A DNA stretch of 64,000 nucleotides from assembly GCA_038087875.1 (NCBI GenBank), contig CM075995.1:310001-374000 (forward strand). The letters run 5' to 3'. Below the pieces are notes generated by a model. That model saw nothing but the letters and a program-made list of their open reading frames with translations, ran no database searches and had not been told where the DNA came from. Source of the DNA: Malacoraja senta (Eukaryota). The position numbers and the translations under genes were made by a program. Position 1 is the first letter of the stretch, and the number at the start of each line of letters is the position of its first letter. Shown here piece by piece: positions 1 to 64,000 of this stretch.

Positions 1-3000
1 AGAGTTAAGGGATATGGAGAGAAGGCAGGAACGGGGTACTGATTGTGGATGATCAGCCATGATTATATTGAATGGTGGTGCTGGCTCGAAGGGCCAAATG
101 GCCTACTCCTGCACCTATTGTCTATTATGTCGATAAATACCCATTGGCCTCCACAGCCTTCTGTGGCAATGAATTCCACAGATTCACCACCCTCTGATTA
201 AAGAAATTCCTCCTCATCACCTTTCTGAAGGTAGGTCCAATTATTCTGAGACTGAGCCCTCTTGTCCTAGACTCTCCCACTAGTGGAAACATACTCTCCA
301 CATCTACCCTATGCAGGCCTTTCACTCTTCGGTAAGTTTCAATGAGGTTCCCCCATCATCCTAATTTTCTAATCTTCTATCTGAAACCTCCTCAGTTGGG
401 TACTGAAGCTGAGAACTTCCTGGTCTCTGTGGTTCAGTTGCCACCCAAGGCAGCAGTGGAATAACCTGCTGTACATGATCAAAGCATAACTTTATCAAAT
501 GAACGTGATGAAATGAATTTTTGGCTGTACTGCTGAGGAAAGGCTTTCTCCCCCGAATACTGGATGAACATTCAATATAAACAATATGTGCAGGAGTAGG
601 CCATTCAGCCCTTCGAGCCAGCACCGCCATTCAATGTGATCATGGCTGATCATCCCCAATCAGTACCCCGTTCCTGCCTTCTCCCCATATCCCCTGACTC
701 CGCTATCTTTAAGAGCCTTATCTAGATCTCTCGTGAAAGTATCCAGAGAACCGGCCTCTGAGGCAGAGAATTCCACAGACTCACAACTCTCTGTGTGAAA
801 AAGTGTTTCCTCGTATCCGTTCTTAATGGCTTACCCCTTATTCTTAAACTGTGGCCCCTGGTTCTGGACTCCCCCAACATCGGCAACATGTTTCCTGCCT
901 CTAGCGTGTCCAAACCCTTAATAATCTTATATGTTTCAATAAGATCCCATCTCATTCCAGGGAAACTCTTCCCAATTTGCATTCATAGTAGGTTCTCCTC
1001 AGGTTTTCATTCATGTCTATAAGTTCATGATCATCATAGATTCAATAAAACATAATTCCCCCACATCATTCATGAGCGCTACACTATTTGGAGTTTAATC
1101 CAGATCTTCGGAAGGCACAAATTCATTACAAAATTTTGAATACCTGCTTGGTATGTGATCGTGCAGATTAAATGACGCCGGGTTGGCACGGTGGTGCAGC
1201 GGTAGAGTTGCTGCCTTACAGCGCCAGAGACCCGGATTTGATCCTGACTACAGGTGCTGTCTGTACTGAGTTTGTACGTTCTCCCCGTTACCACGTAGGT
1301 GTTCTCTGGGCGCTCCGGTTTCCTCCCACACTCCAAAGATGTACAGGTTTGTTGGTTCATTGGCTTAGGTAAAACTGTAAATTGTCCCTAGTCTGTAGGA
1401 TAGTGCTAGTGTACGGGTTGGCGCAGACACGGTGGGCCGAAGGGCTTGTTTCCTCACTGTATCACTAAAGTGTTAAAACCCAATCTTACCCAAAAAAGAC
1501 AGTCACATGTGTACATCTCAGTAGCTGTTGCCAGGAATCAAGGGCCTGAGCTAATAGGAAGAGTTTGAGCAGGCTAGGAGTATGATCAGCCATGATCACA
1601 TTGAATGGTGATGCTGGCTCAAAGGGCCGAATGGCGTACTCCTGTACCTATTGTCTATTGATTTCATTCTTTATAGTCCAGGAGGATGAGGGGTGATTTA
1701 CCGGTGATCGGTAAGTTTTAATGAGGCCCCCCCCTCCCCCTCATCCTTCTAATGTTCTAATCTTTGATCTGCAAAGCTGCTCAGTTGGGTACTGAAGCTG
1801 AGAACTTCCTGGTCTCTGTGGTTCAGTTCCAAATACTGTTGTGTAGATGCCACCCAAGGCATCAGTGGAATAACCTGCTGTCAAGCATAACTTCATGAGA
1901 TTAACTTTAAAAAAATCGGAGCAGTAACTATTGTAAAACTGTACAGTGGCATTGCATTATTACAAATATTTGCAGCTGAGCCTTCAGTTCACCAACATAA
2001 ACGATTACAAAAGGTTTCACCCGAGGTTTACCAGTTTTTGCAACGGTTAAGAAATGGATGAGTCTCATCACGTGAAAGTTCATTTGCTTTCAAATACCCC
2101 ATGCGGTGGTTTCATGCATTCATGCTTTATCCATGGAACTTATGGTATCAGCAGTTTAATGCTCATTATTGTTGCAAGTAGCAAAGAAGAAGCCCTTCAA
2201 AATGTTAGTAGATGCAGGAATCGAAATACCATCTGTCGTAACTTGATTTGCTATTTTTCAAGTGCAATTAGATTCATGCAATGTTCTAAAGGAAATCAAT
2301 GAGATCTTTTCTTTTTATAAACATGATCAACAAAAATAAAATGTATATTTACATCCTGTCATGTTCCAAATAATTTTGGGGGGTTTTCAACTATTACAAA
2401 TAATATGAAGCCATTTCTTTATCTATACGTCAAAAATCCATCATGATAATATCCATGTGCTGGGCCATTGTTAAGAGAGATGCACTCTTTTGTCAATTTA
2501 ATGAGTACGTGCCACCAATTGCATGGCACAGCTTGCAAAGTTGTGGGGGGTTTTCACACCAATGGTTTGTATTCCCCTAAAGTAGTATTTCGAACCCTGC
2601 TTTTGTACATATAGGTAAAATGGAGATGGATCAAAATCTTTTCATTCCTCGATTTGTCGTCAAAAATAAAATAAATCTTTTTAATGTCACCTCAAACAAA
2701 TATAAAATGGAATGATGCCCATTAATGCAGGTAGTGGAAGCAGATAGGGAGACTGACAAAAATCACCGGGAACCGCACGGAAACCTTGGGTGGGGCGCAA
2801 CGTCTCCGGAAGTTTCTGTTCAGGTTTCCTAAGTGGGACAGGGGCAGCACTGAGACCTATTTATGATGTGTTCGTCACCGAAAGATAGACTAATTTCCAT
2901 AGAACAAAGCCTTTCTTGTCTCCAATTTTATTTCTCCCAATTTACAGTTTTTTATTATTTGCTTGAGTAAATCTAACTTTTATGTTAAGTGTTCAAACCT

Positions 3001-5733
3001 ACTTCATCAATGTTTTATCCAAGGTGGAACATAAGAGACCAGGAATTGTATCTATCATTAATGCAAATCTGCATTCATAATAATTTCTGAATTGAAGCTT
3101 GCATATTGATAAAGTCTTATCAATGCAAGAGTTACAGGGCCCAGTATCATTGGACATGCAATGTTAAAACATTTGCAAATTAATTCGGAGTAAGACTTAC
3201 TGAATGACACAATATGGACATTGTTATTTCAAGGCAATTTTCTTTCAAGGCTTTCAAGAATTAAAAAAATTCTGGTTGATTATACCAGAATTGTTTTAAG
3301 TGACTGGTTTCTTTCTAGAATGTAAGCTCTGCCGTGTATATTACATGTCACCTATGCCATTGAGTATAATATTGACCAGTGGTGGAAATGAATCTGCTTC
3401 CTATGGGACAATATGTCTGTTCATGTATAGCACTGAGACATTGTTGAAGATCTCATGGACATTATTTGTCATGAGGCACGGTGGCGCAGTGGTAGAGTTA
3501 CTGCCTTACAGCGCCAGAGACCCGGGTTCGATCCTGACATGGGGTGCTTGGCTCTACGGAGTTTGTACATTTTCCCCATGATTGTGTGCGTTTTCTCTGA
3601 GATCTTTGGTTTCCTCCAAAGACGTACAGGTTTGTAGGTTAATTTGCTTGGTATAAATGTAAAATTGACCCTAGCGTGTGTAGGGTAGAGTTAATGTGCG
3701 GGGATTGCTGGTCGGTGCGGGCTCGGTGGGCCGAAGGGCCTGTTTCCATGCTGTATCCCTAAACTAAGCTAAATGATCTCAACAAGATCACAGCAGAGGC
3801 TTTTGTTGCTCCTTGTTTCCAATCCAGCAACAAGGGAAATAAATCTGACAAAACCTTTCCCAGATCGTTATCCATTGTTCATTGTCCTTGGAATCAGATG
3901 CTCACTGTTTTATTGACTGGTTTGTGGGACGGGTTAACATTGACAAGTATCACTTTTGTTTTGTTTTATTGTGGCTGGCGCTCATTGGTCTCAATAATAT
4001 GATTGCAACAAACAACTACTTCACAGCGACCAAATCACCTCAAGGGGCTGTTTCATTTTGGTCGAGGGCAGGAAAGGTTTTGAAGGATATGGGCCAAACC
4101 CGGGCATGTGTGACTAGTGTAGATGCAGCATCTTGGCCAGTGTGGGCCAATTGGAGCTCAAGGTCTGTTTCCATGCTCATAAGTTCTATGAGCAGAATTG
4201 GTCCATTCGGCCCATCAACTCCACCATTCAAATCAAGACTGATCTATCTTTCCCTCTCAACCTCTGAGGGGTGTTTCCCCTCTCAATGCTGGATGACTCT
4301 ATGAGAATAAAGGCCCTTCGAAATGTGAATCACTGTCAAGAAAGGAAAATATAAAAGGGAATGGAAGTTTTAATATCGTTTGTGTAAAAAACTGAGTACT
4401 AAATGTGTACAGGCAGGTGATGCATTAATGTGGCACTGATCCCCAATACTCCTGTTGCTTGCCATATTCATCCCTATGACTGATCTGCAGGAATAATATG
4501 ACTGAAAGTTCCCTCCAATTGTTGGCACTGCTCTTTGGATTCCAGCAACTCTCTGACTAACAAATAACACGAGAACTGAAAGGATTCAGTCTCTTGATCC
4601 AAAAAGGTTTACCATGATCAGACTTAGAAAGGAAGTTTCAACCTTCTTGCCTATTTATTATCAGCATTCAATGGAAAAGCAAAATATTATATATATTTAT
4701 TTTCTAAAATGAAATCATATTCTGCATACATGGATTAGAAAGGAAGTTTCAACCTTTTTGCCTATTTATTATTAGCTTTCAAGCAAAATATGATATATAT
4801 TCTAACATCAAACAAAATCCTGCAGACACAAATTTACAAGTCCAGTTAAAATCCTGATCAATTCTTCAAAGTGGGTTGCACATTAAATGTTTGGTTTTCA
4901 CATGCTCCCAAGTAACCTAAAACCTACTCCAGCCTTATGTCTACCTTAACCTAGGACCTGAACTAAAAGCCTCTGGGGGAAAATAAGTCACTTGTCCATT
5001 ACTCTCTGATATTATTACAAATGTTGAAGTGTGAGATGCTTTACTTAATGATCTGATGGATAGATGAATTCCAAAAGATGCCACATAGGACAATGAAACA
5101 GAGGGGGGGGGGGGGGTGGGGGGACTTCAATACCTGACTAGGCTGTCTGGGAGGAAAACAACAAAACGTTGTCAGAGCTTGAAGCAGAGCTCTAAATTAC
5201 CGTAGAAGTGACAAGTTGGCGAACTGCCACAGGCGAACTGGCTGCAAGAAAGCACAGCACAAATTTCTAGTATTTGTGATCACCGTCAAGGTGGAAGTTG
5301 GAATTTTAACCCAATAAGACACAATGCTGTATGGATCCGTGCCAACTTAAATCCCATGCATTTACCTCCGATTTCTGCAGTCAATATGGTCTGAAGTTAG
5401 TCACGCTCCACAAAGATAATTTCCACATTGCATGTATCAACCTTGCAAATTAACATTTCTGATTCTAATAACAAATAATAATAGTCTGATTTTAAATAGT
5501 ATTAAAAAAATGTAATAATGTTAATCTGAGCATGATTAGGAGAATCGTTAATTCCCAGTGCTATGGAACATTTATCTTGGACAATTACAGCTGGACATTA
5601 AGACACAAATGGTATAGAAAGTGCACACAATACATGTTAAAGCTTAATATTTCCATCTCCATTGCCTAAGATGTGAGTCAGTTGCTGGCAGCTGCGCTTC
5701 ATGCCACAAAGCGTATAGTAGCAACAACAATAC

Positions 5734-5766
5734 CTGGTAACTATCCATATCCTCCTCCTCCTCTTT
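5734..5766 (-). CDS. KIF13A: KIF13A 33-nt microexon (KEEEEDMDSYQ)
   Basis: ttttctcctgccag| and |gtattg boundaries; in frame; corresponds to the acidic DMDSYQ segment recalled from mammalian KIF13A/B. Confidence 0.88.
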
Positions 5767-7354
5767 CTGGCAGGAGAAAATAAACTTAGTAAAGACACCT
5801 TCATGGAAACATTTCAAAAAACACCACATTATCACTTCACGTTTCACACGACTTGGAACAAGGCACGCGTCATTTTGTGTTTGATCAAATTTATGCACAC
5901 GTCAAAAATGAACAGACAAAACTGGCACTTGTCCTGGCAAAACATTAATCGAATGGTAGTAATTTGAGACGCAATCTGGATAGCATGTAAGCAAATGAAT
6001 GGAAATGCTTTTCAATAGGGATTAAGTCATATTACATTCTGTTATAACAAAAAACAGCATTCGTTATTCCTGTAACATAAAACTGTCAAGTCAGTTTAGC
6101 GGTCTGCTTTGATTGAGAATCTTAAATGCCAGACATGGAACAGAAGCTAAAGTACCTGCAACCATCAAACTAAAAGGTAAACTCCAATACCCCAAGAGTT
6201 GTCACTTAACTGTTACCCAAAATTAGTATCAATAGACAATACACAATAGGTGCAGGAGTAGGCCATTTGGCCCTTCAAACCAACACCGCCATTCATTGTG
6301 ATCATGGCTGATCATCCCCAATCAGTACCCCCGTTCCTGCCTTCTCCCCATATCCCCTGACTCCACTATTTTTAAGAGCCCTATCTAGCTCTCTCTTGAA
6401 AGCATCCAGAGAACCTGCCTCCACCGCCCTCTGAGGCAAAGAATTCCACAGACTAGCGGAAGTATCATTTATACTTCCATTACTCAGTTATAATGGAACC
6501 AATCCTGCAATTGGAATCACTCTCTAAATTTCTTCCCAGCTGTTATCAGGCAACTGAACCATCCTACCAACAATTAGAGAGCAGTCCTGAGCTACTATCA
6601 ACCTATGTGGAGACCCTCGGACTATCTCTATCTTTGATCGGACTTTACTGGCATTATCTTGCACTAAACATCATTCACGTTATTCCCTTCATCATGTATC
6701 TGTACACTGTGGATGGCACGATTGTAATCATGTATTGTCTTTCCGTTAACTGGTCAGCAGGCAACAAAAGCTTTTCACTGTACCTCGGTACACGCGACAA
6801 TAAACTAAACTCAAACTAAAACTAGAATCCCATACCCCTGGAGTTTCCATTTAATTATTACCCCAAACTGGTATATTTTGCACTTCCATTCGGAGTTATA
6901 ATGAAATTAACTCTGCAAATAGGACTTCACCAGCAAACTGTTTATTCAAACATGGGCCAGATATTTCTTGGAATAAGCCCCTGATATTCAACATGATGCC
7001 AAACATGATGCCACATTAAACTAAGCTCAGTCTGCCTGTACATATCTGTCCAGTCCCTGCACTTCCATGTGCCTCTCCATAAGTTTTTATAAACACCACT
7101 ATCGTATCTGCCTCCACCATCAACCTTAGCAATGCGTTCCAGGCCTCCACCACTTACTGTGCAAAAAACTTGCCTCGCATTTCTCCGTTAAAACCTTCCC
7201 GCTCTCACCTACGCCCTCCAGTGTTGGACATTTCCACCTTGAGGAAAAAGACTCTGACTGTGTACCTTATCTATGCCTCTCGTGATTTTTTTCTACTTCT
7301 ACCAAGTCTCCCCTCAACCTCCGACGTTCCCTTAATTATAAGCGAGTCCCTTAC

Positions 7355-7501
7355 CTGATAACTATCCAATGGTCTCTGTAGTTTGGTGCATCTGGCAGAA
7401 ATGCAACCTATGGAGACGGACAAAATAGCCTCCACCATCAGCGGCAACGTCCCCGAGTGCTGGACCGGTTTAACGATTACCTCAATCCTACGAGATTGCC
7501 C
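7355..7501 (-). CDS. KIF13A: KIF13A exon (GQSRRIEVIVKPVQHSGTLPLMVEAILSVSIGC...LDSYQ), 147 nt
   Basis: Inside ORF 7271-7531; atcag| and |gtaagg boundaries; phase 0/0. Confidence 0.96.
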
Positions 7502-7774
7502 CTGATTATAAACACACACACACACACACACACCTCAAGTTAACTGAGCTCAACAATGTAATAAAAGTATAAAATTAATTCTTACTATCAGAATCAAAAC
7601 TCCACAGAACTCTATGCAGAGGTTTACGAAATAGAACTCTGATAATTCAATGTCATAAATAACTCATGTTTATACCTAACATTTAACGTGGAAAAACATT
7701 CCAGGACTATTACTTCACGAGATGCAATGAAACAAAAATGGATAACAATTAGTTAACATTTTTTGCAGGTACTT

Positions 7775-8535
7775 GGCTCCTTGAAAGTGGAGTCACAGGC
7801 AGATAGGGTGGTCAAAAATGCTTCTTGGCCTTCATCAGTCAGAGTATTGAGAATAGAAGTTGGGAGGTCCTATTGCAGTTATACAAGATGTTGGTGAGGC
7901 CACATTCAGAATATTGTAGGTAGACAAAAATGCTGGAGAAACTCAGCGGGTGGGGCAGCATCTATGGAGCGAAGGAAATAGGCAAAGTTTCGGGCCGAAA
8001 CCCTTCTTCAGAATATTGTGTTAAGTTTTGGGCACCATGTTATAGGAAAGATGTTGTCAAGCTGGACAGGGCGCAGAGCAGGTTTACGAAGATGTTGCCT
8101 GGACAAGGGCCTGAGCTATAGGGAGAGGTTTAGCAGGTTAGGATTCCATTCCTTGGAGTGCAGGTGGATGAGGGGGTGATTTTATAGAGATGTACAAAAT
8201 CATGAGAGGAAAAGATCAGGTAAACGCACAAGAGTTTCTTGCCCAGAGTAGAGGAATCAAGAATGAGAGGACATAGGTTTATGATGAGGGGGGAAGAGAT
8301 TTAAGAGGAATCTGAGGGATACCATTTTTACACAAAGGGTGGTGGGTGTATGGACAATCTGCCAAAGGAGGTAGATGAGGCAGGGACTATAGCAATGTTT
8401 AAGAAGCATTTAGACCGGTACATGGATAGGATAGGTTTAGAGTGGTATGGGCCAAATGCAGGTAGATGCGACTAGTGCAGATTGGACATGTTGGTCGGTG
8501 TAGGCCTGTTTCCACATTGTATGACTATGACTCTA
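7775..8535 (+). mobile_element. CR1/HER1-like LINE of a second subfamily (3' tail shared with the SINEs), interrupted by a Penelope-derived arm
   Basis: LVRPHSEYC..FWAPCYRKDVVKL; ends ggcctgtttccacattgtatgactatgactc. Confidence 0.85.
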
Positions 8536-8815
8536 AACAATCTATTGATCATTATTGTAAAATGTCTGTCATTGGTTTTAGCCACTTGCATTTAGAGTCA
8601 GAGAGTCACAGAGATACAGGCCCTTCAGCCCAACTTGCCCACACTGGCCAACATGCCCCAGCCACACTTGTCCCACCTGCCCATGTTTGGCCCATATCCC
8701 TCCAAACCTGTCCTATCCACGTTCCTGTCTAACTATTAAATGTTGAGATATTCCATGTCTCAACTACCTAAACATGACCATTTCGCATAAATCCTCTCCT
8801 CAATTCGCAAAGTAC

Positions 8816-8948
8816 CTGTCTAATCTGGAAGACGCCGCCAGTGTTGACATCTTTGGCGAGAGACACCTCCACTGCTGTGTATTCTCCCATTTCGTTCAGC
8901 TCCTGCAATGAGATCCCCATCTCAATCCGACGTGTCACCTCACTCCAC
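8816..8948 (-). CDS. KIF13A: KIF13A exon (R-WSEVTRRIEMGISLQELNEMGEY...GGVFQIRQ), 133 nt
   Basis: Inside ORF 8768-8968; aacag| and |gtactt boundaries; phase 2/0. Confidence 0.95.
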
Positions 8949-8996
8949 CTGTTGCAACGGAAAACCAATCACACGGGGTAAGAGATCCAAGTATCT

Positions 8997-9325
8997 CGGT
9001 CACGGTGGCGCAGCGGTGGCACAAGTTGCTGCCTTACAGCGATTGCAGCGCTGGAGACGCGAGTTCGATCCCGACTACGGGCGCTGTCTGTACGGAGTTT
9101 GTATGTTCTCCCCGTGACCTGCGTGGGTTTTCGCCGAGATCTTCGGTTTCCTCCCACACTCCAAAGACGCGCAGGTTTGTAGGTTAATTGGCTTGGTAAA
9201 TGTAAAAATTGACCCTAGCGGGTGTAGGATAGTGTTAATGTGCGGGGATCGCTGGTTGGCGCGGACCCGGTGGGCCGAAGGGCCTGTTTCCGCGCTGTAT
9301 CTCTAAACTAAACTAAACTAAACTA
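8997..9325 (+). mobile_element. tRNA-derived V-SINE (HE1-like), near full length; representative of ~20 copies (e.g. 1183-1470, 3474-3772, 13920-14225, 20885-21180, 22585-22865, 31965-32280, 38908-39312, 47110-47385, 49478-49725)
   Basis: A box tggcgcagcgg, B box gagttcgatcc, central gtttcctcccacactccaaagac core, LINE-shared gggccgaagggcctgtttcc tail and (taaac)n. Confidence 0.9.
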
Positions 9326-9937
9326 TTGCTACATGGCCAACAAAATCTGATAAGACAGAGCTCTTGTCTATTGCAGTCTGAAGAAGGGTCCTGATCCAAA
9401 ATATCGGAGACTTAAGAAGGATCAATGGTTAGTTAAGGTAGACATAAATGCTGGAGTAACTCAGCGGGTCAGGCAGCATCTCTGGAGAAAAACGGATGGG
9501 TGACGTTTTGGGTCAAGACCATTTTTCAGACCTGTTTACCTGACCTGTTCAGTTACTCCAGCATTTTGTGTCTATCTTTGGTATGAACCAGCATCTGCAG
9601 TTCCTTTCTACACTCAATGATTAGTTTAGCTTAGTTTAGTTTAGTTTCGTATCACGTGTAACGAGGTACAGTGAAAAGCTTTTGTTGCGTCTTAACCAGT
9701 CAGCGGAAAGACAATACGTGATTGCAATCGAGCCGTCCACAGTGTACAGATACATGATAAAGGGAATAACAGTTAGTGCAAGATAAAGTCCAGTGAATTC
9801 CATTTAGAGATAGTCCGTGGTCCTCCAATGAGGTAGATAGTAGCTCAGAACCACTCTCTAGTTGTTGGTGGAATGATGGTAGAAGGAGCAATAGGCAAAC
9901 TACGTAAGGGACTTATCCATTGAAGAATAGGTCGGTG

Positions 9938-10137
9938 NNNNNNNNNNNNNNNNNNNNNNNNNNNNNNNNNNNNNNNNNNNNNNNNNNNNNNNNNNNNNNN
10001 NNNNNNNNNNNNNNNNNNNNNNNNNNNNNNNNNNNNNNNNNNNNNNNNNNNNNNNNNNNNNNNNNNNNNNNNNNNNNNNNNNNNNNNNNNNNNNNNNNNN
10101 NNNNNNNNNNNNNNNNNNNNNNNNNNNNNNNNNNNNN
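9938..10137. other. Assembly gap (200 N)
   Basis: Run of N. Confidence 1.
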
Positions 10138-10607
10138 AACACAGAAACAGAGAATGATCCCTGGAATGGTGAACAGGAACACAGAAACGGAGAATGATCC
10201 CAGGAATGGTGAACAGGAACACAGAAACGGAGAATGATCCCAGGAATGGTGAACAGGAACACAGAAACAGAGAATGATCCCAGGAATGGTGAACAGGAAC
10301 ACAGAAACAGAGAATGATCCCAGGAATGGTGAACAGGAACACAGAAACAGAGAATGATCCCTGGAATGGTGAACAGGAACACAGAAACGGAGAATGATCC
10401 CAGGAATGGTGAACAGGAACACAGAAACGGAGAATGATCCCAGGAATGGTGAACAGGAACACAGAAACGGAGAATGATCCCAGGAATGGTGAACAGGAAC
10501 ACAGAAACAGAGAATGATCCCTGGAATGGTGAACAGGAACACAGAAACAGAGAATGATCCCTGGAATGGTGAACAGGAACACAGAAACGGAGAATGATCC
10601 CAGGAAT
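10138..10607 (+). repeat. 40-bp minisatellite, ~11.75 visible units (aacacagaaacRgagaatgatcccWggaatggtgaacagg)
   Basis: Exact 40-nt periodicity with two polymorphic positions; runs into the gap. Confidence 0.97.
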
Positions 10608-11594
10608 GAGTTGGGTTAACGTATGATGAGCGTTTGACAGCACTGGGCCTGTACTCGCTGGAGTTTAGAAGGATGAGGGAGGGGGGACCTTATTGAAACT
10701 TACCGAATAGTGAAAGGCCTGGATAGAGTAGACAATAGACAATAGGTGCAGGAGCAGGCCATTTGACCCTTCGAGCCAGCACAGCCATTCAATGTGATCA
10801 TGGCTGATCATCCCCAATCAGTACCCCCGTTCCTGCCTTCTCCCCATATCGCTTTACTTTGCTATTTTTAAGAGCCCTATCTAGCTCTCTCTTGAAAGCA
10901 TCCAGAGAACCTGCCTCCACCGCCCTCTGAGGCAGAGAATTCCACCGACTCACCACTCTCTGTGAGAAAAAGTGTTTCCTCGTCTCTGTTCTAAATGGCT
11001 TACTCCTTATTCTTAAGTGAGAATCTAGGAAAAGAGGTCATGGCCTCAGAATCCTTTAGGAAGGAGATGGGGAGGAATTTCTTTAGCCAGAGGGTGGTGA
11101 CTCTGTGGAATTCATTGCCACAGAAGGCTGTGGAGGCCAAGTCAAGGGATATTTTTAAGGCAGAGATAGATAGATTCTTGATTAGTACGGGTGTCAGGGG
11201 TTATGGGGAGAAGGCAGGAGAATGGGGTTAGGAGGGAGAGATAGATCAGCCATGATTGAATGGCGGAGTAGACTTGATGGGCCGAATGGCCTAATTCTGC
11301 TCCTATCACTTGTGGTAGGGGGATCGATAACAGGAGGGTGCAAATTTAAGGTGAAAGGAAGTTTAGTTTGGTTTATTGTCACGTGTACCGAGGTACAGTG
11401 AAAAGCTGTTGTTCCGTGCTATCCGGTCAGCGGAAAGACAATACATGATTACAATCGAGCCGTCCACAGTGTATAGATACTCTATACAGGGAATATCATG
11501 AATAACGTTCAGTGCAAGATAAAGTCCAGTAAAGTCCAATCAAAGAGAGTCTGAGGGTCTCGAATAGAGTGTTAAGGAGGGCCTAAAGAGAGGT

Positions 11595-11776
11595 TGACAA
11601 AAATGCTGGAGAAACTCAGCAGGTGAGGCAGCATCTATGGAGCGAAGGAAATAGGCAACGTTTCGGCCCGAAACGTCGCCTATTTCCTTCGCTCCATAGA
11701 TGCTGCCTCACCCGCTGAGTTTCTCCAGCATTTTTGTCTACCTTCGATTTTCCAGCATCTGCAGTTCCTTCTTAAA
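11595..11776. mobile_element. Fold-back Penelope-derived mini-element
   Basis: ~70-bp inverted arms plus family 3' tail; 13-bp TSD cctaaagagaggt at 11582-11594 and 11777-11789. Confidence 0.85.
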
Positions 11777-12284
11777 CCTAAAGAGAGGTAATTTTTTTAA
11801 ATACAGAGAATGGTTTCTGTCTAGAACACACACTGCCAAAGGAAGTGGTGGAATTACTCTGTTAAGACACACTCTTAAATGGCAGGCAGAGATGAATACA
11901 GACCTAATGTGGGCAAATGGGATTCATGTAGGTGGGCTAAAGGGTCACTGGTCAATTGTCACATGTGCCAACGTACAGTAGCATTTTACTTGCACGCAGT
12001 TCAGTAAAGTATTACCATACCTAAGCACAATCCCCGATTAACAAAGTGTACAGAAATAGCCCACTGAGACCGCATGCAAGAGGCGGCAAGATTTGGTGGC
12101 GTTTACAAAGACCAGCCCGCGCTCCAGGTCCTGTGAGCGGGAGCCTGATCCAGGCGAGCCCCTGGCCGCTGCGGGGCCTCCGGCCGTCGCCTTCCCTTGG
12201 ACTTGCGAACCAACATCCCTCTACTCGCCCGTCCACCCTCTGTGCCCCAGCGGAGGGGGGGCACTGTTGACCCCGAGCTCAGAC

Positions 12285-13010
12285 AACACCACTAATCATC
12301 GATGGGGACTGTGTGGAAAGGGTGGCGGATTTCCGCTTCCTGGGAATCCACATTGAGGAGGACCTGACTTGGAGCGTGAACACCTCTGCGCTGCTGAAAA
12401 AGGTCCAGCAGAGACTGTACTTCCTGAGGGTGCTCAGGAAGAACAACATCACCCAGAGACTGCTGCTATCCTTTTATCGATGCTCAATTGAGAGCATCTC
12501 AACATACTGTGTATGCGTGTGGTACACCAGCTGCACAGCGGCTAAGAGGAAAGCGCTCCAGAGGGCAATTGACAACGCCCAGAAGATTATCGGCTGCCCT
12601 CTCCTCACCTTGAAGGACCTACACAGTTCCCACTGTCTCAAAAATCCAAGAAGATCATAAAGGACATTTTCCACCCGGACACTCCCTGTTTGAACTGCTG
12701 CCGTCAGGCAGACGGTACAGATCAATGAGGACAAGGACAAACAGACTCAAAAACAGTTTTTATCCCACAGCAATAAATACACTTAATGTAGCCACCAAAT
12801 TAGTGCAGGTGCGCTACATACCAAAGGGATTGTGAAATCGACAGAAGAATGTGTTTTTTTTCATGTTATTTATTTTAGTTGTTTATCTTAGACTTTTGCT
12901 CTAAGAAAATGTGTGCACTGACCTGGTTGGCATTTCTAATTTCGTTGTACATGTTTACATGTTATAATGACAATAAAGTATTCATTCATTCATTCATTCA
13001 TTCATTCAAT
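12285..13010 (+). mobile_element. Rex1/Babar-like LINE 3' fragment with (ttca)n tail
   Basis: ERVADFRFLGIHIEEDLTWS...QRLYFLRVL...IESISTY; aataaa followed by microsatellite tail. Confidence 0.85.
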
Positions 13011-13549
13011 AGACAATAGACAATAGGTGCAGGATCAGGCCATTTGGCCCTTCGAGCCAGCACCGCCATTCAATGTGATCATGGCAATCATCCCCAATCA
13101 GTACCCCGTTCCTGCCTTCTCCCCATATCCCCTGACTCCGCTATTTTCAAGAGCCCTATCTAGCTCTCTCTTGAAAGCATCCAGAGAACCGGCCTCTGCG
13201 GCAGAGAATTCCACAGACTTTTGCACTTTTCTATAATGCATTTTTAACTTTGCTTTTATTTTCTTTTAATTCTTCTATTTTATTTCATTTTATTATTTCA
13301 TTTTATTGTATGACATGTTTTTATGTGAAGCACTTTGAGTCTGCCTCGTGTATGAAATGTGCTATAGAAATAAAGTTGCAGTTGCAGACTCACCACTCTC
13401 TGTGAGAAAAAGTGTTTCCTCGTCTCCGTTCTAAATGGCTTACCCCTTATTCTTAAACTGTGCCCCTGGTCAGCATGGATGTGATGGGCCAAAGGGCCTG
13501 ATTCTGTGCTGTACGACCCCCCCACGTGAGTTCACAAGTGCCTGCTTAC

Positions 13550-13723
13550 CTTGCTGTGATCAAATTTCACCATGTACTGCACGGCCTTGTTTTTGAGCGA
13601 AGACCTATCCGGATTAACCATCGGGGGAGCGACTGTTTGCTCAGAGTGCTCCCAGAAGATGTATTGGCAGAATACAAAGTTTGATAAGTTGATCGGTAGT
13701 CCTGTAGCTTCTTTTATTTTTAC
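13550..13723 (-). CDS. KIF13A: KIF13A exon (VKIKEATGLPINLSNFVFCQYIFW...KFDHSK), 174 nt
   Basis: Manual translation; gacag| and |gtaagc boundaries; phase 0/0. Confidence 0.95.
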
Positions 13724-14380
13724 CTGTCGAGATAGAGCGACAAACTGAGGAGCTTCTCACCAAAACAAAATATTGAGTATAATAACATTACTGGTGACAA
13801 TGCATACACATAGTCAGGCTTATGCAGCAACAGCACAGAAATAGGCCCTCTGGCCCTACTTGCCACGTCTAAGCTGCCTATGTTTGGCCCATATTCCTCT
13901 AAACCTTTCCAATCCATTTAGTTTAGTCTTGTTTTGAGATGCAGCGTGGAAATTGGCCCTTCGGCCCTTCGGCCCACACCGGCCAGCGATCCCCGCACGT
14001 TAACACTATCCTAAAGCAAACTAGGGTAAATTTACAATTATTCCAAGCCAATTAACCAACAAACCTATGCGTCTTTTGTCCGAAACCAGAGATTCCGGAG
14101 AAAACCCATGCAGGTCACGGGGAGAAGGTACAAACTCCATAAAGACAAGCACCCGTAGTCAGGATCAAACCCAGTTCTCTGGCTCTGTAAGGCTGCAACT
14201 CTACTGCTGCGCACCGTAACGCCCTAAACTGGACAAACAAACTTTTTATTTCCAAATTTGAAATTTTACTTCAGCACTTGCTGTGAATTGTTCATGGACT
14301 GCTTATAAACATTGAGTTTTCAAGTTGCAGGAAAGAGGTAGCAGCATGTTATAGGAAAGATGTTGTCAAGCTGGAAAGGG

Positions 14381-15180
14381 TATAGTGGCAGATTATCTCC
14401 AGAGATCCAGCCCGATCTTCTGGCCCTCTTCTTTGGGACTGATTCTACCACCTCCTGTCTGTAGGTAGCTTTCGACTCGATATAGTGGCAGATTATTATA
14501 TCGTTCAAGGAATTGCTCCCTCCAGCCACTAGGAGAAAACACGGGGTAAGGAGATAATGTCGTTTTACGCGTGGGAGCTCTCTACGAGACATACAAAGCC
14601 GTCGAAAGATAAATCTTCCCAAACACTGTCTCTTGATTAATAGTTTCTTTATTGTCGAAGTAAAACAGTATGAGATTCATCCAAACTCCTTCTTGTTCTT
14701 CATCTTAGTGTTACTCGTAAACTTTTAATAAAACTTCTCTCCACGTTAAGGGCCTGTCCCACTTTCACGACCTAATTCACGACCTCAGCCCTTGACTCAT
14801 ACTCGCAACATGGTCGTCACGAGATCGTAGGAGGTCGTAGGCAGGTCGTGATGCTAGTCGTAGGTACTCGTGGCATCAAGTAGGTCGGGGCGTTTTTTCT
14901 AGCCTGATGAAAAATGTCCACGAGTAAAAAAGGTCGTGAATGGGTCATGAAAGTGGGACAGGCCCTTTAGAGAGCTCCGAATGGTCGAAAGATATGCCTT
15001 CCCGCCATGTTTCCTACGAACTAAACTAAAATACTACAAGCTTCTGCCCAAGAATCCCAGCAGCAAACACGCCTCCGACTACGTAATAAATCCCACCCAC
15101 ATAATAATTACAGGCAGACAACATTTAAAGGCAAATGCCATAATTTAAGGCACACAAAATTAAGCCAAATGGCCACTACA
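14381..15180 (-). mobile_element. Probable solo LTR inserted in a CR1 fragment; itself contains a MITE
   Basis: Inverted termini tatagtggc...gccactaca (TG..CA-like, one end TA); 5-bp TSD aaggg at 14376-14380 and 15181-15185 splitting a CR1 sequence; minus-strand AATAAA near 14650. Confidence 0.72.
14749..14966. mobile_element. MITE with AGGGCCTGTCCCACT TIRs (PIF/Harbinger-like; Kolobok not excluded)
   Basis: Terminal inverted repeats; TTA on both flanks. Confidence 0.85.
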
Positions 15181-15427
15181 AAGGGTGCAGGAAGATTTAC
15201 GAGGATGTTGCCAGGACTCAAAGGCCTGAGCTAGAGGGAGAGGTTGGACAGACGAGGACTCTATTCATTGGAGCACAGGAGGTTAAGGGGTTACCCAAAA
15301 GAGGGGTACAAAATCATGAGAGGAATAAATCAGGTAAACGCACAGAGTCTCTTGCCCAGAGTAGGGGAAAACAGAGGACATAGGTTTAAGGTGAGGGGGG
15401 GAAAGATTTAATAGGAACCTGAAGGGT

Positions 15428-15897
15428 TCTTCAGCGCGTCGTCCACAGAGAGCAGAAGATTATTGGGACACAGCTACCAGCCTTGGAGGGCATCTACTAC
15501 ACACATTGCCTTAGGAAGGCCGTCAGCATCCACAAAGACTCCTCACACCCTTGTAATGGACTGTTCGAACTCCTACCTTCTGGCAGATGTTACAAGGCCT
15601 TCTACACCCGCACCTCCAGACTCAGGAACAGCTTCATCCCCAGAGCTATCGCTGCTCTGAACCGGCCCCTGCTGAGTGCCCCCCACCCCATGAACTCTCC
15701 CTCGGATGATCACGTCGCACATCGACCCGGCACAGACATATTTGCACTTTAGACTGTTTTACTGTTCTTTTAAAAAAATAAATCATGTTTCTCGGTGTAT
15801 CTAAATTTTATGACATCGGATGGAAGCTGCATACCAAATCTCTTTGAACCTACGTGCAATGACAATAAAATATATTATTATTATTATTATTATTATT
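15428..15897 (+). mobile_element. Rex1/Babar-like LINE 3' fragment with (tat)n tail, nested in a CR1 copy
   Basis: KDSSHPCNGLFELLPSGR...RLRNSFIPRAI; aagggt duplicated at the flanks. Confidence 0.8.
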
Positions 15898-16964
15898 AAG
15901 GGTAACTATTTTTACTATTAACTATTAAACTATTAAATGATGGTGGGTGTATGGAACAAGCTGCCGGAGGAGGGAGTTGAGGCAGGTGCTATCACAATGT
16001 ATAAGAAGCATTTAGATGGGTACACGGATACAATAGGTTTCGAAGGATAGGTGCCAAACGCAGGTTGGTGGGACTAGTGCAGATGGGACATGTTGGTCGG
16101 AGGGACATGTTGGTCGGGTGGGCATGTTGGGCCCAAGGGCGTTTCCACACTGTATGACTCAATGACTCCAACTCTGGTATTAAGCTTCGTGTTGTGCCGC
16201 ATAGCTAGCGGAAAACTTGATGGTGATCCCTCAGCACCCAATCATTGATTGAGAGATACAGCACGGAAACAGGCCCAACAGCAAAAAACGATTCCAAGCC
16301 GATCATCGACCACCCATTCACACTAGTTCTATGTTATCCCACTCTTGCATCCACTCCCTGAACACACTTGGGAAAATGTCTAGAGTCCAATTAACCTACA
16401 ATCCCACAGGTCTTTGCAATGCAGGAAGAAGCTGGAGCACCCGGAGGAAACCCGCGTTGTCACGGGGAGAACGTGCGAACTCCACACAGGCTACACTCGA
16501 AGTCAGGATCGAACCCGAGTCTATGGCGCTGTGAGGCAGCAGGTCGACCAGCTAAAATTTGTAGGAAGGAACTGCAGATGCTGGCTGACACTGAAGACGG
16601 ACACTAAATGCTGGAGTAACTCGGTGGGGCAGGCCTGACCCACTTACTGACTCCAGCTTTTTGTGTCGATCTTAGCTCGACTAGCTGATCTTGTTTCAAA
16701 GGACAAGCCTTCAATTTTATTACTGCTGCAGCTTTGTTTTTCGTAACCGCCTTCTCATTCTGCAGATCACTGTTCTGCAGTTTTGCCAATCATATATAAC
16801 CACTCAGAAAGCTGGAACCTGCAATGGCACTGTGATATTTGCCAATGTATTATTGAGTAGGCTTAAAACAAAACAGCTGACAGTGGAGGGTCATTATGCA
16901 GCTTGTTTGCAAATCTTGTGCTTAGCGTTTTCCTCAAAAAAGGATGATATAACTTGATACAAAG

Positions 16965-17770
16965 TTACCCACTTTGGTGGCAAAAACAGGAAAGCAGACT
17001 ATTATCTAAATGGTGGCCGATTAGGAAATGGGGAGATGCAGCGAGACCTGGGTGTCATGGTACACCAGTCATTGAAAGTAGGCATGCAGGTGCAGCAGGC
17101 AGTGAAGAAAGCGAATGGTATGTTAGCTTTTATAGCAAAAAGATTTGAGTATAGGAGCAGGGAGGTTCTACTGCAGTTGTACAGGGTCTTGGTGAGACCA
17201 CACCTGGAGTATTGTGTACAGTTTTGGTCTCCAAATCTGAGGAAGGACATTATAGCCATAGAGGGAGTGCAAAGAAGGTTCACCAGACTGATTCCTGGGA
17301 TGTCAGGACTTTCATATGAAGAAAGACTGGATAGACTTGGCTTATACTCGCTAGAATTTAGGATATTGAGAGGGGATCTTATAGAAACGTACAAAATTCT
17401 TATGGGGTTGGACAGGCTAGATGCAGGAAGATTGTTCCCGATGTTGGGGAAGTCCAGGACAAGGGGTCACAGCTTAAGGATAAGGGGGAAATCCTTTAAG
17501 ACCGAGATGAGGAAAAACTTTTTCACACAGAGAGTGGTGAATCTCTGGAACTCTCTGCCACAGAGGGTAGTTGAGGCCAGTTCATTGGCTATATTTAAGA
17601 GGGAGTTAGATGTGGCCCTTGTGGCTAAAGGGATCAGGGGGTATGGAGAGAAGGCAGGTACGGGATACTGAGTTGGATGATCAGCCATGATCATATTGAA
17701 TGGCGGTGCAGGCTCGAAGGGCCGAATGGCCTACTCCTGCACCTATTTTCTATGTATCTATGTATCTATA
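16965..17770 (+). mobile_element. CR1-clade LINE 3' fragment
   Basis: ORF 17036-17671 (LVRPHLEYCVQFWSP...RGHS..FFTQRVVNLWNSLP); 3' UTR and tail. Confidence 0.93.
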
Positions 17771-19947
17771 CTCTGCATTGCAGTATTATTCTGGAATATC
17801 ATAGACATGGCATAAGATAAGTTCATAAGTTGCAGGGGCAGAATTAGGCCATTCGGCCCATCAGGTCTACCCCGCCACTCCGTCATTCAATCATGGCTGA
17901 TCTATTTTTCCCTTTCAACCCGATTCCCCTGCCTTCTCCCCGTAACCCCTGACAACCCGTACCAATCAAGAATCTGTCAACCCGCGCCTTCAAAATATCC
18001 ATTCACTTGGCCTCCACAGCCTTCTGTGGCAATTAATTCCATAGATTCACCACCCTCTGCCTAAAGATAACAGAGAGTTTTACACACTGCCTGGTCCATC
18101 ACAAGTACTGACTTCCCCACCATCAAAGGGATCTATAGATGGCACTGGCTCAAAAAGACAGACAGCATCATTCAAAGGGCCGAATGGCCTCCTCCTGCAC
18201 CTATTGCCTATTGATCCACATCACACAGGCCATGCTCTTATTTTGCTCCTATCATCAGAAATGTGGTGCAGGAGTATGAAATCCATGGCCACCAGGTTCA
18301 ATAATAGCTTCTTCTAAACAAACACTGAGCTCGAAAACCACACAACACTAACCTTAGCACCTATGAACTTCTAGGGACTGCCTTTAGGAGTGCTATATAT
18401 TTTAATATTTTTGTATAATGTTTAATATTTTTCTTTGCTCTCACCCCTGCCACCCAACACTTCTTGGTGATATTAAAAATTATCATCTGATGAAGACAAT
18501 ATGCATGCAATAAGTCAATTACATGCTTAAATCGTAAGCATTTAATTACAATTTAATTAATTGTAATTAATTCACCAAATTAAAATCTGCAAGAGATTTT
18601 TTCATGGTCAATGTTCTCAATAGTCAACCGTTATTCCGGGGATTTGCAATGGCAATGATGCTTTGTCAACGAGAGGCATTTAAAAACATAGAAAAATAGA
18701 AAATAGGTGGATGAGTAGGCCATTCGTCCCTTCGAGCCAGCACGGCCATTCAATATGATCATGGCTGGTCATCATAAATCAGTACCCCGTTCCTGCTTTC
18801 CCCCCCATATTCCTTGATTCTGTTAGCCCTAAGAGCTAAATCTAACTCTCTCTTGAAAACATCCAGTGAATTGGCCTCCACTGCCTTCTGTGGCAGAGAA
18901 TTCCACAGATTCACAACTCTCTGGGTGAAAAAGTATTTCCTCATCTCAGTCCTAAATGGCCAACCTCTTATTCTTACATTGTGACCCCTGGTTCAGGACT
19001 CCCCCAACATGGGGAACATTTTTCCTGCATCTAGGCCTGTCCAATCCCTTAAGAATTCTATATGTTTCTATAAGATATCCTCTCATCCTTCTAAATTTCA
19101 GTGAATATAAGCCCAGTCAATCTATTCTTTCATCATATGTCAGTCCTGCCATCCCAGGAATTAACATGGTGAACCTTAAAAGGAATGAAAGGGAATTAAC
19201 CTGGTGAACCATAAAATAATTTTGGATAGGCACATGGATGTGCAGAGAGTGGAGGGATAGGGTTTATGTCCAGGCAGAACAGTCTGGAGTTGGCATCATA
19301 AGTTAAGACACAAAATGCTGGAGTAATCTCTGGAGAGAAGGATTGGGTGAGGTTTCGGGTCGAGACCCTTCTTCAGTCTGAGAGTCAGGGAGGTATGGGA
19401 AGATACAGAACAAAGCCTTTCACAAAATAATGAAATTTTAATGGTATAGGAAGGAACTGCAGAAGCTGGTTTACACTGAAGATAGACACAAAATGCTGGA
19501 GTAATTCAGGGGGACAGGCAACATCTCTGGAGAGAAGGAAAGGGTAACATTTCGGGTCGAGACTGTCTTCAGTCTTGGCATCGTGTTCAGCACAGACAGG
19601 TGTGGGCCGAAGGGCCTGTCCTTGTGCTCCAATGTTCTATATTCTATATTCATGTTCATAAGGGAGAGGAGCTGAATTAGCCCATTCGGCCCATCGAGCA
19701 CTCCGCAAATTCAATTGCGGCTGATCTATCTTCCCCTCCTAACCCTATTTTCCTGCCTTCTCTCCATTAACCCTTGACACCCGTACTAATCAAGAATCTA
19801 TCTCTGCCTTAAAAATATCCACTGACTTGGCCTCCACAGCCGCCTATGGCAAAGAATTCCACAGACTGACCACCCTCTGAATAAAGAAATCCCTCCTCAT
19901 CTACTTTCTACAGATCCGTTCCCGTTCTATATTCTATTCCCACTTAC

Positions 19948-20112
19948 CCTGCAGGTTAGTTTCCTTGCCATGTGCACGATGTCACCGTTGTTATCCATAA
20001 CTTCACAGCTCCCACTCTCACTCGAGTTCTCTGAAGAGTCATCGCCACCATCCAGACGTTCTGGAATCGCACCGTTAATGCGCATTACTTCAACATGAAG
20101 TCTCCCAGCGAC
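19948..20112 (-). CDS. KIF13A: KIF13A exon (VAGRLHVEVMRINGAIPERLDGGDDSSENSSESGS...KLTCR), 165 nt
   Basis: Manual translation; DDSSENSSESGS is typical of KIF13A; caag| and |gtaagt boundaries. Confidence 0.95.
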
Positions 20113-21318
20113 CTTGATTCAATTCAACAGGGGAAATGTTTACCATGTTACACATTTTAATTTTAGTTTAGTTAGACAGGTTAGTTTAGTTTAGAGATAC
20201 AGCGTGGAAACAGGCTCTTCGGCCTTCCGTGTCCACACCGACCACCGATCCACGCACATTAGCGCTACTCTATACACACTAGGGACAATTTTTTTTTTTT
20301 CCTCACAGAGAGTGGTGAGTCTGTGGAATTCTCTGCCACAGAAAGTAGTTGAGGCCAGTTCATTGGCTATATTTAAGAGGGAGTTAGATGTGGCCCTTGT
20401 GGCAAGAGGGATCAGGGGGTATGGAGAGAAGGCAGGTACAGGATACTGAGTTGGATGATCAGCCATGATCATATTGAATGGCCTACTCCTGCACCTATTT
20501 TCTATGTTTCTATGTTTTACACCTATACCAAGTCAATTAACCTACAAACCTGTACGTCTTTGGAGCGTGGGAGGAAACCGAAGATCTCGGAGAAAACCCA
20601 CAGGGTCGCGGGGAGAACGTACAAACTCCGTACAGACAACACCCGTCGTCGGGATCGAACCCGGGTCTCTGGTGCTGCAAGCGCCGTAAGGCAGCAACTC
20701 TACTGCTGCGCCACCGTGCAGCCCTGTTAGACTTTAGTTGGACAGGTACATGGATAGGACAGGTTTGGAGGCATATGGACCAACTGCGGGCAGGTGGGAC
20801 TAGTGTTGCTGGGACATGTTGGCCGGTGTGGTCAAGTTGGGTCGAAGGGCCTGTTTCCACACCGTATAATTCTATTACTCTAGTTTTTAGTTTAGGTTAG
20901 AGATACAGCGCGAAAACAGGCCAACCGAGTCTGCGCCGACCAGCGATCCCAGCACACTAACACTATCCAACAGACCCTAGGGACAATTTACAATTTTAAC
21001 CGAAGCCAATTAACCTACAAACCTGTACATCTTTGGAGTGCGCGGGGAAACCCGCGGAAAACCCACGCAGGTCACGGGGACAACGTACAAACGCCGTACA
21101 GGCAAGAACCCATGGTCAGGGTCGAAGCCGGGTCTCTGGCGCTGTAGGGAAGCAACTCTACCGCTGCGACACCGTGCCTCCTGCTGTTTGCCTCAGACTA
21201 AGGTCAAATCAAAGTACTTTCTCCACGATCATTTAGCTTTACATTAAGCAATCAAAGTATTATAGAAAATAAACACGGAACTTTAATAAACGGAAATAGA
21301 ATTTAAGAATATTTCAGG

Positions 21319-21570
21319 TACACAGTCTACACTCTTTATAACGGACCTCTTTAATTTTGTTTTCAAGAGTTAGATTTAGCTCTTAGGGCTAATGGAATTA
21401 AGGGATATGGGGAGAAAGCAGGAATGGGGTACTGATTTTGGATGATCAGCCATGATCATATTGATTGGTGTTGCTGGCTCGAAGGGTCGAATGGCCTACT
21501 CCTGGACCTATTTTCTATGTTTCTTTATAACTGATTTTGGTTATAATGGACGGAGTGTCCCCGCAGTAAT
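21319..21570 (+). mobile_element. Possible Tigger/pogo-like terminus interrupted by a CR1 3' fragment
   Basis: cagt..ctctttataacggac..ttataactga..ggttataatggac reiterated subterminal motif. Confidence 0.4.
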
Positions 21571-21737
21571 CAGACACCACTGTCTCTTTAAGAACACAGG
21601 CGGCTAGTTACACTACTGGAGGCATTGAAATTGACAAGCAATTGCTTTGATCGAGATGTGCATTGATACTCTATTAAACAATGTTTTAAACAGCCTTTGG
21701 TATTTTTAGTTTGCAGTAACAAATATACACTTATAAC

Positions 21738-22222
21738 ATGAGGTTAATCCCCACGATGGCGGGACTGTCATATGAGGAATGATTTGAAAGACTGGGCTTG
21801 TATTCACTGGAACTTAAAAGGATGAGAGAGGATCTTATAGAAACGTATAAGATTATGAAAGGACTGGACAAGCTAGATGCAGGAAAAATGGTCCCAATGT
21901 TGGGCGAGTCCAGAACCAGGGGCCACAGTCTAAGAATAAAGCGGAGGCCATTTAAAACTGAGATGAGAAAAAACTTTTTCACCCAGAGAGTTGTGAATTT
22001 GTGGAATTCTCTGCCACAGAAGGCAGTGGAGGCCAATTCACTGGATGAATTTAAAAGAGAGTTAAATAGAGCTCTAGGGGCTAGCGGAATCAAGGGATAT
22101 GGGGAGAAATCAGGCACGGGTTACTGATTGTGGATGATCAGCCATGATCACAATGAATGGCAGTGCAGGCTAGAACGGGTGAATGGCCTCCTCCTGCACC
22201 TATTTTCTATGTTTCTATGTTT
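21738..22222 (+). mobile_element. CR1-clade LINE 3' fragment
   Basis: ORF 21798-22127; tail. Confidence 0.9.
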
Positions 22223-22962
22223 AACTGTTAAAAATAACTCATTGTCTCATGGAGTGATCGCTAGATGGTTAGAGTGAATCCCAGTTTACATTTAGTTTAT
22301 TGTCATGTGTACCGAGGTACAGTGAAAAGCTTTTGTTGCGTGCTAACCAGTCAGCATGATTACAATCAATCCATTTACAGTGTATAGATACATGATAAGG
22401 GAATAATGTTTAGTGCAAGGTAAAGCCAGCAAATTCCGATCAAGGATAACTGGGTAGTAAGGTAATAATAATAGTATTTTCAGTTTGCAGTAACAAAGGT
22501 GCATTTATAACAGTTAAAAATAACTTTATTTTGTTACGTCATGGAGTGACCGCCAGGTGGTTGGAACTCATTCCTTACTCGGTTAGTTTAGTTTAGAGAT
22601 ACAGCGCGGAAACGGGCCCTTCGGCCCACCGAGTCCGCACCGACCAGCGATCCCCGCACATTAACACTACACACACACATTTACACCAAGCCAATTAACC
22701 GACAAACCTGTACGTCTTTGTAGTGTGGGAGGAAACCCACGCAGGTCATGGGGAGAACGTACAAACTCCATACAGACAAGCACCCGTAGTGAGGATTGAA
22801 CCAGAGTCTCCGGCGCTGTAGGTGGCGCTGCGCTGCCGCTCTACCGCTGCACCACCCTGCCGCCCAAACAGTGGACAATCGGCAATAACGGACACCATTC
22901 ATTCCCCCTCTATGGTCCGTTCTAAGGATGGTTATCTCTACACCATCTATGTCTTAATTCAC

Positions 22963-23112
22963 CTCTCCCTGCTGGCTGATGATGGGAACAGCATAATCCA
23001 GTTTAGCATCATGGTACAGACATTCCAGGAAGACGTTGGCTACGCCAATCAAGTTATGGTTTTCTTGAGCCTCGTAGAAAGGGTCGCCATGCTTGCTGAG
23101 AATTTTGTTGTA
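22963..23112 (-). CDS. KIF13A: KIF13A exon (YNKILSKHGDPFYEAQENHNLIGVANVFL...IISQQGE), 150 nt
   Basis: DPFYE..NHNLIGVA motif; gacag| and |gtgaat boundaries; phase 0/0. Confidence 0.95.
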
Positions 23113-23406
23113 CTGTCGTGGGATTAAAGGAATAACAATTAATAAATTACAGTGGGAAAGGAAGTTTCTCCAGCCCAGTCCCTTATTCAAACAGTTTTGC
23201 CAAGTGTGGAAATTCAATAATGCATGGAATCTATAAACACAAATCCTTATTCCATCATTGTATATTTATGCAACATTATGTCGGACAAAACCACTCTTAC
23301 ATGACAACTCTAATTGGTAAATGTCAACATATTATATTTAGCAAAGATGCGTGTTACAAATTCCTCCTCTCAAACAGTTCAGTATTCACGTGTTCCTTGC
23401 ACTCAC

Positions 23407-23553
23407 ATATTCAACCATGTCTTTCTCCTTCCAATCTTGATAGAGATCTCTCATATCAATCAATTTGTTCTCCAGTTTCTCGATTGCCCACACTTGGGTA
23501 CCTTTTCCCTTGCGTCGAACTTGGATGGCGGATTCGCTTACAATTGCTCCCCT
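23407..23553 (-). CDS. KIF13A: KIF13A exon (RGAIVSESAIQVRRKGKG...YQDWKEKDMVEY), 147 nt
   Basis: Inside ORF 23386-23607; acacag| and |gtgagt boundaries; phase 0/0. Confidence 0.94.
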
Positions 23554-23673
23554 CTGTGTTGATAGAGAACAGTAACGTTTTTCACTGTGCCTCGGTAGAC
23601 ATGACAATAAACCAAACTAAACTGAACTAAACTGATTCCATGCATGGAACAAACTGAATATCCAATCATTAAT

Positions 23674-23955
23674 AGCCCTGTCCCACGGTACGAGTTCATT
23701 CCAAGAGCTCTCCCGAGTTTAAAAAAAATCAAACTCGTGGTAAGCACGGAGAATGAACGTAGCGGGTACGTCAGAGCTCGGGGACGTCTCTTAGCGCTAA
23801 CGGCAGGTACTCGGGGAGACTCGCTAACGGCAGGTAAGCACGGGAACGTGAAGATTTTTCAACATGATGAGTGGCCATTACCGTAAATCTCCGAGTTCGA
23901 ATCAGGGCAAATTCGGGAGAACTCTTGGAATGAACTCGTACCGTGGGACAGGGGT
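23674..23955. mobile_element. MITE with ~40-bp TIRs (ccctgtcccacggtacgagttcattccaagag...)
   Basis: Long near-perfect inverted termini sharing the CCTGTCCCAC core. Confidence 0.8.
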
Positions 23956-26324
23956 TTAACTTGGAGAGTTTTCAAGAGAGAGTTAGATTTAGCTCTTAGG
24001 TCTAGGGGAATCAAGGGATATGGGGAGAAAGCCAGAACGGGGTACTGATTTTGGATGATCAGCCGTGATCATATTGAATGGCGGTGCTGGCTCGAAGGGC
24101 CGAATGGCCTACTCCTGCACCTATTGTCTATGTTTCTATCAAAGCAAGTTATCACAAAGTATTGGTGCAACGCTTTGCTCATCCACATCTAAAAGAAAGG
24201 TAAAATACAATACACATTGAACACAATATCTGAAACAAAGCATCATGGTTTGAAGGAGCAGATTCATCAGCATCTTTAGAGGGAATACAGACCAATTGTA
24301 CGAACATGGATAGAGCGGACGTGGAGAGGATGATTCCATTAGTGGGAGAGTCTAGGACTAGAGGTCAAAGAGTGGGAGAGTCGAGGACTAGAGGTCCTAG
24401 CCTCAGAATTAAAGGTTGTTCCTTTCAGAAGGAGATGAGGAGGAATTTATTTTGTCAGAGGGTGGTGAATCTGTGCAATTCATTGCCACAGAAGGCTGTG
24501 GAGGCCAAGTCAGTGGGTATCTTTTAAGGCATAGATAGATAGATTCTTGATTAGTACGGGTGTCCGGGGTTATGAGGAGAAGGCAGGAGAATGGGATTAG
24601 GAGGGAGAGACATATCAGCCATGATTAAATGGCGGAGTAGACCTGTTGGGCCGAATGGCCTAATTCTGCTCCTATCACTTATGAACTTATGAAACAAACT
24701 TGAATTATAAATTAGAGCCAAAACATGGAGTGAAAATCACAACGGACTGGAGGAGGGAACACTGAGTGGAAGGGTGGCAGTATCACAGGGGCTAGAGCCA
24801 CTGCTCACAGCTCCAGAGACTAAGGTTCAACCCTGACCTCAGCCGCTGAGTCTGTCAACTTGGTACCATCTCCCCGTGGCCATATGGGTTTCCTCCAGGT
24901 CCTTCAGTGTCCTCCTTCATCCCAAAGACCCAGAGTTTGGTGGATTCATTGCCCACTGTAAATTGCTACGAGTGTGTAGATGAACATTGCCGGTATAATA
25001 TAATAATAATAATAATAGATTTTATTTATGGGCGCCTTTCACAAAGTCTCAAGGACACCTTACAAAGTTTAACAAATAGTATAGAAACATGTAAACGGAA
25101 TGAAATAAATAGCAAAGACATCACCAGTACACAAATTAAAGATAGAATTAAATCCAAAAACAAAAATCAAAAACACAATATGGAAGGGCGAGTTGGGACG
25201 AAGGGCCTGTTTCCACACTGTATTACTCTATGAATGGGTGGGGGTGGGGGGAGTTGACTCGATAGGGAGGTAGAGGGAATAAAGTGGGATTTGTATCTGT
25301 GGGGTCACAGTTTAAGGATAAGGGGGAAGTCTTTTAGGACCGAGATGAGAAAAAAATAATTCACACAGAGAGTGGTGAATCTGTGGAATTCTCTGCCACA
25401 GAAAGTAGTTGAGGCCAGTTCATTGGCTATATTTAAGAGGGAGTTAAATGTGGCCCTTGTGGCTAAAGGGATCAGGGGGTATGGAGAGAAGGGAGGTGCA
25501 GGATACTGAGTTGGATGATCAGCCATGATCATATTGAATGGCAGTGCAGGCTCGAAGGGCCGAATGGCCTACTCCTGCACCTATTTTCTATGTTTCTATG
25601 TATAAGATTAGTGTGAATGGTTGGCATGGATGGATTCAGTAAACCTGTTGTTTCAGTGCTGCAAGACACCATAGAATAGAATAGAATAGAATAGAATGCC
25701 TTTTATTGTCATTCAAACAGCTTGGTTTGAACGAAATTGCATTTTCTACAGTTTACAAAAATAAACAAGACCCACACTTAACACACTTGTCCGAGCATAG
25801 AGTCGCAGAGCATGAAAGCAGGCCCTTCAGCCCCACCTGCCCATGCCAACAACATGCGCATCTACACTAGATATGCCCCAACACTGCAAGGTGTAATTTC
25901 CAGATTACTGAAGGGGTGTCTCTTGAAGTAACCAATGCAGATTTAAAGCATATTTTCCCCATAGAAAATGAATCAAAAAGTACCACCATAATATCTCTAT
26001 GAATAAAACAACATGTGAGCTCCACGTTGCACCCATTCAAGTTACAGAATTCCCCCTTACAAAATTCACCAATGACTACCCAAAACATTGGGATACGGAA
26101 TAAAATTTGCTCCTACTGAATTTATGTGGTAAAAGTAAATAAAGAAACGCAATACATAATTTTTTCAACTTGTGTTTCTTGACACATGTTGGCCAATGGT
26201 CCATATTTGCTACCCTCTTAACATGAGGATTACCTGTGCTGAATTGTCTGGGGTTTTCTACCTTGTGGAAGGAACTTAGAAGTAAAATAAACAAAGTTTC
26301 CTCCATATCACCATATCTCCATAC

Positions 26325-26852
26325 CAATTTGAGGAAGGACATTCTTGCTATTGAGGGAGTGCAGCGTAGGTTTACAAGGTTAATTCCCCGGATGGCGGGA
26401 CTGTCATATGCTGAGAGAATGGAGCAGCTGGGCTTGTACACTCTGGAGTTTAGAAGGATGAGAGGGTATCTCATTGAAACATATAAGATTGTTAAGGGCT
26501 TGGACACACGAGAGGCAGGAAACATGTTCTCGATGTTGGGGGAGTCCAGAACCAGGGGCCACAGTTTAAGAATAAGGAGTAAGCCATTTAGAACGGAGAC
26601 GAGGAAACACTTTTTCTCACAGAGAGTGGTGAGTCTGTGGAATTCTCTGCCTCAGAGGGTGGTGGAGGCGGGTTCTCTGGATGCTTTCAAGAGAGAGCTA
26701 GATAGAGCTCTTAAAAATAGCGGAGTCAGGGGATATGGGGAGAAGGCAGGAACAGGGTACTGATTGGGGATGCTCAGCCATGATCACATTGAATGGCGGT
26801 GCTGGCTCGAAGGGCCAAATGGCATACTCCTGCACCTATTGTCTATTGTCTA
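26325..26852 (+). mobile_element. CR1-clade LINE 3' fragment
   Basis: ORF 26236-26763 C-terminal part. Confidence 0.92.
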
Positions 26853-27795
26853 TTATCACGAATAATGGATTTGTTTTCACAAACTTGGATTGTTTTCTTT
26901 GTAGTGTCATTGGTTGAGGGGTTTAGAGGAGATGTGCGGGGCAAGTTTTGTTTTACACAGAGAGTGGTTGGTGTCAAGGGAGGTGCTGGAGGCAGAAACT
27001 GGGATGTCAGATTCCCTTCTCCGATTACACAGGTGAACTAGTTTGCATTTTCCACAGGCCAAAACAGGTCACCTTGGTCGGACCAGCAGCAAAATGAGCA
27101 GCGGGGCAAAATCTGACCCGTATTGATCAGGTATTGATCGTTGACCTTCAAAAGTGATGCATTTAACAAACCAATAGCCCATGATAATTGACAAAGGAAA
27201 ACAAGTCAATGTGTCCAAAATCATGAGAGGAATAGAGCAGGTGGATGCACAGAGTCTCTTGCCCACAATGGGGGAATCGAGGACCAGAGGACAGAGGTTA
27301 AAGGTGAAGGGGAAAAGATTTAATGGGAATCTGAGGGGTAACTTTTTCACACAAAGGGTGGTGGGTGTATGGAACGAGCTGCCAGGGGAGGTAATTGAGG
27401 CAGGGACTATTACATCGCTTATGAAACATTTAGACAGGTACATGGATAGGACAGGTTTAGAGGGATTTGGGCCCAACCCAGGCAGGTGGGACTAGTGTAG
27501 CTGGGACATGTGGGCCGGTGTGGGCAAGTTGGGCCGAAGGGCCTGCTTCCACATTGTAAGACTCTATGACTATCAGTCTGAAGAAGAGTCCCGACCCAAA
27601 GAGTCTGAAGAAGGGTTCCGACCCCAAACGTCACATGTCCATGTTCTCCAGAGATGCCGCCTGAGTTACACCAGAATTGGGTGTCCTTTTTTTTGTAAAC
27701 ATGCATCTGCGGGTCCTTGTTTCTACATGGAAAACAAATGTTGGCCGCCTTAAAATAATGATCAGTTTGGAAGCAACGTTGCGGAATCTGCCCAC

Positions 27796-27958
27796 CTTCC
27801 TGTTTGCGCTGAGATTTTCTGCTGGGATTTGCAATGTGACTTGGTAATCGGTCTGTTTATTCATCTCTTCTGCCAGGAAGTTGGCTTCTCTCACCAGAGC
27901 ATTGGCTCTGACGATTTGCTCTCTCAACTTCGCCAGGCTGTGACGGAAGAGTTGATCC
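27796..27958 (-). CDS. KIF13A: KIF13A exon (DQLFRHSLAKLREQIVRANALVREAN...LSANRK), 163 nt
   Basis: Inside ORF 27631-27999; ttgcag| and |gtgggc boundaries; phase 2/0. Confidence 0.96.
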
Positions 27959-28689
27959 CTGCAACAGGAAAGCAAAGACTGGAAAAGATGAATCAACATT
28001 TCCCCCCTTTCCCACCAAGTTCAGGAGTTTCATTTGTCACCGAAAATGCTCTGGAGCTTAGTTTGGTTCGGAGTTTAGGGATGCAGCGCGGAAGCCAGCC
28101 CTTTGGCCCATCACGTCTGCGCCGACCAGCGATCCCCGTACACTAGCACTATCCTACACACTAGGGACAATTTACAATCTTTAGCAAAGCCAATTAACCT
28201 ACAAACCTGTACTTCTGGTTTAGTTTAGTTTTTAATTTGGAAACTTTGTGTGGAAAGAGGCCCTTCGGCCCACTAAATCTGCGCCGGTCAGCGATCACCT
28301 GAACACAAGTTCTATCCTGGTGGACGATTTACAGAAACCAATTAACCTACAAACCTGCAGTTCTTTGGGAGTGTGGGAGGAAACCGGAGCACCCAGGGAA
28401 AACCCACGCAGGTCACGGGGAGAATGCACAAACTGCGTACAGACAGCATTCGTGGTCAGGATTGAACCCGGGTCTCTGGCGCTGCGAGGCAGCAACTCTA
28501 CCGCTGCGCCACCGTGCTGCCCCAAGTTGACCCAGTTGAGTATAGGAAGCAGTGGGGTTAGGGAGCAGTGGATATTGAAGTAGTCCGCTGTGCATAGTTC
28601 AGCAAGATGCATGGCCAGCATCGGTTTGCACTCATACAAATATATCGATAGGAAGAGTGTGGAGGGCAATGAGCTAAACGCAGGATTAC

Positions 28690-29080
28690 CAAACTTCGCT
28701 TGGGCAGCTTACACCCCAGCGGTATGAATATTGACCAAGTAACCCTTGCTTTCCCTCTCTGTCTATTCCTCCTCCTTCCTAGTTCTCTGACCAATTTGAT
28801 TACATTTTATCTCTGTATACTTCGTTGTCACCTTCGCCTAGCTAACAATGATCTATTCTACATTTTCCTTGAACTTAATCAATTTTGATGTCTCGTTTTC
28901 ACACCTTACCCTTCCTTATCCTGTGTCTCCCTCTCCCCAGACTTTCAGTTTGAAAAATGGTCTCGACCCGAAACGTCACCCATTCCTTCCAATCCAGAGA
29001 TGCTGCCTGTCCCGCTGAGTTTCTCCAGCATTTTGTGTCTATCTTCGGTGTAAACCAGCATCTGCAATTCCTTCCCACAC
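28690..29080 (+). mobile_element. Penelope-like 3' fragment
   Basis: LGSLHPSGMNID, then 3' region and gacccgaaacgtcacc motif. Confidence 0.8.
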
Positions 29081-29208
29081 ATTACCCAAAGATGCCAACT
29101 TGGTCAGCATGGGTCGAAGGGCCTGTTTCTGCACTGTTTCTCTAAATTAAACTAAACTAAAAAAGACAAGGTGGGCTGAAGGGTCTGTTTTCGTGCTCCC
29201 TGACATAC

Positions 29209-29419
29209 CTCTCCTCAGACCAAAGCCTGACTTTCTGCTGTGCGGTTTGGGGGGTGTACGATAATCTATCGATGCTTTGACGGTGCAGTCTGTCCGGAGA
29301 CAGCTGCTGACGAAGGAGATCCAGCTCTCGCTCGTACATCAGTCGCTGTTCTTCAAGTGCGTTTTGTTTCTCCTCCAAGTGTTGCTTCTCGAGAACTTGC
29401 ACCACGTTCTGCACAGGAT
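29209..29419 (-). CDS. KIF13A: KIF13A exon (PVQNVVQVLEKQHLEEK...QQKVRLWSEE-R), 211 nt
   Basis: Overlaps ORF 29157-29414; ttgcag| and |gtatgt boundaries; phase 1/2. Confidence 0.96.
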
Positions 29420-30091
29420 CTGCAAAGATTTAAAAAAAAAAAAATCACACAAGATGTTTGAGGTACAAGGACTCCAAAGACGTACAGGTATGTAGGTAAA
29501 TTGGCTTGGTAAATGTAACAATTGTCCCTAGTGTGTGTGTGTGTGTGTGTGTGTAGGACGGTGTTAATGTGCGGGGATCGCTGGTTGGCGCAGATCCAGT
29601 GGGCCGAAGGGCCTGTTTCAGCGCTGTGCCTCCAAACTAAACTAAACATGCATTTCACTTCGCAGATACAACAGGAAGGATGTGGCGGCTTCAGAGAGGG
29701 TGCAGAAGAGTTTAACCAGAATGCTGACTGGTTAGCACGCAACAAAAGCCTTTCACTGTACCTGTACCTCGGTATACGTGGCAATAAACTAATCTAAACT
29801 AAACGTTGAAACAAAGGAACTGCAGATGCTGGCTTCTTCCACGTCCCAGGGAGGTGTGCGTTGGTAGATTAATTGATCACTGTAAATTGGTAAAAAGAAC
29901 AGGGTATGGAAGTGGTAGACTTGTAAGGAATGTGGTAATTTTCAAACTTTTTTATCACTTTGTCGGCACCAGAAACATCATAATCATACTTTATTAGCCA
30001 AGTATGTTTTGCAACATACGATGAAATTGATTTGCCATACAGTCACACCAATAAAAGGAAACAAGACACACAAAATACATTTTAACCAGAG

Positions 30092-30742
30092 AAACATAGA
30101 AACATAGAAAATAGGTGCAGGAGGAGGCCATTCAGCCCTTCGAGCCAGCACCGCCATTCATTTTGATCATGGCTGATCGTCCCCTATCAATAGCCCGTGC
30201 CTGCCTTCTCCCCATATCCCTTGACTCCACTAGCCCCTAGAGCTCTATCTAACTCTCTCTTAAATCCATCCAGTGATTTGGCCTCCACTGCCCTCTGTGG
30301 CAGGGAATTCCATAAATTCACAACTCTCTGGGTGAAAAAGTTTTTTCTCACCTCAGTCTTAAATGACCTCCCCTTTAGTCTAAGACTGTGGCCCCTGGTT
30401 CTCGACTCGCCCAACATTGGGAACATTTTTCCTGCATCTAGCTTGTCCAGTCCTTTTATAATTTTACATGTTTCTATAAGATTCCCCCTCATCCTTCTAA
30501 ACTCCAGTGACTACAAGCCTAGTCTTTTCAATCTTTCCTCATATGACAGTCCCGCCATCCCAGGGATCAATCTCGTGAACCTACGCTGCACTGCCTCAAT
30601 CACAAGGATGTCCTTCCTCAAATTAGGAGACCAAAACTGTACACAATACTCCAGATGTGGTCTCACCAGAGCCCTATACAACTGCAGAAGAACCTCTCTA
30701 CTCCTATACTGAAATCCTCTTGTTATGAAGGCCAACATTCCA
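30092..30742 (-). mobile_element. CR1-clade LINE 3' fragment
   Basis: ORFs 30187-30492 and 30511-30738; (ttctatgt)n tail. Confidence 0.92.
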
Positions 30743-32506
30743 TTGACACTTTAACACATTTAAAACACACTAAAAATAACAAAAAAGACGAAAAGACAGA
30801 CAGACTGTTGGCGAGGCTGCCATCGTGCGGCGCCCCCTGGTGGTATTTTCCCTAAAACATGGCGACTCTTGTGTACTGCCTCTGTGTGATTTTACTGGGT
30901 TGTCTGCTAAAAACCAAGCATCTCACTGTACCTAGGTACATGTGATAATAAGGTATCAATGAATTGGTGAACACAAAAGAAAAGTCACAAAGTGCTGGAG
31001 TAACTCAACGGGTCAGGCAGCATCTCTGGACATTGGTGGCGTTTCGGGTCGGGACCCTTCTTCATAGTCAAAGGTGGAGAACTTCTTCAAAGTTGTCACA
31101 CACCCGCTGGAGATTTCACCGTGGAGCTGTCAAAACGTGGAAACAAGCAACTGCAGATGATAATAAATAGACACAAAGTGCTAGCAAGCGCTCAGCTGGT
31201 CAGGCAGCATGTCTGGAGAGCATGGACAGGTGATGTTATGGGTCAGGACCCTTCTTCAGTCTCTGGAGAACATGGACCCACTGAGTTACTCCAGCATCTA
31301 TATTTTCCTGACCCGTTGAGTTACTCCAGCAATCTGCATCTTTTTGTTTTTAACGAGAATGATGCCTGAAGCATGAAGGGCATGAAGAGAGATGAAACAG
31401 ATTTGGAACGCCATAGGTTGAGGGGAGACCTGATAGATAGAATATCTATCAGTATATAAAATGATGAGAGGCGTAGATGAGGTTGACAGAACCATTTTCT
31501 CAGGGTGGAAATCTCAAAGACAAGAGGGCATAACGTTATGGTGGGCGGGACAAAGTTTAAAGGAAACGTGCGGGGCAAGTTTTTTTTTAACACAGACAGT
31601 GGTGGGTGGGTGACTGGAATGTGCTGCTAGGGATGGTTGTGGAGGCAGATACATTAATGGCATTAAAGAGGCTTTTGAGTGGGCTCATGGATCTGCAGGA
31701 AATAGAGGGATATGGAAGATTGCAGGCATATTAGTTCATCTCAATATCGGGGTCAGCACAGACATCTGAACTGAAGGGCCTGTCCCAGCGCTGGAATGGT
31801 CTATATTCTACATTCTGAGGGAATTTCGACATAACATGTTTTTAAAGATACAGGGTCGCGACCTGTTGGTCAGTTTGCACTGTCACAATAAATCTTCAGG
31901 AAATTCAACAACGAGATGTTGTTAAGCTGGAAAGAGTGCGGAGGAGATATATACGAGGATGTTTAGAGTTTAATGATACAGCGCGGAAACAGGCCCTTCG
32001 GCCCACTGGGTCCATGCCGATTAGCGATCCCCGCACCTTAACGCTATCCCACACCCACTAGGGACAATTCTTACATTTTTACAAGCCAATTAACCTACAT
32101 ACCTGTCCGCCTTTGGAGTGTGGGAGGAAACCGAAGATCTCGGGGGGAAAACACACGCAGGTGACGGGGATTACGTACAAACTCCGTACAGACAGCACCC
32201 GTAGTCAGGATTGAACCCGGGTCTCCGGCGCTGCATTCGCTGTAAGGCAGCAACTCTACCGCTGCGCCACCGCGAACGCCCTTGCCAGAACTTGAGGGCC
32301 TGAGCTACAAGGAGGGCAATTTAGGACTTTATTTCTTGGACCGCAGGAGGATGGAGATGTGCAAGATCACGAGGGAGATAGACAGGAGTCGGAGAATCAA
32401 GAATCAGAGGATATAGATTTAAGGTGAGAGGAAAAATAATTTATAGGAACCTGAGGGGCAACATTTTCACACAGAGGAATGCAGTTATACAGAATGAACT
32501 GCCAGA

Positions 32507-34143
32507 AAATTGGATGCTAATATTACAAACTTTATATGGGACTATAAATCCCACAGAATCCAAAGAAAACATCTGTGCAAACCTAAAGAATCTGGCGGAT
32601 TATCACTCCCTAATTTTTTATATTATTACTGGGCCACAAATGTCAAAAATATGATTCACCTGTTGGACAATTCGGCCCAGCAGGTGGATTGGATAGTAAT
32701 GGAGAGAGAGGACTGTTCCCCTTTTAACATAGGAGCGATCCTTCTCTCACCAACAAAAATGAAGAATACAATATACAGTAAAAATTCAATTATTTATAGT
32801 ACAATTAGAATTTGGAAACAAATAAAATTAACTTTAAAATTAAGAAATCTATCACTTCTCTCACCTATAATGAATAACCCTTCGTTTAAACCTTCTATGA
32901 TAGATAAATCTTTTATAAATTGGGATAGAGTAGGAATTAAAACGTTTGGAGATATGTATGATAATGGAAGTTTTTTAACATTTCACCAACTACAACTTAA
33001 ATACAACTTGAGTAGTAATCAATATTTTAAATACTTTCAAATACGTGACTATTTGAAAAAATATACACGAGAATATCAAAATATGTCTCCTGACCTATTA
33101 GATGAGATAATGAATATAAAAGCGCAATCAGCTAATTTAATATCATACCTGTATAATTCCATTTTAAACATAGAAATTCCATCATCTGATGGGATTAGAA
33201 GTGAATGGGAACAGGAACTAGCTATAAAAATCTCGAAAGAGAGTTGGGATAAACACCTGTTGTATGTGCATAAATGCTCGATTAACGTAAGACATACTCT
33301 AATTCAATTTAAAATTTTACATAGATTATACTATTCGAAAGTTAAATTAAGTAAATTTTACCCAAATACCTCTTCTATCTGTGATAAATGTCTAACCCAT
33401 GAAGCAACTATAGCACATTCTTTTGTTTTTTGTATAAAAATCCAAAAATTTTGGAATGACATTTTTGAAATTTTCACTGAATTATTTAAAATAAAACTGA
33501 AACCGGATGCAGAATTGATTATTTTTGGAACAATCGAAGCAAGTTTGGAGCTGACTGCGTTTCAAAGGAGTTTCCTTAGTTATGGCTTAATAACGGCAAA
33601 AAAACTTATACTGAAATTTTGGAAAAATGCTCCCACGCCAACGACAAAAATGTGGACTTCTAATATGTCGGAATTGTTACACCTAGAAGATATGAGATTC
33701 CTCCTAGCAGGTAAACCAGACCAATTCCAAAAGATTTGGTCTCCATTTATCAACTTATTACAAACATAGGGTGCAACAAAATGTTGATAATAAATGGTTT
33801 CAGGACCTGGCGAGGGGTGAATAAAGATATGAAGTAGGTACATCCCTCTCATATTGTCCTACCTTATCTTATGCTTTCTTTTTTCTTTTTCCTCCTTTTG
33901 TTTTTTCTCTTTTTCTTTCTTTTTTTTCTCTCTAACTATTTCTTGTGGTTTAGGTCCATATGGGTGTTCCTGGACCACTCTTTCCATCACTCACTTACTA
34001 TCTTTACTAACTCTTTCTATCCTTTTTTCTTATTAAAGTTTAAAATAAGAAGTGGTACATGAAAAGTATAAACTTACGTTATTGCAGATTATTGTAATGT
34101 ACAATACTTCTAATAAAATAAAAAATACAAAAAAAGAAAAAAA
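32507..34143 (+). mobile_element. 5'-truncated L1-clade LINE: ORF2 C-terminal ~419 aa, 3' UTR and poly(A), inserted in a CR1 copy
   Basis: GGLSLPNFLYYYWA motif and C-terminal CCHC (CDKC..AHSFVFC); AATAAA plus A-tail; 16-bp TSD agaatgaactgccaga at 32491-32506 and 34144-34159. Confidence 0.92.
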
Positions 34144-34559
34144 AGAATGAACTGCCAGAGGATGTAGTTGAGGTATGTACAATAACAACATTTAAAAGAC
34201 ATTGAGAGGTACATCGATAGGACAGGTTTGGAGGGATATGGGCCAAACGTGGGCAGGGGGACTTGTGTAGGTGGGGCATCTTGGTCGGCATGGGCAAGTT
34301 GGGCCGAAGGGCCTGCTTCCGTGCTGTATTCTCTGCCATAAAAGGCAGTGGAGGCCAATTCACTGGATGGTTTCAAGAGAGAGTAGGATAATAGCTCTTG
34401 GGGCTAACGGAATCAAGGGATATGGGAAGGAAGCAGGAACGGGGTACTGATTTGGGATGATCAGCCACGATTATGTTGAATGGCGGTGCTGGCTTGAAGG
34501 GCCGAATGGCCTACTCCTGCACCTATTTTCTATGTGATTCTAATTCGAGGAAATGGCAT

Positions 34560-34778
34560 ATTAACTAAAAATATATACATTTTTGATTTATTCTATAAAT
34601 TAAAATAAATAAAATGTATTTAAAACTTTTTAAATTTAAAAAAAATGTTATTACAATTTATAAAATAAAACTTTTATTTTAAAATACAGAATAAAATAAA
34701 ATAAATTTGATTTAAAAAAATGTTAAATTAAAAAAAATGTATTTAATAAAAAAATAAAAAACTTTAAATTTAAAATAC
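34560..34778. repeat. AT-rich low-complexity tract
   Basis: Almost exclusively A/T runs. Confidence 0.85.
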
Positions 34779-35056
34779 AGAGTACCAGACATCGTACTCT
34801 GGTTTATCGAGTCAAGAGTTTGTCAGTTCAAGTCCCATTCCAGAGTTCAGCAGAATGGTGAGCCCTGACGTTCCGAGAGAAGGGAATTCTGTGCTGGAGT
34901 CATCATCCTTCTCAAGTGACATTAAATCAAGGCACTGTACAAGTCACACCCAAACAGTTCACTGACCCCATGTGCTTTTCCTTGGTCCGCCTTAACTAAA
35001 ATCGCCGTCCATGTTCCAAATATAAAAAGCACACAGAAGAGTATAAGCACTCACAC

Positions 35057-35448
35057 CGGGGGTGCCAACGTTCTCACTCCAAAATAAGGGACAAAGGGTC
35101 AAAATAAGGGACAAAAGGTCAAAATAAGGGACAAATTCCCGACGGCAATTCGTTGACCGACTCGGCCGTAGCTGGGTGAATTATGAGTTGGCCCGGGTGC
35201 TGGACTACACACAAAGCCCAGCCGGCGGGCCAGCTGAGGAGTTTTGGCCCGCGTGACGTCGCGCGCAAATTCCGCCACCCCACCCAACTCTTGAACCGAT
35301 GATCGGCCATGAGAAGGAGGGGTGGTGGTGGTGTCGGCGGTAAGCGAAGGTCTGAAGGTCGGACAGCTGGCCGGGTTGCCGACCGACGGGGCCACGGGCG
35401 AGGCGCTGCTGCTGCTGCTGCACTCCATGGGCTGCACTACGTCGGGGC
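35057..35448 (+). mobile_element. GC-rich DNA-transposon end, hAT-like
   Basis: ggggtgccaac terminus followed by three subterminal caaaataagggacaaa repeats. Confidence 0.5.
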
Positions 35449-36272
35449 CATGCAGATCACAGGGAGAACGTTGAAACACCGTACAGACAGCACCCGTAGT
35501 CAGGATTGAACCAGGGTTTTGGGGCCTGTAAGGCAGCAACTGTACTGCTGCACAATCATGCCGCCCCTGGTCATAGAGTCTTACAACATGGAACCAGGGG
35601 TCACAGTTTAAGAATAAGGAGAAGGCTATTTAGGACTGATATGAGGAAAAACTTTTTCACCCAGAGAGTTGTGAATCTGTGGAATTCTCAGCCACATAAG
35701 GCAGTGGAGGCCAATTCACTGGATGTTTTCAAGAGAGAGTTAGATTTAGCTCTTAGGGATAAAGGAATCAATAGACAATAGACAATAGGTGCAGGAGTAG
35801 GCCATTTGGTCCTTCGAGCCAGCACCGGCATTCAATGTGATCATGGCTGATCATCCCCAATCAGTACCCCGTTCCTGCCTTCTCCCCATGTCCCCTGATT
35901 CCGCTATTTTTAAGAGCACTAACTAGCTCTCTCTTGAAAGCATCCAGAGAACCTGCCTCCACCGCCCTCTGAGGCAGTGAACCAACGGATATGGGGATAA
36001 AGCAGGAACGGGGTACTGATTTTAGATGATCACCCATGATCATATTGAATGGCGGTGCTGGCTCGAAAGGCCGAATAGTCTACTCCTGCACTTATTTTTC
36101 TATGTTTCTAACCAGGCCTCTCAGCCCAACTTGCCGATCACCAGCCAACATGTCCCATCCTCGCTAGTCCCTACGTTTGGCCCATATCCCTCTAAACCTC
36201 TCCTATCCGTGTACTAGTAGTTTAATAATTCTGATGTTAAAAACGAATTGAGTCCCAAGGTCTGCCACTCAC

Positions 36273-36448
36273 CGTTACTGCTGAGAGCTTTCATCATGAC
36301 TTCCATCTGTGCAAACTCGTAGTTATAGTCCGTTTCCGATGAAGCTTCGCTTGCTGTCTCCACATCCTGATCTACAACACCGTCTCGATTAGTCTCAATC
36401 TCGTATTCTTTTAACTTGTCTCTCCTCTTCCTCATCGGTAGGTTAATC
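36273..36448 (-). CDS. KIF13A: KIF13A exon (INLPMRKRRDKLKEYE...YNYEFAQMEVMMKALSSN), 176 nt
   Basis: Overlaps ORF 36214-36435; atag| and |gtgagt boundaries; phase 2/1. Confidence 0.95.
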
Positions 36449-39400
36449 CTATTTATGGTTAAAAAAAAACAACCAACTTCATTACTGCAACATATTTACT
36501 CAGTGGCATTTCCACGATTCAGCCTTTAGACTTTGGAGATAGAGCGTGGAAATGTTTATAGTTGAGGTTAGTTTATCGTCACGTGTACCGAGGTACAGTG
36601 AAAAGCTTTTGTTGCGTGCTAACCAGTCAGCAGAAAGACAATACGTGATTACAATCGAGCCATTTACAGTGTACAGATACATGAGTGCAATGTAAAGCCA
36701 GCAAAGTAAGTAAGTAAGTTTATTGGCCAAGTATTCACATACAAGGAATTTGCCTTGGTGCTCCGCCCACAAGTAACAACATGACATACAGTGACAGTTA
36801 CGAATGACTCAGAAAACACTAAATATTCCGATCAAGGTCGGAAAAGTCCGATCAAGGAAAGTCCGAGGGTCACCAAAGAAGTACATAGTAGTTCAGGATT
36901 GCTTCAGAAACAGGCCCATCGGCCCACCGAGTCCGCGCCAACCAGCAATCGTCCTGTACACTAGCACTATCCTACACACTAGGGACGATTTTAACAAAGC
37001 CAATTAACCTACAAACCTGCACATCTTTGGAATACAGGCGGAAAAGGGGGCACCAGGGTAAAAGCCCGTGCGGTCACGGGGAGAACGTGCAAACTCCATA
37101 GAGACATCACCCATAGTCAGGATCAATCCCGGGTCTCTGGCGCTGTGAGGCAGCAACTCTACCGCTGTGCCGCCAATTAGCAGAATTGCTTTAGCTCAGA
37201 ATCTTTAGCAGAATTGCTTTGGTTTAGTGTGGAAACAGGCCATTCGGCCCACTGAGTCTACGCCGACCATCGATCACCCCGTATACTAGGTCCATGTTAT
37301 CCCACATTCGTATCCTACACCCTCGGGGCAATTTGCAGAGGCCAATTAACCTACAAACCCACAGGTCTTTGGGATGTGGGAGGAACCCGGAGCACCTGGA
37401 GGAAACCCCCGCGATCACAGGGAGAACGTACAAACGTCACATAGACAGCACCCAAGGTCAGGGTTGAACGCGAGTCACTGGAGCTGTGAGGAAGTGGCTC
37501 TACCACTGCACTACTGTCTTTGAGGAACATTTATGCATTAATATACTCCATTCACACAATAAATATCTCTCCAGTTTGAAAAAGATTCCCGGGATGGCGG
37601 GACTGTCATGTGTTGAAAGAACGGAGCGGCTGGGCTTGTATACACTGGAACTTATAAGGATGAGCGGGGATCTTAGTGAAACATACAAGATTATTAAGTG
37701 TTTGGACACGCTAGAGACAGGAAACATGTTCCGGATGTTGGGGGAGTCCAAACCAGGGGCCAGTTTAAGAATAAGGGGTAAGCCATTTAGAACCGAGATG
37801 CAGAAACACTTTTTCACACAGAGAGTGGTGAGTCTGTGGAATTCTCTGCCTCAGAAGGCAGTGGAGGCCAATTATCTGGATGCTTTCAAGAGAGAGTTAG
37901 ATAGCGGAGTCAGGGGATATGGGGATAAGGCAGGAACGGGGTACTGATTGTGGATGATCTGCTGGCTCGAAGGGCCGAATGTAGATTGTCAATTATTGTC
38001 AATTATGATCAATATTTTCATGTGACCTCTTGCCCAATGCAAAATTAGTTGAAAATATTTGAATTTATTTCACATTTTGACCTCCACAAATCAAATCTGA
38101 TTCAACTCAATGGATATTTTGACAGGCCAGGAAGGAACATGTCTATGACTAGTGTGTGTCACCAGGTACTTTGTGTTAACATTTGATAAAGTCAATAGGG
38201 GAAATAGTTGCAAAACTATAAATGCTTTGAATCAGCACATGTTCTGATTCAGAATGATGAGTGATATGAGATGGATTTGTGAATTCACGGAGTGTTCTTT
38301 CATTGCTGGAGCAAGCACTGTTCTCCAGATGTGTTGGGCTCTGAACTCTGTCAACTTGGAGACCTTTGAACTATCTTTGAATCGGACTTTATCTTGCACT
38401 AATTGCTGTACCCTTTAGAAACATAGAAAATAGGTGCAGGAGTAGGCCATTCAGCCCTTTGAGCCAGCACCGCCATTCAATATGATCATGGCTGATCATC
38501 CAAAATCAGAACCCATTCCTGCTTTCTCCCCATATCCCTTGATTCCATCAACATTTATCTGTACACTGCGGACGGCGTTATTATAGTGCAAGAAGGAACT
38601 GCAGATAGACACAAAAAGCATTGCAGAGGATTCCATTGATTCACCAACTTCTGCCTGAAGAACCAACCGATCTCCGGTTAAAATGTTGTATCCAGTGTCC
38701 TGAGACCGTGACCTATGGCGCTGTAAAAATATTGTAGATGCAACTGCCGGGACAACTCAACACAACGTCCCTACTGTCTGAAAGTCTTTCTGAAAATCCG
38801 TTGTTTTGACGAGAAAATGGAGAAGGGATGAGACAGAGGAATGAGGCAAGAAGAGACTGAGGTAGAGGGACAATGAAAATGAGATAGGCACAGAGTGGAG
38901 ACAGATAACGGCGGCGTGGTGGAGTAGCGGTAGAGTTGCTGCTTGGCAGCGCCAGAGACTCGGGTTCGATCCTGACTACGGGTGCTGTCTGTGGGGAGTT
39001 TGTACGTTCTTCCCATGACCTGCATGGGTTTTCCCCGGGAGCTCCAGTTTCCTACAAACAGGTTTGTAGGCTAATTCACTTGGTATAATTGTCAATTGTC
39101 CCTAGTCAAGAGTCAAGAGTGCTTTATTGTCATATGTCCCAGATAGGACCATGAAATCCTTGCCTGCTGCAGCACCACAGAACATGTAAACATGGTACTT
39201 AACGGGAGTAAAAATACAGGTAATGTTAGTGTGCGGGGATTGCTGGTCGGCGCGGGTTGGGTGGGCCGAAGGAACTGTTTCCACGCTGTATCTCTAAACT
39301 AATTTAAACTAACTCAAGAGGAGGAGAGGAGAGAAAAGGCAGCAGAGTGGAGATGACCACGCAAAGGAAGGATGCATTTTATAAGAAATGTTTGCGAGCA

Positions 39401-39457
39401 GCAGTCGGGAGACTGAACATTTCATAAAAACATGACCTTAATTATAATACGACATAC

Positions 39458-39544
39458 CTAAAGAAGTGGTTATTTCCCCATAGAATTCTGTCCCCATGCC
39501 AGAGGGAGTTGGGAGCATTTAAGACAGCACCATTCAAGCAAGTT
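39458..39544 (-). CDS. KIF13A: KIF13A exon, FHA domain part 2 (TCLNGAVLNAPNSLWHGDRILWGNNHFF-R), 87 nt
   Basis: LWHGDRILWGNNHFFR motif; ttttcag| and |gtatgt boundaries; phase 2/2. Confidence 0.96.
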
Positions 39545-40369
39545 CTGAAAAATAAAATAAAATGTATTCATGAGTGAATTCAGCCTCCATTTCTTAATCC
39601 GGACCCTGCGAAGTGAAATCATACAAATACATCATTTTTGTTTTACTGTTGTGACATTTCGCCAGATGATAGTTGGAGATTTGCACAGTGGTTGAGTTTT
39701 CTCCAAGCAATAGACAATAGGTGCAGGAGTAGGCCATTCGGCCCATCGAGCCATTCAATGTGATCATCCCCGATCACTACCCCGTTCCTGCCTTCTCCCC
39801 ATATCCCTTGGCTCCGCTAACTTTAAGAGCCCTGTCTAGCTCTCTCTTGAAAGCATCCAGAGAACCGGCCTCCACGGAGGCAACGAACCAGCACAGAGCG
39901 TCTTAGAACATATTCTAAGCACAAAACTAAGGGGCCTGGTGGAGACACACCCTATTTCGGAGGGCTGCAATCTTCCAGCTGAACATTAGAGGGAGTTTGT
40001 GAGCAAATCTAACCTGGAACAATGCTCCTGTTGATGCCTCTACCACATGTCATTTCTCTGATGATCCTAAATGGAATTGGGTGTTTATCTACATGTTTAA
40101 ATTATCTTCTTCGGGCAGATGTCTTTCAGAGTTTAAAACAAGAAAAATGCTACAGTCTGAACTTTGTTTCCCACTCCCAAAGGCACTGTACACAGAAGTC
40201 ATACGAAGTTTACTGCTCCTTTAACTCCAATGTACTTATTACTCAGTCCTTCTTTTACAGTTGCATTTTTGTTAATAAAATGCATGATGTTGATTATTTT
40301 TATAAGAATTGCCTTCTCAGACAGAGAAAGATCCAATAGGGCGGCATGGTGGCGCAACAGTAGAGTTAA

Positions 40370-40860
40370 TAGACAATAGACAATAGGTGCAGGAGTAGGC
40401 CATTCGGCCCTTCGAGCCAAATGTGATCATGGCTGATCATCCCCAATCAGTACCCCGTTCCTGCCTTCTCCGCACATCCCCTGACTCTGCTATCTTCAAG
40501 AGCCCTATCTAGCTCTCTCTTGCATGCATCCAGAGAACCCGCCTCCAACGCCCTCTGAGGCAGAGAATTCCACAGACTCACCACTCTCTGTGAGAAAAAA
40601 TGTTTCCTCGTCTCCGTTCTAAATGGCTTACTCCTTATTCTTAAAACTATGGCCCCTGGTTGTGGACTCCCCCAACATCAGGAACATGTTTCCTGCCTCT
40701 AGCGTGTCCAAACCCTTAACAATCTTATATGTTTCAATGAGATTCCCTTTCATCCTTCGAAACTCCAGAGTGTACAAGCCCAGCTGCATTCTCTCAGCAT
40801 ATGACAGTCCCACCAACCCGGTAATTAACCTTGTAAACCTACACTGCACTCCCTCAATAG
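40370..40860 (-). mobile_element. CR1-clade LINE 3' fragment
   Basis: ORF 40628-41026 C-terminal part; tail. Confidence 0.88.
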
Positions 40861-43222
40861 CAGTTGGTAGAGGAAACTGGAGATCCCGGAAAAGAAACCC
40901 ACGCGGGTCACGGGGAGAACGTACAAACTCCATACAGACAGCACCCGTGGTCAGGCTCGAACCCGGGTCCCTGGCGCTGTAATGCAGCAACTCTACCGCT
41001 GCACCACCGTGCCAACCCTGCGTCATTTAATCTGCACGATCACATAACAAGCAGGTATTCAAAATTGTGTGATGAATTTGTGCCTTCCGAAGATCTGGAT
41101 TAAACTCCAAATAGTGTCGCGCTCATGAATGATGTGGGGGAATTATGTTTTATTGAATCTATGATGATCATGAACTTATAGACATGAATGAAAACCTGAG
41201 GAGAACCTACTATGAATGTAAATTAGGAAGAGTCTCCCTGGAATGTCCATCCAGTACTCTGGGAGAAAAAGGTTTTCCTGGGCAGTGCAGCCAAACATTC
41301 ATTTCATCCCAAGTTAATTTCATAAAGTTATTCCACTGCTGCCTTGGTGGCAACTGCACCACGCCGCCCTTTTAGCGCGAATGCAGCACCGCACACCAGG
41401 GATATTGCAGACATCAGCCCAGCCGGCATGCAATGGGATAGTCGTGTCCCGGGAAAACAGCCTTTCTTTCTCACTGTCTCTCCCCTGCCAGTTGAGAGCC
41501 GACAGGTACACATGGAGCAGTCATAACTTTGTATCCTGCCCTGTTTATTAAAAATGTGTACTTTATTGATAATTTATTACAAAAATATATTTCATGTGAT
41601 AGGAGCAGAATGAGGCCGTTCGGTCCATCTGGTCCATTCAATCATGGCTGATCTCTATCTCCCTCCTAAACCCCCTTCTTCAGACTGAGAGTCAGGGAGT
41701 GGGGGGGACACTGGAGGTGTGGGAAGATACAGAACAAAGCCTTTCACAGAATATTGTAATTCTAACGGTGTAGGCAGGAACGGCAGAAGCTGGTTTAAAC
41801 TGAAGATAGACACAAAATGCTGGATTAATTAAGTGGGGCAGGCAGCATCTCTGGAGAGAAGGAAAGGGTGACGTTTTGGGTCGAGACCGTCTTCAGTCTT
41901 GGCATCGTGTTCGGCCCAGACAGGTGTGGGCTGAAGGGCCTGTTCTTGTGCTCTAATGATCTATATGAGCCCATTCAGCCCATCGAGTCCACTCCGCAAA
42001 TTCAATCGTGGCTGATCTATCCTCCCCTCCTAACCCCATTTTCCTGCCTTCTCCCCATAACCCCTGACACCCGTACCAATCAATAATCTATCTACCTCTG
42101 CCTTACAAATATACATTGACTTGCTCTCCACAGCCCTTCTGCAGCAATGAATTCCACAGGTTCACTACCCAAAATTAAATTAAGCGAGAAGTACTCAATT
42201 CAACTAAACTAAACTCAAACTCAAATTTAGTGAGAAACTCTACATTTTCCACCGTTACGATCTAGTGTTACAACTAGATTTTCCAAATTTGATCAATGAA
42301 TGGGAATGAAAATCGGGGGGATCCGCAATGTATAAGAAAAACAGAATGTCAGTGCAATTCCAGCATAGATACATGGAGGAGGAGATCAAAATGTTTAGTC
42401 AAAGATCAGATCTAATAACCCAAATTTATATGAAAATTGCATCGAAGAATAAAATTAGTAGACAGAAAATGCTGGCTATCACATGGGAGAGCATCATCGC
42501 TGAAAACATCAACGGCACAGTGCCTGACAATGCTATGTACGACAGTGATCGCAACGTCTACTGAAGTGTGGATGGCCGTTGGTTCGCTTGGAGCTCATCC
42601 GCCCTTTGACAGGTCTTGTTTTTGGTCCTGCTGGGGGTCCAAACCAGGCAAACCAGGTGGGGAGACGTTTTAGTCGCCGACTATCCGACCTTGGAGCAGG
42701 AAGCACGGGATTACATGGTACCCGTGGCGGGGGGGAACTCCCACCCCGACTTGAGCTGAAAACATGGGAGAGGCGAGGTTGATAAACACACCAAGTCGAT
42801 TGGCATCTGGAAAAGATAGGTTACCCTCCATGTGTTTAAGAAAGAACTGCAGAAAATTGCTGGAAAATCAAAGGTAGATAAAAATGCTGGAGAAACTCAG
42901 CGGGTTTCTCCAGCATTTTCCTTCACTCCATCGATGCTGCCTCACCCGCTGAGTTTCTCCGGCATTACCGTCGATGTGATCCTTTGCAAGGGACTGCAGG
43001 TTGAAGCGTTAATGCAGTCTCCAGTTTGATGCCTGTGACACACTCTTCACTTTGAACAAACCTCCTTCCTGACATGTCAGGACATCTCCCATTCTCCGAT
43101 TTTCCAGGTGGTTTGACTGCTCGGGGGGGTTTAGTGGCGACTGTACTGCTGAAGCATCAAACAGCTATTGCGCAGGAGGCGTGCGTGCGTGGATCGACGG
43201 TTTTTCAACGTTGACTGATTAC

Positions 43223-43353
43223 CTGGCATTTGCGTTTGGGCTGAGAATGATATCGCCATCTGCTGTGAAGTCAATGACACAGTGCTCGGGCTGGATACCA
43301 ATTCCGCACAGCTGAATGTCCTGAGATTCATCCGCACCAACCCTGGTGTGATT
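43223..43353 (-). CDS. KIF13A: KIF13A exon, FHA domain part 1 (NHTRVGADESQDIQLCGIGIQPEHCVIDFTADGDIILSPNANA-R), 131 nt
   Basis: FHA-type sequence; atcag| and |gtaatc boundaries; phase 0/2. Confidence 0.95.
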
Positions 43354-45971
43354 CTGATGGGGACAGCAGAAAGGATAACAAGGTCAGCACTTGGCTACAA
43401 GCATTCATACGATGCACAGTACAGTACACCAAGTTCCGCCAGCCAACATGAATCAGTGTTTCCATGCACGCTGGCTTGGCAAATATTTTGTCCCGACCTT
43501 TACCAAGTTAAATATAGAGGCTGAAAGTAACCTAATGCAGCAACAAACATCTACTAAATATGCAGCAAAACAAAATCAGCGACTGAACTAAAATTGGTAT
43601 ATTTAAAATGGCGTGGTGGCGCGGCGGTAGAGTTGCTGCCCTACTGCGCCAGGTTCGATCCTGACTAAGGGTGCTTGTCTGTACGGAGTTTGTACGGATA
43701 TCCGGTTTCTGAAGAAGGGTCTCGATCCGAAATGTCACCCGTTCCTTCTCTCCAGAGATGCTGCCTCTAAGCTACTCCGGCATATTGTGTCTATATCCAG
43801 TTTCCTCCCACACACAAAAGACGTACAGGTTTTTAAGCTAATTGGCATGGTATAACTTTAAATTTTCCCTTGTGTGTCGGATTGTGTAAGTGTGCGGGGA
43901 TCAGATTCCGATTCCGATTCAAACTTTATTGTCATTGTGCAGTGTACAAGCACATAGACAACGAAATGCAGTTGGCATCTCACCCAGAAGTGCGAACACA
44001 GAATAATGGAGATTATTGCTAGTTCGCTGATTCTCGTGAGACACAAGGGCGTCGCGAAGCGCCCGCGCCGCCGCCATCTTGGAGTATCGCCTGGTCACCA
44101 CAGACTCGGTGGGCCGAAGGGCCTATTTCCACGCTGTATCTCTAAACTAAGTTAAACTACTTTTCAAACTGGAAAAGTTTGTTGTCACAGATTTGCGGAA
44201 CTCAAGACATGGCGAGTTTACAATGTAAAATCTATGGAAAAATACTATGACACGTGCTTCCTGCAGAAGGAAGTGATCATTGGCGGGTACAACAGCCTGC
44301 TTGTGAGAGAAGTTGTGAAGATCTATTGTAATCATGCTTCAAATACATGACCAACCAGGTCAACCATAGAACAATGCAAGAGACCACAATCTCGTTCAGG
44401 TTTAGTTTAAAGATACAGCATGGAAACAGGCCCTTTGGCCCAACTCGCCCACATCAACCAACAACTCCCATCTACACTGGTCCCACCTGCCTGTGTTTGG
44501 CCCATATACCCTTAGGTAGTCATAGAGTGATACAACGTGGAAACAGACCCTTCAGCCCAACTTGCATACACCGACCAACATGCCCCATCTACACTAGTCA
44601 CACCTGCCTGTGTTTGGTCCCTATCCCTACAAATCTGGCTGTCTAATTGTTTCTTAACCGTTGTGATAGTACCTGGCTCAACTACCTCCTCTGGCAGCTC
44701 GTTCCATACACCCACCACCCTTTTGAGTGAAAATGTTACCCCTCAGATTCCTATTAAATCTTTCCCCCTTCACCTTAAACCTATGCCCCTGATCCTCGAT
44801 TCCGCTTCTCCGGGCAAGAGACTCTGTACGTCTACCCGATCTATTCCTCTCATCATTTTATACAGATATTTAAACAGTTTTGGGTAGATAGATCAACAAT
44901 GGATTTTTTTTACACTGCGTCTCCCCAAGTGGCAATTGTGTTGCAATAGGTGCAAGATTGCTTGAAGGTTAATCTGCAAGTTGAATTGGTAGTAAAAGCA
45001 GCAAACGCAAACGCAAAGAGGGCTTGAATATAAAAACAGGGATGTAATGCTGAGGCTCCATAAGGCGCTGGTCAGGCCGCATTTGGAGTATTCGTGAGCA
45101 AATTTGGGCCCCATATCTGAGGAAAAAACATAGAAACATAGAAAATAGGTGCAGGAGTAGGCCATTCAGCCCTTCGAGCCTGCACCGCCATTCAATATGA
45201 TCATGGCTGATCATCCAACTCAGTATCCTGTACCTGCCTTCTCTCCATACCCCCTGATCCATTTAGCCACATGGGCCACATCTACACATCCTAGGAATGA
45301 GTGGGTAAACTTCTGATGAGCGTTTGAGGCACTGAGCCTGTACTCGCTGGAGTTTAGAAGAATGAGGGGGGGGGGGGGTACCTCATTGAAACGTACCAAA
45401 TAGTGAAAGGCTTTCATGGAGTGGATGTGGAGAGGATGTTTCCACTAGTGGGAGAGTCTAGGACTAGAGGTCATAGCCTCAGAATTAAAGGATGTTCCTT
45501 TAGGAAGGAGGTGAGGAGGAATTTCTTTAGTCAGTGGTGAATCTGTGGAATTCATTACCACAGAAGGCTGTGGAGGCAAAGTCAATGAATATTTTAAGGC
45601 AGAGATAGATATATTCTTGATTTGTACAGGTGTCAGGGGTTATGGGGAAAAGGCAGGAGAATGGGGATAGGAGGGAGGGATAGATCAGCCATGATCGAAT
45701 GGCGGAGTAGACTTGATGAGCCGAATGGCTAATTCTGCTCCTATCACTTATGACCTTACACGAGGAGTCAGTAGAAATTATATTGGGGAGCATGGCAATG
45801 ACAGAAGAATGATAACACAACTGGAAGTCCTGACACATACCTGCATGTAATTATGATGTTCGCCAAAAATAGCACAGTGAACCTCCCGCAAATACTGAAG
45901 GACAATGTCTGGAGTGAATTACTTGGATAAACAGGGCGACACGCTGGCACTGCAGTCGACTTGTTACCTCA

Positions 45972-46332
45972 AGGGCCTGTCCCACTTAGGCGACTCTTTA
46001 GGCGACTGACAGGGACTAGTTTTAATGGGCTTCACCTATGACACCTGACGACAACCTACGACAACACCGACATCAACCTACGGTAACACCTACGTCAACC
46101 TACGGCAACACCTACGTCAACCTACGGCAACACCTACGTCAACCTACGGCAACCCCTACGACAACACCTACGTCAACCTACGGCAACACCTACGTCAACC
46201 TACTGCAACACCTACGGCAACCTACGACAGCAAAAATTGTCGCCACTGTCGCCGAAAATTTTTCAACATGTTGAACATTTTGCGGCAGTCGCCTGTAGTC
46301 GCCCACAAAATCGCCTAAGTGGGACAGGCCCT
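45972..46332. mobile_element. MITE with AGGGCCTGTCCCACTT TIRs and an internal ACCTACG-based tandem array
   Basis: TIRs extend to agggcctgtcccacttaggcga; flanks tca/tta; inserted in a SINE head. Confidence 0.85.
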
Positions 46333-48024
46333 TTACAGCGCCAAGGACCCGGGTTCAATCCCGACTACGATGCTGTCTGTGCTAATCCTAATTATATTTG
46401 ACCTTTATATTTGAATTTTGAAGGATCTGATAACCTCTATTGAGGGATTTAAAAAGATCTGCAAACCTCTATCAGGAATTTGAAGGATTTGACCCCCACT
46501 ATCTCAGTATGTTGAAGGGTCTGATAAGGTTTATCTCGGTGAATTGCACTTGGGAAGATGGTTCAACTGGAGGCAATCCAAAACCAGTCACTGAAACAGC
46601 CAATAAACAAATCAAAAATAACCTCTCTATACTTAGAAAACAATTAAGAGTTGTAAAGGAGAACCGCACAAGTCCATAATGTGAAAGCTTCAAAGTGACA
46701 TTGGCGAAGAAATATGGAATGGCATATTTAAAGGGTTTAAAGGCATTTCAGGAAAAGTCTCATATCAAGAAGTAAATATCACCAACGACCAAACCAGCAA
46801 TTCTTCTTCTTCACAGCTGTAAAAACTAGAAACAGATATACATCTTGAAGAGAAACAAGAATTAACTGGGTTAAAAAAAAGACACAATGTTCTGGAGTAA
46901 CTCAGCTGGTCAGGCAGCATCTCTGGAAAACATTGATCGGTGACGTTTCAGGTCAGGTCCCTTCTTCAGGCTGACCCGACCCGAAACATCATCTACCCGT
47001 GTTCTCCTGAGATGCTGCTGACCCGCTGAGATGCTCCAGCACTTTGTGTTTTATTTGTAGACCAGAATCAGCAGTTCCTTGTTTCTACATTAACTGGGTT
47101 ATTTTTGTTTCATTTAGAGATAGAGAATGGAAACACGCCATTTGGCACACCAGGTCCGTGCCGACCAACGATCACCCGCACACTAGTCCTATCCTACACG
47201 CTAGGGAATATTTACAGACGCCATTTAACCTACAAGCGGCACGTCTTTGGGATGTGGGAGGAAACTGGAGCAAAACGCATGTGGTCACATGGAGAACATA
47301 CAAACTCCGTACAGACAGCCCCCTTAGTCAGGATTGAACCCGGGACTCTGGCGCTGAAAGGCAGTAACTCTACTGCTGCAGCACTGGTGCATCAAAATTC
47401 ATGTTTCTTGTGATAAGTGTTTCAATGCTGGTGAATGTGGGAAATAAATGGGGATTAAGCTGACCCTTAAAATGAGGGTGTGATAGAAAAACACTTGTTT
47501 TGATTTTTCGGGCATAATCGGGCAACTATAAGAATTCTCTTACCTGGGTTAATCTAAATGCTGAAAAATACTTTACTACACTACCTCGCATTAATGGTTG
47601 TTTTACCTTGCTCACATTTTACACGCATATATAAATATTCAACAATCATTCTGAGTGCTTTGAAGGGAAATGAAGGGAAGGGTATTTTTTGTAGCACTTG
47701 TCAATAGAGACATAAATCAGTATGTACAAAAGATAAGTCCTCTATATTCCACCCTTTGGAGGAATGAGGACATAAGTAGGTTAAAAGCCAATTCCCATCC
47801 AATTATATTATATTTAGTGTTTTACAAACACTTTCCTACAACATAGCAAAATATTTCAAGATTCTTCATGGGATTTTATTTTACAAATCTCGACAGCCAA
47901 GCCAGAATGAGAAATATACCAATTGTGACGAAAGAGAGTTTTGAAGGGACTATAATGAAAGAAGAGGCAGTGGATAGAGGTACTGAGTTATTGAAGGGGC
48001 TAACACACCAAGTTGAATTGAGGA

Positions 48025-48621
48025 TAGGAGCATGGAGGTCCTACTGCACTTGTACAGGGCCCTGGTGAGTCCACACCTGGAGTATTGTGTGGTTTTGGTC
48101 TCCTAATTTGAGGAAGGACTTTCTTGCTATTGAGGGAGTGCAGCGTAGGTTCACCAGGTTAATTCCTGGGATGGCGAGACTGACATATGATGAAAGATTG
48201 GATTGATGGGGCTTATATTCACTGAAATTTAGAAGGATGAGATGGGATCTAATAGAAACATATTAAATTCTTACGGGATTGGACAGGCTAGAATTGGTCC
48301 TGGCGTTGGGGGAGTCCAGAACCAGGGGTCACAGTGTAAGAATAAGGGGTTGGCCATTTAGGACTGCAATGAGGAAAAACTTTTTCACCCAGAGAATAGT
48401 GAATCTGTGGAATTCTCTGCCATAGAAGGCAGCGGAGGCCAATTCACTGCATATTTTCAAGAGTTAGATAATAGCTCTTGGGGCTAACGGAATCAAGGGA
48501 TTGGGGAAGAAAGCAGGAACGGGGTACTGATTGGGGATGATCAGCCATGATCATATTGAATGGCAGTGCTGGCTCGAAGGGCCGAATTGCCTACTCCTGC
48601 AGTTATTTTTTCTATGTTTCT
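48025..48621 (+). mobile_element. CR1-clade LINE 3' fragment, degenerate
   Basis: Colinear with the other CR1 copies. Confidence 0.88.
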
Positions 48622-48839
48622 AATGGTTGGACATTGTGTGACTGGCCCCACAGATTCAAATCAGCTAGAGCTGGTTTATCCAGCATGGCCACACTCATTT
48701 GTAAGAGGGTACAAATCTTCCTTAAAAATGTTAAGATTAGTCCAACTCATTTTTTTCACAGGCACCTCGTGTTTTATGCTTGCATAATTTATGCGTTTTT
48801 AAAATGATGCGCTTGTTTAATTAATATCTAGACCTAACT

Positions 48840-49278
48840 TTCAGTTTAGTTTATTGTCACGTGTGCCGAGGTACAGTGAAAAGTTAACCAGTCAGCTGAA
48901 AGACAATACATGATTACAATCGAGCCATTTACAGTGGATAGATACATGATAAGGGAATAAGGTTTTGTGGCAGGTTAAGCCAGCAGAGTCCGATCAAGGA
49001 TAGTCCGAGGGTCAATAATGAGTTCAGGACTGCTCTCTGGTTGTGGCAGGATCGATTCAGTTGCCTGATGACAGCTGGAAAGAAACTCTCCCTGAATCTG
49101 GAGTTTTGTGTTTTCACACCTTTGTACCTTTTGCCCGATGGGAGAGGGGAGAAGAGGGAGTGGCCAGGGTGAGACTCGTCCTTGATTACGCTGCTGGCCT
49201 TGTCGAGGCAGCATGAGGTGTAAATGGAGTCAATGGAAGGGAGGTTGGTTTGTGTGATGCTCTGGGCTGCGTCCACAA
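48840..49278 (-). mobile_element. Rex1/Babar-like LINE 3' fragment; its 3' UTR recurs as short copies (~6530-6820, 9630-9870, 11360-11560, 22290-22450, 36570-36710, 50735-50965, 60685-60770)
   Basis: IKDESHPGHSLFSPLPSGKRY...SFFPAVIRQLN; shared gtttattgtcacgtgtaccgaggtacagtgaaaagc end. Confidence 0.8.
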
Positions 49279-50040
49279 TTCGCTTACGTGCTGTATTTTT
49301 TTAAATGACACTCTCAAATTTACGCATGGCTCCGTAATCACGTACAAGTTTAATTTACCTGTTTTTGAATTACGCATTGCTTTTCAGGATCATAACCTCT
49401 GTGTAAGACACGAGGTGCCATTATTTTCATGTGTATTTTCATTCTTAATTATTACTAGTTTAAGCACATTGGGCAAGATGGTGGCGCAGCGGTAGAGTTG
49501 CTGCCTTACAGCGCCAGGTACCCGGGTTTGATCCTGACAACGGCCTCCGGTTTCCTCCCACGCTCCAAAGACGTACAGGTTTGTAGGTTAATTGGCTTGG
49601 TAAAATTGTAAATAGTACCGAGTGTGTGTAGCATAGTGTTAGTGTGCGGGGATCGCTGGCCGGCGCGGACTCGGGGGGGGGGGCCGAAGGGCCTGTTTCC
49701 ACGCTACATCTTTAAACTAAACTAAAAATTAGCTGTTTCTAATGATTAATTAAAAAAACATAATTCAGTTTCAATCACACCGTTGATCAAAGTAAACAGC
49801 TGAGAGCCTCACAGCTGCAAAGGGTTGTGCGCATGGGTGTGACTGAGTAGCCAAGCAAGGAGCTGGCCCATTAAGTACTGCCTAACCGGATGGTGAAAGC
49901 AGGCAGTACCACATTAGCTTGGTTATTTGGCGTGGGCCTGCACATAACTGCATTTGCAAACTCCACTTATTCTGTACTTCGACAGCTCGAATGCTCAGCT
50001 CGGTGCAGCACAGTGGCGCAGCGGTAGAGTTGCTGCCTTA

Positions 50041-50508
50041 AGGTCCTGTCCCACCAGCATGCGACTGCATGCGGCTAGCACGACCTAACGTGGTCGCTTG
50101 AGCCGTACGGCCTCGCGGGGCCGGTCCCACGTCGATCGACGGAGCCGTATGGAGTTGTGCGGGGCTGGTCCCGACATCGCGCCGGGGCTCCGAAAAACTG
50201 ACACTGTCCAAAAATTCCGCAGCCGCATTGAGGCTGTACGCACCACCTTGACGCCGTACGCAGCGTCTTGACGGCGTACGCCTAGCGCGTGGCGTTGCGC
50301 GATGACGTCACCGCCCGGCGTGCCTTTGCGTGATGACGTCACCGCCCGACTCCGTGCGACGTCCAAATTCAGTCGGCCCGCCTTCCTGCCCAGCTGATTG
50401 GTGAGTTTGATGTCGGGACCAGCTCTGCACAACTCCAGACGGCTCCGCGGTTGGAAGTGGGACCGGCCCCACGAGGCCGTACGCCTCAAGCCACCACGTT
50501 TGGTTGCG
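50041..50508. mobile_element. GC-rich palindromic MITE, right end truncated, inserted in a SINE
   Basis: Starts tta|aggtcctgtcccac; long internal inverted repeats ~50088-50175 vs ~50410-50500. Confidence 0.7.
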
Positions 50509-51028
50509 TCAGAGACCCAGGTTCGATCCTGGCTAGGGGTGCTGTCTGCACGGAGTTAGTACGATCTCCCTGTGACCGCGTGGCTTCTCTCTGGGTGCTC
50601 TGGTTTCCTCCCACATTCTAATGATGTGCAGGTTTGTAGGTTAATTGGCTTCTGTAAATTGTCCCTAGTGTACAAGGTGATCACCGGTCAGAGCGGACCA
50701 CGCTGCATCTCTAAACCAATCTAAACTAGTTTACAGTTTAGTTTATTGTCACGTGTACCGAGGTACAGTGAAAAGCTTTTGTTGCGTGCTGTCCAGTCAG
50801 TGAAAGACAATACATGATTACAATCGAGCCATTCACAGTGCACAGATACATGATAAGGGAATAACATTTAGTGCAAGGTAGGGCCTGCAAAGTCCGATTA
50901 AGGATAGTGCGTGGGTCATCAATGAAATAAATAGTTCAGGACTGCTCTCTGGTTGTGAGAGGAAGATTCAGATGCTTCAGTTACATACATAGAATTGTCA
51001 ACAGGTTGTGTTTTGTTCGAATGCTCAC

Positions 51029-51163
51029 CTTCAAGTAATACACAAGAAGCTCATTGAGGGCAGGGTCGGCATTCAGATTGACCAGAAAGCATTTGCCGTC
51101 ACCAACTTTAATGCCTGAAGTCTCCAGAGAAATCCCCATACTCTCCAGCTGTTTCTGCCTTTC
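51029..51163 (-). CDS. KIF13A: KIF13A exon (ERQKQLESMGISLETSGIKVGDGKCFLVNLNADPALNELLVYYLK), 135 nt
   Basis: Kinesin-3 LVNLNADP motif; acag| and |gtgagc boundaries; phase 0/0. Confidence 0.96.
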
Positions 51164-52043
51164 CTGTAAGGCAGGAGAATAGGGTTAGGAATGAGAGATA
51201 GATCAGTCACGATTGAATGGCGGAGTAGACTTGATGGGCCGAATGGCCTAATTCTGCTACTATCACTTAAGATCTAAAATTACAAAACAGATCGACTAAT
51301 TTTAAATTGCGAAGAGATAATATCGGCTTGGTGTTCCAAAGTGAACCTCTGTTACTTGAACCCAGAAGTTTTTAAAAACATGAGAACAGATCTGGTCGCT
51401 GAAGAAAACATGAATCAAAGTCAATTTTATTTTCTGGAGGAGTTTGTAACATTGGTCCATTTTTAGTTCAAATCAAGTGCTTGTTATTTGCAGCTGCAAA
51501 GAGTCTAACGCAATTCAGTTTTTACTAACTTTAAGTTCTCGGTAACTAGTTAAGATTAAATTAAACTTGATAGGAGTTGAAATAGCAAACTCTTCTTTCA
51601 AACAAACACATTTAAAAAAAAATTTCAAAATGAACTCTGAAATCAGATTCTTTTGAAGAGTTAATAAAAGAATCCCATTCTTAAATACACAAACCTAGAA
51701 AAAAATTTTTTGCTATCAACACACTCTTAATTTTTCACTATTTCACAGGTCTGTGATCAGATAGAATCAAATTGTAAGTCGCCATCAAATCATTCAGTTG
51801 AAATCAACTGAGCTGAGACACATTTTTCCCACTTTGGAATGGAACACAGCTATTATTTTCCTCAAAATAAAAAAATTAATGTCACCTATAACAACCATAT
51901 CAAGATGTCAATACAGATATTTATGTGAAATGACTGATTTATTGAAGATAATTCTAGCGTGATTCTCCCAGCATTATTGGTTATGGAATTCTAAAAAAAA
52001 AACACCTTTAAGAAGCAATCAGACAGGTACATGGATAGGACAT

Positions 52044-52242
52044 AGACAAAAATGCTGGAGAAACACAGCGGGTGAGGCAGCATCTATGGAGCGGAGGAAA
52101 TAGGCAAAGTTTTGGGTCGGAACCCTTCTTCAGACCCGAAAGTTGCCTATTTCCTTAGCTCCATAGATGCTGCCTCACCCGCTGAGTTTCTCCAGCATTT
52201 TTGTCTATCTTCGATTTTGAAGCATCTGCAGTTCCTTCTTAA
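52044..52242. mobile_element. Fold-back Penelope-derived mini-element
   Basis: Same architecture as the 11.6 kb copy; 15-bp TSD acatggataggacat. Confidence 0.85.
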
Positions 52243-53105
52243 ACATGGATAGGACATGTTTAGAGGGACATGGACAACGGGAAGATGGGTGTGACAGAGC
52301 AGGCGAGTATGGAGCTGGCCCAGTAAGTACTGCCTAAGTACATAGAGAAAGCAGGCAGTACCAAATTAGTTTGGTTATTTGGTGTAGGCTTGCACATAAT
52401 TGCGTTCACCACCACAGCTTATGCTGCACTCCAACAGCTCGAACACTCTGCTCAGGGCGGCACGGCAGCGCAGCGGTAGGGTTGCTACCTTACAGCGCAA
52501 GAAACCCGGGTTCGATCCTGACCACAGGTGCTGTTAATTAGACAGGTACATGGATAGGACAGGTTTAAAGGGATATGAGCCAAACACAGGCAGGTGAGAC
52601 TAGTGTAGATGGGGCATGTCGGTCAGTGTGGGCAAGTTGGGCCGAAGGGTCTGTTTCCACATTGTGACTCTATGACTCTACAAGTCAACAATCTAATAAA
52701 AACAGACTAGAGAATTCAGACAAGGTGAAATTAAAGTTGAATCAATAATAAATGAATCAAAATCATATGATGTCCCTGTATTATTGACCAGCCTCTTGTC
52801 ATGTTTTAACACCTTATCAGAGAATAACTACAGAAGCGTCAGGGATGGGGAGGTGTGGGGGGGGGGGGGAGGGGGTGGAGGGGCTGAGGGGGAAATTGTC
52901 ACCTACCCCCTCAATCACGAAAAAGTAGACGGAGAAATTCTATGTCATTTTATGTTTTGTCATTTTATGTCAAAGGAAATGTGTTTACTTACAAATGATG
53001 GCCACAGATAGTGGCAGCATTGGCAGTGGGCACAATTGATTCACAAAATTGCTCTCTAACGTGGCAATATATTTAGCTCCAATATATTTAGCTCCATGAA
53101 CAAAC

Positions 53106-53216
53106 CTGTGCAATTTCTTCGGTTTTCCTCAGTTTCTCCTCCCAAGTCACAGTCAAATCTTTTATGAGTTTTTCAGATTCTTCCAATTTCTCCTTGAGCT
53201 CTGGTGCTTTCATTGA
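53106..53216 (-). CDS. KIF13A: KIF13A exon (SMKAPELKEKLEESEKLIKDLTVTWEEKLRKTEEIAQ), 111 nt
   Basis: Manual translation matches recalled KIF13A CC1 region; ttag| and |gtttg boundaries; phase 0/0. Confidence 0.95.
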
Positions 53217-53643
53217 CTAAAATACACAAACAATAAGATGAAATAACTTTCAAGGCACACTGATAACACTTTTTACAGAGAAATTAATTTTATGATCTTC
53301 AAATTACAGAGGATACTTCACCAGGGAAGAGACAATAAAGTGGTGCACCTGACTGAACTGCTATCTCACAGCACCCGAGGTCAGGGTTCGATCCTGACCT
53401 CAGCTGCTGCCTGTGTGGAGTTTGCGCGTTTTCCTTGTGATCGGGCGCTCCAACCTGGGTCTCTAGCCCTGTAAGGCAACAACTCTGCTGCTCTGGTTTC
53501 CTCCCACATTCCAAAGCTGTGCAGGTTTGTAGGTTAATTGACTTCTGTCAATTGCCCCAAGTGTGTCGGAGTGATTGTGTGTAAGGGTGATTGATGGTTG
53601 GTGTGGACTCGGTGGGCTAAAGGACCTGTTTCCACTCTGTATC

Positions 53644-54057
53644 ACCTATTAGGCCCCCCCTCGGTCATGGCTGACCATGGGTGTCTCCAGGGTTGGAGGA
53701 CGCCTTGTGCGTGACTTTGTTTAACATGGGGAGACTGGTGCACAGACAGCCACCACACGGTCCTTGACAGATCCGGGTCAGGATCCAGTGGCATGGAGTC
53801 CAAGACGACCGGGGACCCTTTTCTGCTGCAGCCTTCATCCGCCTTCCCAGCCGTTGTGACGCTCCACTAAAGTCAGCCATCGTCCTCCGCCTGTTCCACC
53901 GTTGAGGTCTTGGTTGGATTGCCCTTTGTCAGAAACCTCCCCCTCGACCTTACCGCCACGGGTGGCCCTACCAGGAGCATAGCTCCAGACGGCATCGCTC
54001 TCAGGATCTCAGGTCCAGACAAGCTTCTCCACCACGACAAGGTGACAATCCACGGAA
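53644..54057 (-). mobile_element. Short non-coding RTE-clade (Expander/Rex3/BovB-like) derivative inserted in a SINE tail
   Basis: Minus-strand 5' end caccttgtcgtggtggag...gagcgatgcc...ggtagggccaccc...ctgacaaag resembles recalled RTE 5' UTRs. Confidence 0.65.
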
Positions 54058-54169
54058 ATGCATCTCTAAACTAAGCTAAATATATGGCCTCCTGCTCTGC
54101 TGCAGGAATCACTGCAGTGTCCCCCTGAGTAGAAGGGATTTAGTTTCAGCTCAAGAAAGGGTGCTCCCG

Positions 54170-54800
54170 ATATGGCCTCCTTTACATTGGCGATACCAAG
54201 TGCAGACTTGGTGACCATTTCGCCGCAGATTTGCATACGGTCTGCCAAGGCCTGCTGGATCTCCCAGTTGCTAACCATTCTAACTTGCCTTCCCATTCCC
54301 ATACTGACTTTTCTGACCAGCTATATTCCTTTCTCTGACTTCATATTTCATGCCTCTTCTATCCTTATCTCCTTATCGCACTTTCATCTCTGGCCTTTGT
54401 CCAACCATCTGCCAATCAATACCCCTTACCTGCATCCACCTATCACTTGTATAGGAGGGCACTGCAGGTGTTGGGTTAAACTGAAGATTGTCAGAGTGAG
54501 GCCAAATGCAAATTGGAGGAACAGCATCTCATATTTCGCTTGGCCAGCTCTCAACCCAACGGTTTGATTATTGATTTCTCTAACTTCCAGTAACCCTTGC
54601 ATTTCCTCTCTCTCCGTTCCACCCCCATCCCAGTCATTGTACCAGCTTCAAAGCCATCTTGTTGAGTCTCATCGTCTGTAACTCGTTTTCACCCAGGCCA
54701 CAGCTAGCAATGGCCTGTTCCATTTATCATCTATTGCTTTTTTTGCATATCTCCCATTCATGTTCTCTATCTCTCTATTTCTCCGTCTATGTCTCTCATT
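54170..54800 (+). mobile_element. Degenerate, interrupted Penelope-like GIY-YIG fragment
   Basis: tacattggcgatacc (YIGDT) and CKLEEQHLIFRL-like segments. Confidence 0.7.
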
Positions 54801-55863
54801 TCCCTGTTGTTATCTCATTTCTCTCATTTCCCTAAGTGTTTCCCATTGGAAGAAGGTGGCGCATCGGTAGAGTTGCTGCCTCACAGCGGCAGAGACAAGT
54901 CACGCGGTCACAGGAAGAACATACAAACCCCGTACAGACAGCACTGGGAGTCGGGATCGAACCCGGGTCTCTGATGCTGCAAGCGTGATTTGGTATAAAA
55001 TGTAAATTGCCCCTTAGTGTATGTTAGATAGTGTTAGTGAGCGGGGATCGCTGGTCGACGCGGACTCAATGGGCCGAAGAGCCTGTTTCTCTATGTTAAA
55101 TTATCTCTAAGTTAAATTATAGCGCTGTATCTCTAAGTTAAATTATATTAACCTATATTAAACTAATGCATCTTCTATACTTGGGCCAGTTCTTGTGCTG
55201 TACTCTTCTATGTCATGAACATACCCAGAGAGTTGTGAATCTGTGGAATCACCAGGTTAATTCCGGGATGGCAGGACTGTCATATGTTGAAAGAATGGAG
55301 CGGCTGGGCTTGTCTACACTGGAATTTAGAAGGATGAGAGGGCATCTTATTGAAACATGTTTCCTGCCTCTAGTGTGTCCAATCCCTTAATAAACTCATA
55401 TAAATTTATTAAGGGATTGGACACACTAGAGGCAGGAAACATGTTCCCGATGTCGGGGGAGTCCAGAACATGGGGCCACAGTTTAAGAATAAGGGGTAGG
55501 CCATGACCCAGCACGGACTTGAAGGCCGAGATGGCCTGTTTCCGTGCTGTAATGGTTATATAGAACGGAGATGAGAAAAAACATTTTCACCCAGAGTTGT
55601 GAATCTGTGGAATTCTCTGCCACAGAAGGCAGTGGAGGCCGATTCTCTGGATGCTTTCAAGAGAGAGTTAGATAGAGCTCTTAAAGATAGCAGAGTCAAG
55701 GATATGGGGAGAAGAGCAGGAACGGGGTACTGATTGGGGATGATCAGCCATGATCACGTTGAATGGCGGTGCTGGCTTAAAGGGCCAAATGGCCTACTCC
55801 TGCACCTATTGTCTATTGTCTGTGTTTCTCTCAAATGTTGCTCATTTCCGTTCACCCTCTTAC

Positions 55864-56076
55864 CTCAGCCTGATTTAATTGCTCCCTCAGTTTATCCACT
55901 TCCTCGCGGAGCTCTCGGATAATTTTGGCGTTGGGATCTTCATTCACTACAGCATGGTTCACGATGCGCTTGGCACGGTCTGCGTATCTCAGCGTGGACA
56001 GAGTTTCCTCATAATTGTCGCCAGCCGGGCTAATTGTTGCTATCATGGCCGTTTTACTGTTTCCTCCCAAGTTGTC
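55864..56076 (-). CDS. KIF13A: KIF13A exon: end of kinesin motor domain and neck ([17 protein letters not shown]...LREQLNQAE), 213 nt, phase 0/0
   Basis: Kinesin motifs [16 protein letters not shown] and the kinesin-3 neck [17 protein letters not shown]; acceptor tcag and donor GAG|gtaaga. Confidence 0.97.
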
Positions 56077-57849
56077 CTGAAGTCACAAATATAAATAATT
56101 TACCGTCATTAATATAACCAGTTCTTTGAATTTGGGAACAGGATACATCTCAAAGCCTGTAGGTGATGCACTAAGTGTAGGAAGGAACTGCACATGCTGG
56201 TTTAAACCAAAGATAGACACAAATAGCTAGAGTAACTCAGCGGGACGGGCAGCACCTCTGGAGAAAACAAATATCGGTTCCCTTTCCCCTGACTCAGTCT
56301 GAAGAAGGGTCTTGACCCAAAACGCCACTAATTCCTTTTTGATATCAGAAAAAAAAAAATCCTAAAAAAAAATCTATCTTATGCCTCATATTTTTGTGCT
56401 AATCATAAGCAGCGTGGACTTTTCCATCGGGGAGCGGGGGTGAACCCTTGCTGGGGTCGCCTGAAAGGAGTGCTCCGATCGCTGGCCTGGTGACTTTGGC
56501 ATCTTGGGGCTGTGGTCTGCGGAGCTTCTAGCCGCGGGCATTGCGTGGACTTACCATCCAGAGTCTGGGATCCCTTGCCTGGGATTGCCGGAGAAGAGCT
56601 CCGACTACCGGTCTGCGGCCTGTAACATCCTGAAACCGCGGTCTCCGGTAAGAAAGTGGCCGATTCGGGCACTCCAAGTGTTCGACCGTCCCGAAGTTGG
56701 AGATTCAATCATCCCACGAGAGGGCCTGTACATCCGGCCGTCCGTAGCGTTGACTACGGAGGGTTCATGGCCCCAACCACGGATGAACAAAGGAGGAGGA
56801 CTGGCTGAACTTTGTTGCCTTCCACCACAGTGAAGAATGCTGTGGTGGATGTTTGTGTTAAATCTTATTGTGTATTGTGTGTTCTTTCTAAGTGTATCGC
56901 TGCTGGCAAATTCATTTCACTGCACCTTCGGGTGGATGCGACGAATAAAATTGACTTTGACTTTGAATAAAAAACAGATACTTTACCTCTTCAAATATTT
57001 TATTAATTTAAAAAAGCGGATCCATATAATGCTTCATCTGCCTATGCCAGAGAAGTAATGGAGTCAGAGGAAGTAATTGAGACAGGTATTATAATAACAT
57101 TTAGAAGATATTTGAACAGGTGCATACGTAGATAGGGAAGGCCTGGATTGAGTGGATGTTTAGATGATGTTTCCACCCGTGGGAGAGTCTAGGACCAGAG
57201 GTCATAGCTTCAGAATGTAAGGATGCTCCTTTAGGATGGAGATGAGGAGGAATTTCTTTAGTCAGAGGGTGGTGAATCTGAGCAATTCATTGCCACAGAA
57301 CGCGGTGAGGCCAAGTCAGTGGGTATTTTTAAGGCAGAGTTAGATAGATTCTTGATTAGTATGAGTGTCGGGGGTTATGGGGAGAAGGCAGGAGAATGGA
57401 GTTAAGAGGGAAAGGTAGATCAGCCATGATTGAATGGCGGAGTAGACTCGATGAGTCCAATGGCCAAATTCTGCTCCTATCACATGAACTTATGAAAGGT
57501 TTAAGGTCATAAGGTCGTGCCATAAGGTCATAAGTGATAGGTGCACAATTAGGCCATTCAGCCCATTAAGTCTACGCCATTCAATCGTGGCTGATCTATC
57601 TCTCCCTCCTAACCCCATTCTTCTGCCTTCTCCCCATAACTCCCGACACCTGCCAAATGTGGGCAAATTGGACTAGCATAGATGGGGCATTGGGGTCAGC
57701 AGGGATGAATTGGGTCAAAGGACCTGTTTCTGTGCTGTGTGATTCTATGACTATCCTATTTTATGAAGCTCTCAAACTCATAAAACAATGGATTACATTG
57801 AAATGCACCCATTATGCAGCACAGACTAAGTTAAACAGCCAGCAGGTTA

Positions 57850-58080
57850 TATTTTATAATTTACAAACCTATCTCCAATGATGTATTATTAGTAAATTAT
57901 TCCATTATTTTTTATTATGCCATTTGTTTTTTCTTTTCACTCTCACTCTCTATCTATAAAAAAAAACTAGAAGCAGAACCAATTCACAACTGATAATATT
58001 AACAATGTACGACTGATATACATGAAATGTTTTTATTATATGTGCTTGCTTCTAATAAAAATATTATTAAAAAAAAAAAA
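57850..58080 (+). mobile_element. Short L1-type 3' UTR / poly(A) insertion
   Basis: Ends cttctaataaaa...A-tail like the 34.1 kb L1; 17-bp TSD aaacagccWgcaggtta with one mismatch. Confidence 0.7.
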
Positions 58081-58604
58081 AAACAGCCTGCAGGTTACCT
58101 GCAAGATCCTGATCAAAGAAAATAGACGAGTCTCCATTGATGTACAGGTTTGCAGGTTAATTGACTTTGGTTAAAATTGTCCCTAGTGTGTAGGATACTT
58201 TTAGTGTGCGGGGATTGCTGGTCGGAGCAGACTTGGTGGGTCGAAGGGCCTGTTTCCCTACTTTATCTTTAAACTAAAAAGTAAAAGCACTTGCTGGAAA
58301 CATAGGTAACATCGTTAACCAACTCTTAAATGCTTACAGAACAATCCAATTAACGTTTGTCATGTTTAATTCTTTTTTGATTCAAGTGCTTAGCATTATA
58401 GATTTGGAGGGATAAAATTACGATTTTGGCAGAAAGATATATCAGTCTGGAGTTTTATTTTAAATTTGTCAAAAAGGGGGATAAGGCAAGGGAGAGTCAT
58501 GTAGAACATGCTCCAAAATGTTTAAAGCAGCTTAACTTCCAACTAAGATCAATACACAATGCTGGAGTAACTCAGCAGGACAGGCAGCATCTCTGTCGAG
58601 AAGG

Positions 58605-58645
58605 AATGGGTGACGTTTCAAGTCGAGACCCTTCTTCAGACTGAG
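58605..58645 (-). ncRNA. Minimal type I hammerhead-like motif of a Penelope-derived repeat (best-preserved copy sense to the KIF13A pre-mRNA)
   Basis: Minus strand reads cagtCUGAAGA-a-ggguc(uc)gacuu-GAAACGUC-accc; catalytic core intact; stem I only ~2 bp. Confidence 0.55.
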
Positions 58646-59724
58646 GGTCAGGGGAGAGTCTTTTTTCACACAGAGAGTTGTGAGTCTGTGGAATTCTCTG
58701 CCTCAGAGGGCGGTGGATACTTTCAAGAGAGAGCTAGATAGGGCTCTTAAAAATATAAAGTCAGGGGATATGGGGAGAAGGCAGGAACGGGGTACTGATT
58801 GGGGATGATCAGCCATGATCACATTGAATGGTGGTGCTGGCTCGAAGGGCCGAATGGCCTACTCCTGCACCTATTGTCTATTGTCTATTGAGAGGGTCTA
58901 TAGATATGGAAGGGTAGCTGTGAAAACGACAGATTAAAGCAGACAACGATAAGGAAATGAGGAATGGTTCATTGTTAGCTGAGGGGAAGGTGACAACGTT
59001 GCGTACAATCAGCAATATTTAATCGGGAGGCCAGTGGAACTAGTCGGAGGACTAGGATGGGGGAGGGACGAAGAGAGACGGAAAGCAAGGGTCACTTGAA
59101 GTTGGAGAACTTGGTTATTATACTGTTGGGTTGTAAGCTGTCCAAGCTTCCAACACCGTTTTTGTTTCACCCAGCTAAATTCACAAAGAGAAAATCTTGC
59201 AGTGTCATTTAGTCTCAGTGAGATTTCCCAGCCGGGGCAGATTACAACCCAGCTGTATGAATATTGATTTCTCTAACTTCGAGTAACCCTTGCTTTCCCT
59301 CTCCCTCCATCCCTCCCCCATCCAAGTCGTACCAGCTTCAAATTCATCTTGTTGAGTCTCATTGTCTGTAACTCGTTTTCACCTAGTTCACAGCTAACAA
59401 TTGCCTGTTCCCTTAATCATTTTGCATATTGGTTACTTTTTTGCATATCTTTCATTCATTTGTTCCATATCATTTGTTCCATAGGGGCTAGTGGAATCAA
59501 GGGATTTGGGGAGAAGGCAGGCACGGGTTATTGATTGGGGACGATCAGCACCTATTTTCTATGTTTCTATCTATCTATACCACCGTCTATATCTCTTGTT
59601 TCCCTCTCTCCTGACTCCCACTGAACAAGGGTCTCGACCCAAAACGTCACCTATTCCATTTCTCCAGCGACTCTGTCTGATCTGCTGAGTTACTCCAGAT
59701 TTTAGTGTCCATCCTTACAAATGA

Positions 59725-60205
59725 TGAGCTGGTGAGACCAAGCAAAAGCTTGGCGATCGCCTCGCCCAACACCTCCGCTCACTTCGCAATAACCAACCTG
59801 ATCACCCGGTGGCTCAGCACTTCAACTCCCCCTCCCATTCCAAATCCGACTTTTCTGTCCTGGGCCTCCTCCATGGCCAGAGTGAGGCCCAGCGCAAATT
59901 GGAGGAACAGCACCTCATATTTTGCTTGGGTAGTTTACACCCCAGCGGTATGAACATTGACTTCTCCAATTACAGAGACCTTGCTTTCTCCCTCCTTCCC
60001 CTCCCCCTCCCAGCTCTCCCACGAGCCTACTGTCTCCGCCTCTTCCTTTCTTTTTCTTGACCCCCCCCCCCGACATCAGGCTGAAGAAGGGTCTCGACCC
60101 GGAATGTCGCCTATTCCTTCTCTCCATAGATGCTGCCTCACCCGCTGAGTTTCTCCAGCATTTTTGTCTACCTTTTTCCAGCATCTGCAGTTCTTTCTTA
60201 AACAG
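59725..60205 (+). mobile_element. Penelope-like element 3' fragment: GIY-YIG endonuclease C-terminus, 3' region and hammerhead-like motif
   Basis: GETKQKLGDRLAQHLRS...PVAQHFNSPSHS...LHPSGMN; followed by ctgaagaagggtctcgaccc and the family terminus catctgcagtt...cttaaac. Confidence 0.88.
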
Positions 60206-61177
60206 CTGATCTGTAATGGCGCTTGCTGCAACATAATCAGTCATGTCACACAAGATCTTCCACGTGCAACACTGCAATTCTGATGTTAGTTCAAAGCAGC
60301 ACTCTCAGGTCTACTCCAGATTGGACCAAGAATTGTTTTAAAGTGCAGGCAAAGAAACCTCCCAGTTTGAAGGGCAACCATTGAGCAGAGGTTCAGCACT
60401 GCAGTGAGATCTACAGGAGGACAAAATATTGAAGTCTTGGAATATGGTTTCAGACAACACCCTCTGACTCAGAAATGGAAATGCGACCAAGCTCATTATA
60501 TTAAAGAAAAGCCAGCAAATGCCCAAATACAACAAAAAAAAATGCAATGATTACACTAAACTAAAATGCCATAATCTGTTGCACTGTTCCCCAACAGATT
60601 ATGACTCATTTTAATTTAGTGTAATCATTGCATTTTTTTTTTGTCGCATTGACATTAAGTACTTCAACTGTGGATTGCTTGAGTGTAATTATGTATTGTA
60701 TTTCCGCTGACTGGTGAGCACGCAACAAAAGCTTTTCACTGTACCTTGGTACACGTGACAATAGACTAAACTTCAAACATAATGGCCATACAAATGGCTC
60801 CTGAAAGAGAACATCAGACTTTCGTTAACTAGTTCTAAATGATCAACGTTTGTTCAAAGGTGATTTGATTTCTTAAAATCATGTCTGCTTAAATCATGTA
60901 ATTTTAAATAAAATAGTGCAACACAGGAACAGGCCCTTCAACCCACAATGTCTGCGCTGGCCATTATACTAATCTATACGTCCTATCCACCCACACACGA
61001 TGCGCACTCCTCTATTCCCTGCCTGCCCATGTGTCTGTCTAAATGCCTCTTAAGTGTTACTTTCGCGTCTGCTTCTACCACCTTCCTTGGAAGGGCATTC
61101 CAGGAACCGACCAAACTCTCTGTGTACAAAAAACTGGCCTTGCACATCTCCTTTAAACTTTGCCGTTCTTACCTTTA

Positions 61178-61424
61178 AGGGCCTGTCCCACTTGGCGATT
61201 TTTTTCGGCAACTGCCGGCGTCATTGACTGAGGTATCAGGGTCGCCGAAAGATTTTGAACATTTCAAAATCCAGCAGCGACAAAAAAAATGTTGCCACAC
61301 TTGAGGAGACACCGCGTGTCAATGCGTCATCACGCCGCGACACGCCGCAACTTTTTCGGTGACCTGATATGTCAGTCAATGATGCCGACAGTCGCCGAAA
61401 AATTCACCAAGTGGGACAGGCCCT
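61178..61424. mobile_element. MITE with AGGGCCTGTCCCACTT TIRs
   Basis: TIRs; flanks tta/taa (or ttaa/ttaa); inserted in a CR1 remnant. Confidence 0.85.
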
Positions 61425-62076
61425 TAAATCTATATCCTGTGGTTATATATTTGTCATTTCCGCCCTGGGAAAAAGGTTCTGACTGTCTATCCTATCGATG
61501 CCTCTCATGATTCTATATACTTCCATCAGATCTCCCCTCAACCTCTAACGTTCCAGAGAAAACAATCCATGTTTGTCCAACCTCTCGCCATGTGGCTAAC
61601 ACCCTCTAATCCACTCAGCATTCTGGTAAATCTCTTCTGCACCCTCTCCAAAGACGCTGCATCCTTCCTGCATTACGGTTCTGTATACAACAGTCCAAAT
61701 AGGGCCAAAGCAACGTTTTTATACAGCTGCAACATGAGTTGACAACTTTTATACTCAACACCCCGACTGATATGACATGTACGTCCTGCGCCTTCATTGT
61801 CACTATATCCACTGGTGCTGCTACTTACAGGGAGGTTTGGACTGGAACCCAAAGATCTGTCTGTACATCACTGCTCCTAAAGATACTGCCATTTACCGAC
61901 TGTATACCATCCTCCCAAAATGCACCACCTCACTTGTCTGGATTACACAACATCCCGCACATTCGTCGTCCTACTAGTTCCACAGTTCGCATCCTTGTAT
62001 CCCTTCGTTATCAACTCTTCCCCAGCCAACAATGGACCATTGTGGGCTCCACCCTTCCTTGGTCATCTGTGGCCAG

Positions 62077-62100
62077 CCCTAACCCTAACCCTAACCCTAA
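62077..62100. repeat. (CCCTAA)4 interstitial telomeric repeat
   Basis: Four exact units. Confidence 0.9.
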
Positions 62101-62234
62101 TGCCCCCCTACTCTCATTCTGATGAAGAGTCTCAACCCGAAACGTCACCTATCCTTTTCCACCAGAGACGCCGCCTGACCCGTTGAGTTACACCAGCACT
62201 TTGTGTCTATCTACAGTATAAACTAGCATCTGCA

Positions 62235-63775
62235 ATAGACAATAGACAATAGACAATAGGTGCAGGAGCCAGCACCGCCATTCAATGTGATCATGGCTGA
62301 TCATCCCCAATCAGTACCCCGTTCCTGCCTTCTCCCCATATCCCCTGACTCTGCAATTTTTAAGCCCTATCTAGCTCTCTCTTGAAAGCATCCAGAGAAC
62401 CTGCCTCCACCGCCCTCTGAGGCAGAGAATTCCACAGACTCACCACTCTCTGTGAGAAAATGTGTTTCCTCGTCTCCGTTCTAAATGACTTACTCCTTAT
62501 TCTTAAACTGTGGCCCCTGGTTCTGGACTCCCCCAACATCGGGAACATGTTTCCTACCTCTAGCGTGTCCAAGCCCTTAACAATCTTATATGTTTCAATG
62601 AGATTCCCTCTCATCCTTCTAAATTCCAGAGTGTACAAGCCCAGCTGCTCCTTTCTCTCAGCACATGACAGTCCCGCCATCCCGGGAATTAACCTTGTAA
62701 ACCTACGCTGCACTCCCTCAATAGCAAGAATGTCCTTCCTCAAATTAGGGGACCAAAACTGCACACAATAGTCCAGGTGTGGTCTCACTGGGGCTCTGTA
62801 CAACTGCAGAAGGACCTCTTCGCTCCTATATTCGATTCCTCTTGTTATAAAGGCCAACATGCCATTCGCTTTCTTCACTGCCTGCTGTACCTGCATGCTT
62901 ACTTTCATAGACAGATGTACAAGGACCCCCAGATCCCTTTGTACTTCCCCTTTTCCCAATTTGACGCCATTTAGATAGTAATCTGCCTTCCTGTTTTTGC
63001 TACCAAAGTGGATAACCTCACACTTATCCGCATTAAACTTAATCTGCCATGCATCTGCCCACTCCCCCAACCTGTCCAAGTCACCCTGCATTCTCATAGC
63101 ATCCTCCTCACAGTTCACACTGACACCCAGCTTTGTGTCATCTGTAAATTAGCTAATGTTACTTTGAATCCCTTCATCCAAATCATTGATGTATATTGTA
63201 AATAGTTGCGGTCCCAGCACCGAGCCAGGTACACTACATCCACTGGCTCTCCCTTAACCATTTTCCTAGTTACATCTTCAAAAAATTCCAGAAGATTAGT
63301 CAAGCATGATTTCCCCTTCGTAAATCCATGCTGACTCGGACCGATCCTGTTACTGCTATCCAAATGTTCGGCTATCTCATCTTTTATAATTGACTCCAGC
63401 ATCTTCCCCACCATCGATGTCAGGCTAACTGGTCTATAATTCACTGTTTTCTCTCTCCCGCCTTTCTTAAAAAGTGGGATAACATTAGCTACCCTCCAAT
63501 CCACAGGAACTGATCCTGAGTCAATAGAACATTGGAAAATCATCACCAATGCATCCACGAAATCTAGAGCCACTTCCTTAAGTACCCTGGGATGCAGACC
63601 ATCAGGCCCTGGGGATTCATCAGCCTTCAGTCCCATCAGTCTATCCAACACCATTTCCTGCCTAATGTGGATTTCCTTCAGTTCCTCTGTCACCCCAGAT
63701 CCTCTGACCACTACTATATCGGGAAGATTGTTTGTGTCCTCCTTAGTGAAGACGGATCCAAAGTACCTGTTCAAC
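62235..63775 (-). mobile_element. CR1-clade LINE ORF2 fragment with an internal deletion in the RT
   Basis: SPGPDGLHPRVLKE, NYRPVSLTS, QHGFTKGKSCLTNL; jumps from DVVYL directly to the VLGPQLF region; (tattgtc)n tail. Confidence 0.93.
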
Positions 63776-64000
63776 TGCAGTTCCTTTCTACACAATATTT
63801 ATCATTTATCTGCCCAAATTTCCAATTGTTCCATATCCTCACTATCCACAACTCCAGCAATGTTTCTGTCATAGAGTCTTACAGCATGGAAACAAGCCCT
63901 CTGGCCCAACAGAGTCATAGAGTGATACAGTGTGGAAACAGGCCCTTCGCACCTAACTTGCCTTCACTGGCCAACATGTCCCAGCTACATTAGTCCCACC

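Follow-up and report, generated by a model that had tools for sequence, protein, structure and literature searches.

The insertions left by Penelope-like elements (PLEs) follow a recognizable layout, comprising pLTRs with an inverted pLTR next to them, in some cases a 31-bp tail, a target-site duplication (TSD) of 8-10 bp, and palindromes at the head-to-head junctions (PMC3846280). Inverted copies and the tail are described as general features of PLEs (PMC8557442, PMC8969392). Work with a purified anole PLE protein shows that the enzyme cleaves and extends both target strands, that hammerhead cleavage is not needed, and that two start sites are used whose spacing equals the tail (PMC11167929). 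Pairs of hammerhead motifs have been recorded 100-700 bp apart on opposite strands (PMC4209133). In transformed flies, new Penelope insertions were rearranged with inverted repeats, which were matched by siRNAs (PMC3681739). Non-LTR retrozymes have been reported in one chondrichthyan genome (bioRxiv 10.64898/2026.07.22.740005).

Six short fold-back copies of such an element were found in the 64-kb window analyzed here, i.e. the whole stretch of 64,000 nucleotides from Malacoraja senta. A preliminary description had presented them as potentially novel. The inverted-arm-plus-tail layout, the junction palindromes, and dsRNA from repeats of this kind have all been published (PMC3846280, PMC8557442, PMC11167929, PMC3681739). 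A partial literature search, with Dfam, Repbase, and supplements outside its scope, yielded no account of short fold-backs in cartilaginous fish. The parts of PMC5753468 and bioRxiv 10.1101/2025.06.08.657570 covered by this search held nothing further on fold-backs.

Fold-back copies in the introns of KIF13A

All six duplication-bounded fold-backs fall within introns of KIF13A. Each sits between exon matches to a skate KIF13A protein, which follow one another on the minus strand from 56082 down to 7277. The best named matches come from skates, pointing to a cartilaginous fish, probably a skate or ray, as the host. A 200-N gap is present at 9938-10137; residues 937-985 of KIF13A have no exon match in the window and may fall there. 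Coordinates of the copies are collected in Table 1. Positions within the element are counted from the hammerhead C3, with +1 corresponding to 60081 in the linear copy.

Table 1. Features of the window, with fold-back junctions given as inverted tailless arm / direct tailed arm.
Feature	Position	Strand	Junction	Remarks
KIF13A host gene	7277..56082	-		14 exon matches to skate KIF13A protein
Solo tailless arm	7905..8019	-		Runs from C3 to internal end; 13-bp duplication without mismatch; 4 other repeat copies match the empty site
Older fold-back (9.4 kb)	9422..9626	+	about -3 / +56	13-16-bp duplication, 2 mismatches in 16; score 10
Left TSD, 13 bp (11.6 kb)	11582..11594	+		Last 4 nt also fit element sequence at tailless end
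Fold-back insert, 182 bp (11.6 kb)	11595..11776		both arms inside 15-nt palindrome, +11 to +25; 7 nt microhomology	Between perfect 13-bp direct repeats
Inverted tailless Penelope-like 3' arm	11595..11666	-		Reaches upstream only to 3' half of stem II
Junction microhomology, 7 nt, GTTTCGG	11660..11666			First half of 15-nt palindrome
Direct arm	11667..11743	+		No CUGANGA, hence no ribozyme core
Unpaired 3' tail, 33 nt	11744..11776	+		The PLE 'tail' (PMC3846280, PMC11167929)
Right TSD, 13 bp	11777..11789	+		
Short older fold-back (16.6 kb)	16541..16686	-	+55 / +53	13-bp duplication, 2 mismatches; score 7
Young-subfamily fold-back (42.9 kb)	42821..42978	-	+34 / +60, with short inverted filler	14-bp duplication, 2 mismatches; score 8
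Solo tailless arm	43698..43804	+		Intact minimal hammerhead core; 12-bp duplication, 1 mismatch
Older fold-back (46.9 kb)	46861..47101	+	-4 / about +11 to +14, by eye (aligner ran through)	Perfect 13-bp duplication; score 13
Second young fold-back (52.1 kb)	52029..52257	+	+1 / +16	199-bp insert 52044-52242 between perfect 15-bp TSDs, 52029-52043 and 52243-52257; inverted tailless arm 52044-52133; tail to 52242
Long head-to-head pair	58537..59716			Both arms reach endonuclease-coding end; each split by a later repeat; no duplication found
Longer 5'-truncated linear copy	59728..60203	+		GIY-YIG C-terminal frame, pyrimidine-rich spacer, hammerhead (C3 at 60081), arm, tail; no convincing duplication found

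The two inserts at 11.6 and 52.1 kb had been described as near-perfect hairpins of 182 and 199 bp between direct repeats, with a 3' tail in common, and this was borne out. Their arms pair over 76 nt at 96% identity and 73 nt at 92% identity, respectively, and the shared tail lies outside the hairpin in both and measures 33 nt. Predicted folding energies are -142.3 kcal/mol (z -19.9) at 11.6 kb and -145.7 kcal/mol (z -19.0) at 52.1 kb, with none of 200 shuffles equally stable in either case. When only the inserts are folded, on the strand of the pre-mRNA, the energies are -143 and -132 kcal/mol. The two young copies are predicted to form duplexes of 64-76 bp in KIF13A pre-mRNA.

A score equal to that of a perfect 13-mer turned up once in 300 random position pairs. 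If the 52.1-kb insert is taken out in silico together with one of its repeats, a host repeat is restored that is present at four other sites in the window, and the 15-bp repeat of this insert is therefore a true target duplication; the corresponding empty-site check was blank at five of eight sites, for want of a further copy of their flanks in the window. The earlier claim of intronic hairpins with target duplications is supported. An assembly artefact was rejected in view of the duplications, the diverged arms, and the restored host repeat.

Five more degenerate fold-backs had also been proposed. Those at 9.4, 16.6, 42.9, and 46.9 kb are real, with duplications of 13-16 bp, but 31170-31345 proved to be a jumble of one tailed arm and short pieces with no duplication (score 3). 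Among the 300 random pairs, scores of at least 7, 8, and 10 were reached in 26, 8, and 2 cases; as this covers the scores at 16.6 kb (26/300) and 42.9 kb (8/300), the duplications of these two copies carry less weight. None was found around the copies at 31.2, 56.2, 58.5-59.7, 60.1, 62.1, 27.6, 19.5, 31.0, and 29.0 kb (scores 0-6).

Other short inverted structures are present in the window. At 55354-55445, a 46-nt inverted repeat at 96% identity with a perfect spacer consists of two abutting pieces of another repeat, for which the searches made found no Penelope derivation. Short elements with terminal inverted repeats starting AAGGGCCTGTCCCAC at 14748-14967, 45971-46333, and 61174-61428 are a candidate true MITE family.

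Parent element, junctions, and arm relationships

The hairpins end in the same arm and tail as the linear copy at 59728-60203, as had been noticed, and the reading frame of this copy is the C-terminus of a PLE GIY-YIG domain. The frame (59728-60057) shares 73% identity with the GIY-YIG end of P0001 and 54-60% with those of P0003-P0006, and another copy at 54162 displays the C..YIG part. A C-terminal GIY-YIG endonuclease with a CCHH motif next to the arm is a mark of EN+ PLEs, and the frame agrees with it. The fragment itself has no Pfam match, and the GIY-YIG Pfam matches of its relatives fall below the cut-off; a search of the window for a reverse transcriptase part found none. A CX2-5CxxC linker before the endonuclease is a trait of Neptune and Nematis (PMC8557442). 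Window copies stop short of this linker, which is present as CX4CxxC in P0003-P0006. Because these 54-60%-identical relatives carry it, the parent is probably Neptune-type rather than Poseidon.

Five hammerhead core-plus-stem matches were found in the window, against a mean of 0.02 in 50 shuffles, and 17 motifs could be aligned. Together with the GIY-YIG frame, these core matches support the Penelope origin and the minimal-hammerhead motif claimed earlier. Stem II is 89.7% paired across the 17 motifs, with no two-sided change and no covariation beyond that of shuffles. No Rfam family reached its gathering score in the whole window, and a search of 58500-60300 gave only a chance snoRNA match (E 8.5). 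Neither main hairpin is among the five core matches, and neither holds an intact core: CUGANGA is missing from both arms at 11.6 kb, and at 52.1 kb the inverted arm extends to C3 with a mutated core, the direct arm starting from stem II at 52133. On these grounds, an active ribozyme in the main hairpins was rejected as a candidate.

Just upstream of C3, the older subfamily has a pyrimidine tract, CTGAC, and CAG (19376-19392, 56286-56300, 58639-58655), which resembles a splice acceptor. The end of the Penelope intron in Drosophila virilis lies on the 5' side of helix I (PMC4209133). Such a sequence could explain the truncation hot spot at C3 described below.

In the preliminary description, the inversion point fell in stem II of both main hairpins and the hammerhead appeared as a stereotyped turning point. 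The inversion lies wholly inside stem II at 11.6 kb only, whereas at 52.1 kb this applies to the direct arm alone. Stem II is touched in at most three of the six copies: at 46.9 kb the end of the inverted arm lies some 4 nt upstream of C3 and the direct arm begins in or near stem II, and at 9.4, 16.6, and 42.9 kb the direct arm begins 53-60 nt downstream of C3, beyond the hammerhead. The 15-nt palindrome at the 11.6-kb junction spans stem II and the GAAAC box in its subfamily and occurs in linear form at 7.9 kb; the stem II variants of the 11.6- and 52.1-kb copies differ. Breakpoints shared between copies had been expected of a self-propagating family and a unique breakpoint in every copy of independent events. 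No junction is common to any of the 15 pairs among the six copies, three young ones included, and each copy has its own breakpoint within this one window.

Eleven of 30 arm alignments start between -4 and +2, including one aligner artefact, one that continues upstream, and two copies of one event. Three tailed arms (9539, 16632, 42905) have their starts at +53 to +60, where the segment AGATGCTG lies. This segment is complementary to CAGCATCT in the tail, pairing of the two is predicted in linear RNA, and it may be a second stop point.

The arms of a fold-back are not interchangeable. All six duplication-bounded fold-backs join a tailless inverted arm head-to-head to a tailed direct arm, and no two-tailed pair was found among the head-to-head pairs in the 30 alignments. 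The arm reaching further upstream is the tailless one in four units and the tailed one in one (11.6 kb), the arms being level in the remaining unit. At 52.1, 46.9, 9.4, and 42.9 kb, the inverted arm has extra upstream sequence and the direct arm an extra tail; since each arm has sequence that its mate lacks, neither was copied from the other in these four units.

A tree of 20 of the 27 arms (seven under 60 nt were dropped) is star-like, with mates ungrouped and left and right arms interleaved, and mates of one fold-back always belong to the same subfamily. The 52.1-kb inverted arm is nearer to the 7.9-kb solo copy (85/93) than to its own mate (67/77). These two tailless arms have a G to T change at +26 that is absent from the 52.1-kb direct arm. 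It is likely to be a parallel change at a CpG, because the two copies differ in stem II.

At 7.9 and 43.7 kb, the tailless end (+82 to +97) occurs by itself within a duplication, and is therefore a priming end rather than a truncation. Tailed ends (to about +124) are present in linear copies, e.g. at 29.0 and 60.1 kb. The copies form a length series from solo arms of 83-89 bp through hairpins of 120-215 bp to the pair reaching the endonuclease end.

Several longer copies have features of their own. The young linear copy at 59728-60203 comes directly behind an older copy, whose tailless end is at 59716, and looks as though it had been inserted at the tail boundary of that older element. Three longer copies (28695, 59147, 59235) are truncated within about 7 nt of one another near the end of the endonuclease frame, a possible truncation hot spot. 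Two copies of one composite (19366-19875 and 41673-42170) are 79% identical over 535 nt and have an identical junction; in both, part of another repeat is followed by a unit of hammerhead, arm, and tail, then by about 70 nt, and then by a second hammerhead. The composite would represent either a larger unit that was copied with a Penelope fragment inside it or a tandem of about 200 bp resembling a retrozyme.

Joints of the same modules were also sought in sequence runs, using the linear copy (59715-60270) as reference for four of the 21 runs listed. Three runs come from related organisms (0.40-0.53 of words in common; of the same or another species) and gave 139,848, 165,227, and 155,700 matching contigs; the fourth, of raw reads, gave only 4 reads. 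In the three related runs, 693, 905, and 804 contigs part from the reference at C3 and continue in flanks that are unrelated (agreement 0.33-0.34). This marks C3 as a hot spot of truncation, which a reference mismatch at 60080 exaggerates in part.

Among the 15 of 286 joints listed, direct tandem joints connect the tailless end to C3 (60173 to 60081) in at least 12, 24, and 8 contigs and the tailed end to C3 (60205 to 60081) in at least 8, 6, and 3. The inverted joints 60081/60113 and 60081/60117 were listed in at least 12, 15, and 12 and at least 2, 3, and 2 contigs, respectively. A stretch of reference mismatches lies beside the 60081/60113 class, which therefore lumps together true junctions that differ. 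All joint counts are lower bounds, and short contigs in high-copy repeats could mask a very common fixed junction. The comparison supports modular, varied joining. Pattern scans of viral, metagenome, and genome contigs gave no match, and a shorter pattern found eight loci there, each a microbial sequence that matches by chance over about 20-25 nt.

Origin of the fold-backs

The preliminary description left a choice between a self-propagating family and a stereotyped integration by-product. With no junction shared between copies, the by-product is favored and the family less so. We put the probability at about three in four that the hairpins are integration by-products of a Penelope-like element, formed anew at each insertion by priming from both target strands. 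Each hairpin is probably dead on arrival.

On the two-strand reading, which is based on six fully read copies in one window, the GIY-YIG nuclease would nick the target strands with a stagger of 13-15 nt. The 3'-OH of the bottom-strand nick would prime at the distal start and yield the direct tailed arm, and that of the top-strand nick would prime about 33 nt further in and yield the inverted tailless arm. Synthesis of both cDNAs would break off early, in many cases at the hammerhead's 5' edge or within stem II. The free cDNA ends would then be joined, through the palindromic microhomology at 11.6 kb and with 0-2 matching bases or filler elsewhere, producing the observed unit inside a single duplication. 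The hammerhead may serve here as a stopping and annealing landmark with no active role.

The pairing of a tailless with a tailed arm in all six copies suggests that the two priming events are coupled. One speculative arrangement, drawn from these six copies, is that two polymerases move in file on one RNA, the inner leading and the outer displacing; it is proposed because the tailless-plus-tailed pairing is constant and the tailless arm tends to reach further upstream. Several points count against two-strand priming. The in vitro study saw no difference between strands in start site, and so does not explain the tail asymmetry of all six copies, and snap-back of a cDNA would account just as well for the 11.6-kb copy taken by itself. 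The recurrent inverted joint, the closeness of the 52.1-kb inverted arm to the 7.9-kb solo copy, and the star-like arm tree also weigh against it.

Snap-back would belong to a route in which one cDNA, or an antisense RNA as proposed by Arkhipova et al. 2013 (PMC3846280), primes itself at a palindrome and copies itself before or during integration. Palindromes at inverted junctions in rotifers have been interpreted in this way (PMC3846280), and the 11.6-kb junction, with its 7-nt microhomology in a 15-nt palindrome and its inverted arm contained in the direct arm, fits this route. We nevertheless consider it quite unlikely, given that the arms at 52.1, 46.9, 9.4, and 42.9 kb each have unique sequence and so did not template one another, and that it gives no reason for the inverted arm to terminate where solo copies do.

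It is unlikely that the fold-backs are instead a self-propagating, non-autonomous hairpin retroposon, some of whose copies would be transcribed and re-inserted whole, by tail priming, with the Penelope enzyme. The tailless end is also found solitary with duplications, the template would be a 64-76-bp duplex, and the junctions differ throughout, even among the three young copies. The recurrent inverted joint class, in at least 12-15 contigs per run among the 15 of 286 joints listed, is in favor of such a retroposon, but it pools differing junctions beside the reference mismatches. Also in its favor are the one change common to two tailless arms, the apparent copying of a Penelope fragment within a larger unit in the window, and the report that pLTR sequence is enough for mobilization in trans (PMC3846280). 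The 52.1- and 46.9-kb copies are moreover alike in form, with an inverted arm to C3 and a direct arm from stem II. That this subset is a self-copying, ribozyme-less fold-back retroposon on Penelope enzymes is doubtful; if true, very many long dsRNA hairpins would be seeded in shark and ray introns.

The fold-backs had also been called MITE-like, and their short length and strong hairpin agree with this. The label does not hold, as the tailed end has an unpaired 33-nt tail in place of a terminal inverted repeat, and duplications vary from 12 to 16 bp. Class II MITEs are thus very improbable, and equally so a rearrangement after insertion, either by deletion between inverted pLTRs or by two insertions at one site. 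There are long head-to-head pairs whose middle part could be lost, and microhomology-mediated deletion of Penelope copies has been reported (PMC3846280). In contrast, a single duplication encloses each whole unit, and solo and tandem copies are truncated at the same places with no inverted partner.

With the layout already known, the finding is mostly ordinary, and its value lies in a very large natural data set of minimal insertions. If the two-primer reading is true, these insertions preserve the two start sites, the distance between the nicks, and the points at which the cDNAs stopped. They could then be used to test how PLEs finish integration, a matter left open by the 2024 in vitro paper (PMC11167929). 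Six fold-backs in 64 kb and 140,000-165,000 matching contigs per related run predict a possibly large load of intronic dsRNA in cartilaginous fish. For annotation, fold-back stubs of this kind could be misfiled as MITEs.

Comparison with known systems

In the twin priming of L1 elements, both target strands prime cDNA, the products are united by microhomology end joining, and one duplication surrounds the unit; the inverted segment is an upstream one that does not overlap the other. The fold-backs differ in that their cDNAs overlap, giving an inverted duplication. They share with MITEs (PMC8969392) a short, non-coding, hairpin-forming, and abundant nature. Unlike MITEs, they lack inverted repeats that are terminal at both ends, a short duplication of fixed length, and a common internal structure, and they derive from a retroelement parent.

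Non-LTR retrozymes (bioRxiv 10.64898/2026.07.22.740005) are likewise non-coding, hammerhead-related, and PLE-derived. As described there, they are direct tandem units with a full ribozyme each, whereas the fold-backs are inverted and their cores incomplete. Identity with retrozymes was rejected for this reason, although direct tandem joints of the same modules do occur in the related runs. The motifs in the window resemble the minimal hammerheads of type I that metazoan PLEs carry (Cervera and de la Pena 2014, PMC4209133) in CUGANGA, GAAA, and GUC, in the extra base before stem II, in G10.1-C11.1, and in the palindromic 15.2-16.2. They differ in that the main hairpins have no intact core, stem I is poorly formed, and there is no Rfam match.

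Another close comparison is with Poseidon PAc from Anolis carolinensis (Frangieh et al. 2024, PMC11167929), which also has two start sites bounding the tail and the hammerhead upstream. By eye, no copy in the window starts at the hammerhead cleavage site, as in the PAc reads (PMC11167929). Joined fold-back products do not figure among those recovered in the sections of the PAc work considered (PMC11167929). Targets in the window are 46-77% AT, unlike those of PAc, and the parent here is probably Neptune-type.

The fold-backs most resemble the canonical EN+ PLE unit. An inverted, 5'-truncated pLTR with a 30-40-bp tail at one end and a TSD of variable length, by which EN+ PLEs are recognized, is present in all six. 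Like the canonical unit, they are head-to-head with a tail at one end (33 nt here, 31 bp in Pen2a_Av), lie within a single duplication, have a palindrome at some junctions, and show heavy 5' truncation and tandem variants. They depart from rotifer PLEs in their duplications (12-16 bp, compared with 8-10 bp), and from the canonical unit in their high density (six in 64 kb) and in measuring 120-215 bp with neither an ORF nor a full pLTR, so that the arms close into a hairpin. Judged by this comparison of layouts, the fold-back is the published Penelope arrangement in its shortest form.
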